54,616 nucleotides of DNA from the IMG/VR virus record IMGVR_UViG_3300027734_000091, positions 1-54,616 of that record; one strand, given 5' to 3'. Origin of the DNA: a virus. Lineage: Duplodnaviria; Caudoviricetes. The notes under the pieces are model-generated. The model was not told the DNA's origin. It ran no database searches and saw only the letters and a program-made list of their open reading frames with translations. Positions 1 through 54,616 of this stretch are shown here, piece after piece; position 1 is the stretch's first letter; the number at the start of each line of letters is the position of its first letter. The translations under genes were made by a program, and so were the position numbers.

Positions 1-389
1 TCAAGAAGGACTTGGAAGCTGAGACTGTTTTGGTTCACAAGGTAGCTCTTGTTGTAAACAGCAGGGTCACGCTACTTTCGTATGGCCCAAAGGGTCGAGA
101 CACTACTCTTGATGGTTACAACTCCACTCTGTTTGGCAAAGATGCTACCCGTAATGCCGCTGTCATTGCCATGATGAATGGCGAGGTGCATTGCGACAAG
201 CTGGTTGCCTCTGGAAAAACATCGGACTGGGAAGAGAAGCAGGGCGTAGGTTACATCTGCCGTGGCTCTATTCCACCTGAAATGGGCGCATTTGAAGGCT
301 ATATTTCTGTTGGTTTTACCAAAGAACCGCAAGACCTTGGCGCTGTCAAAACGCGCATTAACTTAGCATCAACTGAAATGGCTAAATAA
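1..389 (+). CDS. 3' part of the membrane protein 53834..54526 (duplicated by the overlap)
   Basis: Translation identical to the C-terminus of 53834..54526. Confidence 0.85.
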   Translation, partial: KKDLEAETVLVHKVALVVNSRVTLLSYGPKGRDTTLDGYNSTLFGKDATRNAAVIAMMNGEVHCDKLVASGKTSDWEEKQGVGYICRGSIPPEMGAFEGYISVGFTKEPQDLGAVKTRINLASTEMAK

Positions 390-479
390 AATGGCACAGT
401 TTGAACCAGCTTTTGAGCAGATGATGAAAGACGAGGGCGGCTACGTCCTTCACGAAGTACCCAATGACACTGGCGGTAT
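1..479. repeat. Terminal direct repeat, left copy (circular assembly overlap)
   Basis: 1-479 matches 54138-54616; one mismatch seen (G23 vs A54160, synonymous Glu codon). Confidence 0.95.
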
Positions 480-906
480 GACCTATGCAGGTATTGCTCG
501 TAACAAGAACCCACAATGGGCTGGCTGGGCCCTTGTGGACAAGAAAGAGTTTGGCGGGTCTCTTACGCCTATGGTGCGTGAGTTCTATCGCATTGAGTTT
601 TGGGACAAGATGCGCGGCAATGAGATTGGCAACCAAGACGTAGCCAACACCATCTTCAATTTTGGCGTCAATGCTGGGCTAGGCATGGCTGTAAAACTGG
701 CTCAGTTGATCGTTGGGGCTACCCCTGACGGCGGGATTGGTGTTAAAACCATTGAAAAACTCAACCAAGTGACAGACGGTCAGCGGTTCAAGGAATCTTA
801 TGCCTTGGCAAAAATTGCTCGTTACGTTGAAATTTGCAACAAAAACCCTGTGCAGGTCAAGTTCCTCAAGGGTTGGATTAACCGCACACTGAAAGGTCTA
901 GCATGA
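391..906 (+). CDS. Endolysin, glycoside hydrolase family 108 with C-terminal PG-binding domain
   Basis: EGGY..VPNDTGGMTYAGI GH108 motif, FNFGVNAG, DGGIGVKT, C-terminal FLKGWINR. Confidence 0.9.
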   Translation: MAQFEPAFEQMMKDEGGYVLHEVPNDTGGMTYAGIARNKNPQWAGWALVDKKEFGGSLTPMVREFYRIEFWDKMRGNEIGNQDVANTIFNFGVNAGLGMAVKLAQLIVGATPDGGIGVKTIEKLNQVTDGQRFKESYALAKIARYVEICNKNPVQVKFLKGWINRTLKGLA

Positions 907-1322
907 GTTTACTAGGCGTTAGTTCTATTATTGAGGCTGTGGGCAAGGTTGCTGGTGACTTGATTACCACCGACAAAGAGCGCATGGAGATGGAGATCGA
1001 GCAACGAAAACTTGATCTTGAAGAGAAGAAGCTGGACATGGCTGGCGACATGGCGCAGATTGATGTCAATAAAGAGGAAGCCAAGAGTAGTAGCTTTTTT
1101 GTCTCTGGGTGGCGTCCGTTCATCGGTTGGGGCTGTGGCATTGCTTTCATTTACTCGGCGCTCATAGAGCCTATTTGCCGCTTTGTAGCCACCACTGTAT
1201 TCATGTACAACGGTTCATTTCCAACCATCGACACTAACCTGACCATGCAGGTGATGCTTGGGATGCTCGGTTTGGGAGCCATGAGGTCATTCGAGAAGTC
1301 TAACGGGACAGCGCGTAAGTGA
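903..1322 (+). CDS. Holin, 3-TM GTA-holin-like
   Basis: SGWRPFIGW and LGMLGLGAMRSFEK motifs; hydrophobic segments; ATGA overlap with endolysin. Confidence 0.8.
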   Translation: MSLLGVSSIIEAVGKVAGDLITTDKERMEMEIEQRKLDLEEKKLDMAGDMAQIDVNKEEAKSSSFFVSGWRPFIGWGCGIAFIYSALIEPICRFVATTVFMYNGSFPTIDTNLTMQVMLGMLGLGAMRSFEKSNGTARK

Positions 1323-1324
1323 CC

Positions 1325-1353
1325 TTGTCACAAGTTAAAAGGCAGACTAAAAT
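1325..1353 (+). promoter_or_regulatory. Sigma70-type promoter for the tail/ejection operon
   Basis: TTGTCA-17 bp-TAAAAT in the intergenic gap before 1381. Confidence 0.55.
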
Positions 1354-1380
1354 GTTCCAACAAATCCACAAGGTGAACGC

Positions 1381-2016
1381 ATGACGACCGCAAGTGTTAT
1401 GACCTATGACAGTTTGGTCGAGAATATCCAGTCCTATTTAGAGCGGACGGATACGGCGACCCTTGAAAAGATACCTCTGTTCATCATGTTGACAGAGCAA
1501 ATCATTGCCAGTCAGATCAAGTTTTTGGGTAACTTGACGGTAAACACAAGCACCATGACCGCAAGTACGTCAATTATTGACAAGCCTGCTCGTTGGCATA
1601 AAACAGTCTCAATGAATATAACCGTTTCTGGTGTGCGCCAACCAGTCCTTTTGCGTAAGTATGAGTACCTGCGCGAGTATTGGCCTAACGCAACCAGCAC
1701 GGGAACACCTGCTTTTTACAGTGATTACGACTACACGCATTGGCTTGTAGCCCCAACACCTGACTTGGCTTACACGTTTGAGGTGTTGTACTACGAGCGC
1801 ATTCAACCCTTGGATTCTTCCAATCAAACCAATTGGTTCACCATCTATGCGCCCCAAGCGTTGCTGTATGGGTCTTTGTTGCAGGCTATGCCATTCCTCA
1901 AAAATGATGAGCGAATGACTATGTGGAAGGCAAACTATGACCAAATCATGCAAACCTTAATGGCTGAGGACAAGTTGCGTATTGCTGATCGTCAAGCCGT
2001 AGTAATGGACAGTTAA
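1381..2016 (+). CDS. Putative head-tail adaptor / tail tubular protein
   Basis: MTYDSLVENIQSYLER start and TNWF...PQALLYGSL resemble podophage adaptor proteins; gene position. Confidence 0.55.
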   Translation: MTTASVMTYDSLVENIQSYLERTDTATLEKIPLFIMLTEQIIASQIKFLGNLTVNTSTMTASTSIIDKPARWHKTVSMNITVSGVRQPVLLRKYEYLREYWPNATSTGTPAFYSDYDYTHWLVAPTPDLAYTFEVLYYERIQPLDSSNQTNWFTIYAPQALLYGSLLQAMPFLKNDERMTMWKANYDQIMQTLMAEDKLRIADRQAVVMDS

Positions 2017-2025
2017 GGATAAATT

Positions 2026-3255
2026 ATGAGTTACAACAGCCCCTTTACTGGTAACGTCATCCAGCCAACGGATGTATCCTATCGCCGCATTACGCTGACG
2101 ACTGACTTGCAGTTGGAATGGCCTATCAACGGCACCTCAACCGATGATGCCGCCGCTCGTATCATGGAGGTGTCAACCGCCTCCGTCGCAAACGAATTGT
2201 GGATGCCTCCTGCTAATCAGGCGTCTGTTGGTCAAGATGCCTTGATCCGAAATGTTGGCTCTGTAACTTTATTAGTCAAAGACTACACTGGCGCAAACAC
2301 CATTGTGTCTATAGCCGCTGGACAGGCTCAGTACATTTACATCACCGCAAATCCAACCACAGCAGGTACATGGGGAATCATTGCCTATGGTATAGGTTCT
2401 TCTGGTGCGGATGCCGCTACGTTGGCTGGATACGGTCTCTTGGCTATTGGTCAAACATTGAACCAAAGCCAACCAGTTACCAATTTTGCTTCTAGCTACA
2501 CTGCTCTAACTACTGATCGTTCAAGCACTTATGTGTGGACTGGTGGTGCTGGTACATTGACTCTATCGCTGGCTTCTGCGCTTGGCGATAACTGGTTTAT
2601 GTTCTTGCGAAACAGTGGGACTGGTGCTTTGACAGTCACTGGAACCAGCGGTGACTTGATCAACGGTTCTGCATCTATTGCGCTTCAACCGACGGACTCT
2701 TGCATTATCGTTTGTAGCGGAACTCAGTTCTATACGGTTGGTTTGGGCAAGTCTACGCAGTTTGCATTCACTCAACTGTCCAAAGCCGTTTTAACTGGAA
2801 GCTACACTCTAACTGCTTCAGAGGCGTCTAACGTCATTCAAAAGTACACGGGCGCATTGACAGGAAACGTAACAATTGTGGTGCCTGCTACGGTTCAGGT
2901 GTACTACATTGTGAATGCAACAACAGGGGCATACACGGTCACAATTTCTACAGGTTCAGGTGCAACAGCGGTTTTGACTACTGGCACCCAAGCCACACTA
3001 GTTTGCGACTCTATCAATCTGTTTAACGCAAATACCATCCTTGCAGGATCGTCAACCGTTAGTTTACAAAATGGATCAGTTGGCGCACCGTCTTTAAACT
3101 TTTCATCAGAAACAACAACAGGTATTTATCGCGCCGCTTCGGGTGAATTTAATACGGCAATTCTTGGTGTTTTGAGATCAACAGTTTCTGCATCTGGGCT
3201 TGCAATTGTTGGGACTGGAACATTTAGTGGTGGTGTGCTTGGAGGCACATTTTGA
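2026..3255 (+). CDS. Tail structural/fibre-like protein
   Basis: 409 aa, T/S/G-rich beta-strand composition; C-terminal GSVGAPSLNF..TTGIY segment typical of fibres. Confidence 0.55.
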   Translation: MSYNSPFTGNVIQPTDVSYRRITLTTDLQLEWPINGTSTDDAAARIMEVSTASVANELWMPPANQASVGQDALIRNVGSVTLLVKDYTGANTIVSIAAGQAQYIYITANPTTAGTWGIIAYGIGSSGADAATLAGYGLLAIGQTLNQSQPVTNFASSYTALTTDRSSTYVWTGGAGTLTLSLASALGDNWFMFLRNSGTGALTVTGTSGDLINGSASIALQPTDSCIIVCSGTQFYTVGLGKSTQFAFTQLSKAVLTGSYTLTASEASNVIQKYTGALTGNVTIVVPATVQVYYIVNATTGAYTVTISTGSGATAVLTTGTQATLVCDSINLFNANTILAGSSTVSLQNGSVGAPSLNFSSETTTGIYRAASGEFNTAILGVLRSTVSASGLAIVGTGTFSGGVLGGTF

Positions 3256-5498
3256 CTAAAAAGGTTTTTACACTAGATACCCAGCCCGGCGTCCAGCGGG
3301 ACGGAACCGTCTTTGATGCAAACTGTTACAACGACGGTCGATGGGTTCGTTTTCAACGAGGTCGCCCTCGCAAAATAGGTGGCTACAGGGCTATTGTTCA
3401 AAATGCACATGGGTACTCTCGCGGTATTTATGTCAACTCTGTTGATGGAAACAATCAGGTTTTTAATGGTTATGACGATGGGTTGGAAGTTGTCAACATT
3501 GATAACGACGGCATTGGGTCGGGGATAAATCAGTTTACTTTTACAGGAAGAGCCTTAACGCTAAACACACTTGTTGGTGGTTCTAGTTATGTAAACGCCA
3601 CTTATACGGCTGTACCGTTAACTGGAGGTTCTGGCTCTGGTGCAAAAGCCACCATTGTTGTATCTGGTGGTGCTGTGACCTCTGTGACTCTTACAAGTTA
3701 TGGCAATAACTACGTTGTTGGCAATACATTGAGCGCATCAAACACCAATCTTGGTGGCGCGGGTTCTGGGTTCTCAATTAAAGTTGCAACAATTACTACG
3801 TTTACAGCAAACGATTTAAACCTATGGCAATTTGATTCAAGTTTTGACTCGCAAGGCTCTGGCAATCAATTGTTAATAGCACACGCTGGACAAAACCTTG
3901 CGCAAATTGATTCAACTGCTTTGTCACCAGTTCTTGCTGGTAGTATTTCTGGGCTTACATTATCCCCTCTTGTAGACTCTTCTGGAACGGCTCCAACTAA
4001 CGACATCATTGAAGTTGCTGGTGGCGTGGTTGTACTGCACCCGTACATTTTTGTGTATGGGGACAATGGGTTAATTAAAAATTGTGTAGCTGGTAATCCC
4101 TACGACTGGAACGGGCCTGACTCCAATGAGACCAACGTAGCCTCTACAAAAATTGTCAAAGGTCTTCCTGTGCGCGGTGGATCAAATGCACCGTCTGGTT
4201 TGTTTTGGTCATTAGATTCTTTGATTCGCGTATCCTATACACCAACCACAATTACTGTTGGTGCAACATCTAGCACTTTTTATTGGCGCTATGACATCAT
4301 CTCTAGCCAATCATCTATTCTTTCAAGTCAGTCTGTAATTGAGTATGACGGCATTTATTATTGGTGTGGATCAGATAGGTTTTTGCTTTACAACGGTGTG
4401 GTTAAAGAAATCAAAAACACGTTTAACCAAAATTACTTTTTTGACAATTTAAACTACGCACAGCGTCAAAAAGTTTATGCCAACAAGGTTCCTCGTTTTG
4501 GTGAGATTTGGTGGTTCTTCCCATCTGGAGACTCTGAAGAGTGCAATGATGCGGTAATTTATAACGTGCGAGAAGACATTTGGTATGACGCTGGTGAGGC
4601 ATTAGGTGCAAACAGATCGGCTGGGTATTTCTCACAAGTGTTTCATTACCCAATCAATGCTGGTACAACCAAGACCACACAAGATTTGCTTTTCTCCGCA
4701 TCTATTGCAACAACCAACAGCAGTGCTGACATTACGATTGCTCCTAATAATTTGGTTGCTGTTGGGCAGTTAGTTATATCAACTAGTCTACCTACTAACA
4801 GTTTAATAACCGCCATTGTTTCAACCTTGGCATCTCCTACGGCGGTTTCTGGCGTGTCTGGTGCAAGCACGATTGTAGTTAGCAGTGCCACTGGAATTTT
4901 GCGCAATCAAGCTGTAACTGGAACAGGAATAGGAGTTGGGGCGGTTGTCACGGTTATTGCTGGTACAACAATTACATTGTCGGTTGTCAATAGCGGAACT
5001 GTATCTGGTGCGCTTTCTTTTGCTGGGTTGACTTTAACGCTATCTTTGGCGGCTACAGCAACAACAATTGAGACTGCATCATTTAACACCGTGGCTGGAT
5101 TAGTTACGCTGTGGCACCACGAGATTGGGGTAGATGAGGTAATAGCAAGCACTTCAAATGCCATTGAAAGTTACTTTGAAACATCGGACTTGGGTTGGGT
5201 GCAGGGTGGCCCGCCTCAGACCTCTCCAGTTGGGGATAATGTTTGGCTTCGCTTAGAGCGTGTTGAGCCTGACTTTATACAGACTGGCGAAATGACTTTT
5301 AGGGTGACTGGTCGATCCTTTGCACAATCTGCGGATGTTACATCTGACCCTTATACATTTGATCCAGACACTGGAAAAATTGACATGAGAGAGCAACGAC
5401 GCGAGATTCGATTGTTTTTCAAAAGCAATGTGGAGGGCGGTAACTACCAAATGGGTAAAGTTTTACTTAGCGCCACCGTTGGTGATGTGAGACCATAA
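3252..5498 (+). CDS. Putative tail nozzle/stabilization protein (P22 gp10-like)
   Basis: 748 aa; PGVQRDGT, WVRFQRGRPRKIGG, FGEIWWFFP, YNVREDIWY; T/G-rich inserted domains; TTG start overlapping the upstream stop. Confidence 0.6.
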   Translation: MTKKVFTLDTQPGVQRDGTVFDANCYNDGRWVRFQRGRPRKIGGYRAIVQNAHGYSRGIYVNSVDGNNQVFNGYDDGLEVVNIDNDGIGSGINQFTFTGRALTLNTLVGGSSYVNATYTAVPLTGGSGSGAKATIVVSGGAVTSVTLTSYGNNYVVGNTLSASNTNLGGAGSGFSIKVATITTFTANDLNLWQFDSSFDSQGSGNQLLIAHAGQNLAQIDSTALSPVLAGSISGLTLSPLVDSSGTAPTNDIIEVAGGVVVLHPYIFVYGDNGLIKNCVAGNPYDWNGPDSNETNVASTKIVKGLPVRGGSNAPSGLFWSLDSLIRVSYTPTTITVGATSSTFYWRYDIISSQSSILSSQSVIEYDGIYYWCGSDRFLLYNGVVKEIKNTFNQNYFFDNLNYAQRQKVYANKVPRFGEIWWFFPSGDSEECNDAVIYNVREDIWYDAGEALGANRSAGYFSQVFHYPINAGTTKTTQDLLFSASIATTNSSADITIAPNNLVAVGQLVISTSLPTNSLITAIVSTLASPTAVSGVSGASTIVVSSATGILRNQAVTGTGIGVGAVVTVIAGTTITLSVVNSGTVSGALSFAGLTLTLSLAATATTIETASFNTVAGLVTLWHHEIGVDEVIASTSNAIESYFETSDLGWVQGGPPQTSPVGDNVWLRLERVEPDFIQTGEMTFRVTGRSFAQSADVTSDPYTFDPDTGKIDMREQRREIRLFFKSNVEGGNYQMGKVLLSATVGDVRP

Positions 5499-5743
5499 TG
5501 CTTGCTGTTGTCTACGACCCTCGTTACCACACCTTTGACTCGTGGGCGTCAATTATGTGTGAGGCATATGCTGGGCAACAGTTGTCAATTCCAAATGCAC
5601 AAACCGATTGGAAGCAGTGGGCAACGGGTTTAAAAGCAATTGATGTGTTTACAAATGAGGGCATACCTAGCCCTGACATCTATGATGACTGGCACGATTG
5701 GGCGGCGGCTCTAGTCGGTGCTGTTAACCAGAAGGTTAAATAA
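5498..5743 (+). CDS. Hypothetical virion-associated protein
   Basis: 81 aa, Trp-rich; TAATG coupling to the upstream gene. Confidence 0.6.
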   Translation: MLAVVYDPRYHTFDSWASIMCEAYAGQQLSIPNAQTDWKQWATGLKAIDVFTNEGIPSPDIYDDWHDWAAALVGAVNQKVK

Positions 5744-5744
5744 T

Positions 5745-8084
5745 ATGCGAAGCGGATACGACTACGAAGACGTTGAAGAAGACACTGCACCTGAAGCGGC
5801 GGCTCCTGCCGCTCCCTCTGATGAACAGATTAGAGCCTTTGTTGAAGCCAACATTGGAAACCCAGCATTGATTGCTGAAACAGCGGCGCAGTATGGTGTT
5901 TCTGTTGCTGACTTGTCTCGTGCTACTGGATACGATTCCAATGCTGTGGTCAGTTATTTTCAACAAGCTGATGTTGCTCCGCCATCTACTGGTGGTTTGA
6001 ACGCTACAAAAGTTCAAGAGCCTCCTCCGCCTCCTCCTCCAGACATTGTTGAGCCTCCACGCCCTCCAGAAATTGCTGACAACCCTCCTCCTCCAAGACC
6101 AGAGGAGCCTGTGGTTGAGCCTCCTCGTCCTCCAGAAAGACCTATTGACGAGCCTCCACGCCGTCCTGATGAGCCACCTCCTAGACCAGAACAGGAGCCA
6201 ATCTATGAGCCAAAAATTGTTGATTTAGGTGATGGCACGTTTAGAACGCCGGGCGGCACCATCATTGACAAAGATGGTTATCCAGTTACTAAAGCGCCGA
6301 CTGTTGATACAACTGCCGCCACTACAACCGCTAGTGCGACTACACCAGCCGTAACTACGCCAGCCGCAACTGCATTGCCAACTCTTACTGACTATCAAGG
6401 TAATCAGTTTGACGGTGCGCAAGTTTTAACATTAGCCCAACAGATTGCAAGCAATGCAGGCACCATGACTGGTGGCGCATTTCAAACTAAAGGCGAGAGC
6501 ATTGGGTTTGATGCAAATCAAGCAAACAATTTACTAGGTAGAAAAGCGACAGCATCCGAGCAAGTGTTGCTTGATATGGCGCGTCAGATGATTCAATCTG
6601 GCGTAACTGACTTAAGTCAATTGCAAACCAAAGACATTACAGGCAGTGCTAGTGTCAGTGTTGATCCTGACACAGGACAATACTACGCGCTTATTCCAAG
6701 TGCTGATGGTGAATCGTCTACTCGCAAGGATTTGACTCCTGATCAAGTTGCAAAAATTAGAACTGAAGAAGTTGTTGGAAGCGGTGATGAAGGATCATAT
6801 GTTCGCAAAACAATTGATGATCTAGTAACTGGAAAAGGATTGTTTGCTAATGGCAAATTGTTGTCCCAAGCGGATGCAATGAACAATCCAATTGAGTACA
6901 CCATTGGTAATACCTACACAGGTGGTGGCGGTACAAGTTATCAGTTGAAAGTTGATCCAAAGACTGGTAAGCCTGTAGTTTCTGCAAGTGGTTTTACAAC
7001 CAGCGATGCAGATTCAATTATGCCAATCATTATGATTGCGTCTAACTTTTTGTTGCCCGGCGTTGGCTCCATGCTTGCCAGCACACTTGCTGAAGCTGGC
7101 ATGAGTGAGATTGTGTCTCAAGTTGTTTCCAAGGCTGTTATTAACGGTGTAACAAGCGGAATCATGGCAGAAGCCTCTGGTGGCGATTTTGGTGATGGAT
7201 TCTTTAAGGGTGCCGTTACTGGTGCTATTTCTGCTGGCGTGGCTCCAATGATCTCCACAGCATTGCCATCAGACCTTTCACCTGCTATGTCTACTGCTTT
7301 AACTAAAGCTGGCACAGCGGCTATAACGGCTTTAGCGACGGGTAAAGATGTTGGTACTGCTGTTGGTACTCAGTTACTCAATTCTGTTGTTGGAACAGGT
7401 CTCTCTTCTGTTACTGGTGAGATGGGGCTTTCAACAGAAAATGCAAAATTGTTGAACTCTGTTTTGACTCCCGTCATAACTCAATTGGTAACAAACGGTA
7501 ATGTCAGCGATGCAACGCTAATGAATGCTGTAATGCTGGCTGGTTCTACCGTGCTTGCAAATACTGGTTCTGTTACAAATACTACGGATGTAACTACTGG
7601 CGATGACACCAGTGGTGGCGGTTTAAATTTGCTTGCACAAGATGCAAGTAACATAGTAGGAACTGGTTTGGGTGCGGTATCTACAGCAACTGGTCTGTTA
7701 AATAAAGCAACGTCTTTAACTAAGCCTGTTACCAAAGTCAACACAACAAGAGCCAATTTGACTGGTGCTTTAAAAACAAATAAACCGACAACAATAAAAA
7801 CGGCGGCTGTAAAACCTGCGGCATTAAATACACTTAATGCGGCTAAAACAACAACTTCAGCAGTAAAGCCTGCCGCTCTTGGTGCATTGAATACAGCCAA
7901 GAAAACTATGACCGCACAGCAAATGTCTCAAACAAAAGCAAGCAAACCAGCGGCACAGGTCAATGTGGCAAACTTAATACCAGTCAAAAAATCTGCGCCA
8001 CCACAAAAAGTGGATGTTAAAACCTTAATACCTGTTAAAAGCACACAGTTGCCAGCAGGCTTGAATACGAAGAAAATGGGGTAA
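5745..8084 (+). CDS. Putative internal virion/ejection protein with Pro-rich and hydrophobic helical regions
   Basis: ATG at 5745 directly after the upstream stop; EPPRPP repeats; G/A-rich hydrophobic helices; basic tail. Confidence 0.6.
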   Translation: MRSGYDYEDVEEDTAPEAAAPAAPSDEQIRAFVEANIGNPALIAETAAQYGVSVADLSRATGYDSNAVVSYFQQADVAPPSTGGLNATKVQEPPPPPPPDIVEPPRPPEIADNPPPPRPEEPVVEPPRPPERPIDEPPRRPDEPPPRPEQEPIYEPKIVDLGDGTFRTPGGTIIDKDGYPVTKAPTVDTTAATTTASATTPAVTTPAATALPTLTDYQGNQFDGAQVLTLAQQIASNAGTMTGGAFQTKGESIGFDANQANNLLGRKATASEQVLLDMARQMIQSGVTDLSQLQTKDITGSASVSVDPDTGQYYALIPSADGESSTRKDLTPDQVAKIRTEEVVGSGDEGSYVRKTIDDLVTGKGLFANGKLLSQADAMNNPIEYTIGNTYTGGGGTSYQLKVDPKTGKPVVSASGFTTSDADSIMPIIMIASNFLLPGVGSMLASTLAEAGMSEIVSQVVSKAVINGVTSGIMAEASGGDFGDGFFKGAVTGAISAGVAPMISTALPSDLSPAMSTALTKAGTAAITALATGKDVGTAVGTQLLNSVVGTGLSSVTGEMGLSTENAKLLNSVLTPVITQLVTNGNVSDATLMNAVMLAGSTVLANTGSVTNTTDVTTGDDTSGGGLNLLAQDASNIVGTGLGAVSTATGLLNKATSLTKPVTKVNTTRANLTGALKTNKPTTIKTAAVKPAALNTLNAAKTTTSAVKPAALGALNTAKKTMTAQQMSQTKASKPAAQVNVANLIPVKKSAPPQKVDVKTLIPVKSTQLPAGLNTKKMG

Positions 8085-8087
8085 ATT

Positions 8088-11000
8088 ATGGCAAGAACAG
8101 TACGCAACCCTTTGGAATTAAGAACGCCTGTCCGAACAATCAGTTCGGTGATGCGTAACGCCCCCAACAAAAGATTCAGACCTACTGAGTTAGATTTTGG
8201 TGATGACTTTGGTCGCTCGGATCGAGGTGATAGAGGTGATCAAGGCGGTCGCGGTGGCATGGGTTTTCAAGGTGATCGTCGTAGTGATCGAGGTGATTTT
8301 AGCGGTCAAGACAATTTTGGCAACTTAACTTCTGTTACTCGTGCTCCCCGTGAAACAATTTCTGGTGGCGCACCTGTATCTGGAGGCGTAACAAGTCCAG
8401 CTTTTCGTGGAACAACTTCAGGCGGTGCTCCTGTATCTCGAGGCGCAACAAATCAAGTTTCTCGTGGAGCAACTACTGCTGGCGGCGTACCAGCATCGCG
8501 TGTGCAAACAGGTACAAGCAGAGCACCACAAGCGCAAACTAATTCCATTACTTCAACAATTAAACCACCTGCCACTCAAGCTGGTGCTAAAACATCTACA
8601 GCAAAGACTACTGCTGGGACAAGCAAAACAACAAATGCTCTTAAACCAGCGGCAACCAAAACAACTGTGGCGGGTAGAACCCCTGTTGCGGCTAAAACAA
8701 CTGCTACTAAAACTCCAATTGCCGCTAAAACTACATCAACAAAGGCTCCTGTTGCGGCTAAGACTACAACTACAAAACCAGTAACAACAATAGCAAAACC
8801 TGCTGTTACTACAACTAAGCCAACAACAACAACAACTAAGCCAACAAGCAGTTTGACTAGCGCACTAAAAACTGCGGCTATTGGTGCTGGTACAGCCGCG
8901 CTAGTTAACAAGTTAATTGGTAGCAAAACTGGCACTGGAACTGGAACTGGCACTGGAACTGGAACTGTAAGACCAACTGGGACACCTCCTTTTGTTCCAC
9001 CAAAAACAACTCCAAGTGTATTAACCAAACCAACTGGCGTTACAACAAGACCAACTGGAATTCCAAATAACGTAGTAACAAAACCAACGACAACAACAAG
9101 ACCACCAAACATTCCAACAATGGGTGGAGGCACGGGAGTGAAGCCCGGAGGTGGTACAGGCGTCAAACCCCCAACAAGCGTTGTCAAACCTCCTGTTGTT
9201 CCTAAAGGTTCTACGGCAACAGCAGGTGCAACTGGTGCGTTGACTGACGAAGAAATTCAAGCTGAATTAGATCGCGTTAATGCAGAAAAAGAGGAAAATG
9301 TTGTTCCAGAAGGCGCTGTAACAAATGAGGACGGTTCTTACTCAGTTACTGAAGACGGAATGGTCACAACTTATGACAAGGATGGAAACATCATTGGCAT
9401 GGAGGCAGTTGAAGATGATACGTCTGGTGATAATATTGGCGGTGGTGCAACCGATCTTGATACATCATCTGCGGATGACGATGCACAAACCACGGATACG
9501 ACTTTAACAACTGGTGCAGATACCACCACCATGACAGACCTTGGTGAAGGTTACTTTGCTGATGCCGATGGAAACATCTATGGCTCTGATGGTAATTTAA
9601 TGTATACCGTTGGTGCGGACGGTGAATATGTTGATGCCAATGCGTCAACTGAAGACACCAGTACATCTACTATTGATGAAACAACTTATACAGACCCAGA
9701 AACAGGTTTAACTTGGAATCTCGGTGCAGATGGAGAATGGTCTCAAGAAGGATTTGATTCTTCTGCGGATGAAGATGTAACAACTTACACAGACCCAGAA
9801 ACTGGTATTACATGGAACCTTGGTGCTGATGGTGAGTGGGATCAAGAAGGTTTTGATGACACTTCTTATGAAGATACCTTGTTAGATGATACCTTGCTAG
9901 ACGACACTTCATATGATGATACTTCGTATGACGATTACGTTGACGACGGTACAGATTATGAGGAAGCTAAGGGCGGTTCAATCGTCAAAAAATACAAACG
10001 TAATGCCCGTCGTTTTGAAGACGGTGGTTTCAATACGCTTGGCTATGGCGACGATGAAGGTTATTCTGACACTGGCGAAGAAGTTCAAGACTTTCAGAAC
10101 GTCGGTTACAACTACGGTGAGTTTGACGACCCAACATTGACTGGATACACGTCAACTGGCAATCGCAACCCAGTAGGTAACACTTACTTGCGTTCAGCAT
10201 TGGCGGCAGATGATGGTGAAGATATTGTTTATCCTCCTAACCCAAGCCCCTTCTCTATGCCAGAGGGTTGGCCTGATGGCTATGTAGACAATGGTGACGG
10301 CACAGCAACCTATGTTGATGATGACGGTAGCACAATAACAATTGATGCCGATAACAACATTGTTTTTACTACTGATTCGGATGGTAATGTATTCAATTCT
10401 GAAAGAGGTGAATCAGTTTCTGGAACCTACCCTAATGAACGGGGTGAATCTGTTTCTGGAGATTATCCATTACAGGGTATTACTTCTTCTGGTTCTGGAA
10501 ACAAACCAAGTTTCTTAGCGCAACAAGAGCGTGACGAGTCTGTATCTGGGCGGTATGACAAACCAGACCAAACTGGAATTTTGGACTCATTATTAAACGC
10601 CGTGCGCGATAACCCCGGTCTGGCTGGCGGAGCCGTCGGTGCTTTGATTGCATCTTTGATGGATCAAGCAGGAGGCAGTGAGTCTGCCAATCCAAGCCAA
10701 CCCGTTGACATCTCTGAGTTAACTTCATTTGGCCCTCGCACTACTGATTTTGGTGCAGGCATGGTTGGCGGTCGTACAGGTACTGGTAGCCCAATAGTTT
10801 CTTATTCTGATTACTCAGAAGGCGGCGGAGATGAAATCATTGATGATCGCCTGTATTCTGACCTTGGAATATCTGGGTATTTAAGAGAACCCGACATGAA
10901 CAACTACAGGGATGAAGAGGGCAACCTCACAGACCAGTCTGGAAACCTTGTTGATGAATACGGCTACTTGTTAGACGATGGTTCTGGTGACTATGAGGAA

Positions 11001-11474
11001 GAAGTTCCTGAAGAAGAGACTGCTGTTGAGGACGAATACGAAACCGAAGAAGAGCCAACAATGGCGTCTGGCGGTACAACACATTACACGTTTGGTCGCG
11101 TGATGAACCCCGCTGATAATCTTGGCTTGGGTCAAGGCATGAAAAAGGGTGGTCTATCACAGGCTCACACTGTTCATAGCCATCACACCAATCCAGTGGT
11201 TAATGAACGTGTGGACTTTCGTAAAGGTTCCGCTGTTAACGGTGCAGGGGACGGTCAGTCTGATGACATCCCAGCATGGTTAGCTGATGGTGAATACGTT
11301 ATGGATGCCGAATTGGTTTCCATGTTAGGTAACGGTTCAAACAAAGCTGGTGCAAAAGTTCTTGATAAATTCCGAGAAGATATTCGCGCTCACAAAAGAA
11401 GCGCACCTCTCGGTAAAATACCACCAAAGGCTAAATCACCTTTGAACTATCTGAAGGAGTCTATGAATGGCTGA
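8088..11474 (+). CDS. Large low-complexity internal virion/ejection protein
   Basis: 1128 aa; basic T/K/P N-half, acidic C-half; C-terminal GDGQSDDIPAWLADGEYV domain. Confidence 0.65.
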   Translation: MARTVRNPLELRTPVRTISSVMRNAPNKRFRPTELDFGDDFGRSDRGDRGDQGGRGGMGFQGDRRSDRGDFSGQDNFGNLTSVTRAPRETISGGAPVSGGVTSPAFRGTTSGGAPVSRGATNQVSRGATTAGGVPASRVQTGTSRAPQAQTNSITSTIKPPATQAGAKTSTAKTTAGTSKTTNALKPAATKTTVAGRTPVAAKTTATKTPIAAKTTSTKAPVAAKTTTTKPVTTIAKPAVTTTKPTTTTTKPTSSLTSALKTAAIGAGTAALVNKLIGSKTGTGTGTGTGTGTVRPTGTPPFVPPKTTPSVLTKPTGVTTRPTGIPNNVVTKPTTTTRPPNIPTMGGGTGVKPGGGTGVKPPTSVVKPPVVPKGSTATAGATGALTDEEIQAELDRVNAEKEENVVPEGAVTNEDGSYSVTEDGMVTTYDKDGNIIGMEAVEDDTSGDNIGGGATDLDTSSADDDAQTTDTTLTTGADTTTMTDLGEGYFADADGNIYGSDGNLMYTVGADGEYVDANASTEDTSTSTIDETTYTDPETGLTWNLGADGEWSQEGFDSSADEDVTTYTDPETGITWNLGADGEWDQEGFDDTSYEDTLLDDTLLDDTSYDDTSYDDYVDDGTDYEEAKGGSIVKKYKRNARRFEDGGFNTLGYGDDEGYSDTGEEVQDFQNVGYNYGEFDDPTLTGYTSTGNRNPVGNTYLRSALAADDGEDIVYPPNPSPFSMPEGWPDGYVDNGDGTATYVDDDGSTITIDADNNIVFTTDSDGNVFNSERGESVSGTYPNERGESVSGDYPLQGITSSGSGNKPSFLAQQERDESVSGRYDKPDQTGILDSLLNAVRDNPGLAGGAVGALIASLMDQAGGSESANPSQPVDISELTSFGPRTTDFGAGMVGGRTGTGSPIVSYSDYSEGGGDEIIDDRLYSDLGISGYLREPDMNNYRDEEGNLTDQSGNLVDEYGYLLDDGSGDYEEEVPEEETAVEDEYETEEEPTMASGGTTHYTFGRVMNPADNLGLGQGMKKGGLSQAHTVHSHHTNPVVNERVDFRKGSAVNGAGDGQSDDIPAWLADGEYVMDAELVSMLGNGSNKAGAKVLDKFREDIRAHKRSAPLGKIPPKAKSPLNYLKESMNG
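9681..9857 (+). repeat. Intragenic duplication with 99-bp period (TTYTDPETGxTWNLGADGEWxQEGFD x2)
   Basis: Copies at 9681-9758 and 9780-9857. Confidence 0.85.
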
Positions 11475-12477
11475 TCTATTTCAAGGCGCGGCACTGCCTG
11501 ACGTAACCACAACTACGCAGACGCAGGACACCGCTCCCGAGTTCTATACCGACTACCTCCAAGACATTGCTAACTTGGGTCAAAGCGCCGTCCAACAGGG
11601 CGGTGTAGCAGGCTTTAGTCCATTGCAACAGCAAGCCCTTCAAATGGCTCCCAACATGGCTTTTGCTGGGACTGGCACATTGGGTCAAGCCAGCCAAATG
11701 ATTACGGGTGCAGGCGGTACACCAACCCCTGAGATTGTTGGCGGGTACATGAACCCTTATCAAGACTATGTAGTCGATGAGATGGGTCGCCTGACACAGC
11801 GCAACGTGCAAGAAAACGTGCTCCCAGCATTGGGTGCGGCGGCAACAGGTACTGGACAGTTTGGCTCACGTCGTCAACAGCAAGTTACTGGAAACACGCT
11901 TAGAGACATTCAGAGCGATTTATTGGGCAGACAGTACCAAGCCCTCAGTGGTGGGTACGACACGGCTACAAAGGCGGCTCAAGCCGATCTACAGCGCCAA
12001 TTGCAGGCTGGTCAAGGTCTTACTACTTTAGGTCAAGAGCAATACCAAACAGGTACGGGTGGTTTGTCTACGCTGTTCAACTTGGGTGCAAACGAGCAGA
12101 AACTAGGTCAAGCCGCATTGGATTACCCAATGATTCAGGCTCAAAACTACGCCAAGTTGTTGCAGGGTCAGAACATCCCCGGCGGGTCAATCAAACAAAC
12201 CGTGGCACCCGGCGCTCAGGGGCAGTTTGGTATTAGCCCATTGGCTCAAATTGGTTCTTTAGGTTCTATCTTGTATTCTTTGTACAACGGTGATCAAAAT
12301 GCCGCCGCTACAACCGCAGTGCAAGCTGGTCAACCAGTTCCAGTTAAAAGAGCGGCAGAGGGCGGTGCTGTGATGATGGCTGATGGTGGCGGTCTACAGG
12401 ACGTTATGCCAAACAATGCCGCATACCACGATGGTCAAGGTAATTATTACGACGAACACGGCTACTTAGTGGGATAA
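11467..12477 (+). CDS. Putative DNA ejection/pilot protein
   Basis: Q/G/A-rich; YMNPYQDYVVD and GQFGSRR motifs typical of podophage DNA-transfer proteins. Confidence 0.6.
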   Translation: MADLFQGAALPDVTTTTQTQDTAPEFYTDYLQDIANLGQSAVQQGGVAGFSPLQQQALQMAPNMAFAGTGTLGQASQMITGAGGTPTPEIVGGYMNPYQDYVVDEMGRLTQRNVQENVLPALGAAATGTGQFGSRRQQQVTGNTLRDIQSDLLGRQYQALSGGYDTATKAAQADLQRQLQAGQGLTTLGQEQYQTGTGGLSTLFNLGANEQKLGQAALDYPMIQAQNYAKLLQGQNIPGGSIKQTVAPGAQGQFGISPLAQIGSLGSILYSLYNGDQNAAATTAVQAGQPVPVKRAAEGGAVMMADGGGLQDVMPNNAAYHDGQGNYYDEHGYLVG

Positions 12478-12480
12478 AAA

Positions 12481-14262
12481 ATGATTGCACAACAACCACA
12501 AGGCGGATTAGGTCAAGTCTCCCAGCCACCACAGGCTAAACCCGCCGCTTTACCGCAAGGAAAACCTGCGCAAAAAACAGATCAAGCCGCTGATGCTGAT
12601 CGAATTGCGGCTGAACAGGTAACCTCTCAGGATGAGCCGTTTGATGTTAATAAAGAAATTACGAACCTGAACAAGGGTCGTATGCAGTTGGATCAGCAGA
12701 TTCAAAAAATGCAAGAGTCTTTAGCCAAGCGTCAGACATTGCCCTATGACCCACGGTTTATGGCGTTAGGTGTTGGCTTGGCTCAACCTACAAAGACGGG
12801 TCAGTTTGTTGAGTCTCTTGGTCAGGGCATGGGTAAGTTCCATGAGGCAACTATTGGTGAAAATGAGCGCCTACAAACAAACGATACACAAAACCTTGAT
12901 CTGATGATGAAGCAACAGCAGTTGCGTCAGAAGTTGGCTGGTTCTGCATATCTTCAAACTATGGGAGGCCCACAGGGTGGTGCTCCACAAGCTGGTGGTA
13001 CTCCGTTAGGCGGACTAGCGGTTCCCGCTGGCGGTACTGGTATGCCTGCTGGTGTTGGTGGTATTCCACCTGTTGGTAGTGCTCCAATGCCGCAGAGCCG
13101 ACCCGGTCTCCCCACCACGGTCACAGGCTTTGCACCCATTGGTCGCAGAGAACTTATTGCTGGTCAACAGATCGGCGACCCAGACACAGAGAAGTTTTTG
13201 TTCAACCTTCAGAAAGCTGAAGTTGAAGCCAAGAAAGCGGCAGATGCTGGCTTCACTGAGGTCACCATTCCTTACAGCGATAAAAAAGTCAGGGTTCGCA
13301 CTGAGGTGGCTGATGGATTTTTTGATGCCGCAAAACAAGCCGCTATTACTGGCAATGAACAAATCTTAATTAAATTCATGGCTGAGAACGGCATGATAAC
13401 GCCTACTAGTAAAAAGAATACGCAAGGTCAGGTTGAGTTTGAAAAACCAAAAACTGCTTTGGAAGAGGCTCAAGAAAGAGAACGTCTGACACAAACCGAA
13501 AAAACTCGTGCAGAGTCCTCAGAAAAATCTGCTGAACAGTTAAAGGCTCGTGCATCTGTTGCGTTTGATAATACTCAAACTGCAAATGACATGATCTCGT
13601 ATGCAAAGAACAACCCAGAGGTGTTCCGACTGCTTAACACTGGCAGTGTTAGAGATGTAGTGTTGCGTGCAATGGGTGCTGGTATTCAGACACCTAGCGG
13701 CTCTATCAGTTTGCCTGTTAACGAACTTAAAAAGATGGGTTTGCGCGACGAGCAGATCGATACTTTGCAAATGTTTGCTCAGTCAGCCGCACAACTCAAT
13801 ATTCAGTTTCGCAAAACCATGCAGGGTCAGGGTCAGATCACAGAGAAAGAAAGCCAACTTGCCGCAGAACTTGGTGCTATGGCAAGCGACAGCGATGTTG
13901 TCATTCGACTCAAATCTGAGTTGCTTATTGAGCGTTCTAAGTTTGATGACAAGTCATACGGTCAGTGGCTTGAGTACCGTAAGACTGGCAAGTCCTACGA
14001 CGAGTACCTGCACTCTGCTGAATACAAGGCGCTCAAAGCTGACTACTCAGACACCCTCAAAAACATTCGCGAGGCTAATGTGGAATTGCTTAGAAAGAAG
14101 CCTAAGCCAGCGGCGGCTCCTGCTACCCCAGCGGCACCTGCAACTCCGAATGCAAGACCACCAGCGGCTACGCCGTTGCCACCTACGGATTCGTCGATCC
14201 CGCCCGGCTACACGAGAGACCCAAAAACTGGCGTGATCCGCAAGAAACGCGAAGGGGAGTGA
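12481..14262 (+). CDS. Putative internal virion/ejection protein
   Basis: 593 aa helical protein with GQGQITEKE motif; lies in the ejection cluster. Confidence 0.55.
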   Translation: MIAQQPQGGLGQVSQPPQAKPAALPQGKPAQKTDQAADADRIAAEQVTSQDEPFDVNKEITNLNKGRMQLDQQIQKMQESLAKRQTLPYDPRFMALGVGLAQPTKTGQFVESLGQGMGKFHEATIGENERLQTNDTQNLDLMMKQQQLRQKLAGSAYLQTMGGPQGGAPQAGGTPLGGLAVPAGGTGMPAGVGGIPPVGSAPMPQSRPGLPTTVTGFAPIGRRELIAGQQIGDPDTEKFLFNLQKAEVEAKKAADAGFTEVTIPYSDKKVRVRTEVADGFFDAAKQAAITGNEQILIKFMAENGMITPTSKKNTQGQVEFEKPKTALEEAQERERLTQTEKTRAESSEKSAEQLKARASVAFDNTQTANDMISYAKNNPEVFRLLNTGSVRDVVLRAMGAGIQTPSGSISLPVNELKKMGLRDEQIDTLQMFAQSAAQLNIQFRKTMQGQGQITEKESQLAAELGAMASDSDVVIRLKSELLIERSKFDDKSYGQWLEYRKTGKSYDEYLHSAEYKALKADYSDTLKNIREANVELLRKKPKPAAAPATPAAPATPNARPPAATPLPPTDSSIPPGYTRDPKTGVIRKKREGE

Positions 14263-14263
14263 T

Positions 14264-16045
14264 ATGGCTAACGACCATGTAAAAATGTTCACCGAAGAGT
14301 ATGGCCCAATTGCCATACAAGTGAGCCAGAAAACAGGTATTGCCCCCTCTGTGCTTTTGGCTCAGTGGGGCATGGAGTCTAACTACGGTCGTAGCCCAGT
14401 TGGTCACTTCAACCTTGGCAACATCAAAGATATGTCTGGTGCTGGCAAAGAAGGCACTGATAACAAAACTGGGTCAAAAGACAAATATGTTAATTTTGAA
14501 AGCCCAGAGGCTTTTGGTGACTACTATTCGCACTTTATTCGTCGCTTGTACCCTAATGCATTGAACTCTGGGGCAGACGTTTCTAAGTACACGCAAGGGT
14601 TAAATACAGGCGTAAAGGGTTCTTATTTTGAAGACTCGCCAGAAGAGTATGAAAACAAAGTGCAAGGTGCTCACAAAGCTACTACTAGTTTTTATAAAGA
14701 CCCAGAAGAGATTCCTATTGTCAAGCCAATGACTGAGGCGGAGCGCATCAAGATGGAGCGCCAAGATGCTGGAACAACTGATGAACCTCCAAAGCAAAAA
14801 CCAAAAGAAACTATTGATCCAGTCACTGGTATGGTTGTGGGTGCTGGTTCATCTGCATTAGGTCAAATTCCTTTTGAACCGCAAATGCCAACAAAAATTG
14901 ACCCATCCAAGGCGCGGGAAAAATATTTAACTGCCAAAGATGCGTCTGAGTTGGCAAGGCGAAACCTACAGAACGCGCTTCCAGAAGGTTCTTCCTATGC
15001 TGAACTAGAAGACGACTTCAAACGCGCACAACGCTTTTTGGACAACGCTAAGAATGAGTACGTTTTGGCTGAAAAAATGGCTAAGATGCCACCACCACCT
15101 ACGCCGCCTGCAATGAATGCTCCAGCGCCTGCTACGGCGGCTCCAGTGTCACGCACAACGCCCGGCGACCCCGGCGCGGTGAACTGGGTTCACTCTATGG
15201 CGGAAGACGTACCAGAAGCTGTTGCCAACAAAGCATTGAACATGAGGGCTGATAACCCTCGCGGCGGACAATTCCTGATTGACCAAGATATGCTGGCGCG
15301 AGAGAAGCAAGCCTCTCTTGGAATGGGTAACTTTGACCTAACTAAAACAACAGGCGGAACGCAGTTGATTTTGCCACCTGAAGAGAGCGCAAAAATTGAA
15401 GGTGAGTTGTCTGCCAGACAAGCTGATGATGCCGCCAAAGAAGCGGCTAGGCTCCAGCAGGCGGAGTACGACCGTTTTGTTGCCGAGCGCGAAGCTGACA
15501 TGGATCGGCGTATGCAACAGCAAAGAATGGATTCATTACGCCAACAACGTGCTATGGCTGGACAACAGTTCCAAGAAGCTAACACCGCAATGAAGACGGC
15601 TGGAACTGCGCAGGCTGGGGTTTCTAAGGCAGAAACAGCAGAAGAGTTAGCGGCGCGTCAATTGGCGCGTACAAAAGGTCAGCCGAGCATGGTGACGCGA
15701 CCCCTTGAGGTTACGGGTGTAAAGGCTGGCAAAGCAGGCATAGCGACTCGTGCAGGAATTGGTGCAATCGGTGGTTTACAAGCCGCTAGGGGTATCAATG
15801 AACTAGCCAATATGCCAATTGCTGAACTACTCAAACAATACCAAGCTGGTGATCGCAGTCCTGAGTTGCTTGCGGCTATCCAGAAAGCGGCTGGCGCTAC
15901 TGCACAAACTGGTTTTGGTGCGGCGGCTACCGTGCCAGTGATTGGCCCTAGAACCGCGAAGATCAAAGGTGCTGGTGCAATCGGTACAGGTTTAATGGGA
16001 GCCTATGAAGGCTACAAGGCGCTGACAGAAAAAGCGCCGCAATGA
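14264..16045 (+). CDS. Ejection protein with N-terminal glucosaminidase/FlgJ-like peptidoglycan hydrolase domain
   Basis: TGIAPSVLLAQWGMESNYG..FNLGNIK resembles the GH73/FlgJ motif; helical C-terminal region. Confidence 0.7.
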   Translation: MANDHVKMFTEEYGPIAIQVSQKTGIAPSVLLAQWGMESNYGRSPVGHFNLGNIKDMSGAGKEGTDNKTGSKDKYVNFESPEAFGDYYSHFIRRLYPNALNSGADVSKYTQGLNTGVKGSYFEDSPEEYENKVQGAHKATTSFYKDPEEIPIVKPMTEAERIKMERQDAGTTDEPPKQKPKETIDPVTGMVVGAGSSALGQIPFEPQMPTKIDPSKAREKYLTAKDASELARRNLQNALPEGSSYAELEDDFKRAQRFLDNAKNEYVLAEKMAKMPPPPTPPAMNAPAPATAAPVSRTTPGDPGAVNWVHSMAEDVPEAVANKALNMRADNPRGGQFLIDQDMLAREKQASLGMGNFDLTKTTGGTQLILPPEESAKIEGELSARQADDAAKEAARLQQAEYDRFVAEREADMDRRMQQQRMDSLRQQRAMAGQQFQEANTAMKTAGTAQAGVSKAETAEELAARQLARTKGQPSMVTRPLEVTGVKAGKAGIATRAGIGAIGGLQAARGINELANMPIAELLKQYQAGDRSPELLAAIQKAAGATAQTGFGAAATVPVIGPRTAKIKGAGAIGTGLMGAYEGYKALTEKAPQ

Positions 16046-16079
16046 TTGCCATTTGAGGAGCAGTTGCCACTCTCCTTTT

Positions 16080-16103
16080 AGCCCCCCTCACAGGGGGCTT
16101 TTT
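16080..16103 (+). terminator. Rho-independent terminator between convergent operons
   Basis: agccccc-ctcaca-gggggct followed by a T run. Confidence 0.8.
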
Positions 16104-16285
16104 TATGCTGAACCACCAGTGTTGTACAGCAATAACTGGGTTTGAAAGAAACTCTCACGAGCCTCCTCAAACCCGTCGTCATAACCTCGTTCGTAAGCCT
16201 CTTCCAAGGCTTTTAGAATTTCGGTCTCTGATTGTGCAAAGCCTTCCCAACTTCTTGGTTCAACTCGCTTACGATCTGTACGCAT
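16103..16285 (-). CDS. Small hypothetical protein (start uncertain)
   Basis: AYERGYDDGF motif common in small phage proteins; overlaps the upstream ORF. Confidence 0.4.
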   Translation of the reverse strand: MRTDRKRVEPRSWEGFAQSETEILKALEEAYERGYDDGFEEARESFFQTQLLLYNTGGSA

Positions 16286-16437
16286 CTTAGGTGCTCCCTC
16301 ATTGCAATCGTAGGCGCTACATATGCTTCAATTTTATGGGCAAACTGAATAATGTCTAATTCTTCTGCATATATTGCGTTTGGCAATTTTTCGTCGCAGT
16401 AAAAATAGACTTGTTTGATTTCTTCTTCGCTTAACAT
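16213..16437 (-). CDS. Hypothetical protein
   Basis: 74-aa ORF with GAGG RBS, in the leftward operon. Confidence 0.6.
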   Translation of the reverse strand: MLSEEEIKQVYFYCDEKLPNAIYAEELDIIQFAHKIEAYVAPTIAMREHLRCVQIVSELNQEVGKALHNQRPKF

Positions 16438-16444
16438 TGATACC

Positions 16445-17221
16445 TCATTGATGTTGATTTTTAAGTTGCCAGAAAGATAGCAGGTGCATGAACATATCGA
16501 ACCCGCGACTCAAGTCCTCGGCTGACCATTCTTTGACGACGACCAGACCTTCGACATTGCGGGACACAAACACGTTCGCACACCGTGCATGGGGGATGCC
16601 TAGACCAACTCGATATGCCGAGAGTTGCATAAGGTGTTCGTCATAGGCGTCGACCTTTGCGGGGTCGGTGAACTCTTTAGTTTTGATGTCAATGACGGCG
16701 TTAAGGGTGCCAGCGCAAAATAGATCGCACTTACCTCCAAAACCCGCCTCGTGTGCAAATGAGCGCTCGGAAATCCAAACGGCTTCTCCGAAGTGCTCAG
16801 TGATGGCTTTGACACAGGCTGTAACACTCTCTTGGTGTCTTCCTGTAGGGGTATCTTCATAATGTCCTTGAATTGATGCATGGATAGCAGTTCCCGCATC
16901 CGCCGCAGATCGACCCTGTTCTTTTGAATCGTTGATGATTCGGTCGATGTATTCCTTTTCAGGTTCGTCTGGGCGGCGAGGAAGGGTTAGCGCGGCAAAC
17001 AGAACTTGTTGTTGCATCCAAGCCAGCAGAGCGGGTTTAGCGGCGACATTGAGCACCGTCGTGACCGAGGGTACCAAGTTCATCTTGCGTGCGTCACGCA
17101 GGGTTGTATTGCGCTGACCGCCCTTAGCGGCTTCAACGGTGTATTGTGGAGCACCCTCGCGGGTGTACCAATGGTTGCTCTCGCTTGCGCGAGGTGTTGA
17201 TACTGTTAGCGTCATTGACAA
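16445..17221 (-). CDS. PD-(D/E)XK exonuclease (lambda-Exo/Cas4-like recombination nuclease)
   Basis: PSVTTVL, GTAIH, E..F, GGKCD, IDIKT and QLSAY motifs. Confidence 0.8.
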   Translation of the reverse strand: MSMTLTVSTPRASESNHWYTREGAPQYTVEAAKGGQRNTTLRDARKMNLVPSVTTVLNVAAKPALLAWMQQQVLFAALTLPRRPDEPEKEYIDRIINDSKEQGRSAADAGTAIHASIQGHYEDTPTGRHQESVTACVKAITEHFGEAVWISERSFAHEAGFGGKCDLFCAGTLNAVIDIKTKEFTDPAKVDAYDEHLMQLSAYRVGLGIPHARCANVFVSRNVEGLVVVKEWSAEDLSRGFDMFMHLLSFWQLKNQHQ

Positions 17222-17230
17222 TCTCCCGTT

Positions 17231-17875
17231 CTAAAAGGGAATGTCAGAATCTATGTCATCAAAACCAGAACTTGGTGCCTGCTTTGGTGTGGGAAGTATT
17301 TTCTTGTTCCACTCAGGAGTGGATTGAATTTTCTCTTTGATCTTGTTTCCAAAGGTCTCAAACAATGCCATGTCTGGGTTCTCTAAATCAAAAATCTTCA
17401 ACTCGTTATGACCTTCTGGCAGACCAGCTTTTTTGATCTGTGAGGACACTGGGTTAATGCTAGAGATGTTGGTGTACTCGTTGCCGTCGTTACCCTGCTC
17501 TTTGACCACAGACAACATAGCCCAAACGCCCAGCACGTTTTTCAGTTGAAACCCGTTGAGTTCGTCAGGTGTGAATGCCCGTGAGCGCCAATTCTCAAGT
17601 TCTTGTCGCAAGACTGCTTTGTCGGCAAGACTGGCGGTAAAGTTCTTGCTGATAGACATTGGCTCACCCTTGTCGGTCACAATCGGTTTGCCATCAGTGT
17701 CCTCGCTGTGAACCTCAAACTGCAACATAACCTTGGCTTGTTCTTTAGAAACACCCTTCCAAGTGGTAATTTGCGTACCCATGTCGACAATACGATAGCA
17801 CCGTGCTAGGTGCATACCAGACGGTACGGGTTTAAAGGTGGATGACCCACCTGATGCTTTCACTGTTAGTCCCAT
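17231..17875 (-). CDS. Putative ssDNA-binding/recombination protein
   Basis: SSB-like acidic tail FDDIDSDIPF; G.HLARCYRIVDMGTQ N-terminus; adjacent to the exonuclease. Confidence 0.7.
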   Translation of the reverse strand: MGLTVKASGGSSTFKPVPSGMHLARCYRIVDMGTQITTWKGVSKEQAKVMLQFEVHSEDTDGKPIVTDKGEPMSISKNFTASLADKAVLRQELENWRSRAFTPDELNGFQLKNVLGVWAMLSVVKEQGNDGNEYTNISSINPVSSQIKKAGLPEGHNELKIFDLENPDMALFETFGNKIKEKIQSTPEWNKKILPTPKQAPSSGFDDIDSDIPF

Positions 17876-18054
17876 TATTCGCTCCTTAAAATTGAAATGG
17901 TCTCTAGTTTCACTGTTTGCGTTTTAGGCACTCCGCATTCACTGCGGATAATGTCCCAGTCAGCCCCTGTAGCAATACCCGCCTCAGCCCTTGCTAGGGC
18001 GTCCTCGAGCATTTGCATTCTTTCAAGCATTGCTTGTTCGTATTCGCTGTCCAT
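17875..18054 (-). CDS. Hypothetical protein, 59 aa (MDSEYEQAMLERMQMLEDALARAEAG...)
   Basis: Read manually; its TAA overlaps the next ATG (TAATG). Confidence 0.6.
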   Translation of the reverse strand: MDSEYEQAMLERMQMLEDALARAEAGIATGADWDIIRSECGVPKTQTVKLETISILRSE

Positions 18055-18070
18055 AATTGTTCATGGTTAG

Positions 18071-18147
18071 GTTAAACACACCACACTGTACCATGTTTAA
18101 CTTGATCGTACAATACTACTTGCACAAATATTTTTATGGTGTAAGAT
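18071..18147. promoter_or_regulatory. Divergent promoters with GTTAAAC/GTTTAAC boxes
   Basis: Leftward TTGTAC-17-TACAGT (18113..18085); rightward TTGCAC-16-TAAGAT (18120-18147). Confidence 0.55.
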
Positions 18148-18173
18148 GACGTTAACTTAACAAAAGGAGTCGC

Positions 18174-18386
18174 ATGACATTAACCGAATATTTCAACGAT
18201 AAACCAAGGGGTGCCAAGGTCGCGTTAGCCAAGACACTAGGCATCAGTAAGACATGGCTATCACTCATCATCAGTGGGCGACACCTGCCTAGCCCTGAAC
18301 TGGCTCGCGACATTGAAGCGAATACTGGCAGAAAAGTGAAGAGGGCTGATCTCAGACCCGACATATTTGGAAAGACAGCGAAATGA
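18174..18386 (+). CDS. Cro/YdaS-like HTH transcriptional regulator
   Basis: LAKTLGISKTWLSLIISG HTH; IEANTGRKVKRADLRPDIF signature; AGGAG RBS. Confidence 0.85.
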   Translation: MTLTEYFNDKPRGAKVALAKTLGISKTWLSLIISGRHLPSPELARDIEANTGRKVKRADLRPDIFGKTAK

Positions 18387-19198
18387 TTTGGTACAAATTC
18401 CACATTGGCGATTACATCTCACACACTATGCATTTAGACGATGCCGAGGACTTGGCGTATCGACGATTGTTGGATTGGTATTACATGAGCGAGAAGCCTT
18501 TGCCATTGGATGTGGCATTGGTATCTCGCCGCATTAGGTTGGACGAAGAAGTTATTGAACCCGTATTAAAAGAATTTTTTGTTAAAACCGAGGAAGGTTA
18601 TCGACACCTTCGTTGCGATGTAGAAATTACCAACTACAACATTCGCGCAGAAACCTCAAGAAGGGTTGGAAAACTGGGCGGGAAAAAGAAGCAGGTAACC
18701 TCTGAGGTAACCCGTGAGGTACCCTTTGAGGTACCCCAGCAGGGTTCGGATGAATCGTTAGGTATTACCGAACCCTTGAAGGTACCTCGAAGCCCCCCTA
18801 AACAGAACAGAACAGATACAGAACAGAACATAACTTTAGATGCTAACGCATCTATGTCGGGAACTTCGTTCCCTCCTTGTCCACACAAAGACTTATTAAA
18901 ACTTTATCAAAAGCATTTACCACACCTAACCCAACCAAGATTGTGGGAAGGCTCTAGGATGACCACCATGCGTTCAAGATGGGTTCAGGCTAGTAAACCA
19001 TCAGAATACTCGCCAAAGGGCTACAACAGCCTTGTAGACGGCTTGGCGTGGTGGGATTCTTTCTTTGGCTACATCGCTGGCGACACAAGCCTTGCAAAAG
19101 GTTTCGAGACTAACGGTAGGAATTGGCAACCAGACTTGGTTTGGATTATCAACCCGACCAACTTTGCAAAAATTATTGATGGGAAATATTCAAAATGA
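18383..19198 (+). CDS. Replication initiator, DUF1376/YdaU-like
   Basis: WYKFHIGDYISHTMHL..EDLAYRRLLDWYY; internal iterons; C-terminal WIINPTNFAKIIDGKY. Confidence 0.8.
   Translation: MIWYKFHIGDYISHTMHLDDAEDLAYRRLLDWYYMSEKPLPLDVALVSRRIRLDEEVIEPVLKEFFVKTEEGYRHLRCDVEITNYNIRAETSRRVGKLGGKKKQVTSEVTREVPFEVPQQGSDESLGITEPLKVPRSPPKQNRTDTEQNITLDANASMSGTSFPPCPHKDLLKLYQKHLPHLTQPRLWEGSRMTTMRSRWVQASKPSEYSPKGYNSLVDGLAWWDSFFGYIAGDTSLAKGFETNGRNWQPDLVWIINPTNFAKIIDGKYSK
18693..18790. repeat. Iteron array (AGGTA(A)CC), probable replication origin inside the initiator gene
   Basis: aggtaacc-tctg-aggtaacc-cgtg-aggtacc-ctttg-aggtacc-ccagc-agggttcgg, then an inverted ccgaaccct..aggtacct; lambda O-like arrangement. 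Confidence 0.7.
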
Positions 19199-19389
19199 CA
19201 TTTGCTAAACCAGACAAAAAGAGTGACGACTTTGATGATGACTCGCATCGGTACTGCTCGTACCCCGGTTGTCAAAACCTGTGGTCGGTCAGGATCGACA
19301 GGCAGTTATGTAGTCGCCATGCTTGGGGTGACAACCAACCTAAACGACCGATTCCCCAAAATTACTACGAAAAAGATACGGATTTTTGA
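19195..19389 (+). CDS. Small Cys/His protein (putative Zn-binding)
   Basis: CSYPGC...LCSRH; ATGA coupling to the initiator gene. Confidence 0.55.
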   Translation: MTFAKPDKKSDDFDDDSHRYCSYPGCQNLWSVRIDRQLCSRHAWGDNQPKRPIPQNYYEKDTDF

Positions 19390-19502
19390 TGAACTTTTTT
19401 GATGCAAAGAAACTGCTGGATGAAGTGAAGGAGGGGATACAACACCCCCTGCACAAGATCACGCTGGCTCTACAACTAACTGGCGACTTAGACTTTGAAT
19501 GA
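19389..19502 (+). CDS. Hypothetical 37-aa protein
   Basis: TGATG coupling; MNFFDAKKLLDEVKEG...ALQLTGDL. Confidence 0.45.
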   Translation: MNFFDAKKLLDEVKEGIQHPLHKITLALQLTGDLDFE

Positions 19503-19737
19503 GAAGAAAGAAGGTCAAGGAGTCGATGAACATCGCCACCGTTGTCTCGTTCGGTGGGTCATCACAAAGCGCATCCAAGATCGTGCTGGTGCAATCGAGT
19601 GGCTTGAGGGTTACCGTGACCACAATGGGAAGAATCACAGAGGATGGAACAACATTCATCCCAAGTCTAGACTTGAAGAGGATGTTAAGAATCAATGGAA
19701 CAAAGGTAACAGAGGAAATGAAGGCGAATGGAAATGA
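19495..19737 (+). CDS. Hypothetical protein
   Basis: HRHRCLVRW...QWNKGNRG..GEW; fills the operon gap. Confidence 0.55.
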   Translation: MNEKKEGQGVDEHRHRCLVRWVITKRIQDRAGAIEWLEGYRDHNGKNHRGWNNIHPKSRLEEDVKNQWNKGNRGNEGEWK

Positions 19738-20081
19738 TTGAAATCACACTACCTTGGCCTCCCTCGGTCAACACATACTGGCGTAACTTTGACGGTCGCA
19801 TGATTATCAGCGCAAGAGGTCGCGAGTACCGTGAAACTGTTGGTGACCAGATGACATTGCAAAAGATGGTGAAGCACTTCAAGGGTCAACTTAAGGTTGA
19901 GATTGAAGCATTCAGACCAGACAAACGACGCAGGGATTTGGATAACCTGCTCAAAGCTACGCTGGATGGACTAGCCCATGCTGGCGTGTACGAGGATGAT
20001 TCACAGATTGTTGACCTGCGCATTTACTGGGCAAAAGACATCGGTGGAATGTTGAAGATAAAAATTGAGGAACTCGAATGA
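19728..20081 (+). CDS. rusA: Holliday junction resolvase RusA
   Basis: LPWPPSVNTYWR, PDKRRRDLDNLLKATLDGL and DDSQI motifs. Confidence 0.92.
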   Translation: MEMIEITLPWPPSVNTYWRNFDGRMIISARGREYRETVGDQMTLQKMVKHFKGQLKVEIEAFRPDKRRRDLDNLLKATLDGLAHAGVYEDDSQIVDLRIYWAKDIGGMLKIKIEELE

Positions 20082-20236
20082 AACAAGAACCAAAACTAAT
20101 CGACATCTTTGCGATGTTGGCTTTACACGCAATTTTGCGCAATGCCGATGAAGACGCGCTTCCTCAAAATATTGCTCGTGCATCGTATGACTTTGCAGAA
20201 GCAATGATGGAGGAGAGGGAGGAGCGCAATGTCTGA
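20078..20236 (+). CDS. Hypothetical protein, 52 aa
   Basis: DIFAMLAL...ASYDFAEAMM pattern seen in small phage proteins; ATGA coupling. Confidence 0.55.
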   Translation: MKQEPKLIDIFAMLALHAILRNADEDALPQNIARASYDFAEAMMEEREERNV

Positions 20237-20345
20237 ACTTTGGAACATCATGTTGTTGGTGTTTACATTGACTGGCGCACTGTGTTGGCTATGCATGGCG
20301 GTGCTGTTAGTTTGTATTTTTTTTAGCGACAAAAGGAGCGAATGA
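20229..20345 (+). CDS. Small membrane peptide, 38 aa
   Basis: Single hydrophobic helix; GGAG RBS; overlaps both neighbours. Confidence 0.45.
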   Translation: MSELWNIMLLVFTLTGALCWLCMAVLLVCIFFSDKRSE

Positions 20346-20677
20346 TGAGCGAAGAGAGAGACCCACATAAGGCTGTTGATTACATCTTGAAACACGCCGC
20401 GCTGTTTGCCAAAGCAAAGGCAGAGCGTACCTACATCGAGCATTATCGAAAGAGTCTTAAAGCCTTGTTGATGAAGCGCAGTGGCGAGTCAATGATTGGT
20501 GCGCAGGAGCGCGAAGCCTATGCGCACTCAGAGATGATTGCACTGCTGGATGGATTAAAAGAGGCTGTGGCTATCGAGGAACGCCTCAAGTGGGACATCA
20601 CAGCCGCGACATTACGCGTGGAAATATGGCGAACAGAGCAAGCGAATAACAGAGCAGAAGGGAAGGCAACATTATGA
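20342..20677 (+). CDS. Hypothetical helical protein
   Basis: 111 aa; AGGAG RBS; AQEREAYAH and EIWRTEQAN motifs. Confidence 0.6.
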   Translation: MMSEERDPHKAVDYILKHAALFAKAKAERTYIEHYRKSLKALLMKRSGESMIGAQEREAYAHSEMIALLDGLKEAVAIEERLKWDITAATLRVEIWRTEQANNRAEGKATL

Positions 20678-20883
20678 GAACAGAAGAAGACGAAGCATTC
20701 GAGGAATTAGAGCAATCACTTGGATGGCGTAAGCGCCAGATTGTCCAGCGTCAACTGAGTGCTGAAGAAAACATGGCACGCAATGAGGTACTTGAAGAGA
20801 TAGCCACGGTGTTTGACAAGATGAAAAACGGTGGAGATACGGTTGCCTCTTTTGCGTCCTACGTCAGGGGGATGAAGCAATGA
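20674..20883 (+). CDS. Hypothetical protein
   Basis: ATGA coupling; RNEVLEE motif. Confidence 0.55.
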   Translation: MRTEEDEAFEELEQSLGWRKRQIVQRQLSAEENMARNEVLEEIATVFDKMKNGGDTVASFASYVRGMKQ

Positions 20884-21026
20884 CCGATAAAGCAAAGACC
20901 TGTCAGGTGTGCCGCCTGCGACCAGCAGACAAACAGGTGAAAACCAGCAAAGGCGCTCCGCAATGGCGGTGTCAGACCTGCCATGACCTAAAAAACCGTG
21001 CAGGATTTACAAAGGGGAAGCAATGA
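20880..21026 (+). CDS. Small zinc-ribbon protein, 48 aa
   Basis: CQVC...WRCQTC; ATGA coupling at both ends. Confidence 0.55.
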   Translation: MTDKAKTCQVCRLRPADKQVKTSKGAPQWRCQTCHDLKNRAGFTKGKQ

Positions 21027-21175
21027 AAGATGACGACGACATTCAAGAATATGTTAGACCTTGGAAGGGGTTAACAGAGGATGAGGTGTTTGCACTCAGC
21101 AACACAATGCCGTATGCAGATCGTTTTGAATTTGCCAAAGCCATTGAAGCTAAGCTGAAGGAGAAAAATTCTTGA
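21023..21175 (+). CDS. Hypothetical protein, 50 aa
   Basis: RPWKGLTEDE...FAKAIEAKLKEKN motif; coupled to both neighbours. Confidence 0.6.
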   Translation: MKDDDDIQEYVRPWKGLTEDEVFALSNTMPYADRFEFAKAIEAKLKEKNS

Positions 21176-21471
21176 CCACGTTGAAAGAAAAAAAGCATAT
21201 GAACGCCGTGGCTGAATTAGGTTGTGCTGTATGCCGTCGCATGGGGTATGCAGGCACCCCAGCAGAACTACACCATCCAAGGCGATTGGCGGGGGGCTGG
21301 GGACGTTCTAGCCACATGAGTGTCATACCACTATGCCCAGAGCACCACAGAGGCGCTACGGGCTTGCACGGGCTTGGCACAAAGGGTTTCCCTAAGCACT
21401 GGGGCTACGACGAGGCAGACCTGCTCAAAGATACCCTCCAATTGCTAGGTGTTGCAGAAGAACAACATTAG
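21172..21471 (+). CDS. Ref-family (RecA-dependent, HNH-like) nuclease
   Basis: GCAVC, ELHH, IPLCPEHHRG, GLHG.G.K.F motifs. Confidence 0.75.
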   Translation: MTTLKEKKHMNAVAELGCAVCRRMGYAGTPAELHHPRRLAGGWGRSSHMSVIPLCPEHHRGATGLHGLGTKGFPKHWGYDEADLLKDTLQLLGVAEEQH

Positions 21472-21578
21472 GGTATGTCCTAATAAAATAATTGTTGACC
21501 ATGTTTAATTTGGAGTTACACTTCATCCATCGACACAGCAATAACGCATAGTCGATACAGCGAATAGGAAACAGCGAA
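21468..21578 (+). promoter_or_regulatory. Early promoter/leader cassette 1
   Basis: TAGGGTATGTCCTA box, AT tract, TTGACC-16-TACACT, atcgac/gtcgat hairpin, ACAGCGAA x2 flanking the SD. Confidence 0.7.
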
Positions 21579-21863
21579 ATGAAAAACGATCTCAACACAA
21601 ACAGCATCGACACACTGGGCGCTTTGCTTGCTCAGATCAAAGACCTGACAGATCAGGCAGATGCCATCAAAGACAGCATCAAAGAATCCGCCAGCGCAGG
21701 CGGTGCAAAGGTTGTCGAAGGTGCCTTGTTCAAAGCCACTTACGTCGAAGCAAACCGCACAGTGTTTGACAAAGACGCATTCATCAAAGAGTTTGGCGCT
21801 GACGCATACGCCAAGTACACCAAGACCACAGCAGTGTTCTCTGTCAAGGTCACATCACGTTAA
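21579..21863 (+). CDS. Hypothetical early protein
   Basis: 94 aa directly after the leader cassette. Confidence 0.7.
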   Translation: MKNDLNTNSIDTLGALLAQIKDLTDQADAIKDSIKESASAGGAKVVEGALFKATYVEANRTVFDKDAFIKEFGADAYAKYTKTTAVFSVKVTSR

Positions 21864-21870
21864 TCAACCC

Positions 21871-21905
21871 GCCCCTTCGGGGGCATAACAGCGAAGGAAA
21901 GAGAA
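21871..21905 (+). promoter_or_regulatory. UUCG hairpin plus ACAGCGAA leader
   Basis: gcccc-ttcg-ggggc, then ACAGCGAA at 21888 and an AGGA SD. Confidence 0.55.
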
Positions 21906-22106
21906 ATGATCGGAAGCCCAGAAATCTTGCACAGAAACAAAGCGCCTCGCAAAGCAGGCACGGGTACTGTGAAAATTGTAAATGTCCCACTGCTTGGCGG
22001 TTGGTACATTGTTCGCGGAAAACATCACACACCAATCAGTGGTCGTTTTGATAGTCGTGCAGATGCCGCAAATCATTTGTCTGCAAAGAATAAGGTGACA
22101 GCATGA
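21906..22106 (+). CDS. Hypothetical protein
   Basis: 66 aa with RBS. Confidence 0.6.
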   Translation: MIGSPEILHRNKAPRKAGTGTVKIVNVPLLGGWYIVRGKHHTPISGRFDSRADAANHLSAKNKVTA

Positions 22107-22309
22107 AAAAAGACCCATCAATTTATTTAAGTTACAGCGAGCGCGGCTGGATTTTGATCAATCAAGGTTCACCATTGTGCGACTACAAAAAGACCAAAGC
22201 AGAGGTCATGGAGGTGGTGAAGTTTTTCAAGATCACATTGCCAGACTGCACTTGGAACGGTGATCGCGGTGAGTTTGTTGTTACAGACACCATCGAGGAA
22301 ACAACGTGA
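22103..22309 (+). CDS. Hypothetical protein
   Basis: 68 aa; ATGA coupling. Confidence 0.6.
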   Translation: MKKDPSIYLSYSERGWILINQGSPLCDYKKTKAEVMEVVKFFKITLPDCTWNGDRGEFVVTDTIEETT

Positions 22310-22605
22310 CCATATCATTTGAACAGCGTAAAAGGGACTTCTGGGACTGGCACAAGGCTAACCCAAAGGTGTGGGAATACTTTGAAAGATTTTCTCTTGA
22401 GGTGGTGCGCACTGGACGCAAGAAGGTTAGCCACTGGCTGATCATCAATCGCATACGGTGGGAGGTCTACCTTGAGACCACAGGGGAAGACTTCAAGATC
22501 AGCAACGACTACATCGCGTTTTATGCGAGGCTTTGGATAGCACGTCACCCAGAGCACAAAGACTTATTCACAATCAAGAGAATGATAGGGGAACCAAATG
22601 AGTGA
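22306..22605 (+). CDS. Hypothetical phage protein
   Basis: WHKANPKVWEYFERF, IINRIRWE and FKISNDYIAFYARL motifs. Confidence 0.65.
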   Translation: MTISFEQRKRDFWDWHKANPKVWEYFERFSLEVVRTGRKKVSHWLIINRIRWEVYLETTGEDFKISNDYIAFYARLWIARHPEHKDLFTIKRMIGEPNE

Positions 22606-22759
22606 AACAGTAATGAGCGAATACATCCGAGGCTTTGATCACGGGTGCGACTACATCGTGACCGAGATAGAACGATACATCAAAGAGTGCAACAGCCATG
22701 ATGCACTGGTGCTAGTTGACTTGGTTAAGCGACTCAAGATGGAAGACAAACCAAAATGA
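22598..22759 (+). CDS. Hypothetical protein, 53 aa
   Basis: Read manually; its stop overlaps the MTase ATG (ATGA). Confidence 0.5.
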   Translation: MSETVMSEYIRGFDHGCDYIVTEIERYIKECNSHDALVLVDLVKRLKMEDKPK

Positions 22760-23781
22760 AATTCATTGAATTGTTTGCAGGCATTGGTGGGTTCCGCCTT
22801 GGATTAGAGAAGGCGGGTCACGAGTGCGTGTGGGCTAACGAATTTGTACAAAAGGCGGCAAGTATTTATGAACACAACTTTAAACACAAACCAGACACTA
22901 GAGACATTAGAACTGTTCGACCAGACGAAATCCCAGATGCAGAACTTCTATGCGGAGGATTCCCGTGCGCGACTTTCAGCGTTGCTGGAAAGCGATCTGG
23001 ATTCTCGACAGAAGATACTCGCGGTACTCTCTTTTTTGAAATCTGTCGCATTCTCAGAGACAAGCGAATACCTTATGTTTTCCTTGAAAACGTCAAAGGA
23101 CTTCTCAACCACGATGGGGGAAGAACCTTTGCTGTCATCATCTCAAGTCTTGATGAACTGGGGTACGACGTTCAATGGGAAGTTGTTAACAGCCAAAATT
23201 TCGGAGTCCCGCAAAATCGAGAACGGGTATTCATTGTCGGACATCTTAGAGGACAACCCCGACCCCAAATATTTCCTCTCGGATTCTGCGTTTCAGAAAA
23301 TGTTCTCGAAAAAGAAAAAGGAACGCAAGGAGAAATTCGAGGATGCGAATCCGAATCAGGACGACCTGTTCTCATGCCTTTTGTAACAGGCAAAGTGATG
23401 CAATTCAAAGACGTGTTCCCAACACTTGATGGTCACTACTGGAAGGGAATACAAAACAATCAAGGTCGCGGTGCTGTGATGCAGGTGCGACCAGTTTTAA
23501 CGCCTCACCGTGATAGCAAACGTCAGAACGGTCGTCGCGTTAAAGATCACAATGAGTCAGCGTTTACGTTGACTGCTCAGGACAGACATGGAGTTATTGT
23601 TGGTGAGCGCCTGCGCAGACTCACGCCACTTGAATGCGAGCGTTTGCAGGGGCTACCAGATAACTTCACAAAGTTCTATGAGGACGGCACGCAAGTAAGC
23701 GATGCAGAGCGTTATGAGCGATGCGGTCGCACTGTCACCATTCCCGTTATTTACGAAATTGCAAAGAGGTTCCCATTATGA
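22756..23781 (+). CDS. C5-cytosine DNA methyltransferase-fold enzyme, predicted carboxymethyltransferase
   Basis: Motif I ELFAGIGG, IV GFPCATFS (C71,A72), VI ENVKG, VIII QNRERVF, IX RRLTPLECERLQG, X CGRTV (R325). Confidence 0.9.
   Translation: MKFIELFAGIGGFRLGLEKAGHECVWANEFVQKAASIYEHNFKHKPDTRDIRTVRPDEIPDAELLCGGFPCATFSVAGKRSGFSTEDTRGTLFFEICRILRDKRIPYVFLENVKGLLNHDGGRTFAVIISSLDELGYDVQWEVVNSQNFGVPQNRERVFIVGHLRGQPRPQIFPLGFCVSENVLEKEKGTQGEIRGCESESGRPVLMPFVTGKVMQFKDVFPTLDGHYWKGIQNNQGRGAVMQVRPVLTPHRDSKRQNGRRVKDHNESAFTLTAQDRHGVIVGERLRRLTPLECERLQGLPDNFTKFYEDGTQVSDAERYERCGRTVTIPVIYEIAKRFPL
22868..23386 (+). CDS. Overprinted +1-frame ORF inside the MTase (EcoHK31I-beta-like arrangement)
   Basis: Long open alternate frame containing SLKTS, WG..NG and SLSDILEDNPDPKYFLS; start uncertain. 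Confidence 0.5.
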   Translation: MNTTLNTNQTLETLELFDQTKSQMQNFYAEDSRARLSALLESDLDSRQKILAVLSFLKSVAFSETSEYLMFSLKTSKDFSTTMGEEPLLSSSQVLMNWGTTFNGKLLTAKISESRKIENGYSLSDILEDNPDPKYFLSDSAFQKMFSKKKKERKEKFEDANPNQDDLFSCLL

Positions 23782-24452
23782 ATTCTTGGACATTTGAATC
23801 AAAAGAAATTGCAGAGACATTTGACTCTCATGTGCGCGAACAGTTACCGTGGTACGACATGGTCACCGATGCGGTGGTTTACATTGCAAGTAACTACATG
23901 ACAAAGGGTTGCGTTATCACTGAGGTTGGATCATCAACAGGCAACATGACAAAGGCGCTGTTGCCAATTTTCAATGAGCGCGATGGGGTTAGTTATCAAG
24001 CCATCGAAATAAGCGAAGAAATGTGTGAGGTGTTTAATAAAAATATTCAACACCCGTTGGTTACTTGTATGCAAGCTAACATCTTAGACTTTTCAGACGC
24101 CAACATGGATGACGTTGATACAAGCCATGTCACCATTTTGTTTTTGACTTTAATGTTTATTCCCGTTAACGAGCGCGAAAAGTTAATGAAGATGTTGATA
24201 AAAAATTCATACAAAGGTGGATGCATTATTGTGGTGGACAAGGTGCTAGATCACGGCGGGTACTTTGCGACCGTCCTGAAGCGCCTTACCATGCATTTCA
24301 AGCTACAGCAGGGCGCCAAGCCAGAGGACGTGCTCAACAAAGAGATGAGCCTAGCAGGGGTGCAGATACCTATCGACCCAGCCATTCTGGGAGAGAACGC
24401 CAAACCGTTTTTTCGCATGGGTGAGTTTGCAGGGTGGGTAATTGAGACTTAG
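23778..24452 (+). CDS. cmoA: CmoA-like carboxy-SAM synthase homolog (class I SAM fold)
   Basis: WTF...FDSHVREQLPWY, EVGSSTG, LTLMFIP..R, GGCIIVVDK, FK.QQG....V.NK..SL.GV and FFRMGEF are collinear with E. coli CmoA as recalled; ATG at 23778 overlaps the MTase stop. Confidence 0.75.
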   Translation: MNSWTFESKEIAETFDSHVREQLPWYDMVTDAVVYIASNYMTKGCVITEVGSSTGNMTKALLPIFNERDGVSYQAIEISEEMCEVFNKNIQHPLVTCMQANILDFSDANMDDVDTSHVTILFLTLMFIPVNEREKLMKMLIKNSYKGGCIIVVDKVLDHGGYFATVLKRLTMHFKLQQGAKPEDVLNKEMSLAGVQIPIDPAILGENAKPFFRMGEFAGWVIET

Positions 24453-24560
24453 GGAAAATACTTAGAAAATATTTTTAAATAGTTGTTGACTCGTTTAATT
24501 TGGGGTTACAATAACTACACTGCAACATCGCAGTGACAGCGAAACAAAGGACAGCGAATC
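24449..24560 (+). promoter_or_regulatory. Early promoter/leader cassette 2
   Basis: TAGGGAAAATACTTA, TTGACT..GTTTAA..TACAAT, cactgc/gcagtg hairpin, ACAGCGAA x2. Confidence 0.7.
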
Positions 24561-25343
24561 ATGGAAAAAGCAAACTTCTCCCAACTCTTGAACGATGCCA
24601 TCAATCAGCCCGGTATCATCAGCAAGTGCTATAGCACCTTCCACGGCTACAGCCTTGGCAACCAACTCTTGGCATACAGCCAGTGCGTGGCACGCGACAT
24701 TCCCCTTGGCCCTATCGCCACATTCAAAAAGTGGAAAGACCTCGGTCGCTCTGTGAGTAAGGGTCAAAAAGCTATCGCCTTGGTAATGCCCGTCACCATC
24801 AGCAAAAAAGATGATGCAGGCGAAAAGACAGGCGAAGTGTTCTCATTGTTCACCCTGCGCAACAACTGGTTTGTGCTCGGTCAGACTGAAGGCGACGACT
24901 ACGCCGCTGAGGTGGTGATCCCAACATGGGACAAGGTCAAGGCTTTGGAAACCCTCAGCATCACAGAGGTGCCATTCAGCCACACTGATGGCAACTGCCA
25001 AGGCTACGCCTATGCGACCAGCATTGCTGTCAACCCAGTGGCTGTATTGCCCCACAAAACCCGTTTCCATGAGATCGCTCACGTCGTGCTCGGTCACACA
25101 AAGGAAGGTCAACTGTCAGACAGCGAAGCAACGCCCCGTGACGTGCGCGAAGTCGAGGCTGAGGGTGTTGCCTACATCCTGTGCTCTTTGCTCGGTCTGG
25201 AGGGCTTACACGAGTCTCGTGGCTATATCCAGAACTGGTTGCAGGGTGCAGAGGTAACCGACAAGACAGCCCAGCGCATTTTCAGCGCCGCCAACAAGAT
25301 TTTGGAGGCTGGACAGGATAAGGGTAAGTCCTTAGAAAAATAA
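24561..25343 (+). CDS. ArdC-like antirestriction protein (ssDNA-binding domain plus zincin metallopeptidase domain)
   Basis: YSLGNQLL, ATFKKWKDLGRSVSKGQKA, HEIAH (HExxH), EVEAEGVAY, SRGYIQNW. Confidence 0.8.
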   Translation: MEKANFSQLLNDAINQPGIISKCYSTFHGYSLGNQLLAYSQCVARDIPLGPIATFKKWKDLGRSVSKGQKAIALVMPVTISKKDDAGEKTGEVFSLFTLRNNWFVLGQTEGDDYAAEVVIPTWDKVKALETLSITEVPFSHTDGNCQGYAYATSIAVNPVAVLPHKTRFHEIAHVVLGHTKEGQLSDSEATPRDVREVEAEGVAYILCSLLGLEGLHESRGYIQNWLQGAEVTDKTAQRIFSAANKILEAGQDKGKSLEK

Positions 25344-25439
25344 TTAGCAGAGGGGGTTGACGCCCCCTTTGTTTAACGTACAATTACACACATACACCGA
25401 ACGGTTCAGTGTAAAACAGCGAAATGAAAGTGAATCCAA
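25319..25439 (+). promoter_or_regulatory. Early promoter/leader cassette 3 (the -35 lies in a terminator-like hairpin)
   Basis: TAAGGGTAAGTCCTTA; agggggt-tgac-gccccct; TTGACG-16-TACAAT; ttacac/gtgtaa hairpin; ACAGCGAA. Confidence 0.7.
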
Positions 25440-26255
25440 ATGACACATCCTTTTGAAAAAGCAGGCTTAGGTAAGGCTCCCTTCTCATGCACAGGCGTGA
25501 GCGAGAATGTCTGGGACAACGGCGACGGCACCACCAAGGGCGGCGGTGTCTGCGACTACTGCGGTACTGGCATTCGCTGGGAGTTCTGGATCAAGGGTTC
25601 TGTTGCTGGTGCCAAGCAGTTCAAGGTCGGTTGCGATTGCGTCGCCAAGACTGGCTGGGGGATTGATCGCTTTTTGGAAGTCCGCGCAGAGCACACACGC
25701 GCACGTCGTCAGGCTGGTGCTACAAAGCGCCGTGAGTCACGTCAGGCACGCATTGAGGCAGAACGCGCTCAGAGAGCCGCCGAGCGCCTTGTGGCTGGTC
25801 AAGCATGGCGCGACGCCAACAGCGCCTTGGTAGCCCGTTTAGAGGCTTATACGGGTGCCAATGAGTTCCTGCGCGGTTCAATCCAGAACTTGGCTTATTG
25901 GGGTAGCCTGTCAGCCCGTCAAGTAGAGGCAGTAGAGTCCTGCTTCGCGGTGATCGACCGTCAAGAGTTTGCTCGTGCTAACAGCCAGTTCATTGGCAAC
26001 GTGGGTGACAAGGTCACCGTGACAATCACCGTCGAGCGTATCGTGGTGATCAAGTCCGAGTTCTACGGTGACAACTACATCACCATCGCCCATGATGAGT
26101 CGGGCAACGTCTACACATACAAAGGCAAAACCAACATCGGTGCCAAGGGTGAGACCAACACAATCAAAGCCAGCATCAAGGCACACGTCGAGTACAAGGG
26201 CGTAAAACAGACAGCTATCCAGCGCCCAAAAGTGCTGGAAGAGGTGTTAGGGTAA
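25440..26255 (+). CDS. Hypothetical protein with N-terminal Zn-binding motif and C-terminal OB-fold-like domain
   Basis: CDYCG...VGCDC; FIGNVGDKV...HVEYKGVKQT.IQRP. Confidence 0.65.
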   Translation: MTHPFEKAGLGKAPFSCTGVSENVWDNGDGTTKGGGVCDYCGTGIRWEFWIKGSVAGAKQFKVGCDCVAKTGWGIDRFLEVRAEHTRARRQAGATKRRESRQARIEAERAQRAAERLVAGQAWRDANSALVARLEAYTGANEFLRGSIQNLAYWGSLSARQVEAVESCFAVIDRQEFARANSQFIGNVGDKVTVTITVERIVVIKSEFYGDNYITIAHDESGNVYTYKGKTNIGAKGETNTIKASIKAHVEYKGVKQTAIQRPKVLEEVLG

Positions 26256-26363
26256 GTCCTAATAAAATAATTTGATCGAAGGGGTTGACAGCCCTTTCGT
26301 TTAACATACAATTACACTTAAGCACCGAATATCTCGATGCTAAAACAGCGAAGGAACAGTGAA
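26247..26363 (+). promoter_or_regulatory. Early promoter/leader cassette 4
   Basis: TAGGGTAAGTCCTA; cgaaggggt-tgaca-gccctttcg; TTGACA-16-TACAAT; hairpin; ACAGCGAA and ACAGTGAA. Confidence 0.7.
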
Positions 26364-26645
26364 ATGACAAACGCAACAAACGCAACACAATACTCTTGGA
26401 AATACTTGGTCTGCTCAATTGCAGTAACAGACCTTGCAGACCTTGAAAGCAATGGCGCTATCCCTAGCGATTGGAAGTTTGCAATTAAAAACGGCAACAC
26501 TTTGTACGACGAGGTTGGATCGTCATGGCGCGAGAGGTCAGACAATACGGTTTATGTGTGCCACAAAGATGCACCAGAGTCTAAATATCGTTGGTTGCAC
26601 CCCGACACAATTGTGCAAATTTATAAAGTTTCAACACACGGTTGA
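26364..26645 (+). CDS. Hypothetical early protein
   Basis: ATG after the cassette 4 SD. Confidence 0.6.
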   Translation: MTNATNATQYSWKYLVCSIAVTDLADLESNGAIPSDWKFAIKNGNTLYDEVGSSWRERSDNTVYVCHKDAPESKYRWLHPDTIVQIYKVSTHG

Positions 26646-26703
26646 CACCTCTCCAATTGTTTATGCTACAATTAAACCATCAACAGCGAAAAGGAAAAGC
26701 GAA
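26642..26703 (+). promoter_or_regulatory. Early promoter/leader cassette 5 (reduced)
   Basis: TTGACA..TGcTACAAT, then ACAGCGAA-AAGGA-AAAGCGAA-ATG. Confidence 0.6.
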
Positions 26704-26964
26704 ATGAAAACTACAGACTTCCAACACAACTTCGACAACGTCGTATCTTTTGACGACGGCGATACCGTAGAGACCGTAACAGTGGCTTACGACTACCTCC
26801 CAGAGGTGGACGGTTACGCCGAGGTCTTTGACCTGTTTGTCTTTGATGCCACTGGTGCCGACATCACCTATGACATCCCACAGGCAGAGTACCAGCGCCT
26901 GCTGGAAGAGACCAAGATTGACCACCAGCGCTTGGTGGCTGAGTCCAACGAATATGTGGAGTAA
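26704..26964 (+). CDS. Acidic hypothetical early protein
   Basis: ATG after cassette 5; D/E-rich, 86 aa. Confidence 0.6.
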   Translation: MKTTDFQHNFDNVVSFDDGDTVETVTVAYDYLPEVDGYAEVFDLFVFDATGADITYDIPQAEYQRLLEETKIDHQRLVAESNEYVE

Positions 26965-26968
26965 TAGC

Positions 26969-27136
26969 ATGACTGATAACCGACCACACGAGATTATCAA
27001 CAAAGAGACTGGTAAGGTAATTGGCACCTACGCCAACTATGCACAAGCCTATGCCGCATACGAGAAACTTGGCACAGGCAACGACGGCATGAGTGATCAC
27101 GCCATTGGTTTAGTTCTTGAAAGGGGAACAGCATGA
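26969..27136 (+). CDS. Hypothetical protein
   Basis: GGAG RBS; 55 aa. Confidence 0.55.
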   Translation: MTDNRPHEIINKETGKVIGTYANYAQAYAAYEKLGTGNDGMSDHAIGLVLERGTA

Positions 27137-27327
27137 ATGAAGATATGGAAACAGCACTCTACACTGAACAGCAGGTTCGCATCAGCGTTGACGAGTGGGA
27201 CGACGGTGGTGTCTGGTTAGCCTTGCAGGGTCGTAATGCCAGTATGCACGCCACACTGACTCGTGCCGAGGCACAGCGGATTCTCAAGGGCTTACAAGAA
27301 ATTTTGGCAATAGAGGTGACAGCATGA
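27133..27327 (+). CDS. Hypothetical protein
   Basis: ATGA coupling. Confidence 0.6.
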   Translation: MNEDMETALYTEQQVRISVDEWDDGGVWLALQGRNASMHATLTRAEAQRILKGLQEILAIEVTA

Positions 27328-27521
27328 ACGATATGGGAAGCCTAATGGATCAAGTACAGGCAGAACTGTATAAACAGTTTAAAGCCATCACCCCAGAGCA
27401 ACGCGCAGAGGAGGAGCGCAAGCGCCAAATCCAGCGTGACTGGGAAGCCCAGCATACGGCGTTTGAAACAGAGGAGGATCGCAATGACAAAGACAGATAC
27501 CCAGACGACGACGAAGAGTAG
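27324..27521 (+). CDS. Hypothetical protein
   Basis: ATGA coupling; GAGG RBS. Confidence 0.55.
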   Translation: MNDMGSLMDQVQAELYKQFKAITPEQRAEEERKRQIQRDWEAQHTAFETEEDRNDKDRYPDDDEE

Positions 27522-27672
27522 GGAGTGGAAGAGGATCACCCTCGACGACATTGACAAGCAGTGGCAGGAGTCCAAGACCGTACACCCAGCATTTGGTCGG
27601 CAAATCTGTCACTTCGCCGCTGGCATAGAGGAAACACTGAAGGAGCGCAATTATGAACAAACAGGAAATTGA
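27484..27672 (+). CDS. Hypothetical protein
   Basis: GAGGAGG RBS; FAAGIEETLKERN resembles the 21023 protein. Confidence 0.5.
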   Translation: MTKTDTQTTTKSREWKRITLDDIDKQWQESKTVHPAFGRQICHFAAGIEETLKERNYEQTGN

Positions 27673-27871
27673 CGACATGATGAAAGACCTACCAAGCCAA
27701 CAGCTACCCGACGAGACCTTGATCCAAAAGGTCACAATCGCTATAATGTTCATATTGATTTTGTTCCTGATGGTATGGGCGCCAGACTTCATTTTGACTG
27801 AGGAAGAGTGCCTACAACAAAGCCCTCGTGCTATCACCATTGGATTGTGTAGCGAACCGAAAGCGAAGTAG
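27653..27871 (+). CDS. Small membrane protein
   Basis: AGGAG RBS; single TM helix. Confidence 0.55.
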   Translation: MNKQEIDDMMKDLPSQQLPDETLIQKVTIAIMFILILFLMVWAPDFILTEEECLQQSPRAITIGLCSEPKAK

Positions 27872-27935
27872 ACCGAACCCTCGTAGGGTACCTAACAGGG
27901 TACCTCGAGGGTACCTAACGGGTTACCAACAAGGG
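27872..27935. repeat. Second GGTACC iteron-like array, inverted relative to the origin
   Basis: accgaaccct-cgta-gggtacc-taaca-gggtacc-tcga-gggtacc-taac-gggttacc. Confidence 0.75.
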
Positions 27936-27942
27936 TGTCGTT

Positions 27943-28131
27943 ATGAGAACTTGTAAATGCGGCGGGTTAGTCACCGAGTATGAGGTGAAGGCTGGAACCA
28001 AGTGGGTATGCCGTGCCTGTGGACGCATCGAGGTGGTAGGTAGCGAAAACCCAAAAGGTTTGCTAAACTCTGGCGAACTAAATCAACAGGGGAATACGGG
28101 TCATGCCAGAAACCGTCAAGAAGGGGTCTAA
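27943..28131 (+). CDS. Small zinc-ribbon protein
   Basis: CKCGG...CRACG. Confidence 0.45.
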   Translation: MRTCKCGGLVTEYEVKAGTKWVCRACGRIEVVGSENPKGLLNSGELNQQGNTGHARNRQEGV

Positions 28132-28693
28132 AAGCCCCGCCAAGCCTTCAAAAGCCAAGACAGAGGTGAAGGGTGCTATGACGCCTGAAAACGCCGCAGA
28201 AGCCTCAAAGCCAACAGGACGACCATCAAAGTACAGCCCAGAGATAGCAAGAGTTATCTGTGAGCAGTTAAGCGAGGGAGTACCGCTCAGGCAGATATGC
28301 AGAGAGAACGCTGGGTTCCCTGCGTGGAGAACGGTGTACGATTGGATGGGTCGCGACGAGGCTCTTTCCGCATCCATCGCACGCGCACGCGATATTGGCT
28401 ATGACGCCATTGCTGAGGAGTGCTTGCAGATTGCTGACACTGTTGAATTGGGTCAGAAGCAGGTGATGACAGACGAGGGCGCGGCAACGACGGTCGAGGA
28501 TATGCTTGGTCACCGCAGGCTACGCATTGAAACCCGCCTTAAATTGCTGGCTAAATTTCACCCCACAAAGTATGGTGACAGGGTTGCCATTGAGGGTGTA
28601 GAGGGTGGAGCACCTATTGCCACGCAGGATGCTACCGCCAGCAAGTTCCTTGAGGTGATCCGCAACATGGAAATGACCAAACGTGCAGGCTAA
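28103..28693 (+). CDS. terS: Terminase small subunit (Sf6/P22-like)
   Basis: GRPSKYSPEIARVICEQLSEG.PLRQIC, TVYDW, RLRIETR.KLLAKFHP.KYGD; upstream of TerL. Confidence 0.85.
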   Translation: MPETVKKGSKSPAKPSKAKTEVKGAMTPENAAEASKPTGRPSKYSPEIARVICEQLSEGVPLRQICRENAGFPAWRTVYDWMGRDEALSASIARARDIGYDAIAEECLQIADTVELGQKQVMTDEGAATTVEDMLGHRRLRIETRLKLLAKFHPTKYGDRVAIEGVEGGAPIATQDATASKFLEVIRNMEMTKRAG

Positions 28694-28778
28694 GTATTAC
28701 ATTCAAGCGCCAGCGGGTGCCGCAGAACACGGGGTTTTATCCGCTGTTTTGGCTGATCTGCTAAGAAAGTAATACTTA
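28691..28778 (+). other. Structured terS-terL spacer (nested inverted repeats)
   Basis: taagtattac (28691-28700) with gtaatactta (28769-28778); inner cagcgggtg with tatccgctg. Confidence 0.6.
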
Positions 28779-30205
28779 TGTTGGCAGAGATGTTTGATTC
28801 TGAAACCATCGCTGAGTTTGATACTCTGTCAGAGCACAATCGGATTGCTTTTATTGCCCATGCTAAGTGGATCGAGATGGCACACGCCTACCAGATACCG
28901 CCAGACCTGCACTCTGATTACACGGTGTTTTTGATGTTGGCAGGCAGGGGTGCAGGCAAGACTCGGTCAGCGGCTGAAGCCTTGTGGTGGTGGGCATGGA
29001 CGCACCCTAACACTCTGAGCGTGGTGTTGGCACCTACCAGCGGGGACTTGAAATTCACCTGCTTTGAAGGAAAATCAGGACTGCTCGAATGCATACCTAA
29101 ACCATTGGTAATTGACTACAACAAACAAGACCACCTGATCAAGCTATCGAACGGCTCCAAGATCAGGGGTGTGTCGGCTGACTCATTTGATCGACTGCGC
29201 GGTATCAACTCGTCGTTCTGTTGGTGTGATGAGTTAGCCGCATTCCAGTACCTCGGGCCTAACGAGGCGTGGGACAACATGATGCTTGGATTGAGGATTA
29301 AGCCCGACAACAGACCGCACAGCCACCCTCGCGTGATCGTGACCACAACGCCTCGACCAAAGGACTTGATCCTTGATCTGGTAGGCAGGGAAGGTGACGA
29401 CGTGGTGGTATCCCGCGCCAGCACATACGACAACGCTAAGAACCTCGACAAAGCCTTCCAGAGGCAGTTGGAGCAGTACAAGGGTACAAAGCTATACGAG
29501 CAGGAAGTTATGGGCGCTATCGTCGATTTGGAGGACGGTAAGGTGGTTACGAGGGATATGTTCCAGATGTATCCCGCTGGGAAACCGTTCCCTAAGTTTG
29601 AGTACATCCTACAGTCCTATGACTGTGCGTACACCGACAAGTCCTACAACGACCCAACAGCGTTCACGACATGGGGTGTGTTCAAGCCGATGGACGGGCC
29701 AATGTCCGTGATGCTGATCGACTGCTGGGCGGAGCACCTAACTTTCCCTAAGCTGAAGGATCGCGCTATGGATGAGTGGCGAGTGTCTTACGGTGAGGGT
29801 AAGGATGCCAAGCGCCCCGACCTAATCCTAGTCGAAGAGAAGGCGGCGGGTCTGTCTCTCATTCAAGAGTTGCAGAAAGCGCATTTGATTGTCAGGGGGT
29901 ATAACCCCGGTCGTGCGGACAAAATGCAACGCCTCCAGATCACCGCCGCTATCTTTGCCACCAAGCGGGTCTGGCTCCCTGAGTCTGAGGTGCATAAGGG
30001 TTACGTCAAAGATTGGGTGGAAGGGTTCCTATCCCAGATATGCGCATTCCCTGACAGCACGCATGACGACTACGTCGACTCAGCAACTCAGGCTATGCGG
30101 TGGTTGAAGGATGGTGGTTGGCTCGACATCGATCCTGAGCCAATGTATGATGACGACGACTACTTCGATGCCCAACCTGCGCGGGTCAACCCTTATGCCG
30201 TATAA
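28778..30205 (+). CDS. terL: Terminase large subunit
   Basis: Walker A AGRGAGKT, Walker B WCDE, motif III TTTP, nuclease SYD and HDDYVDS. Confidence 0.95.
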   Translation: MLAEMFDSETIAEFDTLSEHNRIAFIAHAKWIEMAHAYQIPPDLHSDYTVFLMLAGRGAGKTRSAAEALWWWAWTHPNTLSVVLAPTSGDLKFTCFEGKSGLLECIPKPLVIDYNKQDHLIKLSNGSKIRGVSADSFDRLRGINSSFCWCDELAAFQYLGPNEAWDNMMLGLRIKPDNRPHSHPRVIVTTTPRPKDLILDLVGREGDDVVVSRASTYDNAKNLDKAFQRQLEQYKGTKLYEQEVMGAIVDLEDGKVVTRDMFQMYPAGKPFPKFEYILQSYDCAYTDKSYNDPTAFTTWGVFKPMDGPMSVMLIDCWAEHLTFPKLKDRAMDEWRVSYGEGKDAKRPDLILVEEKAAGLSLIQELQKAHLIVRGYNPGRADKMQRLQITAAIFATKRVWLPESEVHKGYVKDWVEGFLSQICAFPDSTHDDYVDSATQAMRWLKDGGWLDIDPEPMYDDDDYFDAQPARVNPYAV

Positions 30206-30207
30206 CC

Positions 30208-33200
30208 ATGCAAAAACAGTTACAACGTAAAAAAGGCGGTCTTGCTCGAATGGCTGGCGGTGGTCAACCATCCAAAGTATTGGGTGGCAACATCATGGCT
30301 GGTGCAAGCTGGAACAGCCTAAACAACCTACTGGTCAATGACCTAACACAAGCGACAGGGCAACCCACAACAAACACAGCGGTAGGTGGTGCGACAACAG
30401 CCGACACCTATCAGCAACTGATGGACTTCATCAATGATGGTGGATCGTTTGACCCTAACGCTACAGTGTTCCTGCAAACGGGTGGCGTAGACTTTTTAAA
30501 GGGTGTACCCAAAGACGAGATCAAAGGGAACATCGACAAGATTCTTTCGACGTTAGAAGCGCAGGGTGTCAGCGTTGTTTTGACTGGCTCACCTTATGCC
30601 TCATCAATGGAGGATGTTGTCAGTAACAACTTTGATCCAAAGATTGATCCCCTTTTTCAAGAGGTTGCCAGCAAGTACAACAACGTCGCGCTGGTTGACT
30701 CAATGGGAGACATCTTGCAAGACAAGAGCCTGCTGTCTGACAACCTGCATCCTAACGAGACTGGAACCCGCAGGTATAACGACGACGTGCTGGGTGCTCT
30801 TAATCAACTGAAACAGCGTCAAGAACCGCAAACCCAAGGCGGCAGAGAAGCATCTGTGAACATTCCCCAAGAGATTGAGCGGATTACACAGGCTAGCGTT
30901 CCAGAAGAAAGGGATGTGCAAGACAACAAAGTTCAAGAGACTTTAGACATCCCTCAAGAGATTGAGCGCATCACACAAAAAAATGAACCAAGCAATGTAT
31001 TGCAAAATACTCAGGTGTCGCAAATAGCTGATCCAATTAAGCAAGAGTTTCAAGAAGCTATTACTCAACCTGCACCGCCTCCAGTTAACCTTCAGACCAC
31101 ACCAGAAGTACCAAGCACTCCAGACTACAGTCGTGCCTATGGTGCATTGGGCGGTGCTGAAAGTGTAAGCAACTTACGCAATCAGTTTTTGGGTATGGGT
31201 TTAGATGAAGGCGCTATTGGTGAAGTCTTTTCTAAATACTACTCACCTGAGTCTGATGCAACCCTTTTGGCTAAAAAAGGCGGCGCTATCCGTATGCAAG
31301 TCGGTGGTTTGACTGGACTAGCTAACCTCGGTAAAGCTGGCACCAGATTGTCTAAGGCAGAGATCGCTGGACTGCGTGCTCGAGGCATGGGGGTGCCGGG
31401 CATTGACTTCGCTGACCCTCTGAAAGCTCCCACCATGCGGATGTCTGAGGCGTTAGGTAATGTCGGCGCTGAAGGTAAGACACTAAACTTCACTGAGGCT
31501 GATCGTTCCAGAGTCTTTGCTGAAAACATGGGCGGTATAGGATTTACAGGTTTACAGAACTACTCACAACCACATAAACAGGCGCGGACTGTTTGGGGCT
31601 TTGGGAATCAATCTACCGCTGAGAAAAAGATTGCACAGAATGATCCAGAGAAAACAATATGGACAACCTACGCTGGATCACCAGAGCAACACAAATCCAA
31701 CACGGTGGTGGTCAAAGATGCCGTCAAGACACTGCAAGCGGCAAATCAAGCTGGCACTGTTAACCCAGAGCAAATCAAGCTAATCAACCAACGTATCAAG
31801 CAAGCAAAGAACGACAAGGGCAACCCGCTGTTCTCTGACGACTTTGACATTACCGACCCCCAAGCAATCAATGCGGCTACGACCTTTGAGCGCCGTACAG
31901 CTATCAGCGATGCATTGATGGGTGTGGGTGTCAGGAAGCCGATGATTAGCAAAGAGTTCAAAGCGGCTAACCCTAACGTCAAATACAACGATGCCTCAAA
32001 CATCAGTCGCATCTTGACTCGCGAGACTGACCCAGTATTGGCTAATGCAAACACGTTTGATGTTGGGCCGCACCTGTTTGTGATGGACAACAAGATCATC
32101 AACCGAGCAGACCTTAACGAGGCATTCCCAGTTCAAGTGACTGGTGACGATCTTGGTATGAGGTTTAAACCAACACCAGTTCGATCTGCCGCGCCAGAAT
32201 TTATGAAGAAAAAAGGCTACGGGCCAACCGACCCAGTCAATGCTTGGGCTATGTCGCGTGGCAACCCAAAGCAGTTTGTCAGCGAAGAGTATTTGACCAA
32301 CCTCCAAAAGGAAGGTTACAAGGATGGTGGATCAGCAGAGCGTCCACCTTTCCACGACTTCGATAAGATTATGAACCGCAAAGACGGAGGTACTGTGAAC
32401 ACATCATTTGAACAACGCCTAAAGAGCGCACTCGACCAACATATGGCTGTTGGAGGCGTCGTAGAGCGTCGCTACGCTGAAGCTGGCTCAGTTCCTGCAC
32501 CTACCCCCCAAGAGTTGGAAAAGATGGCTGACGCGCAGGGTGCGGCATTTGGTGTATTCCCCCAGATGGCAAGCCAACGGTTCCAGCAACCATCCCAAAC
32601 AATGGACAAGGCGTCTGAGATGCTGAAGGCTCAGGTTACAAAGGAGTGGGAGCAGGCGGGACGACCCGGCGGAGCCAAGGGCTTATCCCTTCGCATCGGC
32701 GCGGTGTTGGCTGGACAAGTTCCTGACATTGCTAATCTTGCGCAGAGCGTGATCCCCGGTCTAAACAAGCCTGCCTCAGTGCTCGACCCTGAAGGAGAGA
32801 AGGTCGCTAAGTTCCCCATGTCTGGTACGTCTACCGACATCAAGAACGCCATGCGCAACAAGGGAATGATCAACGAGGACGAGTACCCTATTGCTGAAAT
32901 GTTAGGTGCCTTTGCCGCACCGTATGCCGCTGTTAAAGCACCACGCGCTATTGAAGGTGGTCTTAACTCAGTGACTGCCGCCGCTCGTCGTCCATTTACC
33001 CCAGCAACTCTGACGACTGAGGCTGTTGCTCCTGACTTAGCAAAGTTCAAACCACGCGAGTTTCAAGATGAAGTTACTAGGCAAATGATTGGTGAAGGCG
33101 CGGCTGTTCCGATGACCAACATGGGTGGTCGCAAGACTACTCAGCGCGGCGGTCAAGGCGTCTACATGAACAACGAAGGACAACTTGAGTTGAACCCTAT

Positions 33201-33717
33201 GGTTGGTGTTGACGTACCTCGTGCTGGAAACCTTTCCACCAATAAATCATTGCGTCGCGACATTGCAACCGCAGGTCAAGAGTTGAACCAAGAGGCTATG
33301 GCGGCACATCGCTTTGTTCCTATGGCAACCAACAACATTAAAGATGCTACAGCGATGATGGTGACTGGCCCTAACGGTCGCGCCCTGAGCAACGAAGAAG
33401 TAATTGCGCTGGGGAAGAACATCCCCGGTCTCATCGTCAGCCACAGCCCCCGCACTGGTGGCGTGTTCCTTGCCAACGACCCTTACGCTGGCGGTGATCC
33501 AATGAAGAAGTTCCTCAACGCCCAATCCGTTGCTGGTCAAATTCTGGGAAATAAAGCCAAGATTCAATTTGGTAAAGCTGACGCTAACAAAGACTTGATG
33601 TACATGATGCGCCATCAATATGCTGAAGAAGGCGGTCGTGGTACATCCCCAACGGCGCAGGCTATACGCGAGTCACTCAAGCGCAAAGATCAAACGATCC
33701 CTACTGTGCGTAACTAA
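30208..33717 (+). CDS. Large multidomain protein with N-terminal SGNH/GDSL-like hydrolase domain
   Basis: GASW, AVGGATT, QTGGVD and DNLHPN blocks; modules separated by xxGG motifs; between terL and portal. Confidence 0.6.
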   Translation: MQKQLQRKKGGLARMAGGGQPSKVLGGNIMAGASWNSLNNLLVNDLTQATGQPTTNTAVGGATTADTYQQLMDFINDGGSFDPNATVFLQTGGVDFLKGVPKDEIKGNIDKILSTLEAQGVSVVLTGSPYASSMEDVVSNNFDPKIDPLFQEVASKYNNVALVDSMGDILQDKSLLSDNLHPNETGTRRYNDDVLGALNQLKQRQEPQTQGGREASVNIPQEIERITQASVPEERDVQDNKVQETLDIPQEIERITQKNEPSNVLQNTQVSQIADPIKQEFQEAITQPAPPPVNLQTTPEVPSTPDYSRAYGALGGAESVSNLRNQFLGMGLDEGAIGEVFSKYYSPESDATLLAKKGGAIRMQVGGLTGLANLGKAGTRLSKAEIAGLRARGMGVPGIDFADPLKAPTMRMSEALGNVGAEGKTLNFTEADRSRVFAENMGGIGFTGLQNYSQPHKQARTVWGFGNQSTAEKKIAQNDPEKTIWTTYAGSPEQHKSNTVVVKDAVKTLQAANQAGTVNPEQIKLINQRIKQAKNDKGNPLFSDDFDITDPQAINAATTFERRTAISDALMGVGVRKPMISKEFKAANPNVKYNDASNISRILTRETDPVLANANTFDVGPHLFVMDNKIINRADLNEAFPVQVTGDDLGMRFKPTPVRSAAPEFMKKKGYGPTDPVNAWAMSRGNPKQFVSEEYLTNLQKEGYKDGGSAERPPFHDFDKIMNRKDGGTVNTSFEQRLKSALDQHMAVGGVVERRYAEAGSVPAPTPQELEKMADAQGAAFGVFPQMASQRFQQPSQTMDKASEMLKAQVTKEWEQAGRPGGAKGLSLRIGAVLAGQVPDIANLAQSVIPGLNKPASVLDPEGEKVAKFPMSGTSTDIKNAMRNKGMINEDEYPIAEMLGAFAAPYAAVKAPRAIEGGLNSVTAAARRPFTPATLTTEAVAPDLAKFKPREFQDEVTRQMIGEGAAVPMTNMGGRKTTQRGGQGVYMNNEGQLELNPMVGVDVPRAGNLSTNKSLRRDIATAGQELNQEAMAAHRFVPMATNNIKDATAMMVTGPNGRALSNEEVIALGKNIPGLIVSHSPRTGGVFLANDPYAGGDPMKKFLNAQSVAGQILGNKAKIQFGKADANKDLMYMMRHQYAEEGGRGTSPTAQAIRESLKRKDQTIPTVRN

Positions 33718-33728
33718 GGAATAAGAAC

Positions 33729-36206
33729 ATGGCAAAACAAATGCCCATCGACCAAGAATTTGACCGCTTTATTGACGGACTTAAAAACAACAAAGACGGT
33801 AGTGCTGACGTTGAAGTAGACGAAGACATCAGCGACGTTGAAGAACTAGAGGACGGCTCCGCTATCGTTCGCATGGGCGATGACAAGACGCCTGAAGAGG
33901 ATGCTGAGTTCTATGAAAACCTTTCCGAAGAAGTTGTCAACCTGTACGACCTTGACAAGATTGGAATGCGTTACCTTGACCTGATTGAGAAAGACAAGGA
34001 AGCACGAGAGCAACGCGACAAGCAGTATGAAGAAGGACTGAAACGCACGGGTTTAGGGAATGACTCACCGGGCGGTGCTCAGTTCATGGGTGCCAGCAAA
34101 GTTGTTCACCCCGTGATGGCTGAGGCGTGCGTTGACTTTGCCGCTCGTGCCATCAAGGAATTGTTCCCGCCAGATGGCCCTGTCCGCACAAAGATCATGG
34201 GCGAGGCTACTGAGGAGAAAACAGAACGAGCAGAGCGCAAACGCGACTGGGCTAACTGGCAGTTGACTGAACAGATCGAAGAGTTCCGCGATGAACAGGA
34301 ACAGTTGCTGACTCAGCTTCCCCTTGGTGGTTCGCAGTACATGAAACTGTGGTACGACGAGCAAAAAAAGCGCCCCTGCGCTGAGTTCGTTCCTATCGAC
34401 AACGTGATGCTTCCCTATGCGGCTGTGAACTTCTACACTGCCCAGCGCGTGACTGAGATGCAAGACATCACAGGGATGGAGTTCAAGCGCCGCATTGATT
34501 CTGGTTTGTACCGCGACATTGACTTTGTTCGCGCTACGTCAGAACCTGAGCAAACAGCCTCAGAAAAAGCTAACGACAAGATTGAGGGTAGGTCTTACGG
34601 TGACAACGAAGACGGTCTGCGCAAGGTTTATCACATCTACACATTCCTTGAGATTGAAGACGACCCAATTACCAAGGGCGAGTTGGCTCCCTACATCCTG
34701 ATGATTGACGAACTTGAAAGCAAAGTTCTTGGGTTGTACCGTAACTGGGAAGAGGGTGACGACACAATGACCAAGTTAGATTGGCTCATTGAGTTTAAAT
34801 TTATCCCTTGGAGGGGTGCATACGCTATTGGGCTACCCCAACTCATTGGAGGTCTCACAGCCGCCTTGACGGGTGCTCTACGCGCCTTGCTGGACACTGC
34901 GCACATCAACAACTCAGCAACGATGCTGAAGTTGAAAGGTGCAAAGGTTTCTGGTCAATCACAGAACATTGAGGTGACTCAGGTGACGGAGATCGAAGCA
35001 GGGCCGGGCGTCAACGACATCCGCCAAATCGCTATGCCCATGCCGTTCAATGCACCATCTCCCGTTCTATTCCAATTGCTTGGTTGGCTTACTACTGCCG
35101 CCAAAGGCGTGGTCACCACTGCTGAGGAAAAGATTGGTGATGTATCTGCCAATACTCCTGTGGGAACTACGCAGGCTTTGATTGAGCAAGGTGCGGCGGT
35201 GTTCTCCGCTATTCACGCACGTTTGCATGAGAGCCAGCGCAGAGTGTTAGGTGTGCTTGGTCGCATCAACCGCTGGTACTTGGACGATATGCGAAGAGGT
35301 GACGACGTTGCTGAGTTACCTATTAGCCGTGAAGACTTTAAAAAAAACAGCGACATTGTTCCTGTTTCTGATCCGCACATTTTCTCTGAAACTCAGCGCA
35401 TGGCGCAGATGCAAGCGGTGCTTCAGATGTCGGCGGCAAATCCGGGGATGTTTGACCAAAAAGCCGTGTTGAGCCGAATGCTTAAGCAGTTGAAGGTTCC
35501 TGACATTCAAGAGTTACTACCTAACGCTACTAAGCCGATGGAGCACAACGCCGCTGACGAGAACGCCGCAATGTCTTTAGGCAAATCGTCGTTTGCATAC
35601 CCTAACCAAGATCACTTAGCGCACATCCAAGTTCACCTAACTTTTGGTCTTGATCCAATGCTGGGTTCTAACAACTTGATTGCACCGAAGTTTATTCCAC
35701 AGGCTTTGGAGCACATCAAGCAACACATGATGCTGTGGTACACAAGTCAGATGAGTGCTTATGTGACTGCTGGTACGGACTTGAAGCTAGGCCCTTACGA
35801 GGACAGCAAGCTGGCTCCCGACATTGATCGCGCTATGGCTATTGCATCTGATCACGTCAAATTGGATACCGCTGAGGTTTTCAAAGGCGTGCTACCAGCC
35901 CTTCAGCAGTTGGGTCAAGTCATGCAACAGTTCAAGCCACCAGCACCTCCTATGGAAGGCGAAGCACAAGCTGTGTTGCAGGCTTCTATGGCAGAGACAC
36001 AACGACGCACTGCACGCGACCAAGCGGACATGGCGCAGAAGGCAAAAGAATTGCAAGCGAAGATCGCTATGAACGCCGAAGACAACCTGACGAAAGAACG
36101 GATGATGACGGCAGACCTCACGGTCGAAGAGATCAAATTGCAAAGGGAGCAGGAAGAGACAGCACTCAAACTGCAAAATGTTACACAACGCAACTTAGGA
36201 GATTGA
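33729..36206 (+). CDS. Portal protein (P22-like)
   Basis: 825 aa after terminase; GASKVVHPVMAEA, YAIGLPQLIGG, TPVGTT.AL.EQG; coiled-coil tail. Confidence 0.85.
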   Translation: MAKQMPIDQEFDRFIDGLKNNKDGSADVEVDEDISDVEELEDGSAIVRMGDDKTPEEDAEFYENLSEEVVNLYDLDKIGMRYLDLIEKDKEAREQRDKQYEEGLKRTGLGNDSPGGAQFMGASKVVHPVMAEACVDFAARAIKELFPPDGPVRTKIMGEATEEKTERAERKRDWANWQLTEQIEEFRDEQEQLLTQLPLGGSQYMKLWYDEQKKRPCAEFVPIDNVMLPYAAVNFYTAQRVTEMQDITGMEFKRRIDSGLYRDIDFVRATSEPEQTASEKANDKIEGRSYGDNEDGLRKVYHIYTFLEIEDDPITKGELAPYILMIDELESKVLGLYRNWEEGDDTMTKLDWLIEFKFIPWRGAYAIGLPQLIGGLTAALTGALRALLDTAHINNSATMLKLKGAKVSGQSQNIEVTQVTEIEAGPGVNDIRQIAMPMPFNAPSPVLFQLLGWLTTAAKGVVTTAEEKIGDVSANTPVGTTQALIEQGAAVFSAIHARLHESQRRVLGVLGRINRWYLDDMRRGDDVAELPISREDFKKNSDIVPVSDPHIFSETQRMAQMQAVLQMSAANPGMFDQKAVLSRMLKQLKVPDIQELLPNATKPMEHNAADENAAMSLGKSSFAYPNQDHLAHIQVHLTFGLDPMLGSNNLIAPKFIPQALEHIKQHMMLWYTSQMSAYVTAGTDLKLGPYEDSKLAPDIDRAMAIASDHVKLDTAEVFKGVLPALQQLGQVMQQFKPPAPPMEGEAQAVLQASMAETQRRTARDQADMAQKAKELQAKIAMNAEDNLTKERMMTADLTVEEIKLQREQEETALKLQNVTQRNLGD

Positions 36207-36207
36207 A

Positions 36208-36387
36208 ATGGCTACTACTGACAAAGAGCAACAAAGCGAACAAGTCAAGCAACACACCCGCATGGCGGCTGGCGCTTGGGTTACAGGCGACACATTAAAA
36301 GAGAAGGGTACAGCGACACTACCAAAAGCTAACAGCGACCACGGGAATTTCTCCCAAAACAAGGGCGTGGACAAGAGCAACGCATGA
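36208..36387 (+). CDS. Hypothetical protein, 59 aa
   Basis: AGGAG RBS; ATGA coupling to the next gene. Confidence 0.55.
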   Translation: MATTDKEQQSEQVKQHTRMAAGAWVTGDTLKEKGTATLPKANSDHGNFSQNKGVDKSNA

Positions 36388-36572
36388 GGTACATATCCGA
36401 CTTTATCGGTGCTGTAGAAGCGCGTAAAGCTGAGATTGCTAAGTCGGTTATTGCGGGAAACTGCATCAACTACGAGGCATATCAAAGGCTAGTCGGTACC
36501 AATGCGGGTCTTGAAGAAGCCCTTGACATCCTAAACAACCTTTTAAAGGAAGAAGAAGACGATGACAGATAG
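36384..36572 (+). CDS. Hypothetical head-module protein
   Basis: YEAYQRLVG...GL motif; precedes the GroES gene. Confidence 0.6.
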   Translation: MRYISDFIGAVEARKAEIAKSVIAGNCINYEAYQRLVGTNAGLEEALDILNNLLKEEEDDDR

Positions 36573-36984
36573 CACGGTAGCGGGTAATGCCGCTGATTTG
36601 CAGGATGCTTTTCCTGCTGTAGACCCCGGAGCACTGCCCCTTGGCGCACGAGTATTAGTTCAGTTACGAATCGCCAAGAAACGAATGACAGAATCGGGGA
36701 TTATCTTGCCTGAAGAAACCCGCGATACCGAGAGGGCGCAAAACCCAGTCGGTAAAGTGGTGGCTATCGGCCCATTAGCGTTCAAGAAGCGCGACACAAT
36801 GGAGGCGTGGCCTGAAGGCTCGTGGTGCAGTGTGGGTGATTACCTGCGCGTACCCAAATGGACTGGCGACCGCTGGTTTGTTCCACATAACAACGAAGAA
36901 AACGTCGAGTTTATGGTGCTGAACGACCACGAAGTGATCGCCAAAATCACTGGTAACCCCCTTGAAGTGAAGGCATTCGTATGA
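36562..36984 (+). CDS. groES: GroES/Cpn10-like co-chaperonin
   Basis: PLGARVLV, TESGIILP, GKVVAIGP, VGD and LNDHEVIA motifs. Confidence 0.85.
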   Translation: MTDSTVAGNAADLQDAFPAVDPGALPLGARVLVQLRIAKKRMTESGIILPEETRDTERAQNPVGKVVAIGPLAFKKRDTMEAWPEGSWCSVGDYLRVPKWTGDRWFVPHNNEENVEFMVLNDHEVIAKITGNPLEVKAFV

Positions 36985-37979
36985 GTACCGAGCAACAAAA
37001 TGCTGAAAAGCAAGAAGTCATCACGATTCAGGAAGAAGTCGACGGTTCAGCAACAATTGAACTGCCAGATAGCATCCCATCCCCTGATGAACAGCCAGAT
37101 GCAGGTCACGAAGACTCTGATGAAGCTGATGAACGAGCCAGACGTGCTGAATTAGCCGCTGGTGGTGAGGTAGACGCCGATGCGGAGGCTCTGCGAGAGC
37201 AGAAACGTCAGAAACGACGCTCACGCAAGGAGTACCACCGCAACGTCGAGCAAGAAAAAAACGTCAAAATCCAACATTTGGAGCGCGTTAATCAAGAAAT
37301 GCTCGAGCGAATGGCGGTTTTGGAGAAAAAGTCGCATGGAAGTGAGTTAGCACGCCTTAATAAGGCGATTGAAGACCAACACAATCGCATTTTGTTTGCA
37401 AAGCAGAAGATTTCAGAGGCAACAGCCACTGGAAACGGTGATTTGCTGACTAATGCGCAGGAAATGTGGTTTGAAGCACGACGCAACGCTGAGGCTCTTG
37501 AAAACATCAAGAAAAAAGCCACGGCACCACGTCGTCAACGCACTATTCAAGCACCTGATCCAACCGTACAGAACTTTGCAAACCAATGGATGTCAAACAA
37601 TCAGTGGTATGACCCCAAAGGCAAGGATTCCGACTCAAAAATCGCTTTGACGATTGATGCGGCACTTGCTGAAGACGGTTATTCACCCCAAACTGCGGAA
37701 TTTTGGGAAGAACTTGACAACCGCTTGCAAAAGTACCTACCTCACCGTTATACTGATAACGCAAACGAGAGAACAACACAACGGAGACCCCGTAATGTAG
37801 TGACGAGTTCGGGACGCGAAGCGGCGTCGAGTAGTGGTGGTAGAAATACTTTTACTCTGAACCCAGATCAGGTCAGAGCCATGAAAGATGCGGGTATGTG
37901 GGACGATCCCGACAAGAGAGCGCGAATGGTCGCGAGGTATGCTAAAGAAGCACGTCAAAACAACGGTTATAGGAGTTGA
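36981..37979 (+). CDS. Putative capsid scaffolding protein
   Basis: Acidic N-terminus, coiled coil, W...N.W and terminal L...Q..AM..GM..YAK; gene position. Confidence 0.65.
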   Translation: MSTEQQNAEKQEVITIQEEVDGSATIELPDSIPSPDEQPDAGHEDSDEADERARRAELAAGGEVDADAEALREQKRQKRRSRKEYHRNVEQEKNVKIQHLERVNQEMLERMAVLEKKSHGSELARLNKAIEDQHNRILFAKQKISEATATGNGDLLTNAQEMWFEARRNAEALENIKKKATAPRRQRTIQAPDPTVQNFANQWMSNNQWYDPKGKDSDSKIALTIDAALAEDGYSPQTAEFWEELDNRLQKYLPHRYTDNANERTTQRRPRNVVTSSGREAASSSGGRNTFTLNPDQVRAMKDAGMWDDPDKRARMVARYAKEARQNNGYRS

Positions 37980-38521
37980 AAATGGATTCTCGTTTAAAGA
38001 AAAATTTGTCTGCTGGTGGACGCGAAAGTCGCGCGAGTCTTGACCAAAGTCGAGAGGCACCCGAAGACCAGTTCGTATCATCTGATGAGCGTCGCAAGAT
38101 GTGGAAAGATGAGTGGACACAAAGCGCGTTGCCCAATGTCCCTGAAGTTAAGGGATGGCATCATTGCTGGTTATCGTCAACCAATGCGTATGACAGCATT
38201 GACAAGAGGATCAGATTAGGTTATGTACCCGTGAAAGCGGACGAGATGACTGGGTTTGATAACTATCGAGTCAAGTCTGGAGAACAAACTGGTTATATCG
38301 CGTGTAATGAGATGATCTTGTACAAAATTCCTATGGACTTGTATCAAGATGTTATGGCTCATTTTCACCATGATGCACCGCTTGAGGAAGCGAACAAGAT
38401 TCGACTGCAAGCAGAGCAACAAGTGGGACGCGATAGCCGAGGTAGACCCTTGGGACAGATTGAAGGCGATGGTATGGACAACATTGATAAACCGATACCT
38501 GCTCCGCATTTTGCTGGGTAG
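37976..38521 (+). CDS. Hypothetical head-module protein (start 37976 or 37982)
   Basis: RLGYVPV and MILYKIP motifs; gene position. Confidence 0.6.
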   Translation: MKMDSRLKKNLSAGGRESRASLDQSREAPEDQFVSSDERRKMWKDEWTQSALPNVPEVKGWHHCWLSSTNAYDSIDKRIRLGYVPVKADEMTGFDNYRVKSGEQTGYIACNEMILYKIPMDLYQDVMAHFHHDAPLEEANKIRLQAEQQVGRDSRGRPLGQIEGDGMDNIDKPIPAPHFAG

Positions 38522-38550
38522 GAATGTTTTAACAAACAAGGAGTAAGACT

Positions 38551-39123
38551 ATGTCTTCAACATCTGCTCCGTTCGGTATGCGCCCATCGTTCCATCCTTC
38601 TGGTTTGGATCGCGCTGTCGCATTACCCAACGGTATCGCCTCTGCCTACGGAACTGGCATTTTAAAAGGTCAACCCGTAGCACTTAACACCAGCGGTAAC
38701 ATTATTGCCGCTACTGCTGGTAGCGCCTATCAAGGTGCTTTTGCTGGTCACGAGTACACCGACCTAACTGGTCGTCGTCTTGTCAGCAACCAATGGATTG
38801 CAAGCACTGCATACCAAACTGGTTCTGAAGTAACCTACTACTATTCTGACCCGAACATCGTTTACGACATTCAGGCTAATGGTAGTTTGGCTCAAACCTC
38901 CATTGGAGATCAAGCAGACTTTGCAAGCATTACCGCTGGTTCTACAACCACTGGTTTGTCGCAATGCATGATTTCTACCTCGTTGGCAGGTTCTAGTGCT
39001 GTTGGTGATATGCGTATCATCGGACTCACGCCTGCTGTTGACAATGCTTGGGGCGATGCTTACACAGTAGTGCAAGTACAAGTCTCTCGTAGTCAATTTG
39101 TTGCAACCATTAACGCCATCTAA
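38551..39123 (+). CDS. Putative capsid decoration/minor capsid protein
   Basis: APFGMRP start and DPNIVYDIQ; immediately upstream of the MCP. Confidence 0.6.
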   Translation: MSSTSAPFGMRPSFHPSGLDRAVALPNGIASAYGTGILKGQPVALNTSGNIIAATAGSAYQGAFAGHEYTDLTGRRLVSNQWIASTAYQTGSEVTYYYSDPNIVYDIQANGSLAQTSIGDQADFASITAGSTTTGLSQCMISTSLAGSSAVGDMRIIGLTPAVDNAWGDAYTVVQVQVSRSQFVATINAI

Positions 39124-39134
39124 GGAGTCCAATC

Positions 39135-40049
39135 ATGGCCGCACCAATGCGCAGTACGGACTTTAGAAGTATTGTTGAACCTATCCTCAACGAATGCTTC
39201 GATGGAGTCTATGACCAACGTACCGATGAATGGTCACGGGTTTTCCGTGAGCAAGAAGGTATTCCCCGTAACTACCACGAAGAACCAGTCCTTTATGGAT
39301 TTGGTGCCGCACCTCAACTTCCTGATGGAACACCTGTGTCCTATCAGCAAGGTGGTGTTCTCTTCTTGCAACGCTATGTGTACAACGTGTATGGTTTAGC
39401 CTTCGCGTTGACCAAAGTGTTGGTTGAAGATGGCGACCATATCCGTATTGGTCAGGTTTATGCACGTCACTTGGCACAGTCTTTGATTGAAACCAAAGAA
39501 ACTTTGTCAGCAAACGTGTTGAATCGTGCGTTTAACTCGAGCTACCCCGGCGGTGACGGCGTGTCTCTGAGTAATTCAGCGCACCCCATTGTGAATGGCA
39601 CATTTAGCAACTTGCTGACTACTGCCGCTAACTTGTCTCAGACTTCTCTTGAGCAGATGTTGATCCAAATCCGTCAAGCGGTGGACAACAATGGTAAGAA
39701 GATTCGTTTGGTTCCACGTCAACTGATTGTGGCACCGGGCAACGTCTTCCAAGCTGAAGTTCTGTTGAAGTCTGTCCTGCGCTCAGGTACTGGCAACAAC
39801 GACATTAACCCTGTTAAGTCTATCGGTCTTTTGGACGAAGGCGCGGCGGTGTTGTCACGTTTGACCAGTGCTACAGCATTCTGGGTACAGACTGATGCTC
39901 CTGAAGGCATGAAGTTGCTGATGCGTCGCAAACTCGAGAAAACTATGGAAGGTGATTTCGAGACCGACTCTATGCGCTACAAAGCTACAGAGCGTTACCA
40001 AGTGGGCTTCACTGATCCACGCGCCGTGTACGGCACGCCCGGCGTCTAA
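39135..40049 (+). CDS. Major capsid protein
   Basis: 304 aa; GGDGVSL.NSAHP, LIVAP, DFETDSMRYKATERY.VGFTDPRAVYG; strong RBS and downstream terminator. Confidence 0.85.
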   Translation: MAAPMRSTDFRSIVEPILNECFDGVYDQRTDEWSRVFREQEGIPRNYHEEPVLYGFGAAPQLPDGTPVSYQQGGVLFLQRYVYNVYGLAFALTKVLVEDGDHIRIGQVYARHLAQSLIETKETLSANVLNRAFNSSYPGGDGVSLSNSAHPIVNGTFSNLLTTAANLSQTSLEQMLIQIRQAVDNNGKKIRLVPRQLIVAPGNVFQAEVLLKSVLRSGTGNNDINPVKSIGLLDEGAAVLSRLTSATAFWVQTDAPEGMKLLMRRKLEKTMEGDFETDSMRYKATERYQVGFTDPRAVYGTPGV

Positions 40050-40060
40050 CCCACGCCACG

Positions 40061-40094
40061 AGGGGGTTGGGATAACACCTAACCCCTTTTTTTT
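40061..40094 (+). terminator. Rho-independent terminator after the MCP gene
   Basis: ggggttggg/cctaacccc stem followed by T8. Confidence 0.8.
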
Positions 40095-40126
40095 AATGTT
40101 TGGTCAAACTTTTCAAGGAGCAGACC

Positions 40127-41104
40127 ATGCCCCAGTTTTCAGATGATCTTTTTCTAGGTTCCGCTATCACCTATCAAGGTGGGGATACCTATCCTGCTGT
40201 TGCGACCTTTACTGGTTCAATTTCTACCACTACACTTACAGTCACCGCGATGCTTTCTGGTGACAATATTACTGTTGGTATGTTTATTGACAGTTCAACG
40301 TCACTCACCAATGGCACCTACATTACCGCTTTTGGTACAGGTACAGGCGGTACAGGTACTTACACAGTAAGTGCTTCACAAACTGTAGCAAGCGCCACCA
40401 TCATTGGTTCTGGTAATGCTTTGTTGCAAAACCCATCCACAATGACCACAGGCGTTGGCCCCTTGGGTCGACTCTATATTTGGGACGCTGTACCACAAGC
40501 AAAACTAACAACCAACATTGTTGCCGCTGTTATCACAACTGCTACCACGCTCACGCTTGCCGCAGGTGCAGGTGTGACATCCGCAACCATAACTGGTGGT
40601 GGTACAGGTCTGCAACTTGACTGCCCTCGTGCTGTGTCTACAACCACTGGTGCTGGTTCTCCAACTTCTGTCAACATTACTGTTTCTGGTTACGACTACT
40701 ACGGTCAAGCCATGAGCGAGGTAATTGCAACAGGAACAGTGGCGTCAACAACTGTTAATGGTAAAAAAGCCTTTTACCAAATTTCCAGTGTTGTTTCTTC
40801 TGGCGCAAGCGTGGTAACCGTTGCAGTAGGTACAACCGACATCTTAGGTGCGCCACTGCGCATCACTGATCGTGGTTACGTCACCCGCGCTGGCTGGGAC
40901 AATACTTTGGCTGAAGATGCTGGCACCCTGACTGTTGCCGCTACCGCTACAGCGACTACCACAACTGGAGATGTGCGCGGAACGTACACCCCTTCTTCGG
41001 CGGCAGACGGTATCAAGCGCCTTGTGATGGGAATAGCCCTGCCAGCGATTGCGGCAGGCCCGAATGCAACCCGTGTTGGCGCGTTTGGCGTCACACAAGC
41101 ATAA
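40127..41104 (+). CDS. Virion structural protein (T/G-rich)
   Basis: AAGGAG RBS; [15 protein letters not shown] and GKKAFYQI motifs. Confidence 0.6.
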
Positions 41105-41114
41105 GGAGAGCAAC

Positions 41115-42221
41115 ATGGGACAATTTAAACCAATGGTCAAAATGGAGACCACAGAACCCTCAGTAGAGTTAAAACTCGCTAAGGGTGGCTCAGTCAAGAT
41201 GAAAAAAGGCGGTAGCACTACCAAAGCCAAGAAGATGGCTATGGGTGGTGGCGCTATGGACATGATGTCAGGAACACCCGCTTTGGTGGGTCGTCCTGCT
41301 GTGAATGCTCCAGTGCGCACGCCGGGCAAGCCCTCCATGATGGCTCGTCGCAAGGCAATGATGGCAAAACCTGCTATGACACCGTCTAGCCCAACAATGC
41401 CCACCATGAAAAAAGGTGGCAAGGCTGAAGGCGGCGACACTGCTCAAGACAAAGCCATGATCAAGAAAGCCTTTAAACAGCACGATATGCAAGAGCATAA
41501 AGGCGGCAAAGGCACTAACTTGAAGCTGAAAAAGGGCGGCAAGATGGCTACTGGCGGTGTAACGGACGGTCAAGGTGGTTACAAAACTGGTGGTGTTGTC
41601 CTTGGTAACGGCGGTGGCTACAAAGACGGCGGTATGCCCATGAAAGACGGTAAACCTGCTTTTATCGGCGACGGCAAAGGCATGAAAAAAGGCGGCATGG
41701 CTACAGGCGGAGTTGTTCTAGGCAATGGCGGCGGCTACAAAATGGGAGGGAAAGCCTCAAAAAAAGCCTACGCGACGGGGGGAACTGTTAATTCAGGTCG
41801 CGCCGTCGCAATGCCGCAAGGCAATAAACCAGCTTCTGCACCAGTAGCAATTAGCCGCTTGTCAGGAACTTACAAGTCTGGTGGCAAAGTTGCCCCAAAC
41901 AACAAATCCTTGCAAGCAATTAACAATGCTGAGTACGCTCCTACTATGCGTGCCGCTAAAACGGATAGCAACCTGAAATATGGTTCTCTAAAGCGGATGA
42001 AAGAGGGCGGCACTACGGATATGTCTAAGGGTGCATACGATAAAACTGGAAAGTACAACCGTGAACTTGAGGATGCAATGAATCCTCTGAGCATGATGAA
42101 AGAACTTGCTGGTAAAGCAAAAGATTACTTCATGCCAAAAGGTTCTGAGAGTGTGACCAAGACTAAAGAGTCTGTAACGGTTTCACCTGCAAGCAAGAAA
42201 CGCGGTGGTATGGTTTGTTGA
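41115..42221 (+). CDS. Basic K/G/M-rich protein made of repeated xxGG units
   Basis: AAGGAG RBS; many MKKGG/MATGG/YKxGG units. Confidence 0.7.
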   Translation: MGQFKPMVKMETTEPSVELKLAKGGSVKMKKGGSTTKAKKMAMGGGAMDMMSGTPALVGRPAVNAPVRTPGKPSMMARRKAMMAKPAMTPSSPTMPTMKKGGKAEGGDTAQDKAMIKKAFKQHDMQEHKGGKGTNLKLKKGGKMATGGVTDGQGGYKTGGVVLGNGGGYKDGGMPMKDGKPAFIGDGKGMKKGGMATGGVVLGNGGGYKMGGKASKKAYATGGTVNSGRAVAMPQGNKPASAPVAISRLSGTYKSGGKVAPNNKSLQAINNAEYAPTMRAAKTDSNLKYGSLKRMKEGGTTDMSKGAYDKTGKYNRELEDAMNPLSMMKELAGKAKDYFMPKGSESVTKTKESVTVSPASKKRGGMVC

Positions 42222-42226
42222 AATAA

Positions 42227-42251
42227 GGTGGGGGCTTCGGCTCCTGCTTTT
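42227..42251 (+). terminator. Rho-independent terminator with cUUCGg loop
   Basis: ggtgggggc-ttcg-gctcctgct followed by a T run. Confidence 0.65.
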
Positions 42252-42265
42252 AATTGGAGAAATGA

Positions 42266-42685
42266 ATGACTATTACGGCTACATCCCAAACATTATTTGA
42301 TGGCGAAAGAATCGCCATTATGAAGTTTTACGCATCAATGAGTACGACTGAAAATGAGTCTGCTGTTGCAAAAGTAACTCCTTCGGCATTGTTGGCATCA
42401 AGTGCAGGTGGCGCTTGTGATGCTGTGACCATTTTAAAATGCACGGCAATGACGCATGGCTTAGAAGTTCAAATGAATTGGAAAGCAAGCACACCAGTTG
42501 TTATTGAAATTATTCCGCCAAATACAAATTACACCCAAGACTTTTCAAGTTTTGGTGGTTTGTGGAACAACGCTGGTTCAGGTAAAGATGGTGTGATTAC
42601 TTTTACTACTTTAGATGGTAGTGCTGGAGATGCATACACAATCATTCTTGAAATGCAAAAACATTACGTTAATCCATTAGGTTAA
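42266..42685 (+). CDS. Hypothetical virion-associated protein
   Basis: GGAG RBS; DFSSFGGL.NNAGSGKDG.I.FTT. Confidence 0.6.
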   Translation: MTITATSQTLFDGERIAIMKFYASMSTTENESAVAKVTPSALLASSAGGACDAVTILKCTAMTHGLEVQMNWKASTPVVIEIIPPNTNYTQDFSSFGGLWNNAGSGKDGVITFTTLDGSAGDAYTIILEMQKHYVNPLG

Positions 42686-42687
42686 TC

Positions 42688-42966
42688 ATGCCAAGCAAAT
42701 CATCTTCTCAACACAATTTGATGGAAGCGGTCGCACATAACCCTGCGTTCGCCAAGAAGGTTGGTATTCCTCAAAAAGTCGGCAAAGATTTTGCCAAAGC
42801 TGATGAGGGAAAGAAACTTAAAGGAGGCGGCTTGTATGCAAATATCAATGCAAAACGTGAAAGAATATCTGAAGGCTCTGGGGAGAAAATGCGCAGAGTT
42901 GGTAGCAAAGGTGCGCCAACGGCTGGAGACTTTAAAGAGTCAGCAAAAACCGCCAAAGTAAAATGA
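42688..42966 (+). CDS. Small basic hypothetical protein
   Basis: MPSKS..QHNLM.AVAH..FAKKVGIPQ.VG fused to GLYANINAKR. Confidence 0.6.
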   Translation: MPSKSSSQHNLMEAVAHNPAFAKKVGIPQKVGKDFAKADEGKKLKGGGLYANINAKRERISEGSGEKMRRVGSKGAPTAGDFKESAKTAKVK

Positions 42967-43217
42967 GCAAAAAAAAAGTTAATTTAGCAGTCGGTCGCGG
43001 CGAAAAGTTGCCTACTTCTAAAGGGGCTGGGTTAACTGCCAAAGGTCGAGCCAAATATAATGCGGCAACAGGCAGTAATTTAAAAGCACCTCAACCTCAA
43101 GGTGGTGCAAGAAAAGATTCTTTTTGCGCTCGAATGAGCGGGATGGCAGGCCCGATGAAGGACGAAAAAGGCAAGCCTACTCGTAAAGCGGCGGCGCTTG
43201 CACGTTGGAAGTGTTGA
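42963..43217 (+). CDS. Small basic hypothetical protein
   Basis: GLTAKGRAKYN, RKDSFCARM and ALARWKC motifs. Confidence 0.6.
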   Translation: MSKKKVNLAVGRGEKLPTSKGAGLTAKGRAKYNAATGSNLKAPQPQGGARKDSFCARMSGMAGPMKDEKGKPTRKAAALARWKC

Positions 43218-43218
43218 T

Positions 43219-44289
43219 ATGGCGTACTCTGAAACCTACGGACAAACAGTCAATGTACAGACATTGATTGACCACGGCGCTCGACGCTGTGGGAAGCTGG
43301 CTGAAGAGTTGACTTCTGAGCAAGTTCTCTCCGCTCGTCAATCGCTTGGGTTCTTGCTTTCTAACCTTATCAATCGCGGCATTCAGTATTGGTGCATCAG
43401 CAAAGAGGTGATTGGACTTACCCCTAACAAGTATCAATACACCCTGCCTGATGGGGCTGTAGACACGCTTAATGTGCTATATCGCACTTTAAATCGTCCA
43501 GTAGGGGCGTATACCTCCTCTGCTGGCGGAACTGTTGCAAATCTTTACGATGGTGATGTTGACACTTACACCCAACAGGCTTCGGCAAACGGAAGTTTCA
43601 CGGTCAATTACGGAACGTCAAACCCCATCTATGCAGGCTCTATTGGGTTCTTACCCTACATCTCTGGTGGTGGGTCTGGAACGTGGAATATTACGCTCCA
43701 ATACTCGACTGACGGGGTAACGTATTCCACCTTGCAAAACCTTGGGGCGGTTGCGGTTAAGGACAACACATGGGTGTGGACGGACATAGACCCCGGTCAG
43801 TCCGTCGCCTACTACCGCATTCTTGCCTCCTCTGGGACTACGCTTGCTCTTCGTGAGTGGTACATCGGTAACAACAGTACCGAGGTGATGATGTCTCGCC
43901 TAAACCGCGACGACTACACCAATCTACCTAACAAGAACTTTACTGCAAACCAGCCTTTTCAGTTTTGGTTTGATCGCACTATTCCAAACCCAACGATTTA
44001 TCTTTGGCCTACCCCTAGCAATGCCTTTGTGCAGATGACGGTGTGGTATTCCACGCAAGTCATGGATGTGGGTGCTTTAACTAACGAGTTGCAGATTCCT
44101 CAGCGTTGGTACGAGGCGGTGGTGTTTATGCTGGCTCACAGGATGAGCCTTGAACTTCCACAGGTTGCAATGGATCGTGTTGGCTATCTTGAGAAGATGG
44201 CTGAAAAATATCTGTTTGAAGCGGAGCAGGAAGAGCGCGATAAATCTCCCATATATCTAGCTCCTAACATAAGTCCATACACAGCATAA
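43219..44289 (+). CDS. Putative head-tail connector/tail tubular protein with inserted discoidin-like domain
   Basis: ARQSL..L...NRGI.YW, LNRDDYTNLPNK, P.QFWFDR; central beta-sandwich-like insert. Confidence 0.6.
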   Translation: MAYSETYGQTVNVQTLIDHGARRCGKLAEELTSEQVLSARQSLGFLLSNLINRGIQYWCISKEVIGLTPNKYQYTLPDGAVDTLNVLYRTLNRPVGAYTSSAGGTVANLYDGDVDTYTQQASANGSFTVNYGTSNPIYAGSIGFLPYISGGGSGTWNITLQYSTDGVTYSTLQNLGAVAVKDNTWVWTDIDPGQSVAYYRILASSGTTLALREWYIGNNSTEVMMSRLNRDDYTNLPNKNFTANQPFQFWFDRTIPNPTIYLWPTPSNAFVQMTVWYSTQVMDVGALTNELQIPQRWYEAVVFMLAHRMSLELPQVAMDRVGYLEKMAEKYLFEAEQEERDKSPIYLAPNISPYTA

Positions 44290-44651
44290 TGCCAGTTTTT
44301 CTTGACACTCGTGGGTTGACATCGGTTGCCATCGCGGTTTGCGATAGGTGCAAGATGAAGGTGCCTTTTGTCACGTTGGTGGCGGATGGGAACTCGCCGG
44401 GTCTCCGCGTCTGCGCAGAACGTGGATGCAGAGATGTGCTTGATCCCTATCGTTTACCTGCTCGAAAAACCGAAAGAATCAACTTACGATTTCCTCGTCC
44501 TGATGTTAATATTGATGCTGGTGATAACTACTTGATGACTGGCGGAATAAGCCAGTTTCAAATTTCTACTGAGCAGAACACTCAAACGCCAACACAGACG
44601 GGCAACGAAGACACTCTTGCGCCAAACCCTCCAGACGATACGAGTACATAA
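44289..44651 (+). CDS. Hypothetical Cys-containing virion-module protein
   Basis: AVCDRC...GLRVC...C.D..DP and LRFPRPD. Confidence 0.6.
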   Translation: MPVFLDTRGLTSVAIAVCDRCKMKVPFVTLVADGNSPGLRVCAERGCRDVLDPYRLPARKTERINLRFPRPDVNIDAGDNYLMTGGISQFQISTEQNTQTPTQTGNEDTLAPNPPDDTST

Positions 44652-46715
44652 ATGTCAGCACAAGTAACCATACTCCAACTGCCAGCCGCTGGTGCTATTA
44701 CAGGTACTGAGGCGGTTCCTATTGTCCAAAATGGTGTGACAGTTCAAACCACGACTGCGGCGCTTGCTGGCTCACCTGTTCAGACTTATTCTTATTTGAC
44801 GGTCACACAGACTCCTCAATTGGCAAACAGTCGGTATGTGGGGGCAACCAATGGTTTGACTGTGACCGACGGCGGAGCGCAGGGACTTTTTAATATAACG
44901 ACCACAGGCGCGTTATCTTCATTGGTGTCATCTGGTACTGGGTTTCAGGTTAAAACGTCTTCTACAGCCATTACAAACCGTTCTATAGCGGTTAGCGGTA
45001 ATGGGCTGTCAATCACCAACGGTTCTGGCGTATCTGGCGACCCAACCATTGCTTTGAGCGGTCAGGTGTTGAATTTTGCCAATGCCAGCTTCAATGGGCT
45101 TGTGGCGCTTTCAACTGGTGGTGCTATTACTTCTGCGACCATCACAGGAACCGCAAGTCAAATTGGCGTTGCAAACGGAACTGGCGTAAGCGGTAATCCA
45201 ACGATTTCTTTGGCTACTGACCCTGTAATACCCGGCACTGGGGGGGTCGTTGTTCCCGCTGGCACAACAGGTCAGCGCGGAACATCTACGTTAGGTAACT
45301 TTCGTTTCAACTCAACAACTGGTTTGTTTGAGGGATACAACGGGGCTTGGACTGCATTTGCCTCTGGTTCTGGTGTTACTTCTGTAGCAACTGGAACTGG
45401 GCTGACGGGAGGCCCAATCACCTCCACAGGAACAATCAGCATTGATGTGACTGGCGTTTCCGCAGGAACCTACGGCTCGTCTTTAGTTGTTCCAGTTATT
45501 GCGGTGAATGCACAGGGTCAGATTACAAGTGCAACAAACACAACAATCAACGCTGTAACGCTGACTACGGGTACGATTTCAACAACCCCATCTAATTCAA
45601 CCGACATAGCCAACAAGGCGTATGTCGATACAGTTGCGCAGGGGTTAGACACCAAAGCCTCGGTGATAGCTGGCACAACGGCAAACATCACTTTGAGTGG
45701 CACCCAAACCATTGACGGTATTGTTTTGGTTTCTGGTGATCGTGTGTTGGTGAAGAATCAAACTTTGCCAGCAAACAATGGACTCTACCTTTGTGCGGCG
45801 GGTGCGTGGACAAGAACCACGGACATGGACACTTGGGCGGAAGTCCCCGGCGCGTACGTCTTCGTAGAGACTGGCTCTACCCTTGCTGATACAGGTTGGG
45901 TTTGCACATCCGATGCTGGCGGCACGATTGGTGTTACTGCCATCACATGGGCGCAGTTCTCAGGCGCAGGCTCTGGCGTAAGTTCAATTACTTTTGGCTC
46001 TACTGGATTGACTCCAGCAACGGCGACTACAGGTGCTGTAACTGTTGCAGGGACGCTCGCGCTTGCTAACGGCGGTACTGGACAGACCACAGCGGCGGCG
46101 GCTATTACAGCCCTGACAGGTACGCAGACAAGCGCATATTATTTACGCTCTAACGGTACAAACGCTACGCTGTCTGCTTTGTCTGCGGCTGACTTGACAG
46201 GCACGGTGGCTATCGCTTCTGGCGGTACAGGTCAGACAACAGCTTCTGCGGCGTTCAATGCGCTGTCTCCTGTTACGACTACAGGTGATTTAATTATTGG
46301 TAACGGAACCAATAGTGCAACACGTTTGGCTATTGGCGCTAACGGATATTTGCTGACATCCAACGGAACAACAGCATCTTGGGTTGCCGCGCCAGCAAGT
46401 GGTGTAACCACATTTAGCGCAGGAACTACGGGTTTGACGCCCTCAAGCGCAACTGGTGGTGCGGTTACTTTGGCTGGAACTTTGGCAGTTCTTAATGGTG
46501 GAACTGGGGCAACAGTAGCCTCAACTGCAAGAACAAACTTAGTTGCCGCCAAATCAGGCACTAACAGTGACATCACAGAGTTGTACGCGTTGAACGGAAC
46601 GGCTGGTGGTGTGGCTTATCAAAACGTATCAAATCAACTGATAATGGGGTCAGCATTGACATTTGACGGCTCGATGTTATTTGTGCCGGGTGGTATCTCA
46701 GGAGGAACTTTCTAA
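44652..46715 (+). CDS. Tail fibre protein
   Basis: T/G/S-rich; LSGTQTIDG...GDRVLVKNQT...NGLY module; repeated GGTG fibre units. Confidence 0.75.
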   Translation: MSAQVTILQLPAAGAITGTEAVPIVQNGVTVQTTTAALAGSPVQTYSYLTVTQTPQLANSRYVGATNGLTVTDGGAQGLFNITTTGALSSLVSSGTGFQVKTSSTAITNRSIAVSGNGLSITNGSGVSGDPTIALSGQVLNFANASFNGLVALSTGGAITSATITGTASQIGVANGTGVSGNPTISLATDPVIPGTGGVVVPAGTTGQRGTSTLGNFRFNSTTGLFEGYNGAWTAFASGSGVTSVATGTGLTGGPITSTGTISIDVTGVSAGTYGSSLVVPVIAVNAQGQITSATNTTINAVTLTTGTISTTPSNSTDIANKAYVDTVAQGLDTKASVIAGTTANITLSGTQTIDGIVLVSGDRVLVKNQTLPANNGLYLCAAGAWTRTTDMDTWAEVPGAYVFVETGSTLADTGWVCTSDAGGTIGVTAITWAQFSGAGSGVSSITFGSTGLTPATATTGAVTVAGTLALANGGTGQTTAAAAITALTGTQTSAYYLRSNGTNATLSALSAADLTGTVAIASGGTGQTTASAAFNALSPVTTTGDLIIGNGTNSATRLAIGANGYLLTSNGTTASWVAAPASGVTTFSAGTTGLTPSSATGGAVTLAGTLAVLNGGTGATVASTARTNLVAAKSGTNSDITELYALNGTAGGVAYQNVSNQLIMGSALTFDGSMLFVPGGISGGTF

Positions 46716-47272
46716 TGGCGGCTACAAACTTTACACCAATCTCGCTGTACTACAGCACGACTGCGGCGGCTACACCGTCTGCTGGAAATCTTGTTGCTGG
46801 CGAGTTAGCACTTAACACACTTGATGAAAAGCTGTACTTTAAGAACAGTACAGGTACTGTCAAACTGCTTGCTAGTAATGCAGGTTCAGCAGGATCAGTC
46901 ACAAGCGTTGCGGCTACTGTTCCCACGTTCTTGTCAATTGCAGGGTCTCCAATTACCACGAGCGGTACGCTTGCAATTACCTTGTCTGGTACAGCGTTAC
47001 CCGTAGCTAACGGCGGTACAGGCTTGACATCAGGAACTTCTGGCGGTGTTCTAGCCTACACAGCATCTGGCACATTGGCATCTTCTGCGGCACTAACTCA
47101 GTATGGTGTTGTTTATGGAGGAGGTGCTGGTGTTGCTCCCTCGGCTACTGCTAATGGTACAACTGGTCAATATCTGCAAGCAAACACTGGCAGTGCGCCT
47201 ACATGGGTAACACCTTCTTCTGGTGTGACAACTGGTAAAGCCATTGCGATGGCAATGATTTTTGGATTCTAA
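46715..47272 (+). CDS. Tail fibre-associated protein
   Basis: L.AGELALN..D.KLYFK head, LPVANGGTG, terminal GKAIAMAMIFG. Confidence 0.65.
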   Translation: MAATNFTPISLYYSTTAAATPSAGNLVAGELALNTLDEKLYFKNSTGTVKLLASNAGSAGSVTSVAATVPTFLSIAGSPITTSGTLAITLSGTALPVANGGTGLTSGTSGGVLAYTASGTLASSAALTQYGVVYGGGAGVAPSATANGTTGQYLQANTGSAPTWVTPSSGVTTGKAIAMAMIFGF

Positions 47273-47284
47273 GGAGCGATAAAC

Positions 47285-47689
47285 ATGGCAAATCCTAATA
47301 TTGTCAACGTCACAAGTATTTATGGGAATGTGGCGTATGTCACTCCTAGTGCTACGAGTGTCTCGACTGCATGGACTTACAACGGCACTACGGCGTTGAC
47401 TGGTCTCACACCCGCTGTTGGCACGGTCAATCGTGTCACTAGCATTGTTGTGGCTAACGTCACTTCATCTGCGGCAAACTGCACAGTACAGATTTCAAAC
47501 AATCCCACGTTTGCTTCTGGCACTGCATATAGCATTGCGTATCAGATCAGTGTGCCTCCAAATGCATCATTGATTGTGACTGATAAGACCTCATCGTTTT
47601 ATGTGACTGAAAACCAGTCTGTAGGTGTGATCTCTGGAACAGCCAGCGCATTGGTTTATACAGCCACATTTGAAGCAATCACATCTTAA
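47285..47689 (+). CDS. Tail-associated protein
   Basis: MANPNIVNVTSIYG start; VPPNASLIV.DK. Confidence 0.6.
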   Translation: MANPNIVNVTSIYGNVAYVTPSATSVSTAWTYNGTTALTGLTPAVGTVNRVTSIVVANVTSSAANCTVQISNNPTFASGTAYSIAYQISVPPNASLIVTDKTSSFYVTENQSVGVISGTASALVYTATFEAITS

Positions 47690-47701
47690 TAGGAGGCTTT
47701 C

Positions 47702-48625
47702 ATGTCTCTTACAAAAGTTGGTGGAATTCTTTCCGCTGGTTTAAACGGCATTAACTACCCTGTCACAGCGGTGGAATACTTATGTGTGGCTGGCGGGGGT
47801 GGAGGTGGCGTAAGTAGCGCCAATACGCCCGGAGGTGGCGGTGGTGGTGCTGGTGGTTTACTTACAGCTACTGGATACACAATAACTGTTGGCTCTAGCA
47901 TTACTGTAACGGTAGGTGCTGGAGGTGCTGGATCATCTACAAATAACACTGCTGGCAGTCAAGGTTCAAGTTCTGTTTTTGGCGCTATTACGTCTACAGG
48001 TGGCGGCGGAGGTGGCGCATACAGTGGCGGCACGGCTACTTCTGGCGGTTCTGGCGGTGGTGGCGGATGGCAAGGAGGATCAGGCAATAATGGCGGCGCA
48101 GGAACTTCTGGTCAGGGGAATGCTGGCGGTAACGCTTATTCTGCTGGAAATTTTCAAGGTGGTGCGGGCGGCGGCGGCGCAGGTTCAGCGGGATTAACTC
48201 CTACTGCAAGTACAAATTTAGGCGGTAATGGTGGTGCAGGTATTGCATCATCTATTTCAGGCGCACAAATTCAATATGCTAGTGGTGGAGGTGGCGGCGG
48301 TGGATTTGGTCAAAGTCCAGCAGGTGCGGGTGGATTGGGCGGTACTAATACATCTGGTAATGGGGGTACAGCGGCAAATCCAGCCAATTCACTAAATCTG
48401 GGAACTGCGGCAATTGCAAATACTGGAAATGGCGGGGGTGGAGCAGGTGCAACATTTCCAACTTACAGCACAGTAGCTGGAGCCGCAGGAGGCTCTGGCA
48501 TCGTAATCCTACGCTACCCATCTTACTTAGCCCCTGCTACGTCAACAACTGGATCACCAGAAACATACATTGCTGGCGGATGGCGTGTGTACGAGTTTGT
48601 AGCATCTGGAACAATTACATTCTGA
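47702..48625 (+). CDS. Glycine-rich domain adhesin-like protein 1
   Basis: VEYL.VAGGGGG...GGSGIVILRY domain. Confidence 0.7.
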   Translation: MSLTKVGGILSAGLNGINYPVTAVEYLCVAGGGGGGVSSANTPGGGGGGAGGLLTATGYTITVGSSITVTVGAGGAGSSTNNTAGSQGSSSVFGAITSTGGGGGGAYSGGTATSGGSGGGGGWQGGSGNNGGAGTSGQGNAGGNAYSAGNFQGGAGGGGAGSAGLTPTASTNLGGNGGAGIASSISGAQIQYASGGGGGGGFGQSPAGAGGLGGTNTSGNGGTAANPANSLNLGTAAIANTGNGGGGAGATFPTYSTVAGAAGGSGIVILRYPSYLAPATSTTGSPETYIAGGWRVYEFVASGTITF

Positions 48626-48631
48626 GGATAT

Positions 48632-50257
48632 ATGGCACAAGGTCTTTTTACACTCAGACAAGTTAACCAAGCTATTCGTCAAGGCGCATGGTCAGCATTT
48701 AATCCACCTCAGTGGGTAGAGTACCTTGTTGTTGCTGGCGGTGGCGGTGGTGGAAAAGGAAACGGTGGCGGGGGTGGTGCTGGTGGTTTGTTAACTGGTA
48801 TGGTTCCTGTTACGGCTGGCACTTCTTACACGGTTACTGTTGGTACAGGTGGTGCTGGTGCAACTAGCTTTGTTGGCACATCTGGTGTTAATTCTGTTTT
48901 TGGCCCTATTACCTCTACAGGTGGCGGTGGCGGTGGTGGTGGCTCTTCCACTCCCCCAGTGTCTGGTGGCTCTGGCGGTGGCGCAGGAACTACTGGTGCT
49001 TTGCCCGGAGCGCAAGGCGTATCAGGCCAAGGTAATGCTGGCGGAGCTAGTATTGCCAGTGGCATTTACCCCGGAGGCGGTGGTGGTGGCGCTGGGACTA
49101 TAGGGCTTACTGGAGGCTCTGTTGGAGGTAACGGTGGTGCTGGTATTGCATCTGCTATTAGTGGAACAGTAACTACTTATAGCGGAGGCGGTGGTGGCGG
49201 CACTGACTCAGGCACTGCTGGCACAGGCGGTGTAGGTGGAGGTGGTTCTGGTGGCTCAAATGCGGTAGGTGTTGCTGGTACTGTTAGCACAGGCGGCGGT
49301 GGAGGCGGTGCAGGATATTCAAGTGGTACTGTTGGCGGCGCAGGTGGTTCAGGCATCGTAGTAGTCAGATACCCCGGCTCTGTGCAGTTTTACACTGGTG
49401 GAACTGTTTCTGCTAATGGCGGGTATGTCATACATACATTTGCCTCGTCTGGAACACTAGCCCCAACAACGCCAACTCCTGCATTAACAAATGTATTTGT
49501 GTTTACTAGTTCTACCATATGGATTGCCCCTGTTGGTGCTACACAAGTTGAATACTTGGTTGTAGGCGGTGGCGGTGCTGGTTCTGGTAACGACAACAAT
49601 GGATGGGGCGCTGGCGGCGGCGGTGCTGGCGGATTCCGTACTGCTACAGGTCTTTCCGTAACTGCTGGAACTTCTTATACGGTGACGGTTGGTGCTGGTG
49701 GCAAAACTACATTTGGGCCAACAAACGCATCTTCAGGTACTGCTTCTGTATTTTCTACGATAACTTCCGCTGGCGGCGGTTATGGCGCTGTAACAACCGT
49801 TAACGATGCCGCTGGTGGAAACGGTGGTTCAGGCGGTGGTGGTTCTGGCGCAGGGTTAGGAGGAACTGGAAACACCCCATCTACATCTCCATCTCAAGGT
49901 AGCAACGGTGGAAATGGGTTTTTTGCTGGCAGTTATTGCGGCGGCGGCGGTGGTGGTGCTAGTGCAGTTGGAGGAAACGGTACAACAAATGCAGGGGGCA
50001 ATGGCGGTGCTGGTACTGCGGCTAGTGCTAATCTTGGTGGCGCTACCTATGCTGGCGGCGGCGGCGGTAGTACATATAACGGTATATTTCCGGGTGGAAC
50101 GGGTGGTAGTGGCGGCGGCGGTGCTGGCGGTGCGGCGGTCAATGGAACAAACGGTACGGCAGGTACAGGCGGCGGCGGTGGTGGCGGCGGTGCGGCAGCA
50201 CCGGGGTATTTTGGCGGCAACGGCGGCTCTGGCATTGTGATTATTAAATGGAGTTGA
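48632..50257 (+). CDS. Glycine-rich domain adhesin-like protein 2 (two domains)
   Basis: Two VEYLVV.GGG...GGSGIV units. Confidence 0.7.
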   Translation: MAQGLFTLRQVNQAIRQGAWSAFNPPQWVEYLVVAGGGGGGKGNGGGGGAGGLLTGMVPVTAGTSYTVTVGTGGAGATSFVGTSGVNSVFGPITSTGGGGGGGGSSTPPVSGGSGGGAGTTGALPGAQGVSGQGNAGGASIASGIYPGGGGGGAGTIGLTGGSVGGNGGAGIASAISGTVTTYSGGGGGGTDSGTAGTGGVGGGGSGGSNAVGVAGTVSTGGGGGGAGYSSGTVGGAGGSGIVVVRYPGSVQFYTGGTVSANGGYVIHTFASSGTLAPTTPTPALTNVFVFTSSTIWIAPVGATQVEYLVVGGGGAGSGNDNNGWGAGGGGAGGFRTATGLSVTAGTSYTVTVGAGGKTTFGPTNASSGTASVFSTITSAGGGYGAVTTVNDAAGGNGGSGGGGSGAGLGGTGNTPSTSPSQGSNGGNGFFAGSYCGGGGGGASAVGGNGTTNAGGNGGAGTAASANLGGATYAGGGGGSTYNGIFPGGTGGSGGGGAGGAAVNGTNGTAGTGGGGGGGGAAAPGYFGGNGGSGIVIIKWS

Positions 50258-50258
50258 A

Positions 50259-51152
50259 ATGAGTCAAACTTTATTAGGTGGATTCCTTTCCGCAACCTTT
50301 AACCCACTGTCTGGTGCGCCTACGACTGTTGAATATCTAGTGGTCGCTGGTGGTGGTGGTGCAGGCGGTGGAGGTGGTGGAGCAGGTGGTCTTTTGACTG
50401 CGGCTGGCTTTGCTGTTGCCGCTGGTTCTGCTTTAACTGTTACTGTGGGTGCTGGTGGTGCAGGTGCGGCAACTGTTAGCGGTGCTATTGGTAATGGAAC
50501 CATCGGTTCTAATTCTGTTTTTAGTTCTATTACTGCTACGGGTGGTGGTTTTGGTGGTGGCCCAAACGCCACTCAGAATGGTGGTGCTGGCGGTTCTGGT
50601 GGTGGCGGTAGTCAAGATGGAAATTCAACTGGCGGCGCTGGCACATCTGGTCAAGGCAATGCAGGCGGTGGTTCAGGCGGTACTTACCCGCCCGGTTACT
50701 TTGCCGCTGGTGGCGGTGGTGGAGCAGGTTCTATTGGTGGAAATTCTTTAGTAGTTGCGTCTGGTTCTTTAGGCGCTGGTGGCAATGGTGGTACTGGACT
50801 TTGCTCAACCATTACAGGCGCAAGAGTGTTTTACGCTGGCGGCGGTGGCGGTGGGTCTAGTACAAACACATCCACTTTAACTACTGGTGGTCTGGGCGGC
50901 GGTGGAGGCGGTGGCAATGGCGGTCTAGCGGCTTCTCAAAACGGCAATCCGGGTACAGCCAACACAGGTGGCGGTGGAGGCGGAGCCGAATTTGAAGGTA
51001 CTTCTGCTGGCACTGGTGGCTCTGGCATTGTCATCATTCGTTGGCCTTCATCACAATCACCACCCACTTCCACAACAGGAAGCCCTCAGATAAACTACTC
51101 TGATGGGTATCAGATTTATACTTTCACATCTTCTGGCACTATTACTTTTTAA
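50259..51152 (+). CDS. Glycine-rich domain adhesin-like protein 3
   Basis: One Gly-rich domain ending YTFTSSGTITF. Confidence 0.7.
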   Translation: MSQTLLGGFLSATFNPLSGAPTTVEYLVVAGGGGAGGGGGGAGGLLTAAGFAVAAGSALTVTVGAGGAGAATVSGAIGNGTIGSNSVFSSITATGGGFGGGPNATQNGGAGGSGGGGSQDGNSTGGAGTSGQGNAGGGSGGTYPPGYFAAGGGGGAGSIGGNSLVVASGSLGAGGNGGTGLCSTITGARVFYAGGGGGGSSTNTSTLTTGGLGGGGGGGNGGLAASQNGNPGTANTGGGGGGAEFEGTSAGTGGSGIVIIRWPSSQSPPTSTTGSPQINYSDGYQIYTFTSSGTITF

Positions 51153-51161
51153 GGAGCAAAC

Positions 51162-51518
51162 ATGAGCCATTTCGCTAAAGTAGAAAACGGTGTAGTGACG
51201 CAAGTCATCGTCATCGAGCAGGACGTTTTGAACACAGGTCACTGGGGCGATCCAGCATCTTGGGTTCAGACAAGTTACAACACTTCTGGTGGAGTTCACT
51301 CACAAGGTGGTACGCCACTGCGTAAGAATTTTGCTGGTATTGGATATACATACGACTCAGGCCGTGATGCGTTTATTCCTCCCAAGCCATTTGCGTCTTG
51401 GTTGTTGGATGAAGCCACTTGCCATTGGAATGCACCAACACCCATGCCCGTAGAAGAAGGTAAACGCTTTACATGGGACGAACCCACAACATCTTGGGTT
51501 GAAGTAGTTACTGCCTAA
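51162..51518 (+). CDS. Tail-associated protein within the Gly-rich cluster
   Basis: MSHFAKV.NG.V..VIV, WVQTSYN, RKNFAGIGYTYD..RDAFIPPKPF.SW. Confidence 0.7.
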   Translation: MSHFAKVENGVVTQVIVIEQDVLNTGHWGDPASWVQTSYNTSGGVHSQGGTPLRKNFAGIGYTYDSGRDAFIPPKPFASWLLDEATCHWNAPTPMPVEEGKRFTWDEPTTSWVEVVTA

Positions 51519-51529
51519 TAGGAATAATC

Positions 51530-53164
51530 ATGGCTCAATACAGTGGAATGTGGACGCTAAGTCAGGTCAGTCAAGCCGTAAAAGACTTGAACTGGACGGG
51601 TCTACCTCCGTCTGTTGTTGAGTATTTGATTGTTGCTGGCGGCGGTGGTGGCGGAGATTCTTATGCAGGTGGCGGCGGAGCAGGTGGACTGCTTGCTGGC
51701 TATGCTGGTATTACCTCTGGGGCTTCTTACTTTGTAACGGTTGGTGCGGCTGGTGCGGGTTCTACAAGTCAATCCTCTGCGGGTTCAACTGGTGGTGTAT
51801 CTGTTTTTGATGCAACTGTGTCTAATGGAACTACAGGGCGAATTGTTGCAAGTGGTGGCGGCGGTGGTGGAAGTAACCTTTTAACTTCTGGAGTCTCTGG
51901 TGGTTCGGGTGGTGGTGCTTCACAATCTACAGTTGTTGGTGCAGGTATTTCTGGTCAAGGCAACGCTGGCGGTTCTGGTGCAACAGGTGCTCAATATGGC
52001 GCAGGGGGCGGTGGTGGTGCTGGAACTATTGGACTAAACGGAATAACAGGCTCTAGTGCTGGTAATGGTGGTGCAGGGATTGCGTCATCTATTTCTGGCT
52101 CTGTTGTTACATACGCTGGTGGCGGTGGTGGAGGGATAAATTCTGGTACTGCTGGAACAGGAGGCGTAGGTGGTGGCGGTGCTGGTTCTACAGGAACTGG
52201 AAGCAATGGAACCGCCAATACAGGTGGTGGTGGTGGAGGTGGAGGTGGAGGTGGAGGTGGTGATGGTGGCGCTGGCGGTTCAGGCGTTGTCATTCTTCGC
52301 TACCCCGGCTCAATTCAATATTTCACTGGTGGCACAGTAACCTATGCCGCTGGTAATGTCGTTCACACATTTACATCTTCAGGCACATTGGCTCCTACTA
52401 CGCCTACACAGTTATTAGTGGTAAATTATTTAGTCGTTGCTGGTGGTGCAGGTGGTGGAAATGGTTTGACTGGCGTTGAAAACGGCGGTGGCGGTGGCGC
52501 AGGTGGATTATTAACAGAGGGTTTAATTGTAACTGCTGGTAATACTTACACTGTAACTGTCGGCTCTGGCGGGGTAAGCAATACAAATGGCACTAATTCT
52601 GTTTTTAGTTCAATAACTGCCACTGGCGGAGGCCGTGGTGATGGATTACTTGCGGCGGCAGTTGGAGGTTCTGGGGGTGGTGGCGGTGGCGCAACAGCGG
52701 CTTCTGGAGCCGCAGGCACATCTGGACAGGGCAATACTGGTGGTAATGGCGGTAGCGACTCTGGTGGTGGAGGAGGTGGCGCTGGTGCATTTGGGGCGAA
52801 TGGTAATCCTTCATCCGCAAATGGCGGTAATGGAATTGCATCATTTATTTCAGGAACATCTACTTACTACGCAGGGGGAGGTGGTGGTGGCGGTGCGGCG
52901 GCAGGTGCAGGCGGGTTAGGTGGCGGCGGCGCGGGTGGTGATAACGATGCTCCAACCCCTGCGGTTGCTGGAACTGTAAACACTGGCGGCGGCGGCGGTG
53001 GTGGAAGAGGTAGCGTAAGCGAAGTTGGCGCTTCTGGAGGTTCAGGTGTTGTCATTCTTAGCCTAGTTAGTGCGGCATCATCAACTACAGGTTCACCAAC
53101 GGTTACAACTTCTGGCGGCAGGACGATTTATACCTTCACGGCTTCTGGAACAATCACGATCTAA
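51530..53164 (+). CDS. Glycine-rich domain adhesin-like protein 4 (two domains)
   Basis: Two Gly-rich domains; linker similar to that of 48632..50257. Confidence 0.7.
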   Translation: MAQYSGMWTLSQVSQAVKDLNWTGLPPSVVEYLIVAGGGGGGDSYAGGGGAGGLLAGYAGITSGASYFVTVGAAGAGSTSQSSAGSTGGVSVFDATVSNGTTGRIVASGGGGGGSNLLTSGVSGGSGGGASQSTVVGAGISGQGNAGGSGATGAQYGAGGGGGAGTIGLNGITGSSAGNGGAGIASSISGSVVTYAGGGGGGINSGTAGTGGVGGGGAGSTGTGSNGTANTGGGGGGGGGGGGGDGGAGGSGVVILRYPGSIQYFTGGTVTYAAGNVVHTFTSSGTLAPTTPTQLLVVNYLVVAGGAGGGNGLTGVENGGGGGAGGLLTEGLIVTAGNTYTVTVGSGGVSNTNGTNSVFSSITATGGGRGDGLLAAAVGGSGGGGGGATAASGAAGTSGQGNTGGNGGSDSGGGGGGAGAFGANGNPSSANGGNGIASFISGTSTYYAGGGGGGGAAAGAGGLGGGGAGGDNDAPTPAVAGTVNTGGGGGGGRGSVSEVGASGGSGVVILSLVSAASSTTGSPTVTTSGGRTIYTFTASGTITI

Positions 53165-53172
53165 GGTTTAAC

Positions 53173-53319
53173 ATGGAAATCAAACTATCAATCAACACAA
53201 TCAATCAGATTCTTGGTTACTTGGGTTCACGCCCATACCAAGAGGTGTTTCAATTGATTGAAGTTATTCAAAAAGAAGCCAAGGAGCAGTCTGCGCCCGT
53301 AGAGGATCAGAATGCCTGA
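53173..53319 (+). CDS. Hypothetical protein, 48 aa
   Basis: Read manually: NQILGYLGSRPYQEVFQLI. Confidence 0.6.
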   Translation: MEIKLSINTINQILGYLGSRPYQEVFQLIEVIQKEAKEQSAPVEDQNA

Positions 53320-53527
53320 TATTGAAGAATTGGCGACGGAGACAGACAAGCGATTGGCTGTGCATGAGGCTGTCTGTCAACAACGCCATGATGCAATACA
53401 ACAGAGGTTTGATGATGGTTCTAAAAGAATGCAACGCATTGAATATATTTTGTATGCGCTGATTGTGGCTGTGCTGTTTGGCCCCGGCGTGGCTGGAGAG
53501 TTTGTAAAAAAGTTATTGGGTATTTAA
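53312..53527 (+). CDS. XhlA/holin-like small membrane protein
   Basis: HEAVCQQR coiled coil followed by a C-terminal TM helix. Confidence 0.55.
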   Translation: MPDIEELATETDKRLAVHEAVCQQRHDAIQQRFDDGSKRMQRIEYILYALIVAVLFGPGVAGEFVKKLLGI

Positions 53528-53546
53528 CCAGAGACTAACATGACAT

Positions 53547-53834
53547 ATGCGCTGGCTCATACTGTTACTGCTGTTAGGGCTGGTTGGAGCCGTAGCCAAG
53601 AATGGCTGTTATGTCCGCGAGTTTTATGGAATTGGTTATACAGTCCACAACCCTATAGAGCGTTACACAGAGATGCTGGCTTGGTTAGAGCGCAATGCAT
53701 CCCACTGCAAGACAAACGACTATGTGATGATTTGGAACAATCTACCCAATTGGGCAGGAACTTCAGACACTGCGCAACTTAGAAGCGCGGTCATCAAAGG
53801 TTACACAGATGCACTTGATCGAGAGAAAAAATAA
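53547..53834 (+). CDS. Secreted/periplasmic hypothetical protein in the lysis region
   Basis: Signal-peptide-like N-terminus MRWLILLLLLGLVGAVA. Confidence 0.5.
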   Translation: MRWLILLLLLGLVGAVAKNGCYVREFYGIGYTVHNPIERYTEMLAWLERNASHCKTNDYVMIWNNLPNWAGTSDTAQLRSAVIKGYTDALDREKK

Positions 53835-54526
53835 TGGTTACAAAGAAAGTCCCAGCCAAAGTAGCGCCTGTTAAGCGACGAACAGCCACACCAAAAGTTG
53901 AGGTTGCTTTTAAGCCAGAAGCCAAAAAAGATGACAGTACCGTTGGCAAAGTAATTGGCTTAATTGAGTGGGTGGATAATCCTTTTAAACTGTTCACGGT
54001 CATCTTGCTGTCGTTCCTGTTTTTTTTGGGCTATTTTGCTTGGGATTCACGCACGGTCATCCTGAACGCCATCACAAACTCAAGCCATCAGCCCCAACTT
54101 AAAGAGATCAAAGTTTTAGAACACGTTGCTGAAAGACTCAAGAAGGACTTGGAAGCTGAAACTGTTTTGGTTCACAAGGTAGCTCTTGTTGTAAACAGCA
54201 GGGTCACGCTACTTTCGTATGGCCCAAAGGGTCGAGACACTACTCTTGATGGTTACAACTCCACTCTGTTTGGCAAAGATGCTACCCGTAATGCCGCTGT
54301 CATTGCCATGATGAATGGCGAGGTGCATTGCGACAAGCTGGTTGCCTCTGGAAAAACATCGGACTGGGAAGAGAAGCAGGGCGTAGGTTACATCTGCCGT
54401 GGCTCTATTCCACCTGAAATGGGCGCATTTGAAGGCTATATTTCTGTTGGTTTTACCAAAGAACCGCAAGACCTTGGCGCTGTCAAAACGCGCATTAACT
54501 TAGCATCAACTGAAATGGCTAAATAA
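53834..54526 (+). CDS. Single-TM membrane protein upstream of the endolysin
   Basis: Basic N-terminus, TM helix, soluble C-terminal domain; TAATG coupling. Confidence 0.55.
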   Translation: MVTKKVPAKVAPVKRRTATPKVEVAFKPEAKKDDSTVGKVIGLIEWVDNPFKLFTVILLSFLFFLGYFAWDSRTVILNAITNSSHQPQLKEIKVLEHVAERLKKDLEAETVLVHKVALVVNSRVTLLSYGPKGRDTTLDGYNSTLFGKDATRNAAVIAMMNGEVHCDKLVASGKTSDWEEKQGVGYICRGSIPPEMGAFEGYISVGFTKEPQDLGAVKTRINLASTEMAK

Positions 54527-54616
54527 AATGGCACAGTTTGAACCAGCTTTTGAGCAGATGATGAAAGACGAGGGCGGCTACGTCCTTCACGAAGTACCCA
54601 ATGACACTGGCGGTAT
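54138..54616. repeat. Terminal direct repeat, right copy
   Basis: Begins tcaagaaggacttggaagc and ends tggcggtat, as does 1-479. Confidence 0.95.

What the first reader, a model, noticed from the sequence alone, without database searches (positions are those of the whole stretch)
22756..24452. Candidate natural DNA carboxymethylation system: rewired C5-MTase coupled to a CmoA-like cofactor synthase
Seen: the C5-MTase has all canonical motifs but two unusual residues. Motif IV reads PC-A (A72, codon 22969-22971) instead of PC-Q. Motif X reads G-R-TV (R325, codon 23728-23730) instead of G-N-[AS]V. Its stop overlaps the ATG of a CmoA-like gene. Established: these positions correspond to M.HhaI Q82/N304 and M.MpeI Q136/N374. 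Ala substitutions there enlarge the cofactor pocket for bulky SAM analogues, and M.MpeI N374K uses carboxy-SAM to make 5-carboxymethylcytosine. CmoA makes carboxy-SAM from SAM and prephenate. Inference: the phage makes its own Cx-SAM and writes 5cxmC (or another non-methyl group) on DNA as an anti-restriction mark, next to ArdC. I recall a recent report of a cyanophage enzyme of this kind, so novelty should be checked. No downstream hypermodifying ligase is evident here.
Basis: partly seen in the sequence, partly recalled or inferred. Interest (0 to 1): 0.93.

Follow-up and report, generated by a model that had tools for sequence, protein, structure and literature searches.

The report
Second lineage of phage DNA carboxymethyltransferase
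This phage carries a cytosine methyltransferase look-alike and a carboxy-SAM synthase that together most likely put a carboxymethyl group on its DNA, a kind of system first published in 2025, here in a separately evolved form without the follow-up ligase.

Summary
The MTase runs 22756-23781 (341 aa). A72 is codon 22969-71 and R325 is codon 23728-30. Its stop overlaps the ATG of a CmoA homologue at 23778-24452.

Yang et al. 2025 (PMC12783734) showed that phage CmoA makes carboxy-SAM. They also showed that CmoX, a C5-MTase homologue with Arg in place of M.HhaI Asn304, writes 5-carboxymethylcytosine. R325 aligns with that Arg.

What is new is the lineage.
- The window's enzyme is HhaI/Dcm-like, with GFPC-A in motif IV. 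The paper's survey required an SPPC motif, so this type falls outside it as written.
- 42 of 42 viral relatives with A72 and R325 have a CmoA gene directly downstream; 0 of 3 Gln relatives (Asn confirmed in 2) do.
- No protein mixes A with N or Q with R among 150 nearest cluster representatives.
- A single clade of all Arg-bearing enzymes is rejected (AU p 3.5e-11).
- Both lineages carry the same ER-x-GR motif.

No CmoY ligase is in this complete genome. Near-identical phages carry a CmoX-CmoY-CmoA cassette at the same site. Nothing here is shown biochemically.

The parts
22756..23781 (+). CmoX-like C5-cytosine carboxymethyltransferase candidate (341 aa, P0003), GFPC-A / ER-x-GR type
   Evidence: Pfam PF00145 2.8e-83. 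186.6 bits to M.HhaI, 59 bits to SpCmoX 8yf3. R325 aligns with SpCmoX R350.
22969..22971 (+). Codon GCG = A72, at the M.HhaI Gln82 position (motif IV, GFPC-A)
   Evidence: 119 of 120 nearest 90% clusters have A here and 1 has G. SpCmoX has Ser here.
23716..23730 (+). Codons for E321-R322-C323-G324-R325 (motif X, ER-x-GR). R325 (23728-23730) is at the M.HhaI Asn304 / SpCmoX R350 position.
   Evidence: ER-x-GR is found in 7 of 8 Arg-bearing rows of this lineage (window included), 120 of 122 SpCmoX relatives and 0 of 127 GFPC Gln/Asn representatives.
23778..24452 (+). CmoA-like carboxy-SAM synthase candidate (224 aa, P0004)
   Evidence: PDB hits are only CmoA/YecO. TIGR00740 CmoA is the best NCBIfam hit at 4.6e-13 but below its cut-off. 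43% identical to the Moraxella phage Mcat8 homologue and 23% to the assayed SpCmoA. Residue check.
23778..23781 (+). ATGA overlap of the MTase stop and the CmoA start (translational coupling)
   Evidence: The same junction (offset 0-6 nt) is seen in 27 of the 44 related loci with CmoA.
22598..22759 (+). Small upstream ORF (53 aa) whose stop overlaps the MTase ATG (ATGA at 22756-22759)
   Evidence: Conserved next to the MTase in related loci at 42-96% identity. Function unknown.
24561..25343 (+). ArdC-like anti-restriction protein (N-terminal ArdC domain plus zincin-like C-terminal half)
   Evidence: Pfam ArdcN 3.8e-10, Peptidase_M78 1e-4, MPTase-PolyVal 1.2e-3.

Best explanation
The two overlapping genes form a two-enzyme DNA carboxymethylation module of the CmoA/CmoX kind. 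The CmoA homologue (23778-24452) converts host SAM plus prephenate into carboxy-SAM. The C5-MTase homologue (22756-23781) flips out a target cytosine and attacks C6 with Cys71. It then transfers the carboxymethyl group of carboxy-SAM to C5, giving 5-carboxymethylcytosine. Arg325 (with Glu321 and Arg322) would hold the cofactor carboxylate. The small Ala72, replacing the usual Gln, would make room for it and disfavour plain methyl transfer.

The complete genome holds no CmoY-type amide ligase, so 5cxmC is probably the final mark in this phage. The mark would protect the DNA from host restriction, alongside the neighbouring ArdC-like protein.

The enzyme belongs to an HhaI/Dcm-like (GFPC) lineage. 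That lineage reached the Arg solution separately from the published SPPC-type CmoX.

Shown here: the sequence features, the alignments, the gene linkage and the phylogenetic tests. Inferred: both enzyme activities, the product, the absence of further modification and the anti-restriction role.
For: **Precedent.** SpCmoA makes Cx-SAM. SpCmoX makes 5cxmdC only with Cx-SAM. R350 contacts the carboxymethyl group, and R350N is inactive (PMC12783734, Results read).

**MTase residues.** R325 aligns with R350. The SpCmoX cofactor contacts F25, E47, F48 and D69, the nucleophile C98, and the ENV Glu and QxRxR Args are invariant in the three-way alignment, as F7, E29, F30, D50, C71, E111, R155 and R157.

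**Linkage (48 viral loci).**
- 42 of 42 loci with both A72 and R325 have a CmoA homologue 0-808 nt downstream.
- 2 N-terminally cut loci with R325 also have one.
- 3 loci with Gln (Asn read at motif X in 2 of them) have none anywhere in the locus.
- 1 locus ends 7 nt after the match, so it cannot tell.
- The partner CmoA comes from three lineages: window-type 36, SpCmoA-like 7, PaBG-like 1. The link therefore survives gene replacement.
- 8 of the 48 loci carry a CmoY homologue (35-38% identity to SpCmoY) between the MTase and CmoA.

**Covariation.** Among the 150 nearest 50%-cluster representatives, 121 are F-Q-N. Those with A72 and a readable motif X all have R. None mixes A with N or Q with R.

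**CmoA homologue.** It keeps the EcCmoA positions Y39, G64, S66, F137 and K198, and keeps acids at 62, 89 and 164. Where it departs (N90, N132, R199->E), the assayed SpCmoA departs too.

**No CmoB.** The best tblastn E-value in the window is 6.3, so a tRNA role lacks its transferase.
Against: No biochemical or sequencing evidence of any modification exists for this phage.

- The CmoA homologue scores 49.4 bits against TIGR00740, far below the 193.3 cut-off, and is only 23% identical to SpCmoA.
- It lacks the Arg199 that binds the carboxylate in E. coli CmoA (PMC3663124).
- The MTase lacks the SPPC motif used to define CmoX in the paper.
- Arg is not universal among CmoA-linked MTases. Two Staphylococcus phages pair cmoA with a GSPC-Q / G-G enzyme, so the residue logic is not the only route.
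- Absence of a ligase rests on Pfam scans of 40 ORFs and a tblastn with SpCmoY. Small ORFs and families without a Pfam model, such as 25440-26255, were not excluded.
- Linkage counts are not phylogenetically independent.
Confidence: 0.8

Rival explanations
1. 5cxmC is made but is only an intermediate. An unrecognised phage or host enzyme converts it further, for example to an amide as in S-B43, so the final mark is a hypermodified base.
For: In S-B43 virion DNA only the glycine amide was found, not 5cxmdC. Near-identical phages (L026, L027, L030) carry a CmoY homologue in the same cassette. Several window ORFs have no family, for example 25440-26255.
Against: tblastn with SpCmoY finds nothing in the window even at E<=10. 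Queries from PaBG (asparagine synthase) and TurkishDelight (amidotransferase ligase) find nothing at E<=1e-4. Pfam scans of 40 ORFs give no ligase, ATP-grasp or asparagine-synthase domain. The record is rated 100% complete. 36 of the 44 related loci with CmoA also lack CmoY within the DNA held.
Confidence: 0.12
2. The MTase is an ordinary SAM-dependent 5mC methyltransferase with unusual but tolerated residues. The neighbouring CmoA-like protein has a separate job, such as draining host SAM, acting on tRNA or methylating another substrate.
For: The MTase keeps all canonical catalytic motifs. The CmoA homologue is below the NCBIfam cut-off and also gives weak hits to generic methyltransferase families. 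The paper itself raises SAM depletion as a possible side effect.
Against: The A/R state and CmoA adjacency go together without exception. A72/R325 are conserved in 119 of the 120 nearest clusters, and the remaining one has G72 with R325. Q82A cuts methylation about 16-fold in M.HhaI. Wild-type SpCmoX did not accept SAM. There is no CmoB in the genome. A CmoY homologue is inserted between the two genes in 8 relatives.
Confidence: 0.05
3. The CmoA homologue makes a SAM derivative other than carboxy-SAM, and the MTase transfers that other group.
For: The homologue is only 23% identical to SpCmoA, carries Glu at the EcCmoA Arg199 position and has a shorter C-terminus.
Against: The assayed SpCmoA has the same Glu and the same other departures, yet makes Cx-SAM. 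The same MTase clade also pairs with SpCmoA-like (7 loci) and PaBG-like (1 locus) CmoA genes. The Arg in the MTase pocket fits an acidic group.
Confidence: 0.03

Closest known systems
CmoA-CmoX(-CmoY) system of Synechococcus phage S-B43 (Yang et al., Nat Commun 2025, PMC12783734; PDB 8YF3)
   Same: A C5-MTase homologue with Arg at the M.HhaI Asn304 position and a small residue at the Gln82 position. It sits beside a phage CmoA. The cofactor-contact residues are conserved. CmoY homologues are present in 8 related loci.
   Different: Only 31% identity to SpCmoX. Motif IV is GFPC-A, not SPPC-S. The gene order is MTase then CmoA with overlapping codons, and there is no CmoY in this genome. The CmoA is 23% identical to SpCmoA. 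The TRD is unrelated, so the GC specificity of SpCmoX need not apply. GGCC and AGCT are strongly avoided in this genome, which argues weakly against blanket GC modification.
M.HhaI and its engineered Q82A/N304A variants (Lukinavicius et al. 2012, PMC3526304)
   Same: The N-terminal 162 residues align with M.HhaI at 2.7e-49 (171.1 bits). The two deviant residues sit exactly at the two conserved positions that were engineered to open the cofactor pocket.
   Different: The natural enzyme has Arg, not Ala, at position 304. The TRD does not align with that of M.HhaI, so the target site is unknown.
M.MpeI N374K, the engineered carboxymethyltransferase (cited in PMC12783734; other papers seen only as search listings)
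   Same: A basic residue at the motif X Asn position gives use of Cx-SAM.
   Different: Engineered Lys versus natural Arg. It is CpG-specific and has only 61.5 bits to the window protein over residues 35-162.
E. coli CmoA (PDB 4GEK/4IWN) and H. influenzae YecO (1IM8)
   Same: These are the only PDB matches of the 224-aa protein. Y39, G64, S66, F137 and K198 and the acids at 62, 89 and 164 are kept.
   Different: Arg199 is replaced by Glu, as in SpCmoA. There is no CmoB partner. The protein is about 20 residues shorter.

Membership tests
CmoX (DNA cytosine C5-carboxymethyltransferase, as defined in PMC12783734) | C5-MTase fold with the catalytic Cys of motif IV and the ENV and QxRxR motifs | tested here: met
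   PF00145 2.8e-83. C71, E111, R155 and R157 are invariant with SpCmoX.
CmoX (DNA cytosine C5-carboxymethyltransferase, as defined in PMC12783734) | Arg at SpCmoX R350 (M.HhaI Asn304), the carboxylate contact | tested here: met
   R325 aligns with R350 and with HhaI N304.
CmoX (DNA cytosine C5-carboxymethyltransferase, as defined in PMC12783734) | 'SPPC' motif (S95 P96 P97 C98), used as a filter in the paper's survey | tested here: not met
   The window has GGFPC. All 122 SpCmoX-side sequences examined have SPPCS. This feature marks a lineage rather than a mechanism.
CmoX (DNA cytosine C5-carboxymethyltransferase, as defined in PMC12783734) | Genomic association with a phage CmoA | tested here: met
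   Overlapping genes in the window. 44 of 44 informative Arg-bearing related loci have CmoA.
CmoX (DNA cytosine C5-carboxymethyltransferase, as defined in PMC12783734) | Transfers carboxymethyl from Cx-SAM and not methyl from SAM | not testable with these tools
   Needs an enzyme assay or LC-MS of DNA.
CmoX (DNA cytosine C5-carboxymethyltransferase, as defined in PMC12783734) | Common descent with SpCmoX to the exclusion of ordinary Gln/Asn MTases | tested here: not met
   One clade of all 22 Arg-bearing rows is rejected: lnL 212.9 lower, AU p 3.5e-11, 49 rows, LG+G4. The window's C-terminal motif IX-X segment is 53% identical on average to GFPC Gln/Asn enzymes and 30% to the SPPC Arg group.
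CmoA (carboxy-SAM synthase) | Passes the curated family model (TIGR00740 / NF011995) | tested here: not met
   It is the best hit but scores 49.4 bits against a cut-off of 193.3. The assayed SpCmoA also fails, at 115.6.
CmoA (carboxy-SAM synthase) | Cofactor-binding residues of EcCmoA (Y39, D62, G64, S66, D89, N90, D117, N132, F137, E164, R199; PMC3663124) | tested here: inconclusive
   Kept or conservatively replaced: Y39, E for D62, G64, S66, E for D89, F137, D for E164. Changed: N90, D117, N132, R199->E. SpCmoA shares all four of these changes.
CmoA (carboxy-SAM synthase) | Makes Cx-SAM from SAM and prephenate | not testable with these tools
   Needs an assay.
ArdC (anti-restriction) | N-terminal ArdC domain plus C-terminal metalloprotease-like domain | tested here: met
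   PF08401 3.8e-10 (above cut-off). PF06114 1e-4 (above its cut-off). PF18818 1.2e-3 (below its cut-off).

The most novel reading that the evidence does not exclude
Natural DNA carboxymethyltransferases arose at least twice. An HhaI/Dcm-like GFPC lineage, abundant in uncultivated phages and outside the published SPPC-defined CmoX set, converged on the same pocket: a small residue at Gln82 plus an ER-x-GR motif X. In this lineage the modification cassette is swapped between near-identical phage backbones. One version is a two-gene cassette (CmoX-CmoA, bare 5cxmC as the final mark). The other is a three-gene cassette (CmoX-CmoY-CmoA, an amide), with a different target-recognition domain. Related phages would thus differ in both the chemistry and the sites of their DNA mark.
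Probability: 0.55. Interest if true: 0.62.

Novelty: new variant of a known kind. Interest (0 to 1): 0.5.

Why it matters
The concept of phage-made carboxy-SAM and 5cxmC in DNA is already published, so the finding is not a new kind of system. It still adds three things.

1. The published survey, as its filter is written, would miss a whole HhaI-like lineage. That lineage fills all 120 of the nearest 90%-identity clusters. Natural DNA carboxymethylation is therefore likely wider than the 5,615 sequences reported.
2. Two lineages arriving at the same ER-x-GR motif plus a small residue at Gln82 amounts to a natural replicate of the engineering done on M.HhaI and M.MpeI. It points to residues (E321, R322, A72) that the structural paper does not discuss in the sections I read.
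3. The lineage is about 60% identical to M.HhaI in the catalytic half and has varied TRDs. That makes it a ready source of sequence-specific carboxymethyltransferases for DNA labelling. The ligase-free and ligase-bearing sister cassettes offer a natural comparison of 5cxmC against its amide in evading restriction.

Tried and rejected
**First tree.** This quick tree had 71 rows and no Gln/Asn outgroups beyond the SPPC group. It placed the GFPC-A-R rows as a grade between the SPPC group and a starred Gln/Asn clade, which would fit a single origin. I added 8 more outgroups: 4 phage Gln/Asn MTases, E. coli Dcm and 3 further SPPC-type phage MTases. After that, 14 of the 15 A/R rows formed a starred clade among the GFPC Gln/Asn enzymes. 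I treat the first topology as long-branch attraction, but both trees are quick searches with SH-aLRT support only.

**Odd row P0103.** It turned out to be a chimera. Holding all 15 A/R rows together gave a higher likelihood than the free search.

**AU test.** The test under the mixture model on 79 rows did not finish (one search returned no answer). I reran it on 49 rows, keeping 16 of the 46 Gln/Asn representative rows (every third), under LG+G4. The tool's notes say this setting has a somewhat higher false-rejection rate.

**Searches that gave little.**
- The search for homologous proteins with SpCmoX and the search for related loci with alignment A3 returned only close SpCmoX relatives and gave no outgroups.
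- The genome-contig scan with the MTase found no close relative in bacterial genomes (best 55% over residues 1-175), so no host was identified.
- The promoter/terminator scan gave counts no higher than its shuffled controls, so I make no claim from it.

**Not attempted.**
- I did not predict a structure or a complex. Cx-SAM is not among the ligands offered, and the tools return no coordinates for measuring contacts.
- The target sequence of the enzyme could not be inferred, because the TRD aligns with no solved MTase.
- Supplementary files of PMC12783734 are closed. I could not check whether any GFPC-type sequence is among its 5,615 CmoX; my statement rests on the filter as worded in the main text.
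- A claim that no other paper describes CmoX rests on two searches: '5-carboxymethylcytosine' + 'phage' (6 papers) and 'CmoX' (56 papers, 1 relevant).
Full report
**What is there.** The window is a complete 54,616-bp virus record, rated 100% complete. It carries terminase, capsid, SU10-type adaptor and lysis genes.

- At 22756-23781 (+) lies a 341-aa C5-cytosine methyltransferase homologue (PF00145 2.8e-83).
- Its stop overlaps, as ATGA, the start of a 224-aa gene at 23778-24452.
- A 53-aa ORF upstream overlaps the MTase start in the same way.
- An ArdC-like gene follows at 24561-25343.

**Alignment with reference enzymes.** The N-terminal 162 residues align with M.HhaI at 2.7e-49. Here GFPCATFS lies against GFPCQAFS, so Gln82 becomes Ala72. 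In the C-terminal stretch CGRTV lies against FGNSV, so Asn304 becomes Arg325. The TRD between them does not align with M.HhaI. Gln82, Tyr254 and Asn304 line the cofactor pocket. Q82A lowers methylation about 16-fold and raises activity with an extended cofactor.

**Already known.** A search for '5-carboxymethylcytosine' plus 'phage' found Yang et al., Nat Commun 2025 (PMC12783734). I read its outline, Results and Discussion and passages.

- In Synechococcus phage S-B43 a phage CmoA makes carboxy-SAM.
- CmoX, a C5-MTase homologue, makes 5-carboxymethylcytosine at GC sites using only Cx-SAM.
- The crystal structure 8YF3 shows Arg350, at the HhaI Asn304 position, on the carboxymethyl group. R350N is dead.
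- CmoY ligates glycine to the carboxyl group.
- A search for 'CmoX' found no second relevant paper.

I took the S-B43 genes from GenBank. R325 aligns with R350 and A72 with Ser99. The named cofactor contacts of SpCmoX are invariant.

**The partner protein.**
- Its only PDB matches at E<=0.01 are E. coli CmoA and H. influenzae YecO.
- Its best NCBIfam model is CmoA TIGR00740 (4.6e-13), though at 49.4 bits it is far below the 193.3 cut-off. The assayed SpCmoA (115.6 bits) is also below it.
- Against E. coli CmoA read from K-12, it keeps Y39, G64, S66, F137 and K198. It keeps acids at 62, 89 and 164.
- Arg199, the carboxylate contact in EcCmoA (PMC3663124), is Glu here. It is also Glu in SpCmoA, which makes Cx-SAM.
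- So the departure does not argue against the activity, but the assignment stays an inference.
- No CmoB is in the genome.

**Linkage.** A scan of viral contigs with the MTase gave 48 loci at 43-92% identity. Read by alignment:

| Loci | State | CmoA homologue |
|---|---|---|
| 42 | A72 and R325 | present in all 42, 0-808 nt downstream |
| 2 | N-terminally cut, R325 | present in both |
| 1 | contig ends 7 nt after the match | cannot tell |
| 3 | Gln at 72 (Asn at 325 in 2, unread in 1) | none anywhere in the locus |

- The CmoA partners fall into three lineages: window-type 36, SpCmoA-like 7, PaBG-like 1.
- Eight loci carry a CmoY homologue (35-38% identity to SpCmoY) between the MTase and CmoA.
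- Among the 150 nearest 50%-identity representatives of 1.84 billion proteins, 121 are F-Q-N. Those with Ala72 and a readable motix X all have Arg, and none mixes the states.
- Of the 120 nearest 90%-identity clusters (the window's own included), 119 are A/R and one is G/R.
- These counts are not independent events, but the pattern has no exception.

**A separate lineage.**
- The window enzyme scores 186.6 bits to M.HhaI, 129 to M.HaeIII and 59 to SpCmoX. SpCmoX scores 80 to M.HaeIII and 52 to M.HhaI.
- A first quick tree without further outgroups put the A/R rows as a grade next to the SPPC group.
- I then added 8 more outgroups: 4 phage Gln/Asn MTases, E. coli Dcm and 3 further SPPC-type phage MTases. 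After that, 14 of 15 A/R rows form a starred clade beside or within the GFPC Gln/Asn enzymes, with Dcm outside them. The SPPC group sits apart.
- Holding all 22 Arg-bearing rows together costs 212.9 log-likelihood units (AU p 3.5e-11; 49 of 79 rows, LG+G4).
- Holding the 15 GFPC-A-R rows together is not rejected, and that tree is in fact better than the free one.
- The stray row, P0103, is a natural chimera: a GFPC-A N-half joined to an SPPC-CmoX C-half.
- The window's own motif IX-X segment is of the GFPC type: 53% mean identity to Gln/Asn representatives against 30% to the SPPC Arg group. The Arg therefore arose in place and was not imported.
- Both lineages share E-R-x-G-R. It occurs in 7 of 8 Arg-bearing rows of this lineage (window included), 120 of 122 SpCmoX relatives and 0 of 127 GFPC Gln/Asn representatives.

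**No ligase, and a swapped cassette.**
- tblastn with SpCmoY finds nothing in the window at E<=10. Two other ligase queries find nothing at E<=1e-4.
- Pfam scans of 40 ORFs show no ligase domain.
- L026, L027 and L030 share the window's backbone. Flanks are 90-97% identical in DNA, and most matched flanking proteins are 87-100% identical. Yet their MTase is 65-66% identical and their CmoA 62-63% identical.
- In those loci DNA similarity runs through the catalytic N-half (85%), drops to 69% or to no detectable match over the TRD and C-terminal part, and a CmoY gene is inserted.
- The module is therefore exchanged as a cassette, with and without the ligase.

**Verdict.** The system is a new variant of a kind published in December 2025, not a new kind. 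All activities remain inferred.

Noticed in passing
L026, L027, L030 (viral contigs) versus window 19200-26600: These loci share a near-identical backbone with the window but carry a three-gene MTase-CmoY-CmoA cassette with a different TRD, in place of the window's two-gene cassette. This looks like cassette exchange by recombination within the conserved catalytic half of the MTase.
   Followed up: partly
protein P0103 (314 aa): A natural chimera. The N-terminal half is of the GFPC-A type (70% identity to window residues 1-165). The C-terminal half is of the SPPC-CmoX type (31% identity to window residues 283-338; it resembles SpCmoX).
   Followed up: partly
L139 (Bacteroides LoVEphage), L140 (Cellulophaga phi18:3), L053 (Flavobacterium FPSV-S2), L052 (Bacillus BMBtp14), L138 (Methylophilales phage Melnitz-2): These are C5-MTases with SPPC-S and Met at the motif X Asn position; Melnitz-2 has SPPC-P and Leu. 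No CmoA was found in the DNA held (2.5 kb each side for L138-L140, only about 0.3 kb for L052 and L053). These may be further non-canonical cofactor pockets of unknown meaning.
   Followed up: no
L152 (Staphylococcus phage SPbeta-like), L153 (Staphylococcus phage vB-SscS-F1): Here cmoA sits next to a C5-MTase that keeps Gln (GSPC-Q) and has Gly-Gly at motif X; in F1 a CmoY homologue lies between the two genes. This may be a third pocket solution among CmoA-linked MTases.
   Followed up: partly
whole window: Palindromic 4-mers: GGCC is at 0.21 of expectation, CCGG at 0.34 and AGCT at 0.38, while GCGC is at 0.90. This suggests restriction avoidance at sites the modification does not cover.
   Followed up: no
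alignment of CmoA homologues: The Arg199 that binds the carboxylate in E. coli CmoA is Glu in the assayed SpCmoA and in the window-type CmoAs. Only the PaBG homologue keeps Arg. The neighbouring Lys198 is invariant in all 15 sequences.
   Followed up: partly
window 47702-53164: Four consecutive genes each carry the Pfam Gly_rich_2 domain (1.6e-15 to 2.5e-49). They are probably tail fibre or spike paralogues.
   Followed up: no
window 30208-33717: A 1169-aa protein directly after the large terminase has an N-terminal GDSL lipase/acylhydrolase domain (2e-13). The rest has no family.
   Followed up: no
window 36562-36984: A phage-encoded GroES-like co-chaperonin (Cpn10, 7.4e-9) lies upstream of the capsid genes.
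   Followed up: no
window 25440-26255: A 271-aa protein after ArdC has a Cys-rich N-terminus and no Pfam family. It is conserved in some relatives (68-88% identity in L006, L007, L026 and L030).
   Followed up: no
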